Assembly: GCA_003427395.1 (NCBI GenBank)
Contig: BFEA01000008.1
Span: 181,204-245,203 of the forward strand
DNA from: Chara braunii
Taxonomy: Eukaryota; Plantae; Charophyceae
Reading direction: 5' to 3'
Length of the DNA: 64,000 nt
Part shown: positions 1-64,000 of the stretch, in pieces
How the letters are laid out: each line of letters opens with the position of its first letter
Numbering within the stretch: position 1 is the stretch's first letter
Notes under the pieces: model-generated
The model's input: the letters and a program-made list of their open reading frames with translations, nothing else
Databases searched by the model: none
What the model was told of the DNA's origin: nothing
Position numbers and translations under genes: made by a program

Positions 1-3000
1 CTATCATACCCGAGTAATCCTTGGACTTCTTCAGGGCCAGAAGTGGCTCATGGTCGGTCACCAATGTGAACTTCCGGCCATATAAGTAGGCTCGGAAGTG
101 ACTGATTCCCCACAATGCCGCATAGCATTCTCCTGTTGGAGCGGAGTAGTTCCGCTTGTAGGAGGGTACCGATTTGGACGCGTATTCCACCACGTGTTTC
201 AGGCCATCAGGTCTCACCTGAGCCAAGATCGATGAGATCGCCTCGGGCTGCCAATCGGTGATGAGAACAAAAGTTTTTCTCGGGTCCACACTTATGAGGA
301 CGGGGCTGAGATCAGAGTCGCCTTAAGTTCTCGAAAGGGCCGATCGCATTGTGGGGTCTAGATCAACGACTGATTTTTTTCAATAAGTTCGTGAGTAGTC
401 CCTCAATCGCTGCAAACCCCTTGATAAACCCTCGATAGTACGATATCAGTCCCAAAAAGGTGCGTACTTGTGTCACTGATGTTGGCACCAGCGTGTCCTT
501 CACGACTGCCACTTTCTGAGGCTCTGGCTGCAAACCCTTCTATGTAACCACGTGGCCAAGGAAGGAGATCTTCGTGAGGAAAAACTGACACTTCTCGAGA
601 GCCACCTTAAATCCAACGTCCTTCAATGTGTGCAATGTCCACTCAATGCGTTGCACGTGTCCCTCATAGGTACTTAAATACACCAGGACATCATCCATAT
701 GTGCAATCACACAATAGTTGATAATGCTCTGTATCAGCCGCATTTTTTGCACGAAGTTCTGGAAAGTCATATTCGTCGTGCGTTAAAACGTGGCTGGGGC
801 ATTGCAAATTCCTATCGGGCATCGAATTCATTGCCAAGTTCCCTCGAAAAGACCGAAGGCCGTTTTCGAGCGATCTTCCTTTCGAACGAGGAGATGGTGG
901 AACCCGTGGCGGACATCAGACTTGCTGAAAAATCGAGCACAACCAATAGCATCCAACAATTCATCAAATTGATTCCGGGGGAGGGGATACACATCCCTAA
1001 TCGTGATGTCATTCAACTTTCGGTAATCAATGCATATACAAATCCCTCCCGCTTTCTTGGGTACAATCACCACAGGGAACGACCAAGGTCCGATGGCGGG
1101 CTCAATCCATTCATCAGCTTCGAACTCCTTTACTCTTTGAAATGCGGCAAGTTGTTGCATCGAGGAGTACCGATGGGAGTGCAGTTAATGGGTGGATGAT
1201 TCCCGGTGAGGATCGCGTGTTCAATTACGTTTGACCTCCCAATATCGTTATCGTGCATACTCAATACCACAACATATCCATGCAACACATCGATTAAGGA
1301 TTTGCGGATTTCTCTGGGAACGTGACCGGGGAAGGTGGTCGTCGGTCTGTTGCCAAAGATGTCAAGCCCTATGTCGATCCAATCAAGCCCTATTGGTCGT
1401 TTGCCCTCTACGCTGGAGAACATATAGTTGTTGGTCTGGGTCGAAAAAATGGTGGCGAGCATCTGTGACTCAGTCGAGCTAATCATCTTAGTTTCCTTAG
1501 CTTCAGCATCGGTCTTGGGGTCAGTGGTGCTTGCTGCAATTTCCAACCCAGTTAGTTCCGCTATTTCCTACATTAGGTTGGGAACATCATTGATCGAAGC
1601 TTCGGCCGCTTACCTAACTAATGCGATCAGAGTGGCTGGCGTGAGCAATGGTCTCGGCGGAGAGACGAAGAGATCTAGGTATTGATTCATCTACTGATAT
1701 CTTCCTCGTAATGAAAGCGCGCCCTCGTACAGAGTACAAGGGGGTTCCAAGAAGTCAGCCATATCTGAAATTTGCAAAATGGGTTCTCCAAGAAATGATA
1801 TTGCTGGAACCTGTGTTTCTGTTAGTGTGAGAAAAGATAACGGTAGAGCAGAGCTAGGCTCGCTTCTTTCTGTGTTTAGACCAAACGTTCACGTGATAGT
1901 TGGAATCATCCGGAATTCCTCTTTAGCCTCATGAATGAACAACTCTACCAACTGACTTGATTTCTTCGAGGTGGGCATATGATTTAATAGCTCAGCGTAA
2001 TCTCGTTTGTCATATTCATCATCCACGGAATGACTTTGGTCCACGTCACTGCTTTCAGAAGAATTTTCTTCTTGACTCGGGACTTGGATCATTCCTATCC
2101 GGAATTTCGAGTTGGTGAGGTTGGGATTCTTTCTCGGCGATCGAGTGGAAACTCGCAGCGAAACAGTTTGAGGCTTTCCTCCAGTGTGTGTAAGGATAAG
2201 TTGTTTGGAATCGAAATGTATTCGCGCACCCACAGCCATCACCCAAGGTATTGCCAACAGTACTGAGTATGACTGCACATCGATGATTAACGAGGTAACC
2301 AGGACATGCACTCTTCCTACCTTGACGACTACATTCTCAATAATTCGTACTATATTCATGGTTTCCTCATCAGCAGAGACGTAGCTGTCTTTCTAGGGCA
2401 ATGGAAGGATCGAGTTTAATCGTCCAATTTTTCAGACAGTTTCCAAGGGCATTGCCACAGCAGATGATCCGTTATCAATGAGAGCATTGAACGGTTTACC
2501 CCACACTTCGCAATCACGTTTTGCACTCTTCCACAGAACCGATCGAACACGGACAAAGTAATCCTTCTCTGCATACGAGATGGTGGCAACCCAAGCAGTT
2601 TCATGTACGTCCGACACTCTCCCGATGGATACTGGTTCCGGTGGAGGAAAGACCAATTCGGCTTCTTCGTCCTTCTTCTTCGTCATTATCCTCTGAACAC
2701 GTTGATACGTGAATCGTTTCTGATTCTTCTGGCACTGTTGAAGAAGTTTATCATTCGCAGCCTCGGATATGGTTAGCAAATGACCCACTGGGACACAAAC
2801 TCAGATATCCAACTGCTTAAGTGTATATAGGACGTCGATTTCTCCTATTCGAAACTAAGGATCGGGTTCTGATCCCTGTTTAACCCGTTCAAGCTCGTCT
2901 TTGTCAGATCGGATTGCTCCGATTAGTCTTGCTAATTGGAGGTACTCTGTTGGATCAACTGCATCGGTCGCTTCGAAAGAGGATCCCGAAGTAAACACGA

Positions 3001-3621
3001 TAGGTTCCTGCAAAGAAGACGGATCTGAAGAGGAAGAGTTAGGTTCCCTATGTCTTGTTGCTTCTAACAACGTGGCGACCCGCCCTTGATTCATGGCATC
3101 GGGCGCGGCTGCAGGTGGAGGTTGATTGCGTTTTGGCAGGAGGCAATCCCGTGAAAAGTGTCTGGGTTGCTTACAACTGTAGCATTCAATCCTGCCTGGT
3201 TGGTTGGTCACATGATGTGGGGCATGGGGAGCTTGTCCGGAAGCTGGAGGAGCATGCAACAAAGGATACGAAGGAGGGGCGGGACGCAGAGAACTTGAGT
3301 TAGCACTCATTAGTTTCTTCAAGATTTGTTCTAATCGATCCATCTGAGAAGTCTGCGTTTGAATCAGATTGTTCATCCACTCAGATTGTCTGGTCGTGGC
3401 GGTATAAAATCATTTGAGCCAAATGCAGATTGGTGATGGGTACAGGCGCGGTCGACTGAGGCATGACAGTATTTTCAGGTACCATCTTTGGAGGAGGAGG
3501 AGGGGCGAAAGATAGGGGCGAGGAGCTGGGTGCTAGAAAGGTCCGTCCTGATAATCGTGATCTGGGCGAGGGTAGAATCGCCCCACTGATTTGAGTCATG
3601 AACGTCGTTTGACAGCCACAT
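1..3621 (-). pseudogene. E1 gag C-terminus and pol (zinc knuckle, aspartic protease, RT, RNase H), disrupted by frameshifts and stops
   Basis: Zinc knuckle CYSCKQPRHFSRDC (ORF 2855-3376). Protease ALIDNGSS (ORF 2432-2788). RT CIDYRKLN..YPLP (828-1160) and HMDD (540-770). Bases 1-330 match the E2 RNase H region. Confidence 0.9.
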
Positions 3622-6279
3622 TGTCGGACCGGGCGCAAATACCCTTACAAGGGTAACCTCCCTGGTTCTTGCAAACGACAAGAAATAAGTTTGATTTGAA
3701 ATTTAAGTATACCGCGCGAGGTGCGGCTATGTCAGTGGTTTATGTTGAGGGCATGGTTTACTGGAGTAGAGAGTGTGTGGGTGCGCGGACTTGAGGCGCG
3801 CATTATCGTTTTAATTGTTGATGAATGAAGAACCAGCGTGATCGCCTGCCATATTTTTATTTATGATTAAGCTAGGATTAAAAAGATGTTGTATCGTAAT
3901 TGGTACGCTTGCCTGTGACTTGTGCGTAGCGCGAGGGGACGGAGGGGTTGAGGGCCCGGTGGCTGGTGGGGCTATCCCTCTAGGGTTTTGTCGTCAGCGG
4001 AGTCAGAGCGGTGCTAGCAGTTCTTTTTTCCTCGTTTGTCGTTCTCTGGCGGCTAAGAACGTCGTTAGTATCTATTTTTTATGCCTTAACTTTTCATAAG
4101 TCAGAGGTGACACCGGCCACGGGTGGCCGTCACGGCAGTCAAGGACCTTGAGCACGCATCTCTTTTGGCGGGCCCATGTTTGTTGCTGGGTGTTCGGGAT
4201 ACTGGTGAAATTCCTCTATCCTGCTTGTCACTGAAAACAGGGACCGAGGAGCTCAACGTATATACGAGCCCGCCGGCGATCGGCTCACAAAACGGAGAAA
4301 AATTCGAGTGGAAGGAGCCTTTTTGCAGATGCTGAGTTCGCCATCCATGATCTACTGTGAAAGGTTTGGGTGTGAGCAGGCCTACTGAGGTTCGACAGCA
4401 GGGGATAGATTCACGAAAAAACAATGAATAGTTCCTCGTTTGAGTAGAAGATTCATTCTAATTTTTACTTGTTGTATGGGAGAAAGATCCATGCTTGCTT
4501 TGGGACTAGCACAACTGATTGGATTGAGTAGCAATCCGGCTAGCTGGTGGAACTCAAAGGGAGGCGCGTCGAATGAAAAGGAGAAGGAGATAGCGGGAGA
4601 CTAGAGGTCAGAAAGCAGAGGCGAGTGAGGAAAGGCAAAGTCGAGCATGTATTTTTTCATGCTCTAGAGGGAGGTCCTTTCATACTTGGTATGTATGGCA
4701 AACAGCGAGGCGCGACTTGTAGTTGCGCACATCAGCTCATCGTCATAACCCGTCTCTTCGAGGTGGTCGGCATCGGCTTCTTGTTTTAATCGAATCCATT
4801 GTTGGGGCTCGTGTTCCGGGTCCTTTCGAACCTGATCACGCTAAGTGGCCAGATGCCCTTATGGGAAAATGAGAAGCAGTCAGGAAGATAAAATTTAGTC
4901 TCGCTTACCTTTATCTGAAGCCATATGAACCTGGCCGAGAGCATGATCAGGTGCGATAGTCGAAGGAAAGGATAAGATATTCCCCCGACGTCTATACTGC
5001 CTGGGTGATTCGACAATTGTGAGTCTCGTTCCAAAAGTTAGGTTATCCATATCTGAGCGTGAAAACTCTACATTGGATCACTGAGTTGTTATGTTTTATT
5101 GTGCTCCTGCTAAGCGGTGTTGAGCATCACTGCGTCCTGCGTATTGATGCATTTGGGTATTACTTCTGCATGCTATTGTTGCTACGAGGCAGTTGTTACG
5201 AGCGGTTTACCACCATAATGAGGTGTTGTTGCTTATGGTAGCAGCAAACTGTCATTGATAGTGCTGGCCCGCCTATATGTCGCGTTCAAGGTAAATTTAC
5301 TGTGGTGTCGGCTGGATGGTTGATGTGTCAAAGTCGTGCCAATGTTTCGCTACAGCTAGTTTCATGCGCGACAATTGGTGGGACCATGCTATTTGATTCC
5401 CAACTTTTCATGTGACCGGGAGTCAGTGAGTTTCCATTGCGAACAGTTGGCCAATGCGTTGGTCAGCTGACCGCACTAAAGTAACTGAAAGCGAGCCACG
5501 AGGTAGGAAACTCGCCTATAGCAAACACATTTGGGGCCGTAAAACATTGAAATCGGGGGGGATGTATTCTACCTGATTGCAACTATCGTAAGCGACATAG
5601 TGAAAGGTGGAAGGGCGAAGCTGCAACAGATTAGCCGTGGGAGTTGCTGATCCGTACGTTGACCGATGTGCCATTGTTCCACTAAGGTGAACTAGTTACG
5701 GTTTACGGAAAGAGAGAAAGAGAGTAAGAATAGAGGTACTTACCGAGCAAGGTTGGAGCGGCAAATAGGTTGAGTAGTTAGAAAGTGGGAGTATTGTTGC
5801 ATTTTGGAAAGTCGTCAGGAAGTCAACGGTTGGTGACTTGACTTCAGTTGGTCAAACTGCTGCGTTTTTTACCATCATTGAGGGACCCTCGGGCGATGGA
5901 AGATATCAAGGCCCTCTCCCGCGAGTCTGAGAGCACCTCCCTTGGATCTGAGAGACTTAATGCTTCTTCTTCTGCCCTTCTGACTCTAAGTCTAGTCTAT
6001 TGGTTCTGAGGGGAAGGCGGCAGGCGGGATTGCAACCCGTAGGACTGCATCAAGACTCTGTGGGGAGTCTGCGCACATATTGCAGGAGCTCTGCCAGAAC
6101 TCAGGAGGAGTTCTGGAGGCGGGGAACCATCAGGTATCTCCTTCTGTCTGTATAATCTCACTATACACCTGTTTGACTATCTCCCTCTAGTTTGACTGTT
6201 CTATGCATGTGTTCCCCTATGACTTTTGTTTTTTTTTCGGGATCTAATCAGAATGAAAGGAAGGAACGTGTGTGAGCGA

Positions 6280-9200
6280 TGTCGGGACAGAAACCCCTAT
6301 GAGGGTTTCTGCCCGAGTTTTTCAAGGTCGGACACTGACCGACTTTTTTTGTCAAGAAAAGTGATGAGATTGACATTGTCAAAGTTTATTCATACCAACC
6401 TAATATGTTTGAAGTTGATGACGTTGAGGCATGATGACGGTAACGTTGCTTGCGTTATTAACGTCATTGGCACCGTCAACATGCGGTGACCTTAATGTAG
6501 GGCGCCGTTGACATCCGGTTGAAGCAGCAGTATTGGAGGGAATCACCATTGGCCGCATTCGACAGAGCCATAGGTGTGTGCGGCAGTGGGGAGATTGGGA
6601 TTAAACACACACCACCTCAAAAGTGGCACGCGTGGCCGTAGGCCGCGGGGTTTTAGGGCTTGGAAGGGCTCCACAGGGGAGTGCGCCGTGTCCATGGTGG
6701 TGGCATGCGTGCTAGGTCGACGGGGTGCCACCATGCGGATAGCGCTGCGCCCGGTCCGCGATTGGGGACATTAAGGGGTACGGGCAAGGCCTGTGTGGGG
6801 CCACGTAAGAGTATGAGGGGCTGAGCTCTTCATATAGAAGAGCAACGCCCATTCCTATGTGGAATAGGAGCCAGCCTTGTAGGTTATAGCATCAGACTCT
6901 CGCCCTGCAGATGCAGGGATCAAATCTGCGCGTGACTCTGGGCTGGCTCCTTTTGGAGCAGCCCATACGGTGAGGCCTAATGTCGGCCGCTGTGGGGACT
7001 CGAACTCGAGTCTGTGTTTCAACAGTTCGTGGGCATGCCACGAGGGGATGTGACTGTTGGCAAAGCCAACAGAATAACAAAAAAAATAATAATAATAAAT
7101 AAATAAAATCTAGCTAAAGAGGTGCTCCATGTGGCGCATGGGGATCTGATAGTGACTTGAAGTCCCTGAAAAGGAGGAAACGGCCAGGTAAGTGTTTTTC
7201 GTTTTACTTTGTTTTTGTGGATTTTTGTGTTTCTTTTTCTTTTTGGGTCTTGCCCTCGTCCATGCAGCCGTTCGTTTTGATGAGTGAGCTGCTGGGCCGA
7301 GGTCCTACTAGCAAAAAGGGTAGGATCGAGCTCCTGAATCTGGATGTGTTTTATACAGAGATGCGGAAAAGCAGTTCAATCTCGACTTTCTGCACATCTC
7401 CGTAATCTTCGTCCAGGTTCAGGCATTCGATTCGTTTCCCTTTGCTAGTGGAACCACGCCTGGGGATTGGCTGCTCGTGGCTGAAAAGCCACGAGATATG
7501 AGGNNNNNNNNNNNNNNNNNNNNNNNNNNNNNNNNNNNNNNNNNNNNNNNNNNNNNNNNNNNNNNNNNNNNNNNNNNNNNNNNNNNNNNNNNNNNNNNNN
7601 NNNNNNNNNNNNNNNNNNNNNNNNNNNNNNNNNNNNNNNNNNNNNNNNNNAAAAAAAAAAAACTAGAGTTGGAGCACCACTTGATGCTCTTTGAACTGCC
7701 TGGGGCACTTCAGCCCCGGTGCACTTGGTAGTCACCCATGGAAACGGGTGACCGTTTTCTGCAGAGAGGTGAGCTTAATCGTTTTCTGATTTTTTTTTTT
7801 TTTTTTAGATTTTCATTAGATTTAGGTTCTTAATTTTTTTTTTAGATTTTTTATTTTTGCTCTGTGCCCGTTCGTTTTTTGACGAATGGGCTGCCCCTTT
7901 GGTATGGGGTAAGCACAGTCGAGTGGACTTGCCCCTAAAACAAGGAACTGTCCATTCAGACCGTGTGTGTGTGTGTGTGTGTGTGTGTGTAGGAACCAAT
8001 ACCTGCCTGCGCCCTTTCGCTGAGGAAAACGGCCAGCAGGATTCTTAGCCTTGGAACCTGGCACCTATGGCGCCCAGGTTCGGGCGCCTGCTGCAGCAGG
8101 GGTGAGAGGACCCTTTTGAGCTTGACTCTAGGTCTACTCTGTGAAATGACTTGGGGAGGGGTGGCTGTTCGTTTCANGGGCGCCTGCTGCAGCAGGGGTG
8201 AGAGGACCCTTTTGAGCTTGACTCTAGGTCTACTCTGTGAAATGACTTGGGGAGGGGTGGCTGTTCGTTTCAGACAGCAAGCTGCCCCTGTACAGAGAAA
8301 CGAGGGGGTAGAAGAGAAAAAAGAAGAGAAAAGAAGAGGGGGGGGACTGAGGTAAAACGAGGCTGCTAGAGCAGCAGCAAAAATAAAAGAAATAACGTGC
8401 CTGGTCACTGTCGGGGCCAGGTTCCCAAACGGTTTGCTGCACTTGGTGTGCAAACTAGCAAGGGAGCTTGCACCGAATATGGCCCGCGTTGAGAGAGAAA
8501 GAGGGCACCTTTTTTAATTTTTTGCTTGAACCTGGCCGTTGTGGGGGCCATGTTCCCTCTTGTGCAGCAAACCGCACCTGCACCTTGTGCAGCAAACCGG
8601 CTAAGAGTCTGGCTCTGAACTTGGTCAGGTCTAGGAGAAGGTGCACTGCTGAGGTTGAACCTCAGCAGTAGCAGACCAACAAGGGTTGTGGCTGGATACA
8701 TCCCCCCTTTGCTGGTTTTACAGCAGGAAAAGGGCCAGGTCCTTTTTTTTATGAGTGGGCCTGGCCATTTCCGCTGTGTGGGGCTGGTATAGGGCCCAGC
8801 CTGAGCTCGAATTTTTGGCTAAGAGCTCAGGCTGCTACCACTACCTCCCACAACTATAAAAGCAGCCAGCAAGCAGCCAGCCAGCAATCATTTGTGGCTC
8901 GTGCTGCTAGCAATTCACTTGAGTGAATGCTGGCCTGCTGCTGCTGGGAGGAGCTGCTAGTGAGAGGAGGGGGAACTGCTGCTGGCTGAAGAGGAGGTCT
9001 GCAAGCGAGGGAGGAAGAGAACTGCTGGAGGTGGCCATAGTTGTGGAACACAGCCATAGCCGCCATCTCAGCAAGGTGAAGAGAGAGGGAAGCGCTGGAG
9101 GTCTGCAGGGAGCATGAGAGTGAGGGCAGCCATAGCTGCCGCTGCAGCTGGTGGAGCGCAGGGGAAACTCTGCCCGTTTTGCACGACAGCTGCAGGGTTT

Positions 9201-11661
9201 TTGGCAAGCGGTGCAGGGGAAACTCTACCCGTCTTGCACGGCGGCGGCGAGTCTTCGGCAAGCAGTGCAGGGGAAACTCTGCCTGTTTGGCACGGCAACG
9301 GCAGCGCTTTTTGACGGTGACGCGGAAGCACTGCCGGTTTGTTTTTGCGGCAGCGGCAGTGCGTTCTAGGTAGTGACTTGGAAGCGCTGCGATTTTTTTG
9401 CGGCGGCAGCGCGGTCTTGACGGCGGTGGTGCGGAAGCGCTGCCAATTTTTTTTGCGGCGGCAGCGCTGAGATTTTGGTGGTGACACGGAGGTGCTGTCG
9501 AAATCTTCCTGCGTCGACGGTGTTTTTTTTGGCAGCGACGCGGACGTGCTGTTGAACTTTTGCAGCGGCAGCAGCACGTTCTGGGTGGTAACGTGGAAGC
9601 GCTTAGACTGTGAGGGGCATTTTGTGGCAGCATGTTCTGGTATTGTTGGCAACGACGTGGTGGTGCGGTTGGTGGCGGCGACGCTGAGACGCCGTCAGAT
9701 TACTGGGAGGTGGTTGCGTGTTGAGAGGGTGTCGCGGCAAGCGACCGTACTAGGAAGTGGTGTAGAGCGTTTTGCGGGCGACTTGCTGTGACGATTGTCT
9801 TCTCTGAAGTGTGATTTTACACAGTCTTCTTGAGTGGGCCGTCTCTTCAACTTCACTCAAGGTCAGTTTGACTCAGACCCTTCACACTTGTGTGAACCTG
9901 CACTTGCTCGACCTTGTCCTTTCAACGTTCATTGAAAAGGTAGAGGGGATGTGTGTTTACGTGGGCGAATGAAAGTCTGACGCGAGTTTGGGATTGCATT
10001 GTCCTCTTTTTAAATTGTTGTTTCCTCTGATGTGCAGGTAGGTAGAAGGATGCTTGGGGAAAAAAAAAGTGGGACCTATTCATGTCAATGGAAGTGAATG
10101 GAAGGGTGGTTGTCTTCTATTTTCTCACCTGCATGCATGTTGAAAGGAAAGGCAACCAGTAGACGACGAAAAAAAAATTGATCACACAAAGAAGAGGAAA
10201 TGAATTGGGCATAGACTTTTTTTCTAACGTTACTCATTCTGTCCCGAATGACCCTCTCTGCCTATGCCACCGACTGATTGATTCTCTCTTTTCTTGTCTA
10301 GGTTCGCCCTTGACGTCAGGCGACAAAGGGCTTCGTTGCCTTAGGGGCCGACCCTGTTAACGACTCGGAGTGGACCGCTTAGGCGGGGGGATACCATGCT
10401 GTCGTGGTGGAGCCAGCCCGACTTCTGAGATTCGAGGTTCGCTCGGGCGAGGACGAGGGGTATCCTTGACCACCTCCTAGGGGATGGACGTGTGCTATTC
10501 ACGGAAGGCGCTAAGTATTTGGCGGCTCACGTTGAGAAGAACCGTTGAAGTTTACCCTTCTAGTGGCCGACTTAGGAGCCACAGACGAATGGGGAGTTGG
10601 CGCCATAAGAAGCCCAGCTCGTGTTTTCACTAGCTATGGACGAAGTGCGACTAGGCACTACCTTCGCGGATAGGGTTGCACCATAAGAAGTGCAAGCCCG
10701 GGATAATCAGGCTAGTTGACAGCGGAATGTGGCTAGAGCACTGCTTTGAATGCCCTTATGTCAAAGGCGGGTACTTCGTCATTCGTGGAACAAAAAGACT
10801 AATTATCGCTCAGAAGGACAAAGCGACCAACAAAATTTAAAGGTGGGTACTTGATCTTAATGGGGCATCAAGTGTTTGATTGTTCAAGACAGTCGCTGAC
10901 TTGGATAGTGGTATCCAGATCACTTGCAAATGGCATTCACACCAAAGTTAGAGTGGGAGCATAGTCACCACTGGTGCGATGGCATCCTAGCTTTACTTGA
11001 GGATTGAGAATTGTCTGTGCTTTTATTCTAGCAGTCGGTATAGGGCGGGATGAAAGAACTTGGCAATGCATCTCATCAAGGCNANANTNGTGACANCCCA
11101 AACGAGTGATATGTATGATTGTATCGATTTCAGAAAATCAGTCAGCTTACCTGACATGAGTCTTTTTTTACTCTTAATTGTCTTTGAAAGAAGGGACTAG
11201 GATCACTAGAAGTCTCCTTACGCTTGGAATATCACGTCCTAGTCGACCGACGTCGGTCCGATTCCTGGGAGATCAGCGCCCCAGGGACGGGCGACGTTCG
11301 GGTCCACTTTGGCATTTAACCATGCGTACTTATGCTACAGCGAACGAGCAAACGCCCTCGGCTGGCCAACCTCTGCAATTGCATTATAGAAGCCTTCGCA
11401 TGTGGGTCAGTAGCTCGGCGGGGATACGCCCCTAAGGGTGGTGACAGCCCCTTAGGGAAGGTAAGTTGTGCCCCGCGAGAACCTATCCTGTCGTAGGGGA
11501 CCGTGGGATGTACAGCTGGCGCACTCGGCCGGAGCGGCGAAGGGTCGACGCGGGTTACTGTGTCATCGCGGAGTTATCTCTAAAAAGTCAAAAGTCTAAG
11601 TTTCTCCTGCCTGACGCGGCCGGGAGGTCCCTCGCTCGCGCGGGGGTCGATGCGCTCGACA
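6280..11661. mobile_element. Nested 5.4-kb solo-LTR-like element of the related TGTCG..CGACA family
   Basis: TGTCG at 6280, CGACA at 11661, perfect TSD GCGA (6276-6279 / 11662-11665). Its last ~420 bp align with 14748-15151. Confidence 0.8.
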
Positions 11662-11775
11662 GCGAGTCTTAAGTTTCTCCTTTATTTTGATTGGAAGCAG
11701 ATTAAGGGATGAACTGGGGGAAAGTGGGAGGAAGGTAGTTTACATGCGTTTTGACTGGGTCAACCAAGCACTGAA

Positions 11776-12528
11776 TATTGTTTTTAAGCTGAATGGTCCA
11801 AGGCTATGTTTATTTGGTTGTTTTCTGAAGGATCAGACATTGTTTCTAAGTTGAATGACCTGGTTGCTATGTTTATTTCTGAGGGTTTGTCTGACTGATC
11901 TTTAGGACCAAGCATTGTTTCTAAGTAAATGGTTTGGTCTGTCTATTTTTTTTTGGGGGGGGGAGGGTTCTAACTGAAGTTGGGCTGAAGAATCCAACTT
12001 CATGCTTTCAATGATTTGAGGATAGGTTGAACATTGTTTCTAAGTTGAATGGTTCAAACATTTGTTTTATTTATCGGGGAGGATTTTTTATCTAAGGTTA
12101 AGCATTGTTTCTAAGTTGAATGATTTAGCTTGAAACCACGTACATAAGTATAAACTAAGTATAACATAAAATACTTTATTTATATTTGCATGTGAACTGT
12201 CAATTAGACATTGTTTCTAAATTGAATGGTTCAGCGCTAAGCCATATCACTAAGAAGAGAAGGAAAACCACAAAATATAATTGGAAGTAATCTGGGCAAG
12301 TTGAGCATTGTTTCTAAGCTGAATGGCTCAATCCCCTGCCCATATTTTAATTTATTTTTGAGAACAAAGTCAGAAAGTATTAAATTTTGAATATTAAACA
12401 GTTTCAGGCGACTAAACATTGTTTCTAAGCTGAATGGTCTACTCATTAAGAAAAAGATAAAAGTAGTTGTGCAACATGTTTGTGTATATTTTAAGGGATG
12501 TTAAACATTGTTTCTAAGTTGAATGGTC
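11776..12528 (+). repeat. Array of nine ~21-bp repeats CATTGTTTCTAAGYTGAATGG separated by non-repetitive spacers
   Basis: Copies start at 11776, 11838, 11913, 12032, 12103, 12209, 12306, 12417 and 12506. Confidence 0.9.
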
Positions 12529-12909
12529 TAGCACTATGTCATACGTAAGTTGGTTGCAAGAGGTAAATCATCCGAGGGTTTCATGAACTATTTATGAGGA
12601 TTTGACTTGGGGCAGGTAAGAGTACTTACCTTTGTGGTTAGACCTTGCATGTGGTTGAGTGATATTACTACTTGGTCTGAGTTTCGGTTGACAGGTAGTT
12701 GCTTTAGTTGTTCGCCACGTGCCTAAGCGGTAGGAGTTAGTTCAATTTCTGCATTTTTTTAGCTAATTTTTTTTACTTAGATCAATTTTCGAAGTTATTC
12801 GCCACGTGCCTGAGCGATAGGAGTCAGTTCAATTTTTGCATTTTCTTAGCAAATTTTTTTTACTTAGATCAATTTCCGCATTTTTTTGGATAATTTCTTA
12901 TATTTGGCT

Positions 12910-13480
12910 TTGTATAAATCTTGCTAAGCCACTTATTCTACGGGAAACGTTGCTGAAATTTCTACAAATCTAAGGAGTTAATCGGATTTTGACTTTTCAA
13001 AGTTCAATTTGTCTAAATTTTGTATATGACTTAGTAAAAATCTGGAAAGTCTCCTTTTCTTAAGGGAGTGCTGCCAAAATTCTTACTGATTCAGGGAGTT
13101 AGACAAAATTGGACCTTGAAAAATCAAAGTTATGTTAGATTATGAACTTAGTTTTGTACAAATCTTGGAACAACATTTTTTTTAAAGGGAGTGTTGCCGA
13201 AATTTTTATAAATCTAAGGAGTTGGTTAAATTTTGTCTTAGTTGAAGTCAAGTTTTGGTTTTGGGTTTATATCTGACGTAGTATAAATCTGAAAAGTCTA
13301 CTTTTCTAAAGGAGATGTTGCCCAAATTTTACTAATTCAGGGATTTAAACAAAACTTTATTTTTTCAGTGTTAGAGGTTATTTCTGTTTTCATACTTAAG
13401 CTAGTATAAAATCTGAAAAGACACTTTACCTATAGGAAGCGCTGCCGAAATTTTCTTAGTTTAGAGGAGATTGATTATAT
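12910..13480 (+). repeat. Degenerate ~122-bp tandem repeat, about 5 units
   Basis: Recurrent GTA(T/C/A)AAATCT..GGGAGTGTTGCCGAAATT..GGAGTT at about 12912, 13035, 13156, 13281 and 13404. Confidence 0.75.
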
Positions 13481-15155
13481 TTTGACAGGTGGCGATTCTT
13501 ACAATCCACTCTGTATAGAGGAGATTGTCAGGGTCTACCTTTCTTTGGGCATTTACTTGGGAATAGATTAAGGTTTAATTAATCACGACGATTTTTTAGC
13601 GAGATTATGATATGAAGATTATTCCTCATGGACTTATAGGCTTAGTTTGGGGATTAGTATGTCCTATGTTACATATCATCTTGATTGTTCGATTCATGAA
13701 TCGGATTAGATGTAGTTTGATCTTACAAGGACATTTTTTTTTTATCACTGGTAAAAGGTCGGTTACCGATCCGTTGGTTTACGACTCAACTCCAATCCAC
13801 TTTCGACTACCCAACCTAATCGCTTTAGCCTGGTGATTTTAACTGTTTTATTAAGGTTTTCACCTAGACTTTTATTGAATGGTCATTTAACGAAGGCACT
13901 GAGTATTTATTTTTTGAAGGTTGGACAAAGGTTGGGGCTTGCATGGTTAAAGCAAGGGGTATGAGTATAGAGAATGATTGAAGTTAACCCTGTATAGTGT
14001 GTAAAGTTTTTGTTGATTTTAGGTATGTTTTGTGATTCGGACTTTGGAATTGACTGTCTGCGATCACATCTACATATATGGTTGAAAAGAGTCTCATTGT
14101 GATTGTGAGAAGTATATATATACGTACATACCTATGGTTGAGTGTTTGCTTGGCCTAAAAAGCCTACGCTTAAGGGTTTTTATTGGGGTTGAGATTGAGA
14201 GAGGATCACTGTTTGTTTTGCTTCTTAAAGTTTCTTAGTTAGACGTTGGTCTTGGGCCTGGATTCGAGGTCCTTGTCCAGAATGTCCCAGATCCTAGACT
14301 CCGCACATAAGGGATCACCCCCCGCGCAGATCCTATTTGCCCTGCCCACTGGAACACTCAGCCTAAGGGTCGAAGGTGTCGTGGGGGCTTAACGGTTGTT
14401 CCTTCAGCCGTGCAATATCGTAAAGGGGTCAACCCGCACGATACTTCGGAGTGACACTTGAGTGTCGTAAGCGGTACTCGGATCCACGAGGGATCGCTTG
14501 ATTATCAACATTACATAGTACGTCATTATTGCAACTGCTCACGTATTCATGCATTGCTAGTCGATATGGGAGGACTCTGCTTCCTCACGGTTTTATACTA
14601 AGTCTCGCGCATGTCGCCTATCCGATTTCCGCGTCGGAAGGTTATGGGATGACTACAAAAGGGATTAGGAGTGTTGTCGTGTTGTTTGTTTTGTGTCGTT
14701 CCGTGTGTGTGAGTGTTGTGGTATAACGCGTGGTATGTGGGATGTGTTCTAGTCGACCGACGATAAGTCACGCTTGGGACTTCAACCCCCCAGTCCGTCG
14801 GTTCATGTGCGGGTCTGATAGAGGAGTAAAACCGCGCATACCCCTTATGCTACAGCGAACGAGAAACATCTTCGGTTGGTCCACCTCTACGATTGCAACT
14901 GATTAGCTTTCATACTGTTGAATGGTAGCTCGGCGGGGATACGCCCACCGAAGGGAGGTGACAGCTCCTGCAAGGTGGAAGTAAGTCGTGCCTCGTGTCT
15001 TGTGGTAGAGGCTTGCGAGAGGTATGGCTGGCACACTCGGCCAGAGCGGCTTGCGGAAGCTCCTTGTGTATCGCGACGAGGTAGACCAACTCCTACGTGA
15101 CGCGGCCGGAAGGGTCCCCCCCTGCGCGCCGCGGAATCGATGCGCTCGACAATAT

Positions 15156-15700
15156 CCTGTATCGTGTCCGAAATGTCTTCATCCCCCTGACTTATGTACT
15201 TGCGTGTATCCAGTAAATCTAGTTCAAGTGCTTAGGCAATAATAACAGGTAACTGGTTCGTCTTTGGAGGAACTTTCTTCTGTAGTTTTGCTTTTAACAC
15301 TGGGCTGCGGAGATGATCAATGAACAAATTTTGAACAACGTTTTCCTCACGGCCTGATTTATCTAACGTTGTTTGAAACCGATCCACAAAGTCGGGTAGC
15401 AACTCTCCGGGTTCCTGGGACGGGTTCTTAACACAAACCAGGAAGCATCCTCACTTACTTCATCAAATATTGCTAGGAACGCTCTCTTGAAGGTATCCCA
15501 ATCGACCCACGTGTACCTTCTAAACCAATCATGAGCGGTGTTTCTGAGGAGCAAGGTGACGACGCAAGGAAGATCCTAAACGCCATATCCCTGAGCTTGT
15601 ACGGCTTCGAGCCATGCCTCGGGATGAGTATAATTAGGGTAAAACGGAAAACTGGCGGGGATACTTACCATTACCCGAGGAGCCGGTCCATTGGCCTCAT
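15156..15700 (-). pseudogene. E1 gag N-terminal (capsid-like) fragment
   Basis: LLRNTAHDWFRRYTWVDWDTFKRAFL matches E2 gag LLRNTSHDWFRKHTWVDWDTFKQAFL. Confidence 0.88.
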
Positions 15701-15827
15701 CCATGGGCATCTCTGGTCGAGTCTATGTGGACCTTTGTCGAGTGACAGGAGAACTCTGCCGATTAGATCGGTTGGCTAATCTTCCTCTCGCCATCTCGTC
15801 TTACTAATGTCAAAACTGACACGTGTC

Positions 15828-15840
15828 GGCTCCGATACCA
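15828..15840 (-). promoter_or_regulatory. Primer-binding site complementary to initiator tRNA-Met (E1)
   Basis: TGGTATCGGAGCC directly after the LTR end CATGAGGT; plant tRNAiMet PBS consensus is TGGTATCAGAGCC. Confidence 0.88.
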
Positions 15841-17830
15841 ACCTCATGTTCTGTGCTGCTTTCCGGTTTTAAGTGTTTTGGTTCGCGGAAAGGTCTGGGA
15901 AGAACAACAAAAATGGGTTCTGCCAAGGATTTTTGAAAAAGTTGAATGTGGGGACACAGACAGAACCGAGATCCCCCGTGTTGGTCCGACTTTAGTAAGC
16001 AGGGATCCGTCGCCGCTCGGGTTGAGGAAAGAAAAAGGCGCGCGCGGGGCTCAAAACGATGGAAAATTCAGTCCAAAAGGTATCCCTGTACTTCCCAGCG
16101 AGCCATTGCCCTACGTTTCGAATGAAAAGGGACGGGTACACACGTAGTATCCCGTTTTTGGATGAGGTCCCAGCGAGCCATTGCCCTACGTTTCGAATCC
16201 GATGTGGAGGGCCTCAATCGAGTGACTCTCTCCTTGTGTTCATCCTCGCCACGTGTGCGGTAACGGAAGCCCTTGGCTCGGTAACGCTCGGGGCGGCGAC
16301 AGTCGCTGCACAGCGTGTCAGGCCAATGGGGCGCCACTACTGCCCACAGGATGACGATCAACTCATTAAACGGCAATAACAATGAATAAGGCGGAAAGTG
16401 CGTATCGACAATGACGAGTTCGGCACCAACGAATCCGGAGCACCGGGTCTTAGGGGGAAAGTAATAACGTCCGCCGATCTTAGAGACGGCTTCTCGTACG
16501 TCCTATTCGCATACACGCGTCCTTTCCTTATTCTACGGGAAGGGGCGCGGCGGGGGCACGGGAAGTCGGCGCCCAGTCGGATCGGGGCAGTCGGTCCACA
16601 TGGAAAAAAGGCAAAGCGCAAGATCTTTCCTAATCATGCATCATTCATTCACTTCTACTCAATCCAATCCCACGTTTCATCAGATCTATCAATCAACATC
16701 CCTGTCATGCTTGCACAAGTTCTCAGGCGCAACCCACCTCATGCATATAACAAAGTGAGAGGAGAGAAATCATCATAATTCATTCATTATTGCAGAAACA
16801 TAATGGAAAGGAGGTGTGAGGAAGGAGAGACGTAGATCCGAAGAGAGAAGAAAGCAGACAATAATTACACAAGAAAGTCTGGTAATCTTGACAAGAAATT
16901 CCGGCTTAAATGCGTGTGAACGGAACTCACGCTCGAAGACTAGACTCGAGTCCAAAAGAGGCGCATCCGCCATAAAATTCCACTGTGGCCCCAGGCCATA
17001 CATTCACTCATCTTCCAATTACGATCCTCATACAAACACTGACAATCCCTATCATCACGTGCTACTCCCACCATAGCGATCATCACCCCGCCGACTCAGT
17101 ATCTGCACGGTCGTGCTCGGATCCCACAGTCCGTCGGACGATCCAGAGCACAGCCAGCAAGACTACAGGTAGCTCGTCAGGACTTTTTGACTCACACTTC
17201 ACACGTACCATCTAGCCACTGCTTCTCGGAAGTTGGCCGATACTTTGCGAGAGAGATTTTCAGACGCGCTTGAAGAATTTATTGTTGCGAAAAAGGAAAT
17301 AGATGATAGGAAGGATTAAGACCGAGGTGGGGAGGGGTAAGGGAAAGCTCGGGGATAATCACCCGAGGAAAGCCATGTCGATCCTTCGGAGCCCAGTCGT
17401 AGTCAATCTGAATCGCCATGTAACAGGAATATCCTTCTTACACGACGCGTCTCCTTGACTAGAGGGGAGGAGGAGGAAATCGACAGGGTATTCCGACGCA
17501 AGGTTTAGAGCGGGAAGAAGAAGAGCGACAAGGATAGCGCGAAACCGAACCAAGATTCAAACGATCAAGAAAGAGAAAAGGTGCACGAGGCAAGGGAGAG
17601 ATGGAAAACGGTTACAGAGAGAAAAGGAGCGTGAGCAAGAAGAAGAGAGTGTCGAAGGTAGCGAGGGAAGTGGGGAGAAGGGGGGGGGGGGGTATGCATG
17701 GCGCCGACGCGTATGCAAAAAGGGCACTAAAACAATTACAGCGCATTCAGAATCCTACGCTAATTCAAAATTAAAAAAAAAACATCATATCCGCACGTAG
17801 AGTGAACGTTGGAAAAATAAGTCCTGTGAC

Positions 17831-19629
17831 TGTGACGCCCAACCTCACACCTAGCGCGACTTCCTGATCCTAGTGGGATGGGGGCCTGGAAGTGTGAAAA
17901 AGGAGTGTGCCAAGGATTTCGGAAAGTGGGGGTGGAGTCCCAGGTCGGAACTGAGATCTCTTGTGGCAAGTCTCGGGGGCAGAAGTGCAAGAGGGTAGGT
18001 GCAGGCCGTATTTAGGGCCTTGTTCATAAAAAGGTAGGCCGCCTCTCGTGCTCTGCGCACAGAAGGAAGGCTGCAGATGTCGTGCAGCATAAGGCAGATA
18101 GCATGCGCAGTGTACCCGAACTAAAGTTCCCAGGGTATTCTTCCGTAATCACAGGAGCGACAGATCTAAACGCTCTTGCATTCCCAACGACATAGCTGCG
18201 GCCAACGAACTCAATCACGCTTTTCAAAGTATTTTTGTAAGCCTTAGGCCCGAAGGATGGGAATCACCATCTTCTTCGGTTTCGTCTTTGTGGTCGGTCG
18301 AGGACCTGATGGACGGGGTGCACGCTATGGGTATCGCCCTGTCTGGTCAGTCGTTGTCGTCGATCGTTGCAAACTTCGGAATTGGACGACGAAGGTCTCA
18401 GCCGAAGGTTGTGTGCTCATCGTTCAGACTTCGTCCGGGTTCGGCGAATGAATCCCGAGGCTCGGTATTTGCTATCCTAAAGGCACTCAAAGCAAGGGGT
18501 TCGGGGCCAGTAGGGGGCGATCGCACCCCACGGGATAACAGTGAGGTAGTGGAAAGGTAACACTACTCGGTAAGGTGGGCAGTGAGTTATTAGGACGACG
18601 ACCCCAGGTTCGGAAAAGACATGGCTCGTGTGAGACTCAGGGAACTGAGCCACGTAGGGAACGGCGTCCAATGGTCTCCCTATATCCCAATCACACACTC
18701 GTTCATCTCCTCGCTGATAGGTGAATGTTGGAGGATCGGATCAGGGTTGTGCGAGGAAGTACGTGTTCTTTCTTGTCCAGTACTTTCGAAATTCGGGGTC
18801 CTGCAGGCTTTCCCAATCAGTGATGTGAAACATTCTATCCGTTTGATGTAAGCGCCGTTATGGCCCGCGTGCAGATCTTGCAGACACTCGTGTAGGCGTC
18901 GTCTCTTCCGGTCAGGCTTACACGGGCGTGCACAGGATCTGCTTACGGCTACTATGTGAGGGGCTGGTCCCCGATTAGCAGGAGTGGGCGTGAGCGATGG
19001 TCGATCAGGAAGATACGGTCCGGGTTAGCTTAATTCAAATTTCGTCACTTTCTAGTGCCCAACATCATTGCCCTCCCTTTTCCTAAGGCGCATGTCTTAC
19101 CCGAGCACGACCCTTCAGCCCCTCGCAAGCAACCAATCATGGGATCACGCACTCACGACTTTCACTCACACATGTATGACTGGTCAGTTCTTCCCTACGT
19201 GCGAATCCGAAGGGTCTGCGGGAATGACTCGCAATGCTGGGTTTTTATGAACGCATCCATTAAGGCAACAAAATTCCCATCAGACTCATTCACGCTTTAC
19301 CGAGGGCGAAAAAACGACAAGTAGGCGCAAATCAAAGGGAGAGACGACATACATTCAACACACAAACCAGTGAGCATGCAAAAGGAATTACGGATAGTAG
19401 TCGCGCCGAAAAACAGAGGGGAAACGAGAACAAACATCCATCGAATAGTCAGACATGGAGGATCTGATGAAGTTGAGAATAGCAGATGACGCACACCCAA
19501 AATTCGAGACAATTCACAAGAAAAATCCGAAGTTGCCACAACAAAAATTGGCCAAAGCGAAAGTCCAAAATTTACACAAAAGGGTTGGAAGAATAAAAAA
19601 CAAAAGAATAAGACAACAACCCGATCCGT

Positions 19630-19702
<73 letters not shown>

Positions 19703-21757
19703 GCGGCCAGTCCATCGCCTCGCACCAACATCGAGTCATCACCCTGCTTAGCCCAATCATGCTCGTCAAGTTCGCCCGTGCGCCACGGTCCGTCGTGGCC
19801 TGCACGTCAACCCCACTTACTTGGCGCCAGCCCGTCGGATCGCCCGACCCAATCTACTCACCTGCCAGCTTACTCGTTAGTCGATCCTCACTGACCGCGC
19901 TAACCTTCCAATATTCAGAGAAAGCAACTAATCGCTCTTGCGGAATTTATAGCATGCATGCGTGAGCGATGAATTTGGGATTATGCCTAAGCAAAGGAAG
20001 AGAGGAAATGCCTACGTCTGCATGTCCAGGCCGCGGCGCGGGGAACGGAGCCACTCTCCACACATCGATCCGGCCATGCAAACATGAGAACCAATCAGAG
20101 CAAAGGAAGAGAGTGTGCATATGCAAACGAAGATGGGGCGGGAAAAGAGAAGAACGCGAAAGGCATTAAGAACAGGAAGATTATAGTTGTATTCACGTCC
20201 GCCAAAAATTACAGTTATGCGCAAGATTAAGGCACGGAAAAGTAAGAGCCCAGATCTTGTCGCGACAAGGCGTGCGTAAGCAAGAAGTGTCGCGCAGCAA
20301 AATTCAAAAGGTGCCTAAATTCCTAACCTAAGTCCTAATTGCAAAAGGAAATTCGGAAAGACAAAGAAAAGAAAAAAATTCCGAGAGCCCTTGGGGGCTC
20401 GACATCAGTTGAAACTTGAAAAACGACATTCCCGTGCGTTGAATACACCAAAATTCACAGTGCTGACAGCAGAACAAAAAAGAAGCTATCGTACAGCTAT
20501 TCCTCGTGCTCGCTAAGGTGCGGCTACTAAATCGTCGGCGCGGGATTTTCCCGACACCGTCCCGACAACTTTCAACAGAAAAACGAAGAAGAAGCGAGGG
20601 CATCCATGCAACTAGCCCAACCGGCCCATCTCCATGCATCCCTCCTGGCTAACTCGTCCCATTCCCCCACAGCAGCCTTCGCACTGAAAGTCGCGCGATT
20701 ACAGAAAATAGTTTTTTTTTTTTTTTTTTTTTGCTTGTGAGGCCCTTGTGCAGGACCTCTATCCTAATGGTGGTAAGAGAACCACCGGGATTGAGGCTTT
20801 GCCTAGCGGGCCACTCCATCTATTGGTGGGGAGCAACACCTGCTGGAAACCGGGTCCAGCGTCCCTTAAATACATCTTTGTAAAACAGTACATCAATGAG
20901 AGTGACGCCAATGTGCTGGAAACCAGGTCCCGCGTCCCATATCCAATCTACTCTTCCATACCTAACCTGCAGTAGGGTCGGGTATTGGGGGGGGGACCAC
21001 CGGGGGGCACCAATGGAATCTGCCTCCATCCCCTAGCCTATGCCATCCTCCTACTATCCTCATGGCAACTATTGTGTCTTGCACTCTGCAATAACATGTG
21101 TTTGAGAAAAGTTGAATCAACAGAAAGCAGGCTGAAATGAGCTGCAGTGAAATCAGCTGAAATTTTTTTTGAGAAATACTGAAGAAACACCGAGGAATAC
21201 TGAAAATTTCTGAGAATTACTAAAATGATACTGCAAAAAAACTTCTCTGAGAATAACAATTCTTGAAACCAGGTCCAATCCACCAGCGTATTCAGACTGG
21301 GCAAGACTGTTGAAGACTATTGAGAAGACTATTGAGAAAAATATGAAATAAAGAGAAAGAGAGGAAAGTGAGGAAAGAAAAAGATGAAAGAGATGAAAGA
21401 GATGAGAGAAACAGGGGGGGGAAAGAAAGAAAGAACGAAGGCACAAATGAGCAGACAGTGGCCAAAGAAATGTCAGTAAGAGGGCTAAGAACAAAACTGG
21501 TACATGCTAGATCCCTTGGCTTATGCAGGCGGCAGGGTTTCTGTTAAGGAGAGTGGGTGGGGGGGGAAGGGGTCTGCGAAGTCCTGAGCTGCCCTTAATG
21601 ATTCACCAAGGTCTACTTTGATCCAATCATGGAAGATCAGCCGGTAGTCCCTTTCCATCTATATCCCGGGTTCCTCCTGTGGTTCCTTCTCAGACTGATT
21701 GCTCCCAGACCATTTTACCTCGGCCACCCATCCCTCCTTTTCCCTTAGTTCGTCACA
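17831..21757 (-). mobile_element. Solo LTR of a related subfamily, containing a probable ~1-kb non-LTR 3'-end insertion (~20711-21700)
   Basis: TGTGACGCCCAACCTCAC..CGTCACA with TSD TGAC (17827-17830 / 21758-21761). Similar to 59621-62194. The poly-T at ~20712 is followed by sequence resembling 53000-53050. Confidence 0.82.
19633..19700 (+). repeat. (CT)n microsatellite
   Basis: Direct inspection. Confidence 0.95.
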
Positions 21758-22129
21758 TGACTATTCAGATTCGTACGAAAATTCTCAGAGTTTTCCAAGA
21801 CGAAGTCAAGAACATTCCCGCACAAGAAAGGACATGTCAGGTCCCGCTCATTCCGGAATTCCTAACCGTCGACCCAAATTCCTAGCGCACTCGCTCATGC
21901 ACGCGTATTTCCCATATATTTCCCGAATTGCAAAAAAAAGATGGAATTCCAAAAAGCGCCCCAAAATGACGAAGGTCTAGAGAGAGACGGGCCTTTCCGC
22001 TCAATGCGCATTGATCCATGGAAACACAACAAGGGGCGTCTTCGGCCTGTTTGCACAGGATAACAAAAATGTGAAGAAAAGAAGGGGGGGGGAGGGAGAT
22101 GGTGCAGGTCCGGAAGCTGGCACGTCACA

Positions 22130-22632
22130 TAGGTAACCTTGTCCGCCAAGAGACGATCTTGAGTGCTGGAACAGTCCGTCAAGTTTATGAGGCATATGCA
22201 TACATGGCCCTGGTCCAGTTTATGAACCATTGGCCAAACCCCATTTTAGACATGGTGGTGGAGATGAAAGCCCAACCCACCTTGTCAAAGACCTTTTCCA
22301 TATCCAGGAGCAGCACAACCATGTTCCTCTCTTCCGTACTTATTACTTCCAGGGCCTGGACTGTCGTCAAAATATTCTAAAAAAACGAACAGCCTTTAAC
22401 AAAGGCACCTTGCTCGCACCCAACCAAGTAAGTCAGTTGCTCAGCTAAGCGGATGGCTAGAGCCTTTGCCATAATTTTGTAAGTTCCATTAAGAACCGAA
22501 ATCGGGCGGTCGTTTCGTACCTCCCTCTTATCCCCCTTCTTATAGAGGAGGGAGATCACCCCTTTGATAAACCCACCAGTGAGGAGGCCTGTCTCTAGGG
22601 ACTTATTATATATCTGGCAGAGAAAAGGAGCG
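22130..22632 (-). pseudogene. L1/Tx1-type LINE reverse transcriptase fragment (downstream part)
   Basis: GVISLLYKKGD..RPISVLNGTYKIMAKALAIRL..EQGAFVKG and LLDMEKVFDKVGWAFI..MGFG. Confidence 0.9.
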
Positions 22633-25420
22633 TGTGACGCGCTAACCTCACGCCCTGTGCTGTCTTTCATTCGGAGTGTTAGGCGCGCCGAAAGAGGCCC
22701 AGAAAAACAGCAAAATGGGGTGTGCCAAGGATTTTTGAAAATTGAGTGTGGGGATACAGATGGAACTGAAATCGATTGCTTTCGCGCGTCGCGGAATGCG
22801 CGCGCGGGCACGGCGTGACAAGAGACAAATCCAAATTCAATTCAAAAAGTATTTTTGGACTTCCCACCGAGCCACAGCCCGTCGTTTAGAACAGAAAGGC
22901 TTTGGCACGCTCCGCGTGTCTCATTTTCGTATCAAATCTCGTCGTCATTCGATGGTCAATTCTGAGTCCGACGTGGATGGTCTCAGTCGCGTGGTTCTTT
23001 CTTTATGCTCGTCTTCACTCCGCACACGGTAGTGGAAACCCCTAGATTCGTAGCGTTCAAAACGCTGGCATTCGGTGCATAGAGTGCGTGGCCAGTGGGG
23101 TTCTACTGCCGTCCACGGGATGACGATCAACTCGTTGAATGGCAACAATATCGAGTAAGGTGGGAAGTGCGTGTCGATAATGACAAACCCAGCCTCTACG
23201 AACCCTGAACGACGATTTGCTGGAGGGAAGTAATATCATCCGTCGATCTGTGCGACAGCTTCTCGCACGTCCCACTCGCATATACGTGTCCTTTCCTCGT
23301 TGTAAGGAAAAGGTCGTGTTGGGGCGGGAGATACAGGAGGTTGGTGCCCAATCGGAGGGTACTGGTTGGTCCACATATCAATCAATTGGAAAGACCTTGC
23401 GACGTCATCAAGAAAAGAAAACACTTGCGCAACTCATAGACAATTCCCTTCAACCCGAGAGGGAGAGAGAGAAAGAGAAAGAAGACACGTCAGCAGCTTG
23501 ATCATGCATATAACTAAGGGACCGATCCGCGGCTCAGGTTTAATGAGCCAGCGCGCCGTTGATCCCCGAGCGCCTTGTTTCTCGAGGCCGCCTCGTGGTT
23601 GGGCTGCGGATGTCGGACAGCATAAGGCAGATGGCATGCGCAGTGCACTCAAAGCTACAGATCTAAACACTCTTGCATTCTCGGACAAAATCCCGACGAC
23701 AATCGTCTAATCAATGTCAAAGAGACGCGCATTCCCATACATCCATTCACTGTGGAAGATGCGAAAATGAGCCATGCACAGAAAAAGATGGATTGCTTGC
23801 ACAGTACACACGCATCCACCGTTCACAAGACAAGAAAACGGGGTCCTTGCGCGGGAGGATTACCCAGGAAACTAATGGAAGAGTTTCGGAAGAAGTTCTT
23901 TCACGCAAGGAAAGCATACAGATTCATGCTCATCCAGAAGAGGGAAAAAAAAAGAGAGAGAAAGAGAGAGAGAAGCATCGAGACACATTATCATTCAAAG
24001 ATAGAGGAGAAAGGGGAAGGTGAGGGGGGGGGGGGAAGAGAGTCTAGATAGGAGATGACGCAACCCAAAAGAAGGAAGTTCAGAGAGAAAGATCCGCAAC
24101 AACAAAGGCGCATTCGCCGTTAATTCCAATATGGCCCCGGGCCAATAACTCACTCAACTTCAATCATCGATCCTCATACCCGCACCGACGATCCCGATCG
24201 TCGCGTGCTAACTCCCACCACTGCGATCGTCACCCCGCTTTCGTAGACTCGACACAGTTCGCCCAGATCCCACAGTCCGTCGTGGCGATCCAGCGCGCAA
24301 CCGGCCAGCCTATCGTCAGCCCGACAGGACTTTCCGATTAGCANNNNNNNNNNNNNNNNNNNNNNNNNNNNNNNNNNNNNNNNNNNNNNNNNNNNNNNNN
24401 NNNNNNNNNNNNNNNNNNNNNNNNNNNNNNNNNNNNNNNNNNNNNNNNNNNNNNNNNNNNNNNNNNNNNNNNNNNNNNNNNNNNNNNNNNNNNNNNNNNN
24501 NNNNNNNNNNNNNNNNNNNNNNNNNNNNNNNNNNNNNNNNNNNNNNNNNNNNNNNNNNNNNNNNNNNNNNNNNNNNNNNNNNNNNNNNNNNNNNNNNNNN
24601 NNNNNNNNNNNNNNNNNNNNNNNNNNNNNNNNNNNNNNNNNNNNNNNNNNNNNNNNNNNNNNNNNNNNNNNNNNNNNNNNNNNNNNNNNNNNNNNNNNGA
24701 TTGGCGAGCGGGAGTTATCGATGGATTGACCGGGCGTCGTGTGCCAGCCTCAGAGGGTGAGGGAAAAAAAAGGCGCGAGAAGTGGCGCAAGACGGGTCCA
24801 AGATTCAGATGATCAAGAAAGGAAAAGGGGCGCGCAAAGAGCAAGGCGGGAGAGAGAGAGAGAGAAAGAAAACAGTTACAGGGCGAGAGAAAGGGGAGGG
24901 AGAAAGGGAAAGGAGCGTGGGAGGGAGCGATGCGGGGGACAGAGAGGAGACAGCTTTGCACGCGCGGCGCCGTCAACAGAAAAAGAGAAAAAGGCACCGA
25001 AACAGTTACAGCCTAATTCAAAACTGAAATCAACATATCCGCGCGCGAAAGAGCGACGCGGGAAAAGAAAATCCTACGCCTATTCGTATTCGCACAAAAT
25101 TCCGAGAGTTTTCCCCGATGCGACCAAGAACATTCACACACACGAAAAGGACACGTCGATGTTCCGCTTATCCCGGAATTCCCAACTGCCGAGCCCAATT
25201 CCCAGTGCGTTCGCTAAGGTGTACGTAATTTCCTATGTATTTCCCGAATTGCAGAAAGGAAAAGTCGAACCCGGGATTCGAAAAAAACTTCCGAAAGATG
25301 GGGGCCAAAAACGCGGTACCCAAAATCAAGAAAACGAAACGGCGTTTTTATGGGGTTGGTATGATACAAGCACAAAAGGGGTACGAAAGATAGCACGGGT
25401 TCGGGAAGTGGTTCGTCACA
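22633..25420 (-). repeat. E2 3' LTR (~2.8 kb, contains N-gap)
   Basis: Highly similar to 33969-36716, plus 11 extra terminal nt (22633-22643). Confidence 0.95.
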
Positions 25421-25432
25421 TATGTGACGCGC
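25414..25432. other. Palindromic att-junction-like site CGTCACATATGTGACG plus internal copy of the terminal 10-mer, at the position of the PPT
   Basis: Perfect 16-bp palindrome at 25414-25429. 25423-25432 (TGTGACGCGC) is identical to 22633-22642. Confidence 0.9.
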
Positions 25433-25779
25433 AGGGGGTTCCGAAATTATGCGATCTCCTAATTATGTCATGGCGGAACAGAGTGATGCATGAGGAACCA
25501 AGCGTATCAACAAGCGATCCAGCCAGAGTCTATGTTGACGCCAACTGCAATTGCAGTTGTCTGTTGCTGGAATCCTCGATGGTGGTCCAGGTGACGCCAT
25601 CATCGTCCGCTGGTTCTGCGTGTGCTCTGCACCCCAGCTGGTTGTTGTCCGTCGAATCAGAGCGTGAGTTGACGTCATCGTCGATGGCGTGATCTTCGTG
25701 AAGCTTACTGATTCGTGCCGTTTTCCCCTGCTAATTGGATGAAGAGAGGGGGGAGGGGGGGTAGTGATGTGATCGGGAT

Positions 25780-26409
25780 CTACCTCCTAGTTGGAATGGG
25801 CCAATAGAGGCGGTACATGGAGGGGATTTCTCGGGGCCGACGGGGAGGAAGTGGGGGTAGGAAGCGATTCATTCCTTCTATCGTCACCAGAAGCTCCTCA
25901 TATCCGATGATCCGGTGGAAGTGGGGGAAGTGATCGCCGCTGCGAGGGAGGGAAGCAAGGTAGTCGCGATAGAAAGAGGAGAGGGTGCGGAAAAGCGCCG
26001 TTTGGAAGAACTCATAGTGGCGGCAGGCGGGGATTGTCCCCGTGGCAACGCAGTAAACCTCTACCACGTTGCATCGCTCCCATGCAGCGCTGAACAGCAA
26101 GAGATGCCAGCAGAACGTGGGGGCAGCGGATTGAAGGGAGGCGTGGGGGTGGACGGTGGCGAGTAGGCGGGTAGAATAGAAGTCGCGGAAGAGATGAAGA
26201 AGGAAGGGATGGGAAGGGAAGGTGACGGGAGTACGGATCTGCTCGAGGGTGAGGAAATCAAGGGGTTGGCGGGACAGCGTCCAAGGACGAAGGCCTATCG
26301 CCCGCATCGGTACGTGGGCGAACTGGGGGACGGGTTGGGCTGGAGGAGGAGGGGGATCGACTCCGTCTCCGTCGAGCGGTACTTGAGGTGGCGGCTGCAA
26401 GGTCGCCAT
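25780..26409 (-). CDS. E2 accessory ORF 3 (~209 aa from MATLQPPP), unknown function
   Basis: Open frame in the sense of the element between integrase and the 3' LTR, with a globular-looking aromatic-rich core. Confidence 0.5.
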   Translation of the reverse strand: MATLQPPPQVPLDGDGVDPPPPPAQPVPQFAHVPMRAIGLRPWTLSRQPLDFLTLEQIRTPVTFPSHPFLLHLFRDFYSTRLLATVHPHASLQSAAPTFCWHLLLFSAAWERCNVVEVYCVATGTIPACRHYEFFQTALFRTLSSFYRDYLASLPRSGDHFPHFHRIIGYEELLVTIEGMNRFLPPLPPRRPREIPSMYRLYWPIPTRR

Positions 26410-27286
26410 CTTCGGGCTTCGGTAGCTCTGGATCCCTAGTCGGATCGTTACCGATGAGCAGGCTAGCTTTGCTGGCGAACTCCAGCTGGCGCTTCCCGGT
26501 GGCAATTTCTTCGCGCTTTCGCGCCGCTTCCGGATCTTCCGCCTCCGTTTCCGTACGCGTTGCCTCCTCCGGCACGGCTTCCCACTCAGATCCTGTTTCT
26601 TCTTCCTCCTCTTCTCCTTCACTCAGCTCGCCCTCGCTATGTTCACTATAGCTCCCCTCCTCCAATGTTTCCTCGTCTTCATCCTCTTCGTCGTCGTCGT
26701 CGATCACCACTTCCTCTTCCCTCAGATAGAAGGCGTGAGGGATGATATCGTACAGCTTCAGATACTCCTGCCGCGATGGTAGCGTATCCTCGTCCCTAGG
26801 TTCCTCCAAGCACGCAGTCCACTGAAGATACGGATCCAATGATCGCTCGAAAATGTATGGAGCAGGACTGTCGTCACTATGAAAATAGATGTCGGGCGAG
26901 AGATCGTCCGCCAATTGCACGATTGGTGTGATGAGCTCTTGCGCAATCAGCTGGCGGCGCCCCGGCTGTACCGATCCAAAGAGAAAGCCAAGAAGATTGC
27001 CCTCCGCGTTAGTCCTCCAAGCTTGGATGATTAGCAGTTCCGGATTTTCGATCCACGCAGGATGGCCGCTGGTCTGTGTCCACGTCACCTGTATTCTGGC
27101 CAAGCAAAAAAACAGCTCCTCAAAAGTTTCGCGCCACAGCCGCCAATGTCCAGGATTGATAAGAGGGACCGAAAGAGGCTCGAATGAGAAGGAAAGAGAA
27201 GGATGAAGATCGGATTGCCAGAAGGTGGGGAAGAGAGAGGGGAGACCAAAGATAGAGAGAGGAGCGAGAAGATCGACGTGGTTCAT
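26258..27286 (-). CDS. E2 accessory ORF 2 (342 aa; globular N-half, acidic tract, RS-rich tail), unknown function
   Basis: Long intact ORF in sense orientation downstream of integrase. Confidence 0.6.
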   Translation of the reverse strand: MNHVDLLAPLSIFGLPSLFPTFWQSDLHPSLSFSFEPLSVPLINPGHWRLWRETFEELFFCLARIQVTWTQTSGHPAWIENPELLIIQAWRTNAEGNLLGFLFGSVQPGRRQLIAQELITPIVQLADDLSPDIYFHSDDSPAPYIFERSLDPYLQWTACLEEPRDEDTLPSRQEYLKLYDIIPHAFYLREEEVVIDDDDEEDEDEETLEEGSYSEHSEGELSEGEEEEEETGSEWEAVPEEATRTETEAEDPEAARKREEIATGKRQLEFASKASLLIGNDPTRDPELPKPEDGDLAAATSSTARRRRSRSPSSSSPTRPPVRPRTDAGDRPSSLDAVPPTP

Positions 27287-27411
27287 TGGGGATGTGGGAA
27301 GGGGATGAGGGTTGGGATCGCAACTAGCCGCTCACGCGGTGATCGGCGAATATCGCCAAGATCCAATGCAAAGATCGGGATGAGGTTATACCCTTGTCGG
27401 GCGAGGACGTG

Positions 27412-27750
27412 CTACCACATGTTGAACACTTGCTCCGTCCACTCGCGCAGCGAGGTCAAGATCGTGGTATGCCACTGCGGATTGACCGAGCTGATGTCAC
27501 CGCTGAACGCCGCAACCGTGGTAACGTGGCTCGTTCTGGGGCCCGCTCGCCGATGAACTGCGGTTACCTCCGCGAATACCACTGCGTGAGGACTTCCTTC
27601 GATTCGAAACGCAGCGGCGGCACAGATACCTTCGTCGCAGAAGAATCGCATTAATCGGCGACGATCTGCATTGAGTCGAGGGTGACAAACTTGCCGAATC
27701 TCTGAGATGTGGCCATGTGGCTGCAACAGCTGTGCGTCAAGAAGAGGCAC
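27412..27750 (-). CDS. E2 possible accessory ORF 1 (112 aa)
   Basis: Sense ORF after the integrase C-terminus; start uncertain. Confidence 0.35.
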   Translation of the reverse strand: MPLLDAQLLQPHGHISEIRQVCHPRLNADRRRLMRFFCDEGICAAAAFRIEGSPHAVVFAEVTAVHRRAGPRTSHVTTVAAFSGDISSVNPQWHTTILTSLREWTEQVFNMW

Positions 27751-27949
27751 TAGCCTCAGGAGCGATGCGCACCGTGATAAAACTCATGGCGAGGTGGGAG
27801 AGGAGGACGAAGGACAAGAGGGAGAAAGAGGAGAGAGAGTTAGATCGTCGTCGTTCTCTTCGCTTTCCGAGGAAGAAGAGGGAGGAAGATCAGGAGGAGG
27901 AAGAAGACGGAGGTAGGAGGTATGTCGGACAATGGGGACAGAGTTATGG

Positions 27950-29574
27950 CTGGCACTAGCCTCAGGCGCGATGCGCACCGTGTTGGCGCCGTTGAGTCCG
28001 AGCTCGACAACGTGAAAACAGCCAGAAAACTTGGGAGCGAGTTTCCGGTCGCGTGCACATTTACGTACCTGCACTAGGTCCCCTAATTTATATTGATGCT
28101 GGGGCCCAGCATTTCCATTCCGATCCTCGTAGCTACGGACCTATCTACCGTGGGCCAGTTCGGTCATCCTTTGCCTTTTTCGGGCTAGCTTCGGGACGAC
28201 CCGTTCCATTAATTCAGTGTACCTTTTGGCCTTGGCTTTGAAAGTTGTACGCGTGTCTCTACCCCCTGCTTCGGCAATTTCCGAGTTACCTCGGTAGTCG
28301 ACACAGGGGAGGCTATTAGTTCGAAGTTGAAAAGGGGTAAACCCCGTGGACTCGTGAGGGGTGGCCCGGTGGATCCCAACAATTTGATATACGATCTCAG
28401 GCCAAGGACGTGCGTCATGTGCCGGTAAGTTCCTGCGAAGGGCGGTTTTGATCATACGGTTGGCATTTTCGGCCAACCCGTTTGACTAGGACACGTGGGG
28501 TGTCGTATGTCGGAGCGTGATGCCCCTTCGCGCAAGCAGTTCTTCTACCTCACCTTTGAATTCGGACCGATTGGCGGTCACAATTTCTTCCGTATCTAGA
28601 TGGGTATAGAGGAACCGTTCGATGTACGTGGCTATTTCTGCGGCTTTTTGGGTCTTACAGGGATAGACTTCGATGTACTTGGAAAAATGATCTATTAATA
28701 CTAGCAGGATAGAATATTCACAGCGGTTTGGGCCAGGTGGCACGTCGATATCTGTCGCGTCCATACTAACTCGCTGGAAAGGACGCTCTACTTCCGTTGG
28801 TACGATCGTGTTTGGTCCCCGTATAGGGGCGCGATCAGCGGCACAGACCAGACAGTTAGCGACAATGTATTTGACATCATCTCGTATATTGGACCAGAAC
28901 CATCGGTTCTGATCTACAGTTGCCTCCGCGACACGTATTGCGAAATGAGCGGCCTGTTCCTCGTGAGCAAATCGAATCCAATCATATCTCTGGAATGGAT
29001 GGGGAATCGTCAACCACGAGCCCGAACCGTCAGTTTTACGTTTTTCCAAATGGCCGTTGACCCATCGATAGTCCCGAGATCTCTCCGTCGCCCTACGTCT
29101 GTCGTGTTTGGTAAGGTGACCCAATGATAATCCCCCTAATTTTGCCAATAAAATTTTATCCGTCCAAACCTCCGCTCGTCGGTATTTTTCGTCGTATTCA
29201 GGGTCGTCCGTACGGGCGGTCTCGAATCGAACCTCCGTGGGGAGTTTGTTCGTTCTACACAGGGGGCACCTCCACTCCTTGTTATTCGTCCGATATCGAA
29301 CGCAGGCCCCGTGCGCACGATTGACACACGTGGCACATTCTACCCAGTCAACAAACCTGGTTTCGAAAGGACGGCAGTCGACCCCATGGACCCGTGCGAT
29401 GCACGTGCAAAAATAACAGAATTTGTCGGGGAGGGTGGCAAAGAAAGCTGAGGACGTGAGAGGGGCAGCATTAGTAGGAGATGAAGGGGTAGCGGAGGCA
29501 AGTGGGGTAATCATGATGACAGAGAAGGAAGGGATGCAGAGAGGGTAGAATAGACCAATGAGTCCTCGTGTCAC
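27950..29574 (-). pseudogene. PHD finger-integrase (HHCC, DDE core, GPY/F-like tail), broken by a stop at 28486 and further lesions
   Basis: PHD CYFCTC..WVECATCVNRAHGAC..WRCPLC. HHCC H-EEQAA-H..CLVC. Core PFQRVSMD, IDHFSKY, TANRSEF (second Asp lost), NGLAENANR, TPHESTGFTPFQL. Tail KLAPKFSGCFHV. Confidence 0.9.
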
Positions 29575-32282
29575 TCACTGCTTCGATAAGATCTCCACTT
29601 GGCCGTACCAAGGTCCGATCTCTTGTTCGGGTTCGTTCCACGGAATCACCTCCTCACTCTTCGGAACCTTCTCAGGCCGGTGCAGTCGTGTCAGTCCGTC
29701 CGCATTCCCGTGTCTCTCGTGCTTTCGATGACGGATGTCAAAGTCCATGCTCTGCAGCACCGTTGCCCATTGCCCGATCATGCGAGAGTTATCCTTCGAT
29801 TTCTTCAGAGCCAACAAGGGCTCATGGTCAGTTACCAAGGTGAACTTTCGCCCGTACAGGTAAGCGCGGAAGTAGCTGATACCCCAGAGAGCCGCGTCGC
29901 ATTCCCCCGTCGGAGCGTCGTAGTTGCGCTTGCAAGCTGGCACCGATTTGGAGGCGTACTCCACCACACTCTCGAGTCCGCTTGGTCCCACCTGGGCAAG
30001 GATCGCCGAAATTGCCTCTGGCTGCCAGTCAGTGATGAGAACAAAAGGCTTTTCGGGATCCGGTCTTATAAGGACCGGGGCCGAAATGAGAGCGGTCTTG
30101 AGTTTGGAAAACGCTTAATCGCACTCCGGCGTCCAGATCAACGGCTGATCTTTGCGCAGCAGATTCGTGAGGGGTCCCGCAATCGCCACGAAGCCCTTGA
30201 TAAATCTTCGGTAGTACAAGGCCAGGCCCAGAAAGGCGCGAACTTGCATGATAGTTGTAGGCACCGGCGCGTCCCTGACAGCTGCCACCTTCTGTGACTC
30301 CGGCTGGAGTCCCTTGTCTGTCACCACGTGCCCTAGGAAGGAAATGGTGGTGAGGAAAAATTGACACTTCTCAAGCGCCACCTTGAAGCCCGCATCTCGT
30401 AACGCGTGCAGTGCCCATTCGATGTGTTGCACGTGTCCCTCGTAGGAACTTGAATACACCAAGATATCATCCATGTACACAATCACGCAGTAGTTGATAA
30501 TGCTCTGTGCCAACCGAGTCTTTCTCACGAAATTCTGAAAAGCCATGTTTATGGCTCGCTGAAAGGTCGCGGGGGCGTTGTAGATACCCATCGGACATCG
30601 AATCCACTGCCATGTGCCCTCGAAAAGTACAAACGCTGTTTTCAGACGATCTTCTTCTCGAACAAGAAGATGATGGAACCCATGGCGAACATCAAATTTG
30701 TTGAAAAATCGAGCACTCCCAATCGCATCCAACAACTCATCAATCCGGGGGAGGGGGTACACATCTTTGATCATGATATCATTCAACTTTCGATAATCAA
30801 TGCAAATGCGAATCCCTCCAGTCTTTTTAGGCACGATTACTACGGGAAAAGATTAGGGACCTATGGCGGGTTCGATCCATCCATTAACTTCGAACTCCTT
30901 AATCCGCTGAAAAGCGGCCGGTCTTTGAGCTGGCGAGTATCGGTAAGGAACGCAGCTAATGGGTGGATGGTCTCCCGTGAGAATGGCATGCTCGATCACA
31001 TTAGTTAAGCCAATGTCATTATCATGTATGCTCAATACTTCCGCGTACCCGTTTAACACGTAGATTAATGATTTTCGAAGTTCTGCGGGGACGTGACCTG
31101 GCAGGGTGATTGTTGATTCCTCGAAAATCTCAAGGGGCACATCGACCCAATCATCCGGCCGTTCCTACCGATCATGGACACTAGAGAAAACGGAACTACT
31201 GGTGCGAACAGAGAAAACTGTAGCTATCATCTGGGACTCTGCGGGGCTGATCACCTTTGTTTCTTTGGCTTCAGCATCAGTCTCTGAATCAACCGAGGTC
31301 GGTTCCACAGTTAGCCCCGCTAGATCCGTCATTTCCTGCATCAGATCAGGTACGTCACTTACTGGTGCTTCCGCCTCTTGTTTAATCAAAATGATGGTGG
31401 CTCCTGGCGTTAGTAACGTTCTGGGCGGGAAAACAGAAACATCCAAATATTGTTCCATTTGCTGATAACGCGTACGTAAGGACAGAGCTCCTTCGTACAA
31501 GGTGCGAGGGGGTTCCGAATCATCTGTCAGGTCAGATACTTGTAATATAGGTTCCCCAAGCAGGGCCGAAGGATTAACTTGCGTTATCGGAGGCGCAAAC
31601 ACGCTGTCTCCTGAATCCACGTGGAAACTTTGAACAGGGTCGGGGCACACTTGGAATTCCTCGGGAATTTCGTGTTCGAAAAGTTCAACCAGGTGCTTCC
31701 ATTCATCTTCGCTAGGCAGCTCTTCTTCGTATTCCTGTTCCCGGATTCCATCACTGATGTGCGAGGGAGAGCGCTCCTCGGAATCAATGCATTGAATCAT
31801 CCCAATTTGGGCCAAGTTAGGGACCCGTTGAATCGTTCGGGTGGAAACTCGCAAGGGAACAGTTTGAGGCTTTCCCCCAGTTTGCGTGAGCACCGATTGT
31901 TTCGAATCGAAATGCAGGCGTGCGCCCACCGCCATCGCCCAAGGTAATCCGAACAACAAAGAATAAGAACGTACATCTATTACGAGCACGTTAACAAGAA
32001 CGTGTACTCGTCCGACTTTTACAGCCACGTTCTCGATAATGCCTACGATGTGCATTGCTTCCTCGTCGGCAGAGACATAATTGTCTTTGCCAGATTGAGG
32101 AAGAATGGATCCAAGTCGTCCCGTCTTTTTTACTGTATCCAATGATATGGCCACGACAGAAGATCATGTGTCAATAAGGGCATTAAACAGCTTGCCCCAA
32201 ACTTCACAGTCACATTCCGCACTTTTTCACAATACCGGTCGAGCTCGTACGAAGTGATTTTTTTCTGCTAAAGAGATCGCTG
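29575..32282 (-). pseudogene. E2 pol: protease, RT, RNase H with several premature stops
   Basis: Protease ALIDT*SS (DTG mutated to a stop). RT CIDYRKLN, NAPATFQ, YMDD. RNase H FTLVTDHEPL..HGNADGLTR. Confidence 0.93.
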
Positions 32283-33833
32283 CTATACGTGCCGCTTCGG
32301 GTTTAGGTTCTCTCGTGTCCGGCTCGGGGGGTGCAACTCCTCGCTTCCTTCCTTCTTTTTCAACATCCGTTGTATGCGCTGATAGGTAAAGCGCTTTTGA
32401 TTTTTCTGGCAATGTTGTAAAAGTTTACCGTTCGCGGCTTCAGATATGGTGAGCAGATGTCCTCCTGGGATAGGAATGCGAATATCTAGTTGCTTGAGCG
32501 ATTTCAATACATCAATATCTCCTGTCCGAAATTGCAGTCCAGGATTGGATTCGCGATCGACCCATTCGAGATCATTTGGGGCCGATCGGATCGCTCCGAT
32601 CATGCCTGCAAGATGAAGATACTTGAGGGGATCGACCACATCAGCAGCGTCAGAGGAAGAAGCTCCAGAGGTCGACGCTGTTGCCATCGAAGGGGAAGGC
32701 TGCTTTGGGGCATATGCCACGAGTTCTCCTCCTTGATCCGTATCCATCAGGGCGGCCACTCGTCCTTGATTAAGGGCGACAGGGGCCGCAGCAGGGGGAG
32801 GCTGATTACATTTCGACTGCGGACAGTCCCGGGCGAAATGCCTGGGCTGTTTGCAGTTAAAGCACTCGATCTTTCCTGCTGGATTAGCTAGATGAGGGAA
32901 CTGAGGTGCGAACCCTGGAGCAGGCGGGGCAGGTAAGAGTGGAAATGATGCGGGGCCAGGCCGAGCAGGAGCCGGGTTAGGCTTAATTATCCTGCTCATT
33001 ATTTGTTCCATTCGTTCCATATGAGCGGCTTGCATTTGGATCAAGTTGCTCATCCGATCGGACTGCTTAGTAGTGGCCGTATGGATCATTTGGGCAAGGT
33101 GTGAGTTGGTTATGGCCGGCGAGGAGGGTTCGGGTGAGATTCCGCTTTTAACGACTGCGATCGATTGATTCGCCGGAGGAGAGGAAGAAGACGCAGGCGG
33201 GGTATCGGAAACGATCCCACCGGGGAGGTCATGGTCGGGGCGGGGATAAAACCGTTCGACCGCCTGCAGCCATGATCGCCTTTTAGCCGTTACATCCCGT
33301 ATAGTATCTGTGATGTCTTCGTCTCCCTGGCTGATATACTTTTTTGTATCAATCAGGTCCAGTTCCAATGCTTTAGTGATGATAGCCCATAACTGGTGAG
33401 TTTTCAGCGGAACCTTTTTCTGCAGTTTGCCTTTCAATGTAGGACTTCGTAGATGGTCGATGAACAAATCTCGAGCGGATTTCTCGTCTCGCCCGGATTT
33501 GTCCAGCGTGGTTTGAAATCGATCGACCAAATCGGGTAACCATTCCCCTGGTCCTTGTGGCCGATTTTTGAGTACGTACCAGACGGCATCTTCACTAACC
33601 GTATCAAATTGAGCCAAGAAAGCTTGCTTGAAAGTATCCCAGTCTACCCACGTATGTTTTCTAAACCAGTCATGCGACGTATTGCGGAGTAGCAATGTCA
33701 AAACGCGGGGAAAATCGATTGCGCTGTAGTTTTGAGCTTCGACAACTTCTAGCCAAGCCTCGGGGTGGGTATGGTTAGGGAAGAAGGGGAAGGGTGCGGG
33801 GATACTAACGATCACCCTAGTACCATCCACCAT
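32283..33833 (-). CDS. E2 Gag (capsid-like region plus CCHC zinc knuckle)
   Basis: 516-aa ORF starting ~120 nt after the PBS; WDTFKQAFLAQF and CFNCKQPRHFARDC. Confidence 0.92.
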   Translation of the reverse strand: MVDGTRVIVSIPAPFPFFPNHTHPEAWLEVVEAQNYSAIDFPRVLTLLLRNTSHDWFRKHTWVDWDTFKQAFLAQFDTVSEDAVWYVLKNRPQGPGEWLPDLVDRFQTTLDKSGRDEKSARDLFIDHLRSPTLKGKLQKKVPLKTHQLWAIITKALELDLIDTKKYISQGDEDITDTIRDVTAKRRSWLQAVERFYPRPDHDLPGGIVSDTPPASSSSPPANQSIAVVKSGISPEPSSPAITNSHLAQMIHTATTKQSDRMSNLIQMQAAHMERMEQIMSRIIKPNPAPARPGPASFPLLPAPPAPGFAPQFPHLANPAGKIECFNCKQPRHFARDCPQSKCNQPPPAAAPVALNQGRVAALMDTDQGGELVAYAPKQPSPSMATASTSGASSSDAADVVDPLKYLHLAGMIGAIRSAPNDLEWVDRESNPGLQFRTGDIDVLKSLKQLDIRIPIPGGHLLTISEAANGKLLQHCQKNQKRFTYQRIQRMLKKKEGSEELHPPSRTRENLNPKRHV

Positions 33834-33956
33834 TGGTGCCGCGGGTGCAGCCGCACCAGACTAAGACCGGGTTACTGGACGATCCCGACGAACTAGTTGC
33901 GGGCCTCTCCTACCTCTCGCCGGTTCGACTTACTATCATTAGAACCGACACGTGTC

Positions 33957-33969
33957 GGCTCCGATACCA
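33957..33969 (-). promoter_or_regulatory. E2 PBS (initiator tRNA-Met), overlapping 14-bp palindrome CCGACACGTGTCGG at 33945-33958
   Basis: TGGTATCGGAGCC immediately after GTGAGGT. Confidence 0.9.
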
Positions 33970-36716
33970 ACCTCACGCCCTGTGCTGTCTTTCGTTCGGA
34001 GTGTTAGGCGTCCGGAAAGAGGCCCATAAAAACAGCAAAATGGGGTGTGCCAAGGATTTTTGGAAATTGAGTGTGGGGACACAGATGAAACTGAAATCCC
34101 CCGTGTTGGTCCAATGAAGCAAGTCGATTGCTTTCGCGCGTCGCGGAATGCGAGCGCGGGCACGGAGCGACAAGAGACAAATCCAAATTCAATCCAAAAA
34201 GTATTGTTGGACTTCCCACCGAGCCACAACTCGTCGTTTAGAACAGAAAGGCTTTGGCACGCTTCGCGTGTCTCGTTTTCGTATCAAATCTCGTCGTCGT
34301 TCGATGGTCAGTTTCGAGTCCGACGTGGATGGTCTCAGCCGCGTGACTCTTTCTTTATGCTCGTCTTCACTCCGCACACGGTAGTGGAAACCCCTGGATT
34401 CGTAGCGTTCAAAACGCTGGCATTCGGTGCATAGAGTGAGTGGCCAGTGGGGTTCTACTGCCGTCCACGGGATGACGATCAACTCGTTGAATGGCAACAA
34501 TATCGAGTAAGGTGGGAAGTGTGTGTCGAGAATGATAAACCCAGCCTCTACGAACCCTGAACAACGATTTGCCAGAGGGAAGTGGTATCGTCCGCCGATC
34601 TGTGCGACAACTTCTCGCACATCCCACTTGCATATACGTGTCCTTTCCTCGTTGTACGGAAAAGGCCGTGTTGGGGCGGGAGATACGGGAGGCTGGTGCC
34701 CAATCGAAGGGTACTGGTTGGTCCACATATCAATCAATTGGAAAGACCTTGCGACGTCATCAAGAAAAGAAAACACTCGCGCAACTCATAGACAAGTCCC
34801 TTCAACCCGAGAGGGAGAGAGAGAGAGAGAAAGAAGACATGTCAGCAGCTTGATCATGCATATAACTAAGGGACCGATCCGCGGCTCAGGTTTAATGAGC
34901 CAGCGCGCCGTTGATCCCCGGGCGCCTTGTTTCTCGAGGCCGCCTCGTGGTTGGGCTGCGGATGTCGGACAACATAAGGCAGATGGCATGCGCAGTGCAC
35001 TCAAAGCTACAAATCTAAACACTCTTGCATTCTCGAACAAAATCCCACAATCATCTAATCAATGTCAAAGAGACGCGCATTCCCATACATCCATTCGTTG
35101 TGGAAGATGCGAAAATGAGCCATGCACTGAAAAAGATGGATTGATTGCACAGTACACACGCATCCACCGTTCACAAGACAAGAAGACGGGGTCCTTGCGC
35201 GGGAGGATTACCCAGGAAACTAATGGAAGAGTTCCGAAAGAAGTTCTTTCACGCAAGGAAAGCATACAGATTCATGCTCGTCCAGAAGAGGGAAAAAAAA
35301 GAGAGAGAGAGAAAGAGAGAGAGAAGAATCGAGACACATTATCATTCAAAGATAGAGGAGAAAGGGGAAGGTGAAGGGGGGGGGGGAAGAGAGTCTAGAT
35401 AGGAGATGCCGCAACCCAAAAGAAGGAAGTTCAGAGAGAAAGATCCACAAAAACAAAGGCGCATTCGCCGTTAATTCTAATATGGCCCCGGGCCAATAAC
35501 TCACTCAACTCCAATCATCGATCCTCATACCCGCACCGACGATCCCGGCCGCCGCGTGCTTACTCCCTTCACTGCGATCGTCACACCGCTTTCGTAGAAT
35601 CGACACAGTTCGCCCAGATCCCACAGTCCGTCGTGGCGATCCAGCGCGCAACCGGCCAGCCTATCGTCAGCCCGACAGGACTTTCCGATTAGCANNNNNN
35701 NNNNNNNNNNNNNNNNNNNNNNNNNNNNNNNNNNNNNNNNNNNNNNNNNNNNNNNNNNNNNNNNNNNNNNNNNNNNNNNNNNNNNNNNNNNNNNNNNNNN
35801 NNNNNNNNNNNNNNNNNNNNNNNNNNNNNNNNNNNNNNNNNNNNNNNNNNNNNNNNNNNNNNNNNNNNNNNNNNNNNNNNNNNNNNNNNNNNNNNNNNNN
35901 NNNNNNNNNNNNNNNNNNNNNNNNNNNNNNNNNNNNNNNNNNNNNNNNNNNNNNNNNNNNNNNNNNNNNNNNNNNNNNNNNNNNNNNNNNNNNNGATTGG
36001 CGAGCGGGAGTTATCGATGGATTGACCGGGCGTCGTGTGCCAGCCTCAGAGGGTGAGGGAAAAAAAAGGCGCGAGAAGTGGCGCAAGACAGGTCCAAGAT
36101 TCAGATGATCAAGAAAGGAAAAGGGGCGCGCAGAGAGCAAGGCGGGAGAGAGAGAGAGAGAAAGAAAACAGTTACAGGGCGAGAGAAAGGGGAGAGAGAA
36201 GGGGAAAGGAGCGTGGGAGGGAGCGATGCGGGGGACAGAGAGGAGACAGCTTTGCACGCGCGGTGCCGTCAACAGAAAGAGAGAAAAAGGCACCGAAACA
36301 GTTACAGCCTAATTCAAAATTGAAATCACCATATCCGCGCGCGAAAGAGCGACGCGGGAAAAGAAAATCCTATGCCTATTCGTATTCGCACAAAATTCCG
36401 AGAGTTTTCCCTGACGCGACCAAGAACATTCACACACACGAAAAGGACACGTCGATGTTCCGCTTACCCCGGAATTCCCAACTGCCGAGGCCAATTCCCA
36501 GTGCGTTCGCTAAGGCGGACGTAATTTCCTATGTATTTCCCGAATTGCAGAAAGGAAAAGCAGAACCCGGGATTCGAAAAAAGCTTCCGAAAGATGGGGG
36601 CCAAAAACGCGGTACCCAAAATCAAGAAAACGAAACAGGGTTTTTATGGGGTTGGTATGATACAAGCACAAAAGGGGAACGAAAGATAGCATGGGTTCGG
36701 GAAGTGGTTCGTCACA
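33970..36716 (-). repeat. E2 5' LTR (lacks terminal CA; contains N-gap)
   Basis: Matches 22645-25420 and joins the PBS directly. Confidence 0.95.
34189..34728 (-). CDS. LTR-encoded ~179-aa protein with CxxC motif (MWT..PPYSILLPFNELIVIPW..CTEC..LRPSTSDS)
   Basis: Homologous frames in other LTR copies (ORFs 16068, 18477, 22945/23236, 56169, 58479, 59816), with synonymous divergence. Confidence 0.72.
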   Translation of the reverse strand: MWTNQYPSIGHQPPVSPAPTRPFPYNEERTRICKWDVREVVAQIGGRYHFPLANRCSGFVEAGFIILDTHFPPYSILLPFNELIVIPWTAVEPHWPLTLCTECQRFERYESRGFHYRVRSEDEHKERVTRLRPSTSDSKLTIERRRDLIRKRDTRSVPKPFCSKRRVVARWEVQQYFLD

Positions 36717-36720
36717 AGCG

Positions 36721-36980
36721 AAGGCTGGCCAGGCACTGGAAAACAGTTCTACCGGTAACCCATCCAGACCTGGGCATTTCCCTCGCACCATCAGTTTAAC
36801 GGCCTTTGTTAATTCTTGTTCTCTGATTGGGGCCTCAATCCGCACCCTTGCTTGAGACAAGATACAAGCTGAGGTCATGTTCCGAAATGAAGAGTCAATA
36901 GAGAGATCTGAATCAAAACTATCAAAAGGTCTACGGGTAGTGACTATATCCCTAAAGTACTCAAGGGCATTTTGCACATT
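36721..36980 (-). pseudogene. LINE RT fragment (upstream part, split by E2)
   Basis: EAPIREQELTKAVKLMVRGKCPGLDGLPVELF, the L1-type K.PG.DG motif. Confidence 0.88.
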
Positions 36981-39290
36981 TCGAGAGTGGTGTGAATTGA
37001 TTTTTTTTTATTTTTTATTTTTTTTACAAGAAGACTCGGCTCATTTGATTAGGCACACCAAAAAGAGAGGCCGGGAAAACCTCAACGAACAACCCGGAAT
37101 GAAAAAATAGGACCTTTACCCATCATAGGGAATAGGTGTAGGGGTGAGAAATCCAGCGACAGAAATGGCCAAAACCAGACCTCTGTCCTGATACCCGCTG
37201 AACCTGAAACCGACCCTGAAACTCCAAAGAAAAAGCGCATCAGGCCTGAACAACCTCACAAACCAATAAAAACCACCTAAAATAACCTTACCACAAGGCC
37301 TGAAACCCGCAACAAACCGGAAGAAGAAAGAAAGAGGCTAAACAACTCCTCACGGCCTTAAAGCCTAAGGGAACCATTATCTTCTTACAGAGAGGTTAAT
37401 AACAACTATAACGAAGTGCACTAAAATCGCCTAGAGCGGGGTTGGATTGAAATTCTACTGAATGTGGTTTTGTTTGGCAAAAAAAAAAAAAAAAAGTGAT
37501 GTGGCGATGCCCTTACAGGACCCCCGCGAACCGGATCTTCCAGAACACACAGAAAAAGGGAGACAACCGACACCCTACCCAATGCCGTTGTCGCCCTAGG
37601 AAAAACGAAGGGGAATAAATAAAAAGAGCGGGTGACGGGGGAAAAGTCCGAGCTTGAGAAAGTGAAGGAACTTTAGGGCCTTGCCCACTCACCCGAAAAA
37701 GACAAAATTTGGCGGGCGTATCTTTGCGCCCTCTAGCTGAGGATGCACTCGGGCAGTAGTGTATCGAGGCCCTTAGCCGGTGTGTCAATCCACCCTGAGG
37801 CCACGCAGGCAAACAGGCAGCAAGTCCACTCTAGGCCACCTGGACGGCGATAACCGTCCGTCGGATCATCCCGTGGCCGGGCATCGAACGGCGAACCAAG
37901 CGTTTCAGCCTTTTTTTCCCCGGGCGCCATGTGCTTCCGGCGGGCGAAGACGAAGAAAGAAGAAAAAAAGAAGGCGCCAAGCGGAAACCGTACCGACACG
38001 AAAACGATAGAGTATGGTAGTTTTCCGTAAACCGGGGACGTCAATAGGCGGGCTGAAGAAAAACTGACCCAGCGAAGGCGGGTCAGAAAGACGGGACGGG
38101 GTGCTAAAGCATCCGGGGCCGAAGTGCACGGGACCGGTCGGCGTTTTCCAGCATTCAATCAATTTACTTCCTGCCGAGAGTGGGCCCGATCTTTGTGCCT
38201 ATGACCTCACGTTGCTCTATAGGTCGCCGGCGGGTCGCTGTGTAGCTCCCGCTCACGCACCGCCGCGCCGATGCAGCCTGGGACGGACGTGAGCTCGTAC
38301 TTACCGGGAACCCGGTTGAGCGAACGACGGTTGGACTTCCCCTATCGGGAGATGTAGGTCCAGTTGGAGCTGCGGAGTCGCGGTTTTCCTGCAGAGGACC
38401 CGATGATTTCATACCAGTCAGGACCAGATGCATCCTCGTCGCTCTGACTCAGCGATCTGCATTCGGCTTCTCGTCTCACTGTTTCTTTTTACGTTTTCTG
38501 AGTCAGCTTCCAATAGTGGAAAAGAAGCAAGGGGAAAAAGAAAACTCTCTAACCCAGCCCAGCCCAGCCCAGCCCAGCCCAGCCGTCACACGGCCAAACC
38601 TGAGAGGAACAGTGCAACAATACGAACTGGACAACGGCCGAGAGGTCCCTTACCTGCATTGGCAACAGTAGATGACGAGGATCGACGACGGGAGGAGGAG
38701 AATCCGGGTAAGTGGGATGCCGCCCAACCACATCCAACGAGGCGCGACTCGAAATCCTGTCCTCTGTGAGTTGTCTGTATTCGGTGTGTGCGTGCGTGTT
38801 TCTCTGAGAAGGACACGAACACAGAACTCGAGAGGAAAAGAGTCAGAAAGAAACGCACCCGCGGGACACACATAGCGAGCGAGCGAGCGAGCGAGCGGGA
38901 GTGGGAGAAAGGGGCGCAGTGAGAGAAAACGAGGGTTGGGAGAGGGGGGAGGAGGTTCGAGAAAGAGAATCCTGGGGGCGATCGCTGGCTTGTCAAGTTT
39001 CTGATGCAGGGGAGTCATTCGCCCGGCATGATGAACGATCTGGCGGACACGTGTCGAGGGGCGGCGATTTGGGTGACGTAGCAGTGTGTGGTAGAGCACA
39101 ACATGATCAAGATCTTCCGCACCGCTCCTCTCCTTGCGAGGCTTCTAGCCACGTACTCTGATCATAGGTGCCGAGTCACAAAAGGCTAGATGTCTCTGGT
39201 GACACGTGGGAGAAGTCTGGGATTCGTGTTGATGAGTCGCGGTGTGGAGAAAACGGAGCATTCCTAGCGATCTTCCGCTTTTTGCTCGTG

Positions 39291-39291
<1 letters not shown>

Positions 39292-39355
<64 letters not shown>

Positions 39356-39575
39356 TAGAGAGTCCTCGCTCTATCTGTGTCTCTTTCGCTGTCCTCTCCA
39401 TCTGCTGCCTCCTTTTTGTGACGCAAGTCGATCGCCGAACTTCCTTTCCTAGTGGATATTTTCGACGACCTGTCTGCATGTACATCTGTGTGCGTGCGCG
39501 TGTCTGAGCGCGCGCGGACACACGCGTGAGTGAGACAGAGAGAGCACCGTACACCAGCGAGCGAGCGAGCGAGCG

Positions 39576-39640
<65 letters not shown>
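39292..39640 (+). repeat. (CA)n(GA)n and (GCGA)n(GA)n microsatellites upstream of the large ORF
   Basis: Direct inspection. Confidence 0.9.
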
Positions 39641-39643
<3 letters not shown>

Positions 39644-41423
39644 TCCTTCTCGCTGTCCTCTTTCCCTCTCGTCTCGTGTTTGGTTTCATCTTCTGCGCCT
39701 TATGCAAGATATGGCGCAGTAGCGTATTTGCCCTCCTTCTCTCCTCCTCCTCCTCCTCCTCCTTTCCTCTCTCTTTTCAGCCTTATCTCGGTCAGACTCG
39801 GCGCTTAAATCCACAGTAGTAATCACCGCTAATCTCCTCGGTTGGACAGCCTCTCCTGCTCGCAGGTATCTGGGCTTGTCTTGGATAGAAATCCTTCCGC
39901 TTTTTTCGCTGTGGACGACTCGTTTCCCCCNNNNNNNNNNNNNNNNNNNNNNNNNNNNNNNNNNNNNNNNNNNNNNNNNNNNNNNNNNNNNNNNNNNNNN
40001 NNNNNNNNNNNNNNNNNNNNNNNNNNNNNNNNNNNNNNCCCCCTTACCGTCTTGCGTTTCCGTCTTCGCCTTTCTGTGACTCCAAACCTGGTCCCACCAC
40101 TGGCTATTCTCATCCGTCTTCTTCCGTTCACTCTTTCTACACCATCCGTGCGTCTATGCGGGCTTTTCCTCTGCTCTCTTTTGGAAGCATGCACGCATGC
40201 AGGCTTCTCCCTCCTCCTCTTTTCCGGCCGAGGATTCTGTGCCGCAATGAGAAAGGATTGCCCTTGTGTAGTACGGTCGATCCTTAACACAATAAGGCGG
40301 GCGTGATTGTGACTGGCATGCGAGAGGGAGCAGTGGCTGTCGGTTCCAACCCCCGCTGTCGTCCCACATTTGGCGGGAACACCTAACGATGGCGAGCTGA
40401 AGCTTGTTGTCCGGGCGGCAGGTGCCTGTCCTGGGACCTCAGTAGGATACGCTCTGCAGTGGGTGATCGCATGCCTACGGACATCAGACGCGCTATCAAT
40501 CCACACTCTCCATGCTGGGAGGCCTCTCTGTCGGTCCGCCCTCCCTGCCGACGAGCAGGCATCTCTCTATCCCTCCGCGCATACCAACCTTCCTGCCTCT
40601 CAACCTGTGCATGCGTAGCTCACTATCAACCTTTGCCTCTCTGCTCTCAACCTGTGCATGCGTAGCTCACTATATCAACCTTTGCCTCTCTGCCTGTGCA
40701 CGCGGGTTCTGAGGGCGATGTGCCTAATGTTGAAGTCATTGGTAATGAAGACGACCTGATGAATGAGATGGTGTCCTCTCCTCCGAGCAATGACGATGAA
40801 GATGCAGGCGCTCTCTGGGGCCGACCGGCGGAAAACGGGGGCCTCCGTCGAATGGGCTCGAAATGAACGTGTATGAGCTGAAGAGGTCGTGTGCGTTCTT
40901 TATCCGCCTTCTTGATCTCTCTCCATTGCCGTGAACACGTTTTTTTCCGCAAGCGAGCAGGGATCTGCCGAGAGCGTGTGCTTGTCGGGTGGTGGCTTGG
41001 ATCGGCATGCATTGTCTGAACGCGAGGCGAAGACCGCACGGCGAGGGCTGGTGAAATAGAGATTGGAGCTGCAAAATGAGGGAGGGGTAGAATGAGGGAG
41101 GGGGAGAATATGATTTGATATGTGGTTCAGACCTCGGCGGGGCCGTGCTGTAGGTAGAGTTGCCGTGGCTGCTGCAGTAGCTGTAGCTTCCTTGGTAGGC
41201 CAAACAGCTGCAAGCAACAGCGGGCCCGGCAGCAGCGCGAGGGACGAGAGCAAGAGGAGCTGTAGGAGGAGGAGGAGGAAGAGGAGGAGGAGGAGAAGGG
41301 GAGTGAAGTCGTGTGAATGAGTTTGTGGGATCGAGAAAGGTGAGGAGGCGGGAGGCTTGCGATATACTAGTAGAGTAATGAGTGCGCAGCGGCGAATGAG
41401 GAGGAAGTGATATGGTTACGAAC

Positions 41424-41461
41424 CTGTCTCTTATACACATCTAGATGTGTATAAGAGACAG
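41424..41461. other. Nextera mate-pair junction adapter (assembly contaminant) with artefactual ~130-bp flank duplication
   Basis: Exact CTGTCTCTTATACACATCT+AGATGTGTATAAGAGACAG; 41293-41423 is repeated at 41462-41592. Confidence 0.98.
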
Positions 41462-41600
41462 GAGAAGGGGAGTGAAGTCGTGTGAATGAGTTTGTGGGAT
41501 CGAGAAAGGTGAGGAGGCGGGAGGCTTGCGATATACTAGTAGAGTAATGAGTGCGCAGCGGCGAATGAGGAGGAAGTGATATGGTTACGAACGATGAACG

Positions 41601-44600
41601 ATGAACCCTCCCGAGCCGTCGCAGTATCAGCTTGCTCGTGCATCCCAGCACCTGGCTGCTGGTGGCGTAATCCCGCTGGGCCAGTCTTCTTCCCGGGCGT
41701 CAAATTTCGCCCTGTATCATGGCTCCCCTGCCCTGCCCAGTTTGGGACATGAGGCAACGTATCGATCGCCCGCAGGTGCACAAGGAGCGTTGCCTTCTCC
41801 TCCTCCTCCTCCTCCTCCTCCTGCTGCTGCTGCTACTTCGTCATCGTCTTCTCTTTCTCCTTCGTCTCCTCCTCCCTCTTCTCACATTGCTTCTTCTTCT
41901 TCTTCATCTTCCTGTTCTTCTTTCTCCTCCTCTTCCTCTGTCTCCTCTCCCGTTGCCCCGCACCTTGCGAGCTTATCGCAGGCGATCTCCCCTGTGGAGG
42001 GAGGTGGCTACTACTCTCCCTTCGGAGGACTTACTATGCCGTCCGTCGGGAGCTCTGCTTCCTCGTTCCTTACTTCGTCACCACCCATTTCAATTTCTCA
42101 CCTTCCCCCCTCCCACCACCCGGGGGTAATCGGCGAACACTTGGCACGAAATGCAGGAGTCGCTGCCGAAAATCCATCAGCTGCACAAGAGATTGGTAGA
42201 GCGGGGTTGCTGGATATACTGCGCCGTGGAGATTCTGGAGTGAGGCAGTTGTTAACGACAGAGGAAGGGCAAGATTTTGCTAACGTCGCAGCAGAAGGAG
42301 CTGGAGGAGGAGTAATCGGAGGTGGGGGCGTGACGGAAAAGGATGCTCTAGCACGTCTGGCGATGGCCAAGACGGGTGACAAGGTGGGAGGTTTCTGGGG
42401 CCAAGCGAGCGACGTGGCGATCTCCCCGCCGGTTCCGCCGGTCCCGTCATTGCCGCTCCGAGTGGGCGGGTGTGGTGGTGCGGTGGCCGAGAGAAGGGAG
42501 GTGATTGCTGTGCCCGCGACAGCTGCTTGTGTTGCGGAGAGTCATCTGCAACAGCAAAAGCAATGGCATCAGCTTCGTCCGTTGGTAGGAACCACTGCAG
42601 GTGGGGCAGAGGTCTGGGGAGAAGAGGAGAAAGGGGGAACAAGTATGAGAAGCGGGGCCGCAGCGATGGCTGTGCTACAGCTACAGCACGCGGAGGGGTC
42701 TATTTACTCTCCGCGTCTGGCCTCGGCGCTTTGGACGACGACGACTCTCGGGGCTTCTTTGCCAACTCCCGCTCTCCCTCTGCATCCTCCTCCCTCTCCG
42801 CATCAGACGGCGGCTGCTGCCATTTCACCGGCATCGAAATCGGTCTTCAGCTCCAGCCAGTTCTCGGTCCCCAACCTTCGCGCGACCACGTCTTCAGAGG
42901 GCGGAGGAGGTGGCGGAGGAGGAGGAGGAGGGTTGAATGGGAGATCTGTCCAGCAAGCGGGCCAGGGGCAGCAGTCGAACTCCGAGAGACAGGGAAGAAG
43001 AGCCGGAGGAGCGACGAGAGGTCTAGGGGTCGGTGTTGTAAGAGGAGGAGGGTACCTGGAGTTGGGCAGGTATCACCCGCAGATGCAGTTCGTGAATGGT
43101 ATCTCGACGTCGTCGCCGGCGGCGTCGGATACGCGCGAGACGTTTCAGGGGCAACAAGGTGGGGGAGCAGGATGCGGAAGAACGCAGCAGAGACTATCGC
43201 CGAGCATGACAGCAATGATAGGAAGTACACTGCAAGCTGATCTGCAGTCGCTGCAGCAGCAAGAACAGCAGCAACAACAGGAGCTAAGGGCGCTGCTGCT
43301 ACATAGACAAGAACAGGAGAGGCTAGAGAGAGAAAGAGAGAGGGATTCCGACAGGAGGAAGCTCGCACAGACACGAGTAGTCGAAGGATTTCCATACGGC
43401 TGCAGTTCGCCAGCAGCGGCGGCGGCGGCGGCGGCGGCGGCAGCGGCGCTGGGTTTCGCAGATGTCAAGGGCTCAGCGACGATGCCATCGAAGATGGCGC
43501 AGAATCTGGCGGCCACGGCGAGTACAGCCACCCCGGGAGGAGGGCCTCACAATCCACAAGCTCAGTTCTATGGCAACGGTGTAGAGCTTCTACGGCTTTT
43601 GCAGGGGGGAAGTCCTGCGCTACTGACCTCGTCACCATCTCCGCCTCCTGCTCTTCCGACGCCATCTTCTCGTCCTCTTACCCCTGCACCGCCGTCGACG
43701 GCGAGTGGTTCCCCGTCTCATGCTGTTCGTGGCGGCGGTCTGCAGCAAACGGCGGGAGCAGAGGGAGGGGGGGGGGAGGTGGTTGCAGGGATGATTCAAG
43801 CTCTGGGAGGTGGAGATGCAGCGCCGGGATCTCCATTGCGGCCAGGTTCGGGGAGGGAGTCGTCCGCTCTGACGACGGCGGCCGGAGGGAGTGCAGGACA
43901 GTCGTTGCTTCAAGTAGGAGGGAGGGTTAGCCCCGGTCTCAGCCATAGCCACAGGGTCGGGATAGCTCACGGACCTATCGGACCTCCCCGTCGCTCGGAG
44001 GGGGGGTTTAGCAAAGATGGGTTGGGATCCGGCGGTCGAACAGATGGAGGAGTTGGAGATGCCTTGTCGCTGGGGGAAGGCTCTTCGGCCGCGTCGGACG
44101 ATTTTCTGGGCAGACTGTGGACATCGCCGCTCACACCGAATCCTTCACCGAAATCGGCGGCGGGTTCGTCGCCCGTCAGCCCGTCGACTGGTCGTTCCAG
44201 CGGGAGCAGCGTGGGGTCAACCAGTCCAACGACGCCGGGCACGCGCGGGAGAACTCCCTCCCCCTCCCCTTTGCTAGTTGAAGGTCTCCGGTCCAGCTGG
44301 GGAAGTACCGGCGCGGCAAACGGGGTTACTGCTGGAGGAGGTGGGCTGATTGCTCCGATGGGTGCAGCACTCGGAAGCGGGTTCTGTGTCGGGATGGGGG
44401 GTGGGCTTGTGACCAGCGCAGGTGTAGGAGGGCCGGGATATGGAATGACTCTTGTTTCCTCCGCACTCGGTCCGGGAGGAGGGCCAGCAGCAGCAGCAGC
44501 AGCAGGAGGGGGAGGAGGAGGAGGAGGTGGGAACACTGTTGGAGCCGGGCGTGGAGATGCTCTCGGGGCTATCGGGTTGAGAGGGGGGATAGGCGGGACA

Positions 44601-47600
44601 CTGCCTTCCTCCGCGGCAATGACCAGCCTGATTGGGCAGGGCATGGGGAGCGGGTCAATGGGCCTAGGAGGCGGTAGTGGTCCCAGCGCCCCGACAGCTT
44701 TGGGGGGGGTCGGGGTCGGGGCCGGAGTAGCTGGAGATCTCACGACCGGGGTAGGGCCACCTCTAGGACCGGGCGCATTTGGGTTGGGTGTTGGCATCAC
44801 ACCCGGGTTCTTGCAGGGGTTGGGAGTTGGAGTAGGCGCTGCCAGTTTCATTCCGGCGTCCCTAGGTGTAGGAGCGGCGGGAGCAGCGGCCGCAACAGCA
44901 GGGGTAGCAGGAGTATCAGGAGTAGCAGCAGGAGGAGGCGGCGGCGTTCGCCTAGCTGCAGCATCTCCTTCCCCTCTGCTCTACGCCGGCAACGACCAAC
45001 ATCTTCAGCAGCAGATCCAGGAAGGGGGGATGTTCGCGGGAGAGGCTTTCTTGACTGACCTTGGACTGATCGGTCGACCCGAAGGAGGAGTTGGCGGGGC
45101 ACTGACTGTGGAAGGGGGGGCGCCGACAGGGGGTACGGGTCTGGCAGCCGGAATCGTAAACCGTCTTCGGATGTGTGATCCTGTGGGGACCACAGCCGAC
45201 CCGAGGTTGGCAGCAAAAGAGTTGGAAATCATAGAGAGGGGCCGCATAATCAGTGCGCTGGACGAACGGCTGGCGGCGTTGAATCGCCGACTTGCACTCC
45301 AGTCCCTCTCTCAGGCCGGTCCTCCTTCACAATGCCATCCGCTTGTTCCGTCGTCTTTGGGGAACCAGCAGCAGCTGATGTACCGTCATCACCATGCCCA
45401 GCAGCAGCAGATGTATCTTGGGCATCACCAAGATCAGCACGAGCATCAGCAGGCTATCTTACAACAGATTCTGCAAACGCAGGCACGAGAGCAAAGCACG
45501 CAGGCATTACTGATCCAACAAGCGAGTGCACTGACGGGACGAATGTATGTGAGGGGAGGAGGTGTGAGATGTGGGGAAGGAATGGGGCTGGTTGTCGGTG
45601 GTGTGAGTAGCCACGACGTTAAAGGAGCTGGAGGAGGAGGAGCGGGAAGAGCAGGTGGTGGACTTGGAGGAGGAGGAGGAGTAGGAGGTTCTCATTTAGT
45701 ACGGGACAACAGCAACAGTGGGACGGACAATCTATCTGGAGGCGGGAGCTATGGCGTCGTCGTTGGGGACGCATCCGGGCGGGCCGCCTCGCAAGCCGGA
45801 AGGGAGGTCTCGTCGCGGGGTGGGAGTAATCGACGGGTAGGTGCCCGAGGAGGAGGAGGAGGAGGAGGAGGAGGAGGAGGAGGAGGAGGAGGAGGAGAAT
45901 GGGGAAGAAGAGGTGGAGGAAGATCTGGCAGATTTGGAGGGGATAGCCTCAACCAGTGGGTGCCGGTCGGAGAGAAGTTTCGCGAGAGTGGAGCGAAGGA
46001 AGGGGAGGAGGGACTGACCGCTGCTGTGAGCGAGATGGGGGGGTCTCTTGATAAGGAGGGGGATGCGTGTGGCGGCCTGGAGGAAGGAGGAGGAGACAGA
46101 GGAGGCGGTGGGAACGGGGTCGGCAGGGCTCAAGAGGCAGCACCTGCGCTCAACTTCGCGCGAGTTGATGGGCGGAAGAGGAGGGGAGGAATGCAGGAAT
46201 GGAGATTGAAGCAACCGCAGCCGCAAGTCACCCAGCAGGTGCAACAGCAGCAGCAGTGCCAGAGTACAGGTCAGGTTCAGGTTCAAGCGTCTTCTTCGTC
46301 GGGGTCGATAGCTCAACAGCATCAGGATTTGCAGCTCTCGATGGGTGCTTCTGAGTTTTCTCCCCTTACTGACGCAGAGATCGAGGAACACCGTCAGGCC
46401 AGTGCTACTGACGAGTATTATTCTGATGATAGGGCGAAGGGCGTCTGGGAAAGGGTAGAGGGAAGAGAGGGGAACTCACTGACTGAAGGGAGGATGATGT
46501 TATCAGCTGCCGTATCGGTGGCGGCGGCCGCCGACAGTCATGATGCGACTGTTATTAAGCGTGACCGTCAACCACAATCCCTGTCCGTTGTGAAAAGGCC
46601 GGCTCGACAGGAAGAGAGAAAAGCATGGCAAGAAGTGGGGGAAGAGGAAGAAGACGAAGGACTGAGCACAACCACCGACTTTGGAGAGCGACTGCCGTCG
46701 CCCCGTGATGAAGGAGGTGATCACGTGAGTCACATCGGCAATGACAACAATGACAATGAGAGTAATGACGATGGCTCTCTGGAGGAGTACGGCCAGGAGA
46801 AGGTCACGAACTCGACGAGGGAAGAACGAGCTCAGAAAAGGGAGAGCGGAGTGAGGATCTCCCCCTCCCCTGCCGCCATATCACCGTCTTCGCCTCCGTC
46901 GCCAGCGCCTATCATAACGAGTCGCAGGACGAAGGAACTGGACGTCAGCCAAAATGTCGAGGAGGCTATTGTGATCCCGGAGGGAGGTAGACTTGTCAGA
47001 AGCGTGAGATTCGCCGGCCTAGACGACTCATGGAAGAGAGAGAATTACCGCCTTACGGTGTCTCGTCAACTTCTAGAGCAGCAGGTGCCGAAGATTGACT
47101 CCTCACCTGTCGATCAGTGGAAAGACTCCGATCCAAGACATGCAAGTAACTGGCTGAGCGCTATCAGAGTGAGCCCGTCTTGGACGAAGAGAGGGGAGGA
47201 ACAAGAGGAGGGCAAGAGGAATCCCTTCGCCTCCTACTCTTCCTCCTCTTCCTCCTTCTCCTCCTCCTCCTCCTCGTCTTGCGACACCAGCGAGGGAATC
47301 AGAGATGCAGATCGGAACTCGATGGTGGTGGCGGCGATGGACCGGGGCCAAAACGGCCTCGACGATGGTGATAAGCTGGAGGGTAAGGATGCAAACGCCA
47401 TGAGATTTGCTATTAGTCTACCGACGCATGCTCGGTTTTTGACGATGAGGAACAACAATTGGGGAGCAGGGGGAAACAGCAGCAGCAGCAGCGGCGGCAA
47501 GATCCTAGCAGATGAGCGAAAGGAGGAGGCGGGAGAGAGATCAGAAGAGGCAAGAGACAAGGGCGCTTATCGTCAGGTAGGAGGGGTGGATGGTGTTCTC

Positions 47601-48737
47601 GTGGAAGAAAGGAGACTGGTGGAGACATCCCTGGATCAACACGCCGTTCCTCCATCAATAAGGGAAGTGCAATATGTGCCGGAGTGTCGTGTGGAGTGCA
47701 GAGAGTTGTGTCCTCCTTCCAACTACAACGACCTATTGCGGAGAGGGGGGTGGTTTTTTGTCCCACCATTTCCTGCAACAACTACGGTAACCGGTGTTAA
47801 CGACCTCTCCGGCAAATGCTTCTTCTTCGAGGAGCGAGAGCATGTGGAAAAGGCCTACAATTCCCGCCTCTCCGGCAAATGCGGCCTCGTAGAGGACCGA
47901 GAGCAGGTGGAAAAAAAGGACTACAATACCACCCAGCGGGGGCGGCGGTCGTACCGGTCTTTGCTTTCCACTGACAGCCGGGCGCGTGAGAACCAGATGA
48001 GAGACTTTCTCCATCGCTTGGTCTCGATTGCTAACCGCAGCTGGCCGGGAGTTGTACTATGGCTGCATGGATCTTCGTCACAACGTGCGGCGTCGAGCAC
48101 GTGTCGTAGCGATCTGAACGTGCGTGTATGGGTCGGGATCGGTGGAGGAGGAGGCGGGAGAAAGGTCAGGCCGGATCTGTGTGCCCGACGTCAAAGCGAA
48201 GTGAGAGATTTCCTCATCGGGATGGAAGGAGGAGGAGAGTTTGAGAGAGGGGGAGGAGGAGGAGGAGGACGACGACGACGAAGAAAAGGAAAAGGAGGGA
48301 ACACTCGAACGACGGTGCTGCAGCTGGCTATGGCCGCAACACTGCGACGGAGCAGGATGCGCTTCGTGCAGACTCTGAGGCATGCACGAGGGGCAGTCGT
48401 CAAATTTACAGATCGGTTCAGCCCGATCTCTTGCGAAATGTATATCCGTAACACAATGCCGATGGCCAAGACTTCCAAGTTTGTGCACGATGACGAGAAG
48501 AGGGGCTACCGGCTGATTGACAAACGGATCGCCTCTCTCGAGATAGATTTGGGCAGAGTGCCCTGGCATCCACGAGTCTTATCCAGTGAGCCTCACCAGA
48601 AACAAGTAGGTGACCACACCCTCAGCTTGGGCCTCCACTCCACCTCTTCCTCTTTTTCCCCTTATATTCCTCTTATTCCTCCCTCTCTTAATCTTCCTCC
48701 ATCTGTTCTATGCCTGACCCCTCCCCCCGACCCCGCC

Positions 48738-48781
<44 letters not shown>

Positions 48782-49043
48782 AGTCTACCCACTTGGCTTG
48801 CATCCTTGTCCCTCGTCGGTTTCTATTTCAGCTCTCTTCCCCCCCCCCTCCTCCTCGCCGTCTTCTGTCTTCTCCTCTTCCCCCTGCAGGCCGACCACTT
48901 TGTTTGTTGCTTTCTCTTCGTCTCCCTTTCTCCGTTTCCACTCAGTTTTTTCTCAGCCGCTCTGTTTCTTTGAACGTCCCTCCACTCGGCACGAAAGCTT
49001 TTCTCTGTTTGGTGTCTCTTTCTTCCGCGTCCAATCGTTATAA
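41601..49043 (+). CDS. Giant low-complexity protein with a degenerate C-terminal URT1/Cid1-like nucleotidyltransferase domain; true 3' end probably spliced
   Basis: 7.4-kb uninterrupted ORF. SWPGVVLWLHGS..SDLNV..VQTLRHARGAVVKFTDRFSPISCEMYIRN resembles URT1-type WP.[42 protein letters not shown]. After ~48606 (GTAGGT) the sequence is pyrimidine/poly-C rich and intron-like. Confidence 0.65.
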
Positions 49044-49439
49044 TAGGCGTTTGTTTCTGAACAGGAAATTGCAATGCGGGCAAACACACACGTCCCACTC
49101 TGCTGCTGGAGGATACAATGCCAATACCCATGCCAATCCTTCACAATGGAGGGCTCCTATGAAAATCCTGCAAATGACCCATGACCACAGACTGTTAATG
49201 TGTAATCCTTCTGGACAGATCGGCAACTCGTTGAGGTACGTATGGAGGGTTGACTTCAAAAACCCGGGAAGGAAGACAAAACTCAGTAGAAAATATATAT
49301 AACTAGCGAAATCGAAGGGAAACGAAGAGCAAAGGAGTTACCAAGCAGAACTGAAGGAGAGCAGAACGAAGTATTAGATAACAATCGCAATTGAAAGAAA
49401 ATGAAACAGACATAGATAACAAGCAAAAAAATTGAGGAT

Positions 49440-49509
49440 ATACCTTTCTTGGCCTTTTGGCTAAGTAAGATCAAGTGTCGTATCTGTTCTGATCAGTTTA
49501 ATATATCTG
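49440..49509 (+). pseudogene. U2 snRNA 5' fragment pseudogene
   Basis: ATACCTTTCTTGGCCTTTTGGCTAAG[TAAG]ATCAAGTGTCGTATCTGTTCTGATCAGTTTAATA[TA]TCTG matches the plant U2 5' end, followed by an A-rich tract. Confidence 0.88.
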
Positions 49510-51251
49510 GAAAATAAAATAAAAATAAACTCGAGGATGTTTCTCCTCCTGACGACTAGGTTCTTCTTCCTGCTTGTTCCTTCAATCATCCTCTGAACGG
49601 TGAGGAGGAAAAGGCTGAATTAGTAGAACTGTATATATAATTACAAGTTAAAACATACTGCGATTCTCCTTTCCCTCCCCCCAACACCCCCCCCTTCCCA
49701 CCTCACACACACCCCCGCCCCCCTTAAAAAAAAAATAAAATTGTCATCCGAGTACAATAGGCTAAGTTATGAAATCACCCGCTTACCGCGATCACATTCT
49801 CCGCAGAATATGTGTGCGCCTTTCGGCTGTCGACATCGTCGAGGCTATGAAGTGGCCTGCATCTTTTATGTGTACGGTGGGTCATGATGATCGCCATCGT
49901 GTGTGTGAGGGGGGGTGGGGGTGGAGTGGGGGAAGGGGGGAAGGGGGGGAAAGGGGGAAGGGGGAAGAGGGAGACGTGAGGAGGGAGGAGGGAGGAGGGA
50001 GAGAGTACGGTCGAAAATAGTGAACCGGACGTTCAAAGGAACATTTTTCAGGCGAAGAATGAGTAATGACTGAAATTGAATCACAATGTGACTCGAGGGA
50101 TCCATGAAAATTGAAGCACGCGCTGAGTATGTCGTCCTATGGCCCATTTTGTACACGGTACTATGAATACATTGGGCCAGAATACAGGCATAATGACCGT
50201 GCGTTCTACTCGGGGGATGACGGTAGTGCCAGACGTAGCCAGACGTAGATTCATGATTACATCCAGTCATGACCCTGTTCGGTACAATCAACGTTAGGGC
50301 GTGTTCCCTGTAAGGAAAGCTAGCAAAGGCAAAGAATCACGAGCTGAGCTGACCTGACAGATCGTTCCTCGGCACCAGAAACAAACTATAATCAGCCTAC
50401 CAGGACTGGGCGGGGTGTAGGTTGATGCCATCCATTCATAGATCCTGTTCGGTATGAGAAAGGCAGAAAGGAAAATAATAAGGATCTGAGCCGTGACTTG
50501 GCTGATCGGTCCTCGGCACTAGAAACAAAGCAATACTAACAGCAGCCTAGGGCCGCGTGGGGTAGGTTCAGCGCATCCCATCGTGATTATGCAGCAGCGT
50601 GCAATGCTAGTGCACTGCGCAGTGGAACGCAGCCCTTTGTATATTGTAATAAGATCCAACGGAACCGGTCTTGAGAACATGTAAGGGGACGGCTCTACTG
50701 CAGTAGAAGCAACTGTACTGTTTCCCCGAATACAGTGTACGGTCATTATAGCTGCACTTGGGCCAACTTTCAGCCTAGATACGGTGACAATTGCCGTACG
50801 TTCTATTCGGGTAAAGAGGGTAGGGTAGCGGGCTATAGCAGTAGATGCGTCAACTCAATGGCTGGGCGGAGATGGTGACGGGTGCAATTCTGATGCGAGT
50901 GTAGAGCAAAGCCCATACTATTAGTTGGGAGTCGGAGTGGCTGTGAATTTGATCGATCAAACACTCATACTAAAGGACTTGCCTGGATGCATCTGACGGC
51001 AATTACGGCCGGCATGGGATGTATCCAACTGCAATTGCGTCTAATTGTTGGCGGCCTAAGAATTATCGGGGAAGCTTGTAAGCTTTCTTTTCTTCTTTTC
51101 TTTTTTTTTTCCCTTATTCTGAAAGGGTGACGACCTTGAGATATCATCATTGAGCTTTTCGGATGATCAGCCACACTTGGGACCGGCCCCAGGCAATTCA
51201 TAAATATTTGGTTTCAGTGATCACGTTCCATCATCTGGATAGCCATTCACT

Positions 51252-51664
51252 GTGTTCAGGCAGCCCGATGGGCGGAGAGACTTTGCCGCAGAGTTCCATC
51301 CTGGATCTATAGCTTTTTTTTTACTATTATTAAAAAGGCTATTTCTTTTAAGCCCTACCAATTCAAATACCTGTCGAATCTGGGCAGGACGGTAATGCTC
51401 CCGGAGTTCAGTTCCCATCTGTCTTATCTCCTATGAGGGACGTTGGACACGTTTTCAGGGTGTTCAGGCAGCCCGATGGGCGGAAAGACTTTGCCGCAGA
51501 GTTCCATCCTGGATCTATAGCTTTTTTTTTACTATTATTAAAAAGGCTATTTCTTTTAAGCCCAACCAATTCAAATACCTGTCGAATCTGGGCAGGACGG
51601 TAATGCTCCCGGAGTTCAGTTCCCATCTGTCTTTTCTCCTATGAGGGACGTTGGACACGTTTTC
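51252..51664 (+). repeat. 208-bp near-perfect tandem duplication
   Basis: GTGTTCAGGCAGCCCGATGGG at 51252 and 51460; the two 65/72-aa ORFs are near-identical. Confidence 0.9.
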
Positions 51665-52894
51665 GAGATGGAGTCGTCCGTAAGAAAGTCTAGATCCCGA
51701 CTTCACAGGATGGTTTTCTGTTTAAAAAACAAAAGAAAAGAAAATAACCTGGCCGTAGTTGCAGTCAGATGCATCTGAGAAAGTTCTACGTAGCTTGCGT
51801 CTGCCCTGAAGTCGTTGACCGCCCTTTATTTTTCTTTTTTTTGAAAAGGAAAGAGTCTTTTTTTTTTTGAGAAGGAAAGAGTCCGTTTTTCAAAAGGAAA
51901 AGAGTTTTCTTTACAGGCTGGGAACCGGGCCCAGCGTCCCTCACATCAGTAGCTGTGGCCCACAGGGATGAGCCAGGAGCCAGGCGCACCGGCCAGGCCT
52001 AGCCCCAACCACAGCAGAGAGCAAACATTGAGCTGTTCCAAAAAGGTCCTTCACCGCTCTTTCGCTCCTACTGTCAAAAGAACGACCTCATTTTTTTTTT
52101 TATTTTTTTTTTTGTTTGGGTTCTTGAAATCCTGTGTCCTTGTCCTCCGTGGGCCATGTCCCACTTGTCGGCCATGTCCCACTTGCTTGTCGAGGTTTAG
52201 TTCTCGCTTCGAGTATCACTGGGTCCCTGCCATCCGATCTGTGAAAATCTCACGGCCTAGTGTGACCACGTTGGAACATGCACGAAACGTAAACAACACC
52301 CCGTCTAGTGGGATATGGCCCCCGGGATCATAGGGAAATGACCCAAATTAAAAGGAAAAAAAGAGTAGCTGTGGCCTTGAAGAAAGATTGGCGGTGACAG
52401 GCTCGTGGGCGCATTGTAGATTGTTCAGTAGGTGAGGAGCGGTTTAGGAGGGGGGTTATGGCCCCCTTTTTGGCAGGGGCCTTTGGGGGGCGAATTTAGG
52501 TGCTATTTCAGGGCCTGCTTTAGGGGCGCCCTTAGGGACTCTGGTTTACGGGATACTCTACGGACTCTGGTGTACGGGATACCCTAGGGACTCTGGTGTA
52601 CGCGGGACTCTAGGGGTTACGTAGTTTATAATGGGGTGTGTTTGGTGGATTGGAACTTGGAGGTGGGTTTGGGGGATTGCTCTTGCGAAAAAGTCCTCTC
52701 AAAGGGAACTGGGTGAGGCTCCAAGAAAGGGGTTTCCGGGGGCTATGGCCACAGAGCGGCCCTGAGGTGTTCAGATCGGATGGGCCAGGATAACAGGCGA
52801 AAATAGAGGACCGCGGCCTTTCTTTGTAGGTGGAAATTTTAATTTGTGACTGCGTGGTGGGGGACTACGTGAAGATTCTCACAAGACTAAGTCC

Positions 52895-53909
52895 TTGCTT
52901 TTTTGTTTTTTGTTTTTTGTTTTTTTTTTAAACCAACTGCCCAAGGTGGTGCTAGGAGTGCTGATAGGAGCAGACACCACTAGCATAGTACCCGGGGAGG
53001 CTCCATCTATTGGTGGGGAGCAGCACCTGCTGGAAATAGGTCCAGCGTCCCTGAACAATATGGTTGATGGTTTGATCTGATGAAATGATTGCTTTCACAG
53101 AACTGATGGTAAGCTGCAGGATGAACCTACAGAGACCACGACACCACAGCCAAGTTGATTGCCTTGGCAGTAATGACCAGCTGGCCGTGAGACCTTCCCA
53201 CAGAGGAGAGTGCTTGACAGATAGACCTACTCTACAACCAACATGTGAGTGCCTACATGACTTCCTGTTGAAAGTGCAGGGGAGTCCCCGATCATGTAGG
53301 CAAGCATACCTCCCTTTCCCCTGCCACCACCCGTGGTCCTTGATGTGCGCTGAGCAAAACGGAGAGTGAGAGGGCTTGGTTTTGTTCCGCTTTTGTGTCC
53401 CGCCGGGCTCTTCCGGTCGATGTGACCCTTTGTCTGTGGCCACCAAACCCCTATTATCTCCTCAATCCCTGTGATCCTCTGCGTGAGACCATCGAACCTC
53501 CGAAACTTGTGGACCCTCTACCCCCTGGATCTGTTCTGCGCACTTCCATGGATGTTTTGGTGAGGCCACTGAGTTCTCCTGTCATCTGTATCAGGTCTTC
53601 TGCAGGCCCATTGTGGAGATCAGCAGCCAACGGGCTCTGTAGAGGAACTGGTTTTGTTGTGCCGCTGCTTTCTGTGTGCTTGTTGTGTGTCGTCAGTGAT
53701 GAGTGGCTCTGTGTTCCTCGTCGTCCGCTGTCACCATCCAGGGATCGGTCGGGGAGGGAGGAGGGAGAGGTGGATTGTTGGGTGGGGGCTGTGAGGGCGG
53801 GGGGGGAGGGGCAGAACGGTAGGATCCCAGTGAGAGGGAGGGTGGGGGTAGGGGAGGGAAAGCCGAGGGGGGGGAGGTGGAAGCCAGGGGGAAGGGAATG
53901 GTCTCGGTC
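52895..53909 (-). mobile_element. Probable 3' end of a non-LTR element (A-rich tail on the minus strand)
   Basis: T-rich tract ~52898-52930; CTATTGGTGGGGAGCA.CACCTGCTGGAAA shared with the poly-T-bounded insert at ~20820. Confidence 0.45.
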
Positions 53910-56900
53910 TGTGACGCACCAACTTTCGGACCTGCGCTATCTTCCCCCCCCCTTTGTCTCTATCTTTTTGTCGAATTTTGGGTGACCATCGGACGAGGCC
54001 TCTTTTTGTATTTTTATGAATGTAATATATGAGACCCTCGGATCAATTTTTGAAAATTTGTCTTTTTTTTTGCGAATTGGGAATTACATGGGAATTACGC
54101 ACGCCTTAGCGAGCGCGCTAGGAATTTGGGTCGACGGTTAGGAATTTCGAAATAAGCGGGATCCGACGTGTCCTTTCTTGCGCATGAATGTTCTCAACTT
54201 CGTCCTGGAAAGGTTTGGGAATTTTCGCAGAAATCTGAATAGGCATAGGGCTTTCCCACGACCTCGCTTTGCTGCGCGGATGTTGTATTTTTCAATTTCA
54301 ATTAGCCATAAGTGTTTCGGTGCCCTTTTTGCCTTCGCGACGACGCCATGCATGCGAGCCTCTCTTTGGGTCGACGGTTAGGAATTTCGGAATAAGCGGG
54401 ATCCGACGTGTCCTTTCTTGCGCATGAATGTTCTCAACTTCGTTTTGGAAAGCTCTGGGAATTTTCCCAGAAATCTGAATAGGCATAGGGCTTTCCCACG
54501 CGCCCGCTTTGCCGCGCGGATATGGTATTTTTCAATTTGAATTAGTCGTAACTGTTTCGGTGCCCTTTTTGCCTTCTCGACGACACAGTGCATGCGAGTC
54601 TCCCCTCCCCGCTTCCCCCGCTGCCCTCGACACTCCCTTCCTCGCGCTCATGCTCCTCCTCTCTTTGTAACCGTTTTCCATCTCCCCATCGCCTTGCGCG
54701 CCTTTTCTCTCTCTTCTTGATCGTCTGAATCTTGGTTCCGTTTCACACTATTCTTCGCGCTCTTCTTCTTCCCACTCTGATCCCCTGCACTGAAACACCC
54801 TGTCGACCTCCTATCACTCTCTCTGGCCAAAGAGACACGCCGTGTAAGAGGGAAATTCCTGATACACAACGATTCTGATTGGCTGCCGCTGGGATCCAAA
54901 CTATGAATCCCCCGCGGGCGCAGTCGCCGCGGGCAGGACCGCGGACCGTGGTCTCCGCCTCGATGCCGTGGTCATGAATGCGATTCTCGGTTATGAAAAA
55001 AAATAAAAATAAAAAAAAATTAAAAAATCTGAAAAAACTAAATGTTATGCCAAAAAATAAAGTGAACAACTTTTGCCTTGAAGTTGTATCAAAACTCCTT
55101 ACCAAATTTGGTATAAAAAACAAACAAAATCCTTTATTTTTCTTATTAAAAGAATAAAGTGAAGAACTTTTGCCTGAGGGATTTCTGTTTTTCATTTTTT
55201 TTAAAATAAAAAAGAAGTCAAAAAATAAAAATAAAAATATACGGTTGTAGAGCGCACAAGAACTTACAAACTCGTATTTTTTTTTTTTTTTTTGGCCTAT
55301 TATCCTAGGAGTTCAAAATGTTGGGGTTTTCAATTACACTAGGCCGCGTGGAGTCGGCCGCCGCGGGCGGGAAAATGGCCCGCGGTCGCGGCTGCGGGTG
55401 ATACATAGGATCCAAAGGATCGACATGGCTTTCGCCGGGCAATCCCTGAGCCTTCTCCTACTCCTCTCTGCCTCAGTCCTAACCCTTCCTAGCATTTATC
55501 CTTTCTTTCGCAGCTATAAATTCAGCAAGCGGTCCCGAAAACCTCTCTCTCGACTCATCAATTCGCTTCCGGGAAGCTGTGGCTAGATTGTATGAAGGAA
55601 GGTGCGAGTCTAAGAGGTTGAGCGGGCTGTGGTCTTGGCGCTCGGCATGCTGGATTGTCCGACGGACTGTGGGATCCGAGCAGGGCCATGTAGAGGCGAA
55701 GTCAGCGGGGTGACAATAACTATGGTGGATTGGCACGTGACGGCCGAGATCGTAAGTGCAAGTGAGATTTGAGTCGGAAGTGATTGAGTGTGTGGCCCGG
55801 GGCCATGGTGGAATTTTATGATAAAAGTGCTTTCTTTTGTTTTTGCTTCAAAATTTGTATCTTTGAATGTGAGTTTTGATCGCTCGACTTTTAAGCCCGG
55901 ACATCTCTGGGCAAGATCGCCTGACATTTTGTGGTTGCTTTCTACTCGTTTCTCCCCTGCCCTGGTTTGCGTCCATCCTCTCCTTCCTCCGGGCACGACA
56001 TGTCATAATGGATGAATTATGCTAGCTTTGCTTCTCTCACTTCGGTATGTGCATGCGGTGAGCCGTGATTAGATATTTTCTTGTGGCAGGATTGAAGGGA
56101 TGATTGGTTGAGCGACTGAATGATCGGGTTGCCAAGATTGTCAGACGAATGATGTATGATTAAGATCTGTGCTTACCTTTGCTGCCATGTGGACTGACGG
56201 CCCCAACCCGACCGGGCGCCAACTTCCTGTGCCCCCACCGCGCCCCTTCTCGGATAATGAGGATAGTATACGTGTATGCGAGTGGGACGTGCAGAAAGCC
56301 ATCGCCAAGATCGGAAGGCGTTACTACTTTCCTCTCGAAACTCGGTGCTCTGGATTCGCTGGTGCGGGTTTTGTTATCATCGATATGCACTTTCCGCCAT
56401 ATTCGTTGTTATTGACCTTTAACGAACTGATTTTCCGTGGGCGGCTGTAGAGCCTCGTTGGCCTAACACTGTGCAGCGGTTGTCGTCGCCTCGAGCGTTA
56501 TCAGGTCAAGGGGTTCCACTATCGCACACGCGGCGAAGACGAACATAAAGAAAAGGCCACTCTGTTGAGGCCCTCCACGTCGGACTCGGAGTTGTGTAAC
56601 GAGCGCCGACGAGACCTCATCCGAAAACGGGACACCACGTGTGTACCCGCCCCCTTTCACGCGAAACGAAGAGCGACGGCTCATCGGGAAGTCCAACGAT
56701 ATTTTTTGGATTGAATTTCCCATAGCTGCGAGTCCCGCGCATGCCTTTTTTTTCTGCCTTAAAACCCGCACGGCGACCTGCTTCTTACAACAATCGGACC
56801 AACACGGGGGATTTCAGTTTCGTTTATGTCCCCGCACTCAATTTTCCAAAAATCCTTGGCATACCCCATCATCGTTGCCTTTCCCGGACCCCTTCCGTGA

Positions 56901-56942
56901 ACCATAACGCTCCGCCTGGAAGGTAGCGCAGGGCGTGAGGTT
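53910..56942 (+). repeat. LTR A (E1 family) with an internal 240-bp duplication (~54125-54600) and a MITE
   Basis: Starts TGTGACGCACCAACTTTCGGACC, ends GCGTGAGGTT without CA; colinear with 56998-59271. Confidence 0.9.
54901..55408. mobile_element. 508-bp MITE with 8-bp TSD (hAT/P-like)
   Basis: TSD GATCCAAA (54893-54900 / 55409-55416), imperfect TIR CTATG(A/T)ATC(C/A)CCCGC, empty site in LTR B (~57720). Confidence 0.88.
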
Positions 56943-56985
56943 CATCATTTGAAGGTCGTGAGCTCGAACCTCACATGCCCCACCA
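56943..56985 (+). tRNA. Captured 3' half (positions 34-76) of a mature elongator-type tRNA-Met(CAT) including CCA; not a tRNA gene
   Basis: CAT-CA-TTTGA-AGGTC-GTGAG-CTCGAAC-CTCAC-ATGCCCC-A-CCA: 43 nt in exact canonical register (anticodon, variable loop, T arm, acceptor strand, discriminator, CCA). Confidence 0.85.
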
Positions 56986-56997
56986 GAGCCTCACATA

Positions 56998-59271
56998 TGT
57001 AACGCGCCAACTTCCGGACCTGCGCTATCTTCCCCCCCGCCCTTTTTCTCTGTCTTTTTGTCGAATTTTGGGTGACCATCCGACGAGGCCTCTTTTTGTA
57101 TTTTTATGAATGTAATATGTGAGACCCTCGGATCAATTTTTGAAATTTTTTCCTTTTTTTCGCAAATTGGGAATTACATGGGCGCGCGCTAGGAATTTGG
57201 GTCGACGGTGAGGAATTTCGAAATAAGCGGGATCTGACGCGTCCTTTATTGTGCGTGAATGTTCTCTACTTCGGCTTGGAAAGCTCTAGGAATTTTCGCA
57301 GAAATCTGAATGGGCATAGGACTTTCCCATGTGCCTGCTTTGCGGCACGAATATGGTATTTTTCAATTTGAATTAGCGGTAACTGTTTCGGTGCCCTTTT
57401 TGCCTTTGCAACGACGCCATGCATGTGAGCCTCCCCTCCCTGCTTCCCCCGCTGCCCTCGACACTCCGTTCCTTGCGCTCACGCTCCTCCTCTCTCTCTA
57501 ACCGTTTTCCATCTCCCCATCGCCTTGCGCCCCTTTTCTCTCCTTCTTGATCGTCCGAATCTTGTACCGTTTCGCGCTATTCTTCACGCTCTTCTTCTTC
57601 CCGCTCTGATGCCCCGTGCCGAAACACCCTGTCGACACCCTATCACTCCTCTAGCCAAAGAGACACGCCGTGTAAGAGGGAAATTTCTAATACACGACGA
57701 CTATGATTGGCTGCAGCTGGGATCCAAAGGATGGCCATGGCTTTCGACGGGCAATCCCTGAGCCTTCTCCTGCTCCTCCCTGCCTCAGTCCTAACCCTTC
57801 CTAGCATCTATCCTTTCTTCCGCAACTACAAATTTCGCAAGCGTTAAAATCTCTTTCTCGACTAGTCAGCCCGCATATGGGAAGATGTGGCTAGATTGTA
57901 TGAAGGAAGGCGCTAGTCGAAAACTCCCGACGAGCTGGTTGTGGTCTTGGCGCTCGGCATGTTGGATCGTCCGACGGACTGTGGGATCCAAGCGGGGCCG
58001 TGCAGAGGCTAAGTCAGCGGGGTGACGATCGCTATGGTGGATTGGCACGTGATGGCCGGGATCGTGAATGCAAGTGAGACGTTCGAGTCCGAAGTGAGTG
58101 AGTGCGTGGCCCGGGGCCATGGTGGAATTTTATAACAGAAGTGCTTTCTTTCCTTTCGGCTGTAAAATTTGTATCTTTGAATGTGAGTTTTGATCGCCTG
58201 ACTTTTAAGTCGGGACATCTCTGGGCAAGATCGCTTGACATTCTGTGGTTGCTTTCTACTCGTTTCTCCCCCACCTGGTCTGCGTCCATACTCTCCTTCC
58301 TCCAATCACGACATGTCATAATGGATGAATTATGCTAACTTCACTTCTCTCACTTCGGTATGTGCATGCGGTGAGCCATAATTAGAGATTTTGTTGTGGC
58401 ATATTGAAGGGATGATTGGTTGAGCGAGTGAATGATCGGGTTGCCTGGATTGTCAGACGAACGATGTATGGTTAAGATATGTGCTTACCTTTGCTGCTAT
58501 GTGGACTGACGGCCCCAACCCGACCGGGCGTCAACTTCTCGTGCCCCCGCCCTGCCCCTTCTCGTATAACGAGGATAGGATACGTGTATGCGAGTGGGAC
58601 GTACGGGAAGCCCGCCAAGATCGGAGGGTGTGACTGCTTTCCTCTGGAAACTTGGTGCTCCGGATTCGTTGGTGCGGGTTTTGTTATCATCGATGCGCAC
58701 TTTTCGCTATATTCGTTGTTATTGCCCTTTAACGAACTGATTGTCGTCCCGTGGGCGGCAGTAGAGCCTCATTGTCCTAACACTCAGTGCAGGATTGTCG
58801 TCGCCTCGAGTGTTATCAGGCCAAGGGATCCCACTATCGCACACGCAGCGAAGACGAACATAAAGAAAAGGGCACTCGGTTGAGGCCCTCCACGTCGGAC
58901 TCGGAAGTTGTGTAACGAGCGCGGATGAGACCTCATCCGAAAACGGGACACCACGTGTGTACCCGCCCCCTTTCACGTGAAACGAAGAGCGACAGCTCGT
59001 TGGGTAGTCCAACGATATTTTTTGGATTGAATTTCTCATCGCTGCGAGTCCCGCACGCGCCTTTTTTTCTCCCTTAAAACCCGCGCGGAGATGGACCTTC
59101 TTCTTACTACAGTCGGACCGACACGGGGGATTTCAGTTCCGTCTGTGTCCCCGCACTCAAATTTCCAAAAATCCTTGGTACACCCGATCATCGCTGCATT
59201 TCCTGGGCCCCTTCCGTGAACCACAATGCTCCGACTGGAAGGTAGCGCAGGGCATGAGGTTGAGCGTCACA
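56998..59271 (+). repeat. LTR B (E1 family) ending GAGGTT-GAGCGTCACA
   Basis: TGTAACG..CGTCACA, preceded by GAGCCTCACA-TA (56986-56997). Confidence 0.9.
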
Positions 59272-59620
59272 TATGGGGCTCAGTCACCAGGAGGGTAAGA
59301 GGGGGTGTGTGGGACTTAGGGGGGACAGGCCCCCGACAGTCCCAGTCGCCCTTGGGGTAAACAGTGTTTGGGGAGGGGGCGGGGTTTGGGGGGGCGGTTG
59401 TGATGGCAGAGGTGGGGGTGGGGAGGGGTGCGGGAATAAGATGACCACTGGTGGAGTTTTTGGAGGGATTGCAAAGTGTTGTCTTGGCCTTAGTGTCCAC
59501 TGTTGGTTTGGTGGTGGCCACATCCACCAAGGTTGAGGTCAGTGTCCGTGAAGGCCAGCTTGCCATACGGGTCTAGCCAAGTTTGTGTAAATGTCTGTAT
59601 CATTTCGTCCCTTTGTAGGT

Positions 59621-62194
59621 TGTGACGCCCAACCTCACGCCGACTTCCTGTTTCGAAGTGGGAGAGGGCCCAAAAGTGCGTGAAATGGGTGTGCCAAGGA
59701 TTTTAGGAAAGGGGGGGTGGAGTCCCAGGTTGGAATTGGGATCTTCGGTGTCTAATTCCTAGGACAGAAACCTGAGTGGTTCAGCGAAGCACCAGGTTTT
59801 TCTGTTTGGCGATTCTCAGAGCCGGGCGGCTAGTTTTGTTGACCTTGTTGCCCAGGGCGGGTTCGGATTCGGTGTACGAAGGGAACACATATCCCTCTGA
59901 TTCGAAACTTGTCGTTGGGGGGTCTCGCAGATCTCAGAATCCGATGTAGACGGCCTCAGTTGGAGATTGTGTTCTTGGCGCTCAGCTTCGGAACGGGTTC
60001 GTCGGACAAACCTGCCGACCCGGTAGGTGTAATACTGCTGACACTCAGTGCACGACCTTCGGGAACAGTAGGGGGCTATCACATTCCAGGGGACGACCGT
60101 TAGATTGTGGTAGGGAAGAAGGAGATAAAAGGGAGGATTCAATTGCGATGAATCCTGACTCCATGTAATACTGGTGGTTATGCGTGTCGGGGTAATTCGG
60201 GATTCGAGGGTTTTGTCCCATGGCCTGCTAAAAGTCCCATTGCACACAGTCGATCGTTTTCAGTCTGGCAGGGAAATTCCGGAAGTCTTAGTTTCGATCG
60301 ACGAGAGAGTTGCTCGTTTTCACAGAACCTTCAATACTCGCGATCTCTCAGGTAGTCGCGGTCGGTGATCCAAAATGGAATGCTGATGCCCATATCTCAT
60401 GAGAAAGACTCAATTCATACATTTGTGCGTGCAAGGTGCAATCGGGTCGAAGATGGATCATGCAGACACGCGTATATGTGATGAATGCCTTTTCACAGTC
60501 ATTCATATTTGTGTGTGCACAGGATCTGTCTCGGAACAGGCTGTAAGACTACCAGCTGTGCATGCATCGGTTTATTAAGGAAGACGACATCTACGGGCTT
60601 AATGAAAAAATAGACAGCCGATCAACGCGACATACACAAGAGCATACGTGCGCAAAAGGAAAGGAGAAGGAGCAATTTCCCATACATCGGCAGGACACCC
60701 AATCCATACATACCATAATCCCCTGACTCAGCGATCGACAACATCCATACTTTCAAGGCAATCAAACAAACAATCGATTTTTGCAACCGTCATACATCCT
60801 CTGTCGAAAAGAAATTGACGAGGGAAAAAGAGATAATTCATACTTCAATCGAAGAAAAGAAAATCCGAGATTAACCAAAATCCAAATTATATAGAGGATG
60901 CGAAGAGAGAACACCACTTCAACATACCACTCTCTCTCTCTCTCCCAACGTTTCTCCGATGCGGGCAGTTCGTCACCTTGCACCTACCAGCAACCCGGAG
61001 TTGTCACCGCGCTTAGGCATGCAAGCCAGGTTCGCCCGTGTGCCACAGTCCCTTGCGACCACACGTCAACCCAACATACCCAGCACCAGCCCGTCGGATC
61101 CTGACTCCCTACTCACCCCTGTCTCTACTCGTTAGCCAATCCTCTCGATCGCGCTAACTCCCAAGTGTAGATTAGAGAGCAGATTAGTCGTGCTNNNNNN
61201 NNNNNNNNNNNNNNNNNNNNNNNNNNNNNNNNNNNNNNNNNNNNNNNNNNNNNNNNNNNNNNNNNNNNNNNNNNNNNNNNNNNNNNNNNNNNNNNNNNNN
61301 NNNNNNNNNNNNNNNNNNNNNNNNNNNNNNNNNNNNNNNNNNNNNNNNNNNNNNNNNNNNNNNNNNNNNNNNNNNNNNNNNNNNNNNNNNNNNNNNNNNN
61401 NNNNNNNNNNNNNNNNNNNNNNNNNNNNNNNNNNNNNNNNNNNNNNNNNNNNNNCGCGCTAACTCCCAAGTGTAGATTAGAGAGCAGATTAGTCGTGCTT
61501 GCAGAATTTATAGCACTCGGCATTCAAGCGAGATAATTCCAGGATTACGCTGAAGCAGGAGGAAGAGAGAAGAAGGGAGTGCCTACAGCTGCATGATTGG
61601 GCCAGGGCGTGGGGGACATAGCCACTCTCCACTCGTCGATCCAGTCATGCATCTTCTCGGCCAATGAGATAGACAGAAAAGAGGTGCAGGTTTTAACGCG
61701 CACGAAAATCAAGAGGGAGAGGATTACAGTTACATCTGCGTTCGCCAAGAAGGAGCAAGAAGAGATTACGTTTGCGATTATAATTTGGGCGCGGCGGGAG
61801 TAGAGCGCAGGAAAGGACGCAGCAATGCATGCGCGAGCAAGGAGCATCGTGCAGTTACAACAGCAAAAACCCACGACAAAATTACGATGCCCCCAATTCC
61901 TAACTCAATTAAAGTCCTAATTCCTATATTCTCCCGTATTTCAAAATTCAAAAAGATTTCTCCCGCACTATGATCGTGCCAAAGTTCCCTTCCCCACTTT
62001 TAGCAGAAGAAGAAAGAAGCTACGACAACAGTTATTTCTGCGCTAGCTACGGCGCGCTCCAACTACCAACTGCCATGGGACCGAGTTTTCTCAAAAAGAC
62101 CGGGGCACTTGTGCAATTGGGTCGGCCCCTCCCATTCAACCCCCAGAATACAGCCGCACAGGAAGTTGTGCATTTCAGAAAGTAGTTTGTCACA
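59621..62194 (-). mobile_element. Solo LTR (subfamily of 17831-21757)
   Basis: TGTGACGCCCAACCTCAC..TGTCACA with TSD AGGT (59617-59620 / 62195-62198). Confidence 0.88.
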
Positions 62195-62198
62195 AGGT

Positions 62199-62600
62199 AG
62201 CGTTTCTCTGAGTTTGAACCATGCCTTCTTTATGTTTGCTCACATTGCTTCGACTATTTCTGCTTTCGCTTGGGGAAAACCGAATATGTGTTGTTTTCTT
62301 TCAAAGGAGCATCATGACCTCCATATCACTATCGGCACGGTTAGTCGGGTGGTGTTGTAGAGGTTTCATTCGAAGATGGTGATAGGCGAATCTAGCAGCA
62401 AGGAGCTGGGGTACCAGGGCAGATTTTTGCCCATGAGGGAGCGCCGGGCTGCATCCCACCACCTCCAGATCTGTAGTGCCATCCACCTCCAGATCTGTAG
62501 TGCCATCCGGCACTCCAAAAGACAATGTTCCAGGTCTTCATGGGCATGCTCATGCTAACACTTTCCGAAATGTATCTGGGTGCCATTATGCCGAAACCTG
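62199..62600 (-). pseudogene. LINE ORF2 C-terminal zf-RVT fragment (probably continues at 59272-59620)
   Basis: Minus frames read EDLEHCLLECRMALQIW and IVIWRS*CSFERKQHIFG, resembling L1 zf-RVT and IW..RN..IF motifs. Confidence 0.6.
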
Positions 62601-64000
62601 GAAGAAACTGACTACAATCACGTCCAGAGCTTAGTAGAAAAAGTCCTCGTGTCAGTAGGACTTATTTGGATGTATCTGACTGCTTTTACTGCCATACGTG
62701 GATGCACGTGGCCCCAGTTTACGTCCAGTTAAAAAGTATGCCCTGTGGGGTACACACACACAAAAAAAAAAGGAAGGGGAAAATTGCATCTGGCAATACC
62801 CACTATACCCAGTCCCAGCACCCAGCTTGCATCTATACCCAGACCCTGTCCAACTTAAACCACCAGTACTTGGCCCAGCTATGGGCCGCTGGCAAAAAAT
62901 AGAGTAGAAAGTTTCTACTCAAATGAGTTTGGGAGCTCCTGTAGTGGTCCGTACTTTTCTTAAAATTGTGGATTGTTAACGGGTACGACTTTTGGAAGTA
63001 CTGGTGGCAAGGGTTGTGCTCCAGTGCAGGGGTCTTCCAGGAATTCTCGGAAGACCTTTAAGAACGGCGCTCGTGCTGTAAGAAATCGTGGGGCTCCACC
63101 TGCCTGCCCTTTCGGGACCCTCACGAGAACACCTCAAGCATGGGCCAATAGTGATCTCCACACTGAAGCCAGAATCGTGGCCTGAGTCTCAAGTTAAGAA
63201 CCCCAGAATCAGCTAGCGATAGTGGAGAACAGAGGAGAACTCCGACTTTCAGTGATTGTAGGGAATTGGTCAGTGAACTTCGGCAGAATCCCCGAAAGAA
63301 AAAATGTGGAAGAGCCAGTGGAGCCCACAATTCTTCGAGGAATTCCTCAAAGAATCCGGAGTGGAGCACAAGCCTAATACCCCACTTTTCCGGTACCTGT
63401 ACCCAGTCACACAGGCACACAGTGTGCCGGACCCGCCGGGATGGCGGTCCGTTAGGATGGAGACGAAGGAGGAGGTAGAGATGGAGCTGGAGGGGACAGC
63501 GCAGCTCCGACGCAGACTCCACACGCAAGTACTCCAAGATCTGCGAAAGTGAAGAATGCTGAAAAACAGACTGCAGCTGGGGTATACCCCCAGCGGACTG
63601 ACTGGACTGGACTGGACTGGCCTGGTACCGACCGTGGTACCGGGCGGGACTGGACTGGACTGAAACAATATACGGCCTGTGGGGTCAGGCCANGACCTGG
63701 TCCCACAGGCCGAACTGGCAAATAGCCAAATAGGCCCTGGCTGTAGGCCAGGGCAGATGAAGGCCCGCTGCACGATCCTCAGACCTGTAATGGATCGCAA
63801 GAGCCATAAACACGCTATCCGCAACAGCAGCGGAACTCTGTAATAAAGAAGGCTGAGAAATCTAGGATGCGGAGCAAGCTCCATGCGGAGTCCATGTGAT
63901 GCATCCTAAGCTGCATAATGTCAAAAGAAAAACAAATGTCTGGTATACATGTCCTAACTAACAGCAGAAAATGAAATGTAGCATGATACAATCCTAAAGT

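Follow-up and report, generated by a model that had tools for sequence, protein, structure and literature searches.

Hepadnaviruses, which possess neither LTRs nor an integrase and whose circle is the genome itself, rely on short direct repeats of 10-12 nt for the organisation of priming during circularisation. The integrases of PFV and HIV-1 cut the palindromic LTR-LTR junction (PFV, PMC1180852; HIV-1 in vitro, PMC1905944; PMC4372172). For Sireviruses, an attachment site of the form PPT-AT-TG has been described (PMC2829016), and central polypurine tracts are reported for lentiviruses and Ty1 (as cited in PMC2829016). A split arrangement A1...B1-A2-B2, which holds an internal copy of the joined termini, occurs in PAT, Ngaro and DIRS elements (PMC4157794, PMC7192593). 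These elements, whose B modules are long, employ a tyrosine recombinase and insert without a TSD. In the literature searched, we found no description of a Gypsy element with split termini.

The window analysed here is a stretch of 64,000 nucleotides of Chara braunii DNA. Its reference element, E2, resides on the minus strand at positions 22633-36716, as do all of its features given below. It is bracketed by the TSD AGCG, one copy of which adjoins the 5' LTR (36717-36720) and the other the terminal 10-mer B2 (22629-22632). Removal of E2 and one TSD copy brought the host frame, which gave a weak RVT_1 match (22185-22370, minus strand), back in phase, as calculated from the ORF coordinates. The 5' LTR (A1, 33970-36716) starts with TGTGACGAAC and ends with GGGCGTGAGGT. 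It contains neither a terminal CA nor the 10-mer, and its GAGGT is directly followed by the PBS TGGTATCGGAGCC (33957-33969), which is presumably of the initiator-tRNA-Met type. The 3' LTR proper (A2, 22645-25420) is 94-97% identical to A1 and begins with TGTGACG, straight after B1, the internal copy of the 10-mer, GCGCGTCACA (25423-25432), and the spacer TA (25421-25422). This spacer, which separates the CA of B1 from the TG of the LTR, is the centre of a perfect 16-bp palindrome, CGTCACATATGTGACG (25414-25429). At its right end E2 reads GAGGT-T-A-GCGCGTCACA, where T and A form the joint (22643-22644) between U5 and B2 (22633-22642), and it is B2 that contributes the terminal CA as well as the right arm of the 7-bp terminal inverted repeat. 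The sequence for the right-hand integrase end is stored just upstream of the 3' LTR rather than terminating each of the LTRs. Both LTRs harbor assembly gaps (35695-35994 in A1, 24344-24698 in A2) at the homologous spot, some 720 nt into the LTR and distant from all junctions; the sequence on either side aligns collinearly with two copies on other scaffolds whose LTRs have no gap (L007 and L001) and in which the corresponding stretch measures 264-272 nt. The coordinates and sequence strings of a preliminary description of E2 were all correct on recheck, and the ends given there are borne out by the TSD and the host frame.

By Pfam matches, E2 encodes a gag ORF with a CCHC zinc knuckle (32283-33833) and pol fragments interrupted by stops and frameshifts (28486-30834), comprising pieces of the reverse transcriptase (RVT_1, 30115-30834), of RNase H (RT_RNaseH, 29575-29991) and of the integrase (Integrase_H2C2 and rve, 28486-29574). 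The order zf-CCHC, RVT_1, RT_RNaseH, Integrase_H2C2, rve is that of Ty3/gypsy gag-pol. Two direct LTRs of the above identity, 4-bp TSDs in six insertions and the PBS TGGTATC(G/A)GAGC straight after the LTR in all copies agree with this group as well. Departures from it are the missing polypurine tract upstream of the 3' LTR and the unequal extent of the LTRs, only the 3' LTR carrying T and the 10-mer ending in CA. Two overlapping ORFs in the 3' part of E2 (25780-27286) had no Pfam or PDB match, and no ORF matched a tyrosine recombinase. Downstream of rve, the ORFs of E2, L002 and L007 did not match the chromodomain PF00385, which marks the integrase C-terminus in the chromovirus branch of Ty3/gypsy; in such degenerate copies this is weak evidence against membership of that branch. 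The elements are Ty3/gypsy LTR retrotransposons of C. braunii with a DDE integrase.

The layout of E2 was found in eight further copies on seven other scaffolds (L001, L002 on both strands, L003, L004, L005, L006 and L007), belonging to at least four families; all copies examined were old and broken. Each of 11 5' LTRs ended with GAGGT straight before the PBS, without CA or B, as had been noticed in E2 and in a second element, E1. Perfect 4-bp TSDs bracketed TG...B2-CA in E2, L001, L002 and L004 (plus strands), L007 and E4. With the additional termini of E4, E5, L004 (minus strand) and L008, U5 and T directly preceded B2 in 14 of 14 cases, and the 3' LTR exceeded the 5' LTR by 11-13 bp. The T occurred in every copy; 11 termini showed nothing further at the joint, two an additional A and one an additional TT. 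The A observed previously in front of the terminal 10-mer of E2 is real; it recurs in L008 alone, which is not a sister copy, and is no part of the general design. Depending on the family, B reads GCGCG, GGGCG, GAGCG or GCGTA, then TCACA, and B1 tracks B2: over 10 copies, four mismatches were counted within copies vs 14.0 with shuffled partners, and 9 of 20000 shuffles were as low. The proposed co-variation of internal and terminal 10-mers holds across four families. The last seven bases of B also track the LTR start (CGTCACA with TGTGACG, TATCACA with TGTGATA), B and LTR start together being the terminal inverted repeat of the element. Three findings named in the preliminary description as contrary to its layout, B before the PBS, a conventional polypurine tract and absence of co-variation, were encountered in none of the copies examined.

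Relatives of E2 also reside within the window. E1 represents a related family; its segment at 15828-17830 (minus strand) covers the PBS (15840-15828), which follows ...CATGAGGT without a gap, and the first part of the 5' LTR, whose remaining part is located at 21758-22129. Its LTR|PBS junction (15841/15840) is the same as that of E2. Inserted into this LTR is the solo-LTR-like E4 (17831-21757, minus strand; TSD TGAC), which starts with TGTGACGAAC and ends with GAGGTT-GGGCGTCACA (B2 at 17831-17840). E5 (59621-59638, minus strand) is a further 3' terminus, GTGAGGTT-GGGCGTCACA. The termini at 17831 and 59621 are additional to those listed previously. E3 (53910-59271, plus strand) had been taken for a second copy with co-varying 10-mers. 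The 10-mers are indeed present at both places, but they differ by one base, and E3 is a tandem-LTR relic without coding region, whose two LTRs are 55 nt apart and whose ends show no TSD. Its left part comprises an LTR (53910-56941), T (56942) and the 3' half of a tRNA with CCA (56943-56985), its right part B1 (56986-56995), TA, an LTR (56998-59260), T (59261) and B2 (59262-59271). E3 hence holds a U5-T|B-NN-U3 junction with a tRNA insert: U5 and T are joined to positions 34-76 of a mature tRNA including CCA, and the first base of B follows directly on the tRNA. This join supports the notion that the start of B marks a DNA or template end. Such a join was seen in E3 alone, and a role of the tRNA as plus-strand primer is equally conceivable.

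At the position expected for a polypurine tract, B1 of E2 is adjoined by the motif GGAACCCCCT (25433-25442), which is preceded by a small conserved hairpin. The 22 bases ahead of the 3' LTR consist of GGAACCCCCT, B and NN in 9/9 coding copies; the motif is exact in seven of them and reads GGAACCCCTT in L001 and L006 (at most one mismatch). E3 carries the tRNA 3' half at this place. No copy had a polypurine tract beside the 3' LTR, the nearest purine run being 5-6 nt long and situated about 35 nt upstream of the LTR. The C-rich flank of the palindrome reported for E2 is shared by the coding copies. No other invariant block of this generally poorly conserved region is as long as GGAACCCCCT, of which each element holds one or two further copies in sense orientation; three exact matches were observed in the window vs 0.24 expected, all within these elements. 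In E2 the internal copy (31507-31516; codons E-P-P) is a candidate central plus-strand primer site. By its recurrence, GGAACCCCCT resembles such a site and may function in priming. The internal copy is part of coding sequence, and peptide constraint could explain its conservation. Resistance to RNase H, a property of purine tracts, is not known for C-rich RNA.

We propose a replication cycle, all steps of which are inferred and to which, taken as a whole, we give an even chance. The right-end integrase site, NNN-CGTCACA, would not lie at the U5 end. A single copy of it would be encoded immediately ahead of the 3' LTR, giving CA-NN-TG together with the two-base spacer and the LTR start, and B2 would be remade in each round. 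First, a tRNA at the PBS would prime the minus strand; therefore, the right DNA end would stop at GAGGT and one T, without CA. Second, GGAACCCCCT would set the plus-strand start in place of a purine tract. B may either be the first stretch of DNA to be synthesised or serve as the RNA primer; in both cases the left duplex end would be B-NN-U3-R-U5. Third, the right end would be joined to B, up to two untemplated bases being added at the joint; if B were an RNA primer that has been removed, synthesis would halt at CA. An alternative to this step is ligation into a circle. By our reasoning, a template switch of the reverse transcriptase onto the complement of B would give the same product as a circle and leave the internal palindrome intact. 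Finally, the integrase would use the CA on both sides of NN. Because B-NN would thereby be lost from the left end and B kept at the right one, the inserted product would be A1-PBS-internal-B1-NN-A2-T-B2 with a 4-bp TSD, B2 having been remade from B1. The third step would leave a nicked duplex or a 3' overhang, whereas the usual substrate of integrases is a recessed duplex end. As a further point against the cycle, the A shared by two copies could be inherited, in which case the U5-B2 joint would be templated.

The assumption of the preliminary description that the repeat of the DNA copy starts with B is supported by three independent observations: B2 follows U5 and T in all 14 termini, the conserved primer-like motif ends exactly where B1 starts, and the mature CCA end of the tRNA touches the first base of B in E3. 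At the sequence level, the data support a DNA copy that begins with B and whose right end gains B through end joining. The two ends are probably joined before the integrase cuts, which is unneeded in standard LTR elements.

The second part of the original assumption fared less well. It states that, once complete, the linear DNA, carrying B-TA-U3-R-U5 at its two ends, is closed covalently into a 2-LTR circle through ligation by the host, and that the integrase, acting as a site-specific endonuclease, then cuts the CA-TA-TG palindrome at the LTR-LTR junction. Such a route would yield what is observed, end joining is compatible with the extra bases at the U5|B2 joint, and cleavage of junction palindromes by integrase is documented for PFV and HIV-1 (PMC1180852, PMC1905944, PMC4372172). 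However, the circle would contain two palindromes sharing the same 10+2+7 bp core. Permuted copies with tandem LTRs would result if the other palindrome were cut, and copies with one LTR if both were cut or if linear DNA were the substrate. The permuted insertions opened at the internal palindrome, which had been suggested as a check, were looked for, and neither these nor single-LTR copies occurred among the eight full copies; free cutting of either palindrome is therefore disfavoured. Moreover, the sense-strand tRNA insert of E3 is easier to explain by reverse transcriptase than by DNA ligation. We regard ligation into such a circle as unlikely. The same low probability applies to the wider idea of a DDE-integrase lineage with a covalently closed 2-LTR circle as obligatory integration precursor, a single encoded att palindrome cut site-specifically and plus-strand priming without a PPT. 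If true, this lineage would be a natural case of the circle-junction model abandoned for retroviruses.

It is improbable that B2 is inherited, the transcript spanning the 3' LTR including T-B2, B2 being copied by non-standard priming or strand transfer and the 5' LTR being rebuilt without B. The same extra A in two copies of the E2 family would fit, and cleavage and polyadenylation at CA are plausible. Yet these two copies are not closest relatives, RNA 3' of R is not copied after the first strand transfer, no workable copying scheme could be drawn, and the PBS beside the 5' LTR is canonical and conserved. About as improbable is a plus strand primed by a host tRNA or its 3' half on minus-strand DNA just upstream of B, i.e. 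at a second PBS, the primer being preserved in E3. The joining of tRNA positions 34-76 and CCA to the first base of B agrees with this, but all nine coding copies, which include no full copy of the E1/E3 family, have GGAACCCC(C/T)T before B1, which has no CCA end and is not tRNA-like. Very improbable is an origin of the split repeats by tyrosine-recombinase or other circle-based recombination. The likeness to PAT/Ngaro pointed out previously applies to the A1...B1-A2-B2 geometry and not to the mechanism, as the integrase of these elements is of the DDE type, with H2C2 finger and rve core, no ORF matched a recombinase, six insertions have perfect 4-bp TSDs and B measures only 10 nt. Assembly errors or wrongly placed LTR boundaries in a canonical element, which the gaps in both E2 LTRs might suggest, are extremely improbable as an explanation, as the gaps lie about 720 nt from the nearest junction with flanks collinear to gap-free relatives, the junctions recur on eight scaffolds and the ends are fixed by TSDs.

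With canonical plant Ty3/gypsy elements (Metaviridae), the Chara elements share the CCHC gag, the order of RT, RNase H and H2C2+rve, long direct LTRs, a PBS after the 5' LTR, the TG...CA bounds, a 7-bp inverted repeat and a 4-bp TSD. They differ in a 5' LTR without terminal CA, a longer 3' LTR, the 10-mer that also stands upstream of the 3' LTR and the C-rich motif in place of the polypurine tract. The two-base spacer ahead of the TG of the 3' LTR is reminiscent of the Sirevirus attachment site. As lentiviruses and Ty1 do with their central polypurine tracts, the Chara elements repeat the sequence preceding the 3' LTR exactly within the coding region, although the Chara repeat is C-rich and its role in priming is inferred. 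The short repeats are similar in length to those of hepadnaviruses; unlike these, the Chara elements have LTRs and an integrase. PAT, Ngaro and DIRS elements exhibit the same geometry including the internal copy of joined termini; the Chara elements are set apart by their DDE integrase, by TSDs of 4 bp and by a B of 10 nt. As in retroviral 2-LTR circles, right and left ends form a CA-spacer-TG palindrome, whose cleavage by a DDE integrase, as proposed here for Chara, would give two processed ends. The retroviral palindrome, however, arises only after ligation of the ends, when both LTRs are complete, whereas that of Chara is encoded inside the element and its right end would become processable only once B has been acquired.

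The element E2 (22633-36716, minus strand) and its relatives are Gypsy elements by gene content, PBS and TSD. Hypothetical proteins of Chara braunii (assembly GCA_003427395.1) were the sole matches to the proteins encoded in the window, which identifies it as DNA of a charophyte alga; it is not a virus of animals, people or crops, and no sequence of human appearance was noticed in it or in the other loci compared. In E2, Pfam matches to a CCHC gag, RVT_1, RT_RNaseH, Integrase_H2C2 and rve are spread over several broken ORFs in Gypsy order. They depart from the class in two structural traits, as they lack identical LTRs each ending with CA, and a PPT. Read on the sense strand, the 5' LTR starts with TGTGACGAAC, ends with GGGCGTGAGGT and abuts TGGTATCGGAGCC with nothing between. 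The internal region terminates in GGAACCCCCT, followed by the 10-mer GCGCGTCACA (B1) and the dinucleotide TA. The 3' LTR, which starts again with TGTGACGAAC, ends with GAGGT-T-A-GCGCGTCACA, the last ten bases being a second copy of the 10-mer (B2). At 25414-25429 the perfect palindrome CGTCACATATGTGACG is located. E2 is bracketed by AGCG on either side, and by coordinate arithmetic alone the host ORF regains its phase once E2 and one AGCG are subtracted. The sequence hosting E2 gave a weak RVT_1 match (22185-22370); an empty-site paralogue of this host element was not found in the sequence searched. We ruled out that B2 is part of the target or the TSD, as B2 is not included in the TSDs and B varies in both places according to family. 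B2 is not copied from the tRNA primer either, since what follows U5 in the 3' LTR bears no match to the PBS. PHD-like and CXXC-like zinc fingers N-terminal to the H2C2 finger are unusual among Gypsy integrases; weak matches of this kind (E = 0.003 and 0.0009) were obtained at 28486-29574 (minus strand) and in the Chara locus L002 at 9494-10426 (plus strand).

Further Chara loci were reached via annotated protein fragments, a route that may favour elements with intact coding regions, and the copies, about a dozen, were compared as they stand, without consensus or repair. Eight more copies possess both junctions (L001, L002 on both strands, L003, L004, L005, L006 and L007). All copies are degenerate, and the partial ones in L008 and L009 are among those rearranged. 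Among the annotated Chara proteins, the E1/E3 family was not represented by any full-length copy. In the preliminary description the 5' LTR of E2 had been reported to lack the terminal 10-mer before the PBS. This applied to each of the 11 5' LTRs compared, which end with (C/T)GTGAGGT or CATGAGGT and pass at once into TGGTATC(G/A)GAGC, a PBS that we take to be of the initiator tRNA-Met type. Upstream of every 3' LTR we found GGAACCCC(C/T)T, a 10-mer and two bases, and every element terminates with GAGGT-T, zero to two bases and its own 10-mer. Perfect 4-bp TSDs flank E2, L001 (CATC), the plus-strand copies of L002 (AGGA) and L004 (GGCG), L007 (AGTT) and the window element E4. At L005 14384-14400 the 3' flank reads CACA-GG-TGCT and the 5' flank ends with TGCT, so that a TSD fits only with two extra bases after the terminal CA; these are possibly unprocessed spacer, which is GA in that family. 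A solo LTR of a further subfamily (L004 904-3637, minus strand; end GAGGTT-GTGCGTCACA) has no matching TSD, as expected from recombination between different copies.

A scan of a metagenome collection for the U5 end plus PBS yielded 13 contigs. Two short ones were Chara-like, the remainder being unrelated or too short for testing. In the two short records (L012 and L017; BFBZ01002763.1 and BFBZ01014550.1) the U5 end and the PBS are of the Chara type, which clearly assigns both to these families. The same 19-mer occurs in another setting in two contigs of 10-11 kb from other samples (L011 and L019), which may be LTR elements of no relation. A query composed of the motif, B and TG gave no match in the collection, i.e., it disclosed no relatives outside Chara.

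Elements of the E2 family carry the 10-mer GCGCGTCACA, those of a second family GGGCGTCACA and those of a third one GCGTATCACA (spacer GA, LTR start TGTGATA); the window element E3 has GAGCGTCACA. The claim that internal and terminal 10-mers co-vary held in the larger sample: B1 and B2 of the same element differed by a total of four mismatches in 10 copies versus a mean of 14.0 for shuffled partners, and nine of 20000 shuffles were as low, copies of the same family being non-independent and the real sample thus four families. Moreover, the final seven bases of B change in step with the start of the LTR, CG being replaced by TA on both arms. The inverted repeat that should be presented to integrase at the termini is therefore built from the LTR start and B, and not from the two ends of one LTR.

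A purine tract adjoining the 3' LTR, whose absence in E2 had also been noted, was missing in every copy examined, and no hidden PPT was detected there either. Instead, the C-rich motif GGAACCCCCT adjoins B1 in all nine copies with coding regions, usually preceded by TT(T/C), and farther upstream there is a small hairpin that shows compensatory changes. The motif is repeated in sense orientation once or twice within every element. These internal copies reside in the gag-pol region (window 31507-31516 and 1739-1748; L001 6309; L002 7551 and 7707; L003 7577 and 7733; L004 9049; L005 9076; L006 11870 and 12026), and in three families two of them are approximately 156 nt apart. The window contains three exact matches, all within E1 or E2, compared to 0.24 expected. 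Constraint on the encoded peptide (E-P-P) may account for the internal conservation; in the otherwise poorly conserved coding alignment, no other invariant block is as long as GGAACCCCCT, which is unchanged at third codon positions, too. We infer from this distribution a 3' primer site and a central primer site, GGAACCCCCT having a putative priming role at both.

Three lines of evidence point to the first base of B as the end of a nucleic acid. First, B2 stands directly after U5 and T in 14 termini, at a joint showing no extra bases in 11 of them, A in E2 and L008 and TT in the minus-strand copy of L002. Second, the conserved motif GGAACCCCCT stops precisely at the start of B1. Third, in E3 (53910-59271; two LTRs with 88% mutual identity and 55 nt between them) GAGGT-T is joined to a 43-nt insert (56943-56985, plus strand), which in turn runs straight into the first base of B1. 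This insert corresponds to the 3' half of a tRNA in sense orientation (positions 34-76 with CCA), starting at a CAT anticodon and comprising an AGGTC variable loop, a perfect 5-bp T stem with the loop CTCGAAC, a 7-nt acceptor strand, the discriminator base and CCA. The Rfam tRNA model aligned with 14.9 bits, a score below the threshold because the 3' half alone is present. Since CCA is added to tRNAs post-transcriptionally, the insert was copied from a mature tRNA or a tRNA half. The fragment is presumably elongator-Met-like; 290 kb of Chara sequence contained no tRNA gene by which it could be identified. Because of its sense orientation, either a tRNA may have primed the strand starting with B, or the minus strand may have run off its template end at B onto a tRNA and from there onto a strand ending with U5-T. 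E3 has no TSD, GGTC being found on one side and TATG on the other; the TATG at the start of the right flank matches the continuation of the palindrome. The extra bases at exactly the U5|B2 position (three of 14 termini, which are small numbers) suggest that this joint is formed anew in each cycle; E2 and L008 are not mutual closest relatives.

Standard reverse transcription produces two identical LTRs, both ending with CA, and a linear DNA directly usable by integrase, the right end of which is set where the tRNA primer meets U5. The right end of the Chara elements would be GAGGT plus a T derived from the last primer base; it would lack CA, and the canonical steps could not add B to it. The U5 end would rather have to be joined to the left end containing B, whereupon the CA on either side of the two-base spacer could be used. 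As CA is missing from the U5 end and the integrase site for the right end is kept beside the 3' LTR, the joining of both ends of the DNA copy seems to be an inherent step of the life cycle. Among the schemes tried, end joining alone reproduced the observed structure, all mechanistic steps being deduced from the anatomy of the elements.

The right end may be joined to B by a template switch of the reverse transcriptase onto the complement of B. If B was an RNA primer, its removal would make synthesis stop at CA and provide a ready 3' OH; this route leaves the internal palindrome untouched and accounts for the untemplated bases at the U5|B2 joint. Alternatively, as the preliminary description proposed, the ends may be ligated into a 2-LTR circle, whose junction palindrome is then cleaved by integrase. 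Integrase cleavage of junction palindromes has precedent (PMC1180852, PMC1905944, PMC4372172). Such a circle would contain two equivalent palindromes, yet all eight full copies were standard, none being permuted and none having a single LTR. The joining of ends proposed there fits the structure, and the data are compatible with either route. Schemes based on a read-through transcript, self-priming or a retained primer failed to give B after U5 together with a B-free LTR next to the PBS, and Tf1-like self-priming was rejected as the complement of the PBS is absent from the entire LTR.

Both assembly gaps of E2 (24344-24698 and 35695-35994) occupy the homologous LTR position, approximately 720 nt into the LTR, and neither touches a junction. 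The sequences on both sides align collinearly with the 3' LTRs of L007 and L001, which are free of gaps and have 264-272 nt in place of the missing stretch. LTRs of other copies are gapped as well (L001 1755-2569; L002 1725-2924; L003 2312-3716 and 14161-15440; L006 16544-17740), often at similar positions across these families and with purine-rich GA/G runs nearby, and the region seems to be hard to assemble. Within the window, E1 exhibits an LTR|PBS junction like that of E2 at 15841/15840 and continues past the window start, beyond which its 3' end lies. Its 5' LTR is divided by E4 (17831-21757; TSD TGAC), which ends with GAGGTT-GGGCGTCACA, as does E5 (from 59621). The E1 gag is also interrupted, being split into two pieces (15677-14974 and 3622-2642) by an insert of about 11.3 kb (3623-14973) with short ORFs only and several small gaps. 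A U2 spliceosomal RNA gene or pseudogene was detected at 49440-49543 on the plus strand (Rfam RF00004, 50.5 bits versus a threshold of 46); the match is 104 nt long, yet extends end-to-end on the 192-position model. Tandem duplications at 51246-51664 (2 x 208 nt at 98% identity) and 41291-41592 (133 nt repeated at 100% identity) bear no relation to the finding.

Searches of the literature on split or permuted LTRs, PPT-less elements and Chara retrotransposons, with most subscription journals outside their range, revealed no description of this layout. The textbook scheme of two identical LTRs cannot apply to these Chara families, and LTR finders expecting TG..CA in both LTRs and a PPT would set wrong boundaries for these abundant elements. 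If our reading is true, they would be the first DDE-integrase LTR retrotransposons requiring end-joined or circular DNA, which is then not a dead-end by-product, and also the first LTR retrotransposons with a non-purine signal for plus-strand priming. A split-repeat geometry is the sole trait shared with the PAT/Ngaro elements to which E2 had been compared; in contrast to these, the Chara elements have an rve integrase and TSDs, and their 3' ORFs gave no Pfam or PDB match to a tyrosine recombinase or a ligase. The template-switch route bears a formal likeness to hepadnavirus circularisation. Sireviruses possess a canonical PPT-AT-TG site (PMC2829016), whereas the Chara elements have a 10-nt gap instead. 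The combination of a 3' and a central primer site resembles that of lentiviruses and Ty1 (PMC2829016), from which the Chara elements differ in that the motif is C-rich.

Follow-up and report, generated by a model that had tools for sequence, protein, structure and literature searches.

A decayed Ty3/gypsy element and its neighbours

The window analysed here, a 64,000-nucleotide stretch of Chara braunii DNA, contains on its minus strand a decayed 14.1 kb copy of a Ty3/gypsy LTR retrotransposon, which we term E1 (22633–36716), flanked by a 4 bp target-site duplication (TSD), AGCG (22629–22632 and 36717–36720). The 5' LTR (33970–36716, with a gap of Ns at 35695–35994) starts with TGTGAC and lacks a terminal CA; the 3' LTR (22633–25420, with a gap of Ns at 24344–24698) carries an 11-nt terminal extension (22643–22633) that is absent from the 5' LTR. 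The LTR-LTR distance is 0.042 substitutions per site (K2P, 2418 sites). A primer-binding site of the Met-tRNA type (33957–33969; TGGTATC...), presumably for initiator Met tRNA, abuts the shortened 5' LTR, and an equivalent junction is present at 15840 in a second element. The internal region comprises a gag ORF with a zinc knuckle (32283–33860; first ATG at 33833; Pfam zf-CCHC, E=2e-5, and a weak Retrotrans_gag match); a protease-RT-RNase H region (29578–32340) in which the protease is broken, RT has YMDD at 30477–30466, RNase H (RH) has TDWQP at 30033–30019, and in-frame stops are present; an integrase (IN) N-terminal extension with an H2C2 zinc-binding domain (28843–29240; Pfam Integrase_H2C2, and a block in the AlphaFold model); and an integrase core with an SH3-like C-terminal part (27784–28842; stop at 27786–27784; two in-frame stops in the E1 copy). 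Between RNase H and the integrase extension lie a stop codon, a spacer, and a C4HC3 finger. Downstream of the integrase is conserved coding sequence (26258–27774, in parts at 27774–27403 and 27331–26258) that has an acidic C-terminal part and matches Chara gene models at 37–86% in tblastn; the part at 27331–26258 has no Pfam match. This downstream accessory coding region (27774–26258) is common to Chara subfamilies, and short pieces resembling its acidic tail also occur within the E1 LTRs (24180–24337 and 35531–35688).

The order gag-PR-RT-RH-IN, together with LTRs, primer-binding site, and TSD, is that of a Ty3/gypsy element; two features of such elements, a polypurine tract before the 3' LTR and identical LTR ends, are absent from E1. 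The closest named proteins are Chara braunii gene models throughout, at identities up to 91%. The E1 copy is dead: the pol frame has six in-frame stops in the part examined and one more at the protease site, gag and pol are separated by a frame break, and the second catalytic position has no acidic residue. The stop at 30117–30115 is private to E1, another letter being present in >99% of contig depth at that position.

Other elements are present in the window. The minus-strand segments 1–3419 and 15154–22129 are probably the two parts of a single related gypsy element, separated by an insertion of ~11.5 kb; the 1–3419 part is 65–72% identical to E1, and the window edge falls before the finger. 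A plus-strand element at 53910–59271 is internally deleted, with LTRs ~88% identical, ~55 bp between them, no primer-binding site, and no flanking TSD. A plus-strand open frame of 2481 codons (41598–49043), of low complexity, is likely a giant host exon and has a weak nucleotidyltransferase-type match (MTPAP-like central, E=5e-4, aa 2128–2291). The original prediction held that every LTR insertion in the window lies in another transposable element and took this as a sign of targeting. The statement is supported only for the solo LTR at 17831–21757 (TSD TGAC), which lies within the 5' LTR of the split element; in the flanks of the other insertions, 0 of 47 ORFs of at least 95 aa match a transposable-element domain. 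A single nested insertion is expected by chance in a repeat-rich genome. We conclude that the window data cannot show targeting.

The C4HC3 finger and its conservation

A stop-free minus-strand ORF (29574–28486) encodes, in one frame, a C4HC3 finger followed by H2C2 and by the beginning of the integrase core. The C4HC3 pattern that had been noticed ahead of the HHCC domain is located exactly at 29418–29257 and, in a search of all six frames, occurs at a single place in the window. Chance is ruled out as its source: the pattern was absent from all 100 block-shuffled windows and from all 100,000 versions of the ORF with shuffled residues. The finger has a Trp before C7, three extra Cys/His residues in loop 1, and a net charge of +3 (8 basic vs. 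5 acidic residues).

Profile scores leave the finger at the edge of the PHD class. The PHD profile scan that had been proposed as a check went against the assignment: with the whole ORF, Pfam returns PHD at E=0.0033 and 17.9 bits, short of the curated threshold of 24 bits, alongside H2C2 (aa 196–247) and rve (aa 263–360). Scored alone, the finger matches zf-4CXXC_R1 (19.1 bits) better than PHD (14.6 bits), and it scores −1.7 bits on an HMM that was built from 18 canonical retroelement PHDs. The fingers of two relatives score similarly poorly in Pfam (no match for P0137; PHD_2 at 9.7 bits for P0184). A single-sequence search of the PDB placed NSE1 on top and also returned a weak match to listerin; the NSE1 finger is a RING-like C4HC3, and the listerin finger is RING-type. 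Since the NSE1 and zf-4CXXC_R1 scores are similar to those for PHD, assignment to the PHD class rests on motif, not on score.

The motif evidence is as follows. The ligand spacing is the C4HC3 spacing of the PHD finger (PF00628), and the Trp two residues before C7, a trait of PHD rather than RING fingers, is invariant in 5 of 5 aligned rows. RING-variant C4HC3 fingers have a C-x-C-x7-H spacing and a Trp four residues after C6; the window finger has C-x2-C-x4-H and no Trp at that position, and no RING family is among its four Pfam matches at E≤1. In a profile search with the finger family, the best weak matches were mostly PHDs (PHF7, E=0.033). The top three matches of the finger in the Atlas were PHDs at 0.79–0.80, which we treat as a lead only; a separate Atlas search returned H2C2 clusters only, at 0.75–0.77. 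Structure prediction is informative for the integrase part: a single-sequence AlphaFold model has a pLDDT of 35, and an alignment-based model has pLDDT <50 for aa 1–102, where the alignment is poor, and 74–96 over aa 111–250. In both models, most of the finger is below 50. A fold search with the latter, in which only the integrase part is confidently modelled, gave a foamy-virus integrase as best match. We read the finger as PHD-derived and probably zinc-binding, with a putative PHD fold.

Within loop 1 (29403–29374, minus strand), the extra Cys, His, and Cys have the form C-x5-H-x3-C and resemble a partial repeat of the C4-H-C6 segment. These residues are absent from the JGI relatives, and a third metal site is conceivable.

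The absence of a chromodomain after the integrase was borne out. Neither of two C-terminal integrase segments has a Chromo match at E≤1, the distal segment giving only weak matches to MLVIN_C and SH3_Tf2-1, and we accordingly dismissed a chromovirus identity for E1. The end of P0137, which may be cut at a contig edge, likewise has no chromodomain.

The finger is not private to E1; it is present in Chara subfamilies and in a distant metagenomic relative. We placed contigs of at least 80% identity from two DNA runs of one sample, which may itself be the source of the window, on a 2.3 kb region, leaving contig depth out of copy counting and of the ranking of parts. The runs gave 11,327 and 12,768 aligned contigs, all 30 of 30 bins were covered, and, among the contigs listed, at least five bridge the finger and the integrase extension and at least one bridges the finger and the RNase H tail. 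An HMMER search with finger, linker, and H2C2 over 1.84 billion representatives returned 60 matches at E≤0.001, six of which extend into the finger: four Chara gene models (P0002, P0126, P0127, and P0136) and two JGI proteins (P0137 and P0152). The four Chara models cover only the second half of the finger, since their predicted splicing bypasses this stretch; C1–C4 are retained in no Chara gene model, which counts against the reading that we favour below. P0002, P0126, and P0127 share 51, 45, and 43% identity with the window ORF and keep W-x-C-x2-[C]-x6-T-E, one ligand being replaced in P0002 and one in P0126. All eight ligands are kept in P0137, P0152, and P0184, a cluster mate. Conservation of the full set, together with the flanking W and T-E-x-R, thus reaches a metagenomic relative in which integrase identity is down to 35%.

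An IQ-TREE integrase tree of retrieved proteins (62 rows chosen from 111 that passed a coverage filter) unites the Chara rows with P0137 in a single clade (support 100/99); its deeper branches, among them any link of the Chara family to P0188 or P0176, are not resolved. Further searches gave no additional cases: 0 of 67 candidates passed in a search for homologs of aa 40–200 among proteins of similar length, 0 of 20 pattern matches were confirmed in a scan of viral contigs for the locus, and scans of metagenome contigs for the locus gave 0 of 400 (alignment A2) and 0 of 74 (P0137). Contig coverage and relatives together exclude a private insertion of the finger in E1. We conclude that a PHD-like finger before a chromodomain-less integrase is conserved across a high-copy Chara braunii gypsy family.

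A stop after RNase H and possible roles of the finger

The RT-RNase H region ends at a TGA (29575–29577) that lies within a splice-donor-like GTGAGT and is likely conserved in the family. The spacer that follows (29419–29574) is pyrimidine-rich and contains a first ATG at 29514, an S/P/T/A-rich leader, a TACTAAT that resembles a branch point, and an AG, ending at 29448, that resembles a splice acceptor. RT-RNase H and integrase share a frame, and the intervening stop, 52 codons before C1, looks conserved. The fusion described in the original prediction therefore stands for finger and integrase and probably not for finger and RT-RNase H, the in-frame stop at 29577–29575 lying between them.

Automatic gene models, from which, rather than from DNA alignments, we read conservation of the stop, give a consistent picture. 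Among 15 models with an RNase H tail (13 of them named Chara), none reads into the spacer or the finger. Four of the 15 end 3–11 residues past the RNase H tail motif, P0029 at the window's own residue; nine pass to other exons one residue ahead of the stop seen in the window; and two leave slightly later. P0025, outside the 15-model pattern, ends there too. The TGA position is absent among the variant rows listed (40 of 330). P0152 and P0184 have a Met 54 residues before C1 and start Met-Thr-Pro-Ser, with an S/P-rich leader like that of the window. Length differences of 11 and 13 bases, neither a multiple of three, occur within or across the spacer in two individual contigs and provide weak evidence. 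A 'MAMGD' peptide in P0007 and P0022 may point to an overlapping start in a different subfamily.

The stop that follows RNase H thus seems to be shared by the family, and we consider it probable that PHD and integrase form a separate ORF. According to this proposal, the stop would end RT-RNase H, and the integrase would be translated as its own ORF, by way of the internal ATG at 29514, a spliced RNA, or reinitiation. Alternatively, Pol could be a single protein, with a spliced RNA or readthrough removing the stop and joining RNase H to PHD-integrase. Ogre/Tat elements remove an intron with a stop from their gag-pol by splicing, and E1 contains a phase-compatible pair, a donor-like GTGAGG at 29657 and the acceptor AG ending at 29448, with TACTAAT upstream. 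However, the donor at 29657 is not kept in the protein of relatives (Asn in P0007, P0016, and P0021), an intron from 29657 to 29448 would delete the conserved RNase H tail, and the acceptor at 29448 is used by no gene model. In-frame splicing from the strong donor that overlaps the stop (29578) was rejected, its phase not matching that of the acceptor. We consider a single Pol protein improbable. If the stop is indeed conserved and unspliced, the family would represent a gypsy element that expresses its integrase separately.

We assign a probability of about one half to the reading that, in this high-copy family, a divergent PHD-type finger caps a separately translated integrase and is likely a chromatin tether acting by its basic surface. 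According to this reading, the finger would descend from a canonical, KDM5-PHD1-like finger of algal RH-PHD-IN gypsy elements and would tether the integrase to chromatin by a basic surface rather than by the classical H3K4 pocket. H3K4me3 readers have a cage Trp two residues before the His, and readers of the me0 type have an acidic residue after C3 and a PxGxW motif. The window finger has Arg two residues before the His, Ala after C3, and no PxG before W-x-C7. A basic patch, C-[VI]-[RQ]-[YR]-[RK], is kept after the C6 position in 5 of 5 aligned rows. Judged by these residues, a non-canonical tether is more likely than a classical H3K4 reader. Of the original prediction of a chromatin-reading module, the PHD-like finger holds family-wide; the reading function does not follow from it, since the pocket residues are missing, the finger is basic, and it falls below the Pfam cut-off and below zero on the canonical HMM.

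It is rather unlikely, in our estimate, that the finger reads the H3 tail, probably with unmethylated H3K4, and steers insertion off active promoters. Consistent with such a reader, an Asp lies three residues before C1, and the canonical PHD of P0157 is closest to those of KDM5 PHD1, ORC1B, BAZ2, CHD4, AIRE, and PHF21A, several of which are described as preferring H3K4me0 (PMC6979384); in addition, Gypsy-7a_cRei of Chlamydomonas reinhardtii has an intergenic insertion bias of 2.6 times chance (PMC9940879). The absence of the pocket motifs, the net basic charge, and the score of −1.7 bits on the canonical retroelement PHD HMM argue against it, as does the fact that nesting in another element is shown for one insertion only. 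In a published screen, moreover, only 31 of 123 PHD constructs bound H3 (PMC6979384).

Less likely again is a module that binds protein or RNA and has no part in the choice of target, which might package the integrase through Gag, RT, or genomic RNA or serve a RING-variant-like interaction. A separate integrase ORF would require a packaging route, and the basic surface and the weak NSE1 and listerin matches are compatible with such a module; the invariant Trp two residues before C7 and the predominance of PHDs among profile matches argue against it, and P0188, a single polyprotein for which a packaging aid would be unneeded, has a PHD at the same place. That the finger is a functionless, decaying relic of an ancestral PHD is very unlikely: the low profile scores and the ligand changes in P0002 and P0126 would fit decay, but those two are old copies, and eight ligands plus the flanking W and T-E-x-R are kept across 35% integrase identity. 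The reading of the finger as a tether matters for insertion-site choice, which in gypsy elements is guided by chromatin-type domains, putatively also by PHDs. With an RH-PHD-IN layout at high copy in a charophyte, insertion preference is measurable from the existing genome.

LTR ends and relation to known PHD-bearing elements

Directly before its 3' LTR, E1 has an internal copy of its own last 10 bp plus TA (25421–25432, minus strand), which creates the palindrome GTCACA-TA-TGTGAC; the internally deleted element has an equivalent layout at 56986–56998. No purine run immediately precedes the E1 3' LTR, where a polypurine tract is expected. The 5' LTR of E1 ends with GAGGT, followed by the primer-binding site, and the 3' LTR continues for 11 nt to a CA (a shortening of the 5' LTR by 10–11 bp). 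The second 5' LTR (15840) is also without the terminal extension, and the solo LTRs at 17831–21757 and 59621–62194 have it and are flanked by 4-bp TSDs. The last 10 nt are repeated, with TA, before the 3' LTR in both of the two elements in which this is visible. The internal and terminal 10 nt are identical at 10 of 10 positions in E1 (internal copy, 25432–25423) and at 9 of 10 in the deleted element (56986–56995 vs. 59262–59271), and the first three bases of the 10-nt end differ between the elements and match within each. Each element also has, shortly before the internal copy, a partial complement of its U5 end.

The within-element match of the 10-nt ends fits an end copied from the internal site, for example from a circle cut at the palindrome. 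In such a model, a linear cDNA beginning 10 bp plus TA ahead of U3 would circularise, and integrase would cut the GTCACA-TA-TGTGAC junction; cleavage of such palindromes by retroviral integrase has been reported (PMC1905944). The model would account for the confinement of the terminal 10 bp to the 3' LTR and for their match, element by element, with the internal copy. The mechanism is proposed from two cases. We regard as doubtful the broader proposal of a gypsy lineage that has a stand-alone PHD-capped integrase and integrates from a circular intermediate. The internal copy nevertheless offers a testable explanation for the shortened left LTR of Gypsy-7a_cRei, which the available part of that element's description notes without explanation; Gypsy-7a_cRei is active in a laboratory alga.

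PHD fingers in retroelements are well known (PMC6673714), and a PHD module in a gypsy element is not new: both Gypsy-7a_cRei and retrieved proteins have one before the integrase. Our own HMM, which misses the divergent finger, was applied to 156 retrieved proteins with an integrase, a set that is biased and contains near-duplicates; three of them have a canonical PHD ahead of the integrase and 29 have one behind it. Gypsy elements fused to Chromo in Chara, and PHD fusions in cnidarians, have been described (bioRxiv 10.1101/2021.11.30.470311), as have extra domains between RT and integrase (bioRxiv 10.64898/2026.05.21.726589). Our literature searches returned no description of the Chara family, of a separate gypsy integrase ORF, or of the LTR junction; Repbase, REXdb, GyDB, the Chara genome paper, and Craig's thesis may list the family.

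Among retrieved proteins, P0188 is an intact, uninterrupted 2020-aa gag-pol with RH-PHD-IN order. As in E1, its PHD lies directly before the H2C2-integrase, and the same holds for P0176 and P0157; unlike that of E1, the PHDs of all three are canonical (33–39 bits, PF00628). In an RT-RH tree of retrieved proteins (41 rows, 12 wanted rows having fallen short of coverage), P0188 is sister to the Chara family with SH-aLRT 86, and, among the RNase H motifs listed, TDWQP occurs only in the window and P0188. TDW instead of the usual TDAS is found in the window, P0188, and five green-algal-type PHD elements listed, and not in P0085 or P0091; it is a possible clade marker. The green-algal gypsy elements (Haematococcus, Chlamydomonas eustigma, and Chrzof1) resemble E1 in combining a PHD with a gypsy integrase and, in those listed, an RNase H TDW, but differ in that their PHD is canonical and C-terminal to the integrase and in that they form a separate clade in both trees. 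REM1, as described in papers that cite it, is of the same kind, with its PHD C-terminal to the integrase. Some PHD gypsy elements also encode a DNA methyltransferase: the gypsy Pol proteins P0047 and P0101 both have a C-terminal PHD and a cytosine DNA methyltransferase, which lies between RH and IN in P0047 and is N-terminal in P0101.

Chromoviruses (MAGGY and others) and CopiaMBD (PMC6673714) likewise carry a chromatin-type domain on integrase or Pol, for which insertion guidance has been proposed or shown; E1, by comparison, has no chromodomain, its domain is N-terminal, and its chromatin binding is putative. The closest described counterpart is Gypsy-7a_cRei (Craig et al., PMC9940879), a 15.4 kb element with a PHD in Gag-Pol, a figure legend that gives the order RH, PHD, INT, a left LTR without its final 8 bp, and intergenic insertion at 2.6 times chance. 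Like it, E1 is a long gypsy element (14.1 kb) with a PHD between RH and IN, a second ORF in the internal region, and a left LTR shorter than the right (by 8 bp there and by 10–11 bp in E1). Unlike the PHD of Gypsy-7a_cRei, which is part of a Gag-Pol polyprotein, the finger of E1 is divergent and probably stands at the front of an integrase ORF of its own. The likeness is one of described layout, and the available part of the Gypsy-7a_cRei description mentions no internal copy of the missing LTR end. We conclude that the finger-capped integrase of the Chara family is a variant of a layout with precedent in Chlamydomonas.

Follow-up and report, generated by a model that had tools for sequence, protein, structure and literature searches.

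Organization of Element E2 and Location of the LTR ORF

The analyzed window, that is, the whole stretch of 64,000 nucleotides of Chara braunii DNA, contains the LTR retrotransposon E2, which lies on the minus strand. Its 5′ LTR occupies positions 33969–36716, with an N gap at 35695–35994, and stops at the primer-binding site (PBS) without a terminal CA; the PBS (33957–33969) begins with TGGTATC, which we take to be of the initiator tRNA-Met type. It is followed by gag with a CCHC knuckle (32283–33833) and by a pol frame (27415–32163) encoding protease, RT, an RNase H region, a PHD finger, integrase, and a short downstream ORF, the RNase H region being identified from the translation and not from a Pfam match. 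Next come two overlapping extra ORFs of 342 aa, with a long acidic tract, and 209 aa (25780–27286), which had no Pfam match at threshold, and the 3′ LTR (22633–25420) with an 11-nt terminal tail. All of these features are on the minus strand, and a 4-bp target-site duplication (TSD) flanks positions 22633 and 36716. The pol frame contains 7 stops in 1582 codons; consequently, E2 is dead.

The best PDB matches of the E2 RT were Ty3 RT chains (E-value about 1e-50), whereas other RTs were matched at 6.5e-31 or weaker, and the gene order (gag, protease, RT, RNase H, integrase), together with the direct repeats, PBS, and TSD, is that of Ty3/Gypsy elements. The two LTRs do not both run from TG to CA, and no polypurine tract adjoining the 3′ LTR was seen; E2 as a whole ends in TG...CA. 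E2 is a clear member of the Ty3/Gypsy group with atypical ends. A PHD-finger-like cysteine domain was found between RNase H and integrase (29574–29230, minus strand; Pfam E-value = 0.003, under the cut-off), and three ORFs of 123, 342, and 209 aa, none assigned to a Pfam family, lie between integrase and the 3′ LTR (27783–25780, minus strand). Elsewhere in the window, a 2480-codon low-complexity ORF (41601–49043, plus strand), which toward its end weakly matches the nucleotidyltransferase palm (PF22600, E-value = 5e-4), probably represents the long first exon of a host gene.

The LTR ORF (P0001, 179 codons) is located at 34189–34728 on the minus strand and, being read from 34728 to 34189, is sense to the gag-pol of E2; the plus strand at the same positions contains stops. 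It begins at nucleotide 1989 of the 2748-nt LTR and ends 220 nt before the PBS and 355 nt before the gag ATG, gag being in a different frame. An earlier sequence-only reading had placed a sense ORF of about 179 aa in the PBS-proximal part of the LTR, and its coordinates proved correct, on the minus strand of the window. It should be noted that an ATG-initiated ORF of at least 179 codons arose by chance in 3.2% of 500 resampled copies of a 1.7-kb stretch and that a 280-codon antisense ORF overlaps the LTR ORF; the length of the ORF alone is therefore weak proof, and the codon pattern constitutes the evidence.

Copies of the LTR ORF in the Window

Homologous frames were detected by tblastn in all seven LTRs of the window, namely, in both LTRs of E2, the 5′ LTR of E1, the tandem pair A and B, and the solo LTRs S1 and S2, with an identity of 39–90% for the six copies other than that of the E2 5′ LTR, which is the sole unbroken one. 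The presence of the frame in every LTR had been proposed earlier; the broken state of six of the seven copies had not been mentioned. The copy in the E2 3′ LTR (22837–23376, minus strand) has 90% amino acid identity and 3 stops, and that in the E1 5′ LTR (16068–16601, minus strand) has 2 stops. The copy in LTR A (53910–56942) lies at 56187–56714 on the plus strand with 2 frameshifts, and that in LTR B (56998–59271) at 58499–59030 on the plus strand with 3 frameshifts and a stop. Two divergent copies are present in the solo LTRs, both of which are flanked by 4-bp TSDs: one in S1 (17831–21757) at 18264–18782 on the minus strand with 3 stops, and one, frameshifted, in S2 (59621–62194) at 59816–60281 on the minus strand, the ends of both being approximate. 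No TSD was found for the A/B pair.

The MWT start is common to both E2 copies, E1, A, and B, and the stop position to E2, E1, A, B, and a copy outside the window, L001. The shared start, the motifs of the divergent subfamily (CFEC and CTEC), and the six differences within the codons for LRPSTSDS, all of them synonymous, were read exactly as the sequence-only reading had reported them. A segment of some 30 nt is found twice in the E1 copy (16090–16200), where it replaces part of the ORF in frame. The E1 element itself is rearranged: its 5′ LTR is interrupted by solo LTR S1, some 11.5 kb of intervening sequence separates the parts of its gag (15100–3622), and its protease, RT, and RNase H run to the left edge of the window. 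Within LTR A (54125–55408), part of the sequence is duplicated, and about 500 nt of AT-rich sequence have been inserted.

Selection Acting on the LTR ORF

Eight DNA copies were compared in all (the seven LTRs of the window and L001), the codon comparisons being made on a nucleotide-only alignment and not on a protein-guided one. According to the codon model, omega was 0.252 for five copies (lnL = −1748.3 vs. −1799.3 at omega = 1; 2ΔlnL = 102) and 0.260 for seven copies (lnL = −2900.1 vs. −2971.4; 2ΔlnL = 143), and omega = 1 was rejected in both cases. The earlier proposal had been staked on dN/dS between subfamilies differing from 1, and with an omega of 0.25–0.26 on the tree it passed this test. 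In the other five reading frames, omega ranged from 1.2 to 2.4, except for the mirrored antisense frame (0.38–0.42). Pairwise comparison of E2 with E1, A, and B gave a pN of about 0.19 and a pS of 0.70–0.75 (Fisher p < 1e-23), and that of E1 with A and B gave an omega of 0.18–0.20, whereas in comparisons with S1 and S2, which are near saturation, pN/pS was 0.6–0.7. The mismatches between E2 and E1 at the three codon positions numbered 38/36/102 in the LTR ORF and 36/28/102 at the start of gag.

Neutral simulations that allowed for transition and CpG bias, with 150 runs at each setting, yielded a third-position share of at most 0.41 and a silent-codon share of at most 0.28, whereas the observed values were 0.56–0.58 and 0.48–0.55, respectively. 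The silent share in comparisons with S1 and S2 (0.19–0.23) was not above that of the simulations, which were run at lower divergence; the coding case therefore rests on the E-type lineages and on the codon model. Codon periodicity is confined to the LTR ORF and continues into its last third, whereas the other conserved LTR blocks lack periodicity and contain numerous gaps whose length is not divisible by three. In the outside copy L001, 33 of the 72 changed codons were silent. Thus, the LTR ORF is, almost beyond doubt, a protein-coding gene under purifying selection between subfamilies, about as strong as that acting on gag.

Omega between A and B was 0.96. The two E2 LTRs gave an apparent signal of selection (omega = 0.36, p = 0.011), which was rejected because the silent share of 0.41 is within the range of the neutral runs (mean 0.27–0.29, sd 0.08). 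The close copies thus decay neutrally, so selection acted on active, replicating elements and not on the present insertions. A frame of this length remains free of stops in 30–59% of cases at 2–5% random change, and one intact copy in seven consequently requires no host co-option. The sequence-only reading had envisaged a selected accessory factor persisting in solo LTRs; selection and the presence of the frame in both solo LTRs bear this out, but the solo copies are broken and decaying, and the accessory role is a matter of interpretation, considered below.

The Encoded Protein and Its Relatives

The product P0001 has a pI of 9.5, with 22 Arg and Lys residues within positions 104–179 and no hydrophobic segment of transmembrane strength. 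Conserved among the homologs are C33-x-W, FP, G(F/V), PP(Y/F), LP(F/Y), PW, (H/Y)WP, and CxxC at 100–103. Three cysteines (C33, C100, and C103) are kept in the distant homologs and possibly form a putative zinc site; among the aligned homologs, there is no invariant fourth metal ligand.

The relative P0005 (175 aa) shares 49% identity with P0001 across 89% of the query and has the same end point, and P0006 matched the core at an E-value of 2.4e-17. L001, in which the ORF is interrupted by a stop at codon 174, likewise has it inside an LTR. The named homologs are two C. braunii gene models with 78–81% identity. A profile search of 1.84 billion representatives returned four matches, one of them an artefact: P0007 (E-value = 8.8e-9) was rejected as a homolog, since its score was a sum over 13 methyltransferase repeats. 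No match in Pfam was found for P0001 or P0005, and one of nine alignment members had a weak match (E-value = 0.18); PHROGs gave nothing beyond one match at an E-value of 0.44, and of the three PDB sequence searches, two gave no match and one gave a single match (E-value = 5.2). The ESM Atlas matches of P0001 were all under 0.9, and those of P0005 had a TM of at most 0.35. The AlphaFold models were unusable (pLDDT 38.8 for the full length and 38.2 for the core), and Foldseek with the predicted core of pLDDT 38.2 gave no match at an E-value of 0.001. No relative was found in viral contigs; metagenome contigs gave no match with P0001 and one with the alignment. There was no similarity to the other E2 products. 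Judged by these sequence comparisons, the protein represents a new small family with no match to a known one.

In the C. braunii gene models P0003 and P0004, the ORF is fused to other exons, in one case to a DCP1 domain; these fusions are probably prediction chimeras and possibly cases of LTR exon capture. The match L002 was obtained in the gag scan (E-value = 8e-4).

Predicted Promoter and RNA Data

A TATA-like box was found in LTR A at 55514–55521 (plus strand), with counterparts at 19945 (S1), 61506 (S2), 17277 (E1), and 57826 (B). At the homologous site, it is exact in three of the six readable copies (A, S1, and S2) and differs at one or two positions in E1, B, and L001; in both E2 LTRs, the site falls inside the N gap. 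The box lies about 670 nt upstream of the ORF ATG in E1, A, and B, with 18–24 ATGs in between. Since this conserved box stands upstream, the LTR ORF is predicted to lie in R/U5: transcription would probably start about 30 nt past the box, and the ORF would form part of the leader ahead of the PBS and gag. The 18–24 upstream ATGs mean that translation would require a spliced leader, shunting, or re-initiation. Donor-like GTGAGT sites occur soon after the predicted start in S1, S2, and E1.

In three raw oligo-dT RNA runs, no transcription start or poly(A) cluster, no splice joint into the LTR ORF, and no joint between the ORF and gag were found. Run X3 gave low coverage along the entire element, predominantly from the sense strand, assuming the customary library orientation; over the ORF, its reads came from both strands (about 58:42), with no enrichment above the LTR copy number, and the depth on the ORF in the other two runs was 0.07 and 0.13. 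Most reads were 95% identical or less, so they stem from other copies. Expression of the family as RNA is plausible. One contig with two reads joined position 35152, in the LTR upstream of the ORF, to 28281, after integrase, a junction that leaves out the LTR ORF, gag, and the larger part of pol. The ends of this joint do not form clean splice sites, and it may represent a candidate subgenomic RNA or a deleted copy.

Just past the predicted start, a conserved non-coding block without codon periodicity (35452–35694, minus strand) is present in all LTR subfamilies. The deepest RNA contigs are in this block, and two of them start near 35460; the block is possibly R, although the contigs do not define RNA ends.

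Proposed Function and Alternative Explanations

The product of the LTR ORF may be a basic, cysteine-bearing protein with an accessory role, namely, binding the RNA of its own element in the nucleus and assisting in its processing or export. We put this forward tentatively, at a little under an even chance; since no family, fold, or partner was found, the RNA-handling function rests on composition and analogy. The gene is duplicated with the LTR and left behind in solo LTRs, the inserted copies then decaying. According to this proposal, the ORF would lie in the R/U5 leader of the genomic RNA and be reached via splicing, shunting, or re-initiation. The product would have a three-cysteine core (C33, C100, and C103) as a putative zinc site and an arginine-rich tail predicted to bind nucleic acid, and it would stand alone and act on element RNA in the nucleus, like Rev or CERV of Cer1.

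The main rival assigns to the same gene a protein acting on DNA or chromatin, either as a transactivator of the LTR promoter or as an anti-silencing factor, for which foamy-virus Tas and the VANC proteins of VANDAL elements are precedents. A small, basic, cysteine-bearing protein would suit such a role, the E2 pol also has a PHD finger (below the Pfam cut-off), and a plant extra-ORF protein has been reported to be nuclear (PMC7264820); however, no DNA-binding family or fold was found, and sequence alone cannot tell DNA binding from RNA binding. We consider this role possible, though on the unlikely side.

Another reading, compatible with either function, places the LTR ORF in U3, with expression from the 3′ LTR through a subgenomic RNA, in the manner of sag and nef. 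The RNA data contain no mapped start site, and the many upstream ATGs hamper translation from a 5′ leader, both of which would suit this placement, but the TATA-like box upstream of the ORF is conserved in both subfamily groups, and the RNA joint from 35152, itself upstream of the ORF, fits an upstream start, although its ends are not clean splice sites. The U3 placement is improbable.

Less probable still is that the ORF is an upstream exon or a structural partner of Gag, such as a spliced-on matrix-like part. It stands 355 nt before the gag ATG, gag begins close to its capsid-like region, and two Chara gene models connect the ORF to other exons. Against this, the stop is common to E2, E1, A, B, and L001, selection continues to the end of the ORF, P0005 ends at the same point, gag is in a different frame, and the RNA data contain no ORF-to-gag joint.

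Capture of a host-gene or nested-element fragment, with a codon pattern older than the capture and selection since lost, would account for the broken state of L001 and of six of the seven window copies and for the omega of 0.96 between A and B, but it is largely refuted and very improbable, because the synonymous excess built up between LTR subfamilies, after any capture, at a gag-like rate, and because no host homolog was found among the 1.84 billion representatives except for the repeat artefact. Finally, non-coding conservation or an antisense-frame shadow mistaken for a gene is refuted, since the omega of 0.38–0.42 in the mirrored antisense frame, which might suggest it, is the expected shadow and exceeds the sense value, the antisense frames have more stops overall, the neutral simulations do not yield the observed pattern, and distant homologs retain the motifs.

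Comparison with Known Systems

Coding sequence inside or overlapping an LTR is also found in MMTV (sag) and lentiviruses (nef). The sag and nef genes lie in U3 and are read from the 3′ LTR, whereas the LTR ORF lies in the predicted R/U5. The comparison with them drawn in the sequence-only reading therefore holds for coding sequence in an LTR and is imperfect as to its position, the LTR ORF being downstream of the predicted promoter. The hosts also differ, that of E2 being an alga, no env was identified in the element, and no Pfam or PDB sequence match linked the LTR ORF to sag or nef. LTR-borne genes are already known in retroviruses, where they lie in U3; here the gene sits in the predicted R/U5 of an algal Gypsy LTR.

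For accessory RNA-export proteins, retroviral Rev/Rex offer a further comparison. Another is CERV of the C. elegans element Cer1, whose cysteines are reported to be needed for the export of unspliced genomic RNA (PMC10309623). CERV resembles the LTR ORF product, a putative accessory protein of a Gypsy element, in its conserved cysteines and basic residues, RNA export being only predicted for the latter. It differs in being 517 aa long with exons shared with gag, and no homology between the two was shown.

The extra ORFs of plant Ty3/Gypsy elements (Ogre, Athila, and Retand/Grande), as presented in PMC7264820, PMC6317226, and PMC6431247, likewise constitute a conserved, family-wide extra gene with no database homolog in elements with long LTRs. 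As with these genes, the LTR ORF is conserved in most copies and under gag-pol-like selection. The plant ORFs are in the internal region (PMC7264820), whereas the E2 ORF is inside the LTR and, being located there, is duplicated and kept in solo LTRs; according to PMC6431247, the extra ORFs of Ogre are also internal, and its long LTRs are non-coding. Extra ORFs were scored from 250 codons in the REXdb survey (PMC6317226), and the LTR ORF, with 179 codons, is below this cut-off. No mention of "charophyt" or "PHD" was found in the main text of this survey. A literature search on LTR-borne or extra ORFs, PHD-bearing Gypsy elements, and Chara elements, the coverage of which did not extend to the Chara genome paper and Repbase, gave no description of the gene, and a search for an LTR containing an ORF matched only an MMTV review.

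In the annotation of plant and algal elements, LTRs are treated as non-coding. Because of this and of the 250-codon cut-off (PMC6317226), genes such as the LTR ORF are invisible to surveys of extra ORFs. We regard the LTR ORF as a genuine gene under selection that belongs to a new small family and has an unusual location, its function being inferred; it provides a new candidate accessory protein from a close lineage of the land plants. If the gene does lie in U5, it would be copied at strong-stop, the first step of reverse transcription, and would spread with every solo LTR. The gene also explains the presence of the domain in some Chara gene models.

Asymmetric LTR Ends

The LTR ends are asymmetric (window positions 22633–22643, 25409–25428, 33969, 15840, 17831, 59262–59271, and 59621; L001 positions 2540–2556). 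In both E1 and E2, the 5′ LTR lacks a terminal CA and passes into the PBS, whereas the E2 3′ LTR, S1, S2, B, and L001 carry a 10–11-nt terminal tail closing in GTCACA, which forms a palindrome with the LTR start. In E2 and the A/B pair, the position before the next LTR, at which a polypurine tract would be expected, is occupied by a stretch nearly identical to the tail, followed by TA. As the TSD of E2 demonstrates, the tail is part of the element; RNA reads and contigs also continue beyond 33968 into the same tail. Such a layout would be expected if a two-LTR circle were cut at the palindrome.

The split direct repeats of PAT/TOC1 elements have a similar layout (A ... b A b), with a short repeat before the 3′ LTR and at the element end. 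Unlike them, E2 has a b of about 10 nt, a DDE integrase, a PBS, and a 4-bp TSD, and it has no tyrosine recombinase. More speculatively, and with considerable doubt, a charophyte Gypsy lineage may be envisaged that carries a new regulatory protein family wholly in U5, each solo LTR being a potential trans-acting source, and whose right end is built from a short split repeat, an arrangement that would agree with integration via a circular junction and not via standard linear cDNA.

The spacer between LTRs A and B (56943–56997) resembles, in the sense orientation, the 3′ half of a mature tRNA-Met, including the anticodon, paired T-arm, and CCA end, and a tail-like repeat follows directly after it. 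ARAGORN and Rfam gave no call for this tRNA-like spacer; as a single example, it may record a tRNA-primed plus strand.

Follow-up and report, generated by a model that had tools for sequence, protein, structure and literature searches.

The 3' half of a mature tRNA-Met, complete with its CCA, is present as a 43-nt copy exactly at the joint between the U5 end of one LTR and the 10-nt terminal sequence, B, that precedes the next LTR in a Gypsy family of Chara braunii. Its value, in our view, is as a scar that supports join-first integration in a Gypsy lineage with split ends. A comparison of the family's sequences suggests that its right end likely forms anew in every cycle, when the ends of the cDNA are joined to each other and integrase cuts the B-TA-U3 palindrome. 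We attribute the tRNA half, with about even confidence, to an accidental jump of reverse transcriptase (RT) from the left end of the cDNA to the CCA of a tRNA, sealed in by the pre-integration joining. The insert is probably a one-off copying accident and not the product of a regular second primer.

The window (the whole 64,000-nt stretch of DNA analyzed here) is repeat-rich eukaryotic DNA whose integrase and RT frames best match C. braunii proteins, at up to 95% identity. It contains one full-length Gypsy element, E2, of the same LTR family as the two LTRs at the insert, LTR A and LTR B, with an LTR that is ~66% identical to LTR B. The domain order of E2 (gag zinc knuckle, RT, RNase H, integrase) is that of Ty3/Gypsy elements, with Pfam matches to zf-CCHC, RVT_1, RT_RNaseH, rve and, at 25 bits and just under the 25.5 cut-off, Integrase_H2C2; no chromodomain was found among the 12 open reading frames scanned. 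Between the E2 integrase and B (25433-28400, minus strand) lie ~2.5 to 3 kb with two open frames of 280 and 357 aa and no Pfam match. Elsewhere, the window holds a 2,481-aa low-complexity open frame (41598-49043, plus strand) with a weak poly(A)-polymerase-like palm match (E 5e-4, below the cut-off), and a 47-nt repeat in seven dispersed copies within an AT-rich stretch (11818-12532).

The outer TG...CA ends, the duplications of the target site (TSDs), 4 bp long, and the primer-binding site (PBS) after the 5' LTR are those of Ty3/Gypsy elements, but the usual matching LTR ends, with a 5' LTR closing in CA, are absent from both E1 and E2. In these two 5' LTRs (2/2), U5 runs straight into the PBS without B; all five 3' or solo LTRs finish in T and then B. 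In E2, B-TA comes directly before the 3' LTR, and T, A and B come after it; 4-bp TSDs lie outside B in all three elements with both ends in the window. This split architecture is drawn from one complete element, two 5' LTRs and five right ends, to which the second LTR family contributes its end motif only, having no 5' LTR in the window. Cutting joined cDNA at both palindromes would free solo LTRs such as the two seen here directly, without recombination. A near-perfect inverted repeat around a U5-like heptamer also occurs outside any LTR end (8644-8670). A metagenome scan with the E2 att motif returned three loci that share the motif only, with no other similarity to the window, and these we take to be chance matches.

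Features of the split-end Gypsy family and of the LTR A/LTR B block (positions in the window)
Feature	Position	Strand	Remarks
E1 5' LTR, interrupted by solo LTR 1, ending at PBS, without B; 3' end beyond window	15828..22129	-	
Solo LTR 1, second LTR family, U5-T-B end	17831..21757	-	TSD GTCA
E2, full-length Gypsy element, same LTR family as LTRs A and B	22633..36716	-	TSD CGCT; LTR distance 0.042
E2 right end: extra A, then B identical to internal B (10/10)	22633..22643	-	
E2 internal B + TA, directly upstream of 3' LTR	25421..25432	-	
E2 PBS, initiator tRNA-Met type, directly after 5' LTR without B	33957..33969	-	
LTR A (U3-R-U5 + terminal T), with 240-bp tandem duplication and later 507-bp insertion	53910..56942	+	
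tRNA insert, copy of mature elongator-type tRNA-Met 3' half, positions 34-76 with CCA	56943..56985	+	sense
B after insert, 10-nt right end finishing in CA; 1 base differs from B after LTR B	56986..56995	+	
TA spacer, center of B-TA-U3 palindrome (uncut att-like site)	56996..56997	+	
LTR B	56998..59261	+	K2P distance 0.114 to LTR A
B at right end of LTR B, plain joint without insert	59262..59271	+	right flank TATG, left flank GGTC
Solo LTR 2, second LTR family, U5-T-B end	59621..62194	-	TSD ACCT

The initial annotation had described the insert as tRNA positions 34-76 in sense orientation, with the anticodon CAT and a CCA that abuts B, followed by TA and LTR B, and the coordinates and base features agree. 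In tRNA register, CAT falls at 34-36, followed by a 5-nt variable loop, a perfect T-stem with a 7-nt T-loop, the acceptor strand, a discriminator A and CCA at 74-76. Eight of 10 canonical tRNA features are present (CCA, 5-bp T-stem, G53:C61, T55-C56, R57, A58, Y60 and Y48), T54 and R37 being the two that fail. This eight-feature pattern occurs once in the window and is absent from 6 Mb of simulated sequence, both strands counted. The best Rfam match is RF00005 (tRNA), 5'-truncated and weak (14.1 bits, E 0.51, gathering score 29), a low score expected for a tRNA half. ARAGORN called no tRNA, and a tRNA scan of 52000-62000 gave no match.

Eukaryotic nuclear tRNA genes do not encode CCA, and its presence, together with the elongator-type features, upholds the earlier claim that the insert was copied from a mature tRNA. 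Its acceptor strand differs from that of the initiator tRNA read off the family's own PBS. The sequence thus supports derivation from a mature elongator-type tRNA-Met and not from the initiator, the elongator label leaning on tRNA features that we take as given. Were the 43 nt to differ from the expected tRNA at three positions, this would fit the age of the A-B block (P = 0.45 for three or more). Introns are common in the elongator tRNA-Met genes of streptophytes (PMC13578239; here and below, sources are cited from the excerpts available).

Read contigs came from four runs of one study, X1 to X4, which is possibly the source of the assembly and so not independent of it; the results concern the matches listed (32 of 1,265 pieces and 24 of 206 loose ends). 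In X1, one contig spans 56929-57031 with 0 differences; it bridges the right joint (57 + 46 letters), with only 14 letters to the left of the left joint under a 31-letter rule. Depth in X1 is 5.24 over the insert versus 694.5 on the U5 end, so that the insert is rarer by a ratio of ~130, and its depth in the read contigs is that of a single copy. In X2, depth steps of 4.83, 14.5, 14.5 and 12.9 are consistent with one additional contig, which covers tRNA positions 45-73 and ends short of the CCA; this contig is known from depth alone and may represent another tRNA or another organism, and its CCA-less end would suit a nuclear gene.

In standard reverse transcription the 5' LTR is the template for U5 (PMC13191261), and as that LTR lacks B in this family, B at the right end cannot come from the ordinary pathway. 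We infer a join-first route from four observations taken together: B is absent from 5' LTRs, present on 3' and solo ends, identical to the internal B in E2, and enclosed by the TSDs. In the series of steps that we propose, the plus strand would start ~10-11 nt upstream of TA-U3 and yield a linear cDNA of the form B-TA-LTR...LTR-T, without CA at its right end. The two ends of this cDNA would then be joined, as a circle or a head-to-tail multimer, and integrase would cut the B-TA-U3 palindrome, drop TA and move B to the right end. The terminal T of the LTR fits the last ribo-A of the primer, which HIV RNase H leaves behind (PMC5618025).

Neither on the U5 side nor on the B side of the insert is a base lost or duplicated, in keeping with the earlier placement of the tRNA at an end-to-end joint, and this exact fit to the bond argues for entry during the join rather than by later insertion. 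Random landing on the U5|B bond of a 2.3-kb LTR without a TSD would occur about once in 2,300. The sense orientation, with CCA against B, assigns the insert to the left end of the cDNA, provided that there was any attachment, and as no primer-binding tract lies upstream of B, a route that needs no complementarity fits best. By the jump that we favor, the 3' end of the minus strand would first have copied the tRNA from position 76 to position 34. Copying may have ended at 34 because of a modified C34 or because the tRNA half had already been cut at the anticodon; modified C34 is reported for human tRNA (PMC13578239). The jump is made less secure by the fact that RT must pass m1A58, normally the main stop, read-through to the anticodon loop being a minor product (PMC13191261). 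It is weakened further by being a single event, for which identical sequence would result from a jump, from ligation of a tRNA cDNA piece or from a primer left uncut, and by the lack of a polypurine tract (PPT) near B, as plus-strand primer, in the family's complete member. Retroviral-type RTs also jump end to end less readily than those of non-LTR elements.

The 18-nt U5|B joint resembles the T-arm of the tRNA in register, matching at 13/18 positions for LTR B and solo LTR 2 (reached by 44 and 63 of 20,000 shuffles, respectively) and at 15/18 for the joint of LTR A (0 of 20,000), in a comparison that was post hoc and between two hairpins. A purely random capture does not predict this likeness and is weakened by it. 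The likeness could explain why an elongator tRNA-Met was near the cDNA end, even though the join itself did not use homology.

Two other readings of the insert, each of them unlikely, would produce the same sequence, and each, like the jump, implies a join-first step. In one, host end-joining took up free cDNA of a tRNA half and ligated it into the joint during the sealing of the two cDNA ends. Such a ligation, improbable as it is, would still mark the join-first step and would be silent as to which end held the tRNA. HIV 2-LTR junctions contain PBS, PPT, gag, nef and unspecified inserts (PMC5618025), independently made tRNA cDNA has been proposed (PMC12220202), and the left join made no use of T-arm homology, with at most the last T of U5 doubling as U33. 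However, a ligated piece would come in either orientation and often trimmed; here neither element end lacks a base, and the CCA that faces B is complete.

In the other, a tRNA would prime the plus strand at B, and the uncut primer would be copied and kept in the junction. We consider this possible but unlikely overall, and distribute it between a one-off mispriming at B, which is quite unlikely, and regular tRNA priming in place of a PPT, which was the proposal of the initial annotation and seems to us highly improbable. The CCA does abut the first base of B in primer orientation, the T-arm resembles the U5|B joint, and E2, without a PPT near B, has a C-tract whose complement can pair with 5 bases of the tRNA 3' end. 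The missing PPT of the initial annotation is borne out to the extent that none lies within ~280 nt beside the E2 3' LTR, the nearest purine-rich 12-mer ending ~285 nt upstream of B; the absence concerns a single element. Against priming, the sequence directly upstream of the E2 internal B holds no tRNA-identical tract ending in CCA: it matches at 5/13 positions in register and at best 6/13 (shifts of -3 to +3), with the terminal base mismatched. The 5-bp duplex is worth -9.7 kcal/mol versus -24.7 kcal/mol for the real PBS (RNA parameters) and is equalled or beaten by 10.6% of 8,518 internal windows, so that replacement of the PPT by a second tRNA is not supported.

Since the E2 LTR is so distant from LTR B, the subfamily of LTR B was also checked in the read contigs. 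Among the matches listed, depth in the bin of tRNA 66-74 is 5.24 in X1 and 0 in X4, versus 92.8 and 158.6 in the adjoining bin, where B lies; in neither run does a contig with B contribute depth over tRNA 66-74, the X1 bin being accounted for by the junction contig only. In X3, the alignment of records 19 and 20 begins at B, with 17 and 23 upstream letters, respectively, falling outside it, the orientation of these coordinates being inferred. The extra A at the right end of E2, which the initial annotation took for the residual 3' A of CCA, is indeed there; but it occurs in only one of four plain joints, and is therefore better explained as an untemplated base or a mutation than as a primer remnant. 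The T expected from the minus-strand primer is present at five of five ends.

A compound of these ideas, in which a PPT-less Chara Gypsy joins its cDNA ends first and recruits elongator tRNA-Met at the left end, as plus-strand primer or as a tether with its T-arm paired across the U5|B seam, so that the insert would record a failed removal of this second tRNA, strikes us as quite unlikely. Entry after integration, or in place of a lost interior, is very unlikely; here the tRNA would be repair filler at a break or deletion joining 5' LTR A to an internal B-TA-3' LTR, or a tRNA retrocopy or SINE. In its favor, the series B-TA-LTR B-T-B matches precisely how a normal element ends on its 3' side, as in E2; the missing TSD shows that the block underwent some rearrangement; and capture of a tRNA in place of deleted viral sequence is known (HITME; PMC12220202). 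Yet both breakpoints would have to hit the U5-T end and the first base of B by chance. A tRNA-derived SINE or retropseudogene, the former named by the initial annotation as what would overturn its reading, is rejected on the lack of a TSD, a tail, a 5' tRNA half and multiple copies, the depth being single-copy. A retained minus-strand primer is rejected, as the initial annotation had held, since the insert is sense and not antisense and its acceptor strand differs from that of the PBS tRNA. A split-direct-repeat tyrosine-recombinase element of the PAT/Ngaro type is rejected because the family has an rve integrase and TSDs of 4 bp.

The A-B block has no matching TSD, its flanks being GGTC and TATG, as first annotated, and its two LTRs differ by a K2P distance of 0.114, against 0.042 between the LTRs of E2. 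In the join-first scheme, this tandem layout would have arisen in an event that came later or was aberrant, and it is compatible with three histories. An element carrying the insert at the right end of its LTR A may have integrated normally, before a deletion through B homology reached into a second element; a permuted integration may have been followed by LTR recombination, the version of the initial annotation; or a multimer may have inserted by one end only, its units then collapsing to solo LTRs. The last would also explain a right flank that continues the palindrome with TATG. The initial annotation had proposed an uncut circle junction with later recombination between elements; this is possible, if unproven: after a normal cut, too, the insert would be found between U5 and B, and no step in divergence appears along LTR A versus LTR B (Fisher p 0.13).

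Two other accounts of the block were set aside. Reading its flanks as a degenerate 12-13 nt duplication is equalled by 4.5-7.9% of 1,500 random pairs, and treating LTR B as a solo LTR with TSD TATG and a TG slip is disfavored, needing a deletion that ends exactly at both boundaries. The flank after LTR B starts with TATG (59272-59275), prolonging a B-TA-TG palindrome, for which the chance expectation is ~1 in 256. Among 1,135 candidates in a protein search, none matched the frame of the left flank. Within LTR A, a 240-bp tandem duplication (54125-54602, 91% identical) is missing from LTR B, and a 507-bp AT-rich insertion (54901-55407) has 9-bp direct repeats (at 54892 and 55408) and short imperfect inverted ends; it resembles a hAT-type MITE. 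Tandem elements described in plants share an LTR, unlike the A-B block (PMC11899658).

Among known systems, PAT and Ngaro are split-direct-repeat tyrosine-recombinase elements without an integrase-type TSD. The Chara family shares with them the layout A...B-A-B, which implies a circular intermediate, but differs in its DDE integrase, its PBS, its 4-bp TSDs and a B of only 10 nt. Captured tRNAs have precedents in a tRNA-Gly between MLV LTRs and in 63-65 nt of tRNA captured in HIV (PMC12220202). Like the Chara insert, the retroviral circle-junction tRNA is a reverse-transcribed, non-cognate mature tRNA at an LTR-LTR junction; that case involved an almost complete tRNA in an unintegrated circle, a dead end, and was explained by spurious priming of the minus strand, whereas the Chara insert is a 3' half that faces the U3-side end and is fixed in the genome. 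The tRNA-Gly beside an HIV provirus and HITME likewise consist of CCA-ended tRNA cDNA joined to a retroelement without a TSD, but these captures are linked to deletions (PMC12220202); in Chara no base is missing on either side, and the insert occupies the joint that is obligate for the family.

The 2-LTR circle junction has been described as an integrase substrate in foamy virus (PMC1180852) and in the 1984 circle-junction model (PMC11054761). As we propose for Chara, integrase there cuts a CA-xx-TG palindrome with loss of the two central bases; in those systems, however, the two ends of the LTRs together make up the palindrome, and the precursor generally accepted is linear DNA (PMC1180852, PMC11054761), whereas in Chara the palindrome is stored whole upstream of U3. 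Joining looks obligatory in the Chara family, as U5 lacks CA and the palindrome lies upstream of U3. Circle-junction integration was rejected for MLV (PMC11054761). Phygy and Selgy, plant Ty3/Gypsy elements that are not chromoviruses, resemble the Chara family in RT-RH-INT order, tRNA-Met PBS and short TSD, and Phygy prefers a 4-base motif; their survey required matching TG...CA LTRs, and its available description contains no split end, the likeness being one of description (PMC6317226). Within the excerpts available, our literature search found neither a split-end Gypsy in Chara nor a tRNA plus-strand primer, and the Chara genome paper may describe the family.

Taken alone, the insert is an accident of a known type, a tRNA at an LTR junction (PMC12220202, as excerpted), housed by an element that is itself unusual. 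A join-first route predicts scars of this kind, with a copy of foreign RNA placed right at the seam. A tRNA plus-strand primer would, if true, be a new step in LTR reverse transcription, but it is weakly supported. Split-end elements such as these would be missed or trimmed wrongly by LTR finders whose rules call for matching TG...CA LTRs. Integration through the LTR-LTR junction was proposed in 1984 and then dropped for retroviruses in favor of linear DNA (PMC11054761), surviving as a claim for foamy virus (PMC1180852). If the reading given here is true, a Gypsy element that has no CA on its U5 and borrows one from its other end would make the junction route obligatory, and testable.
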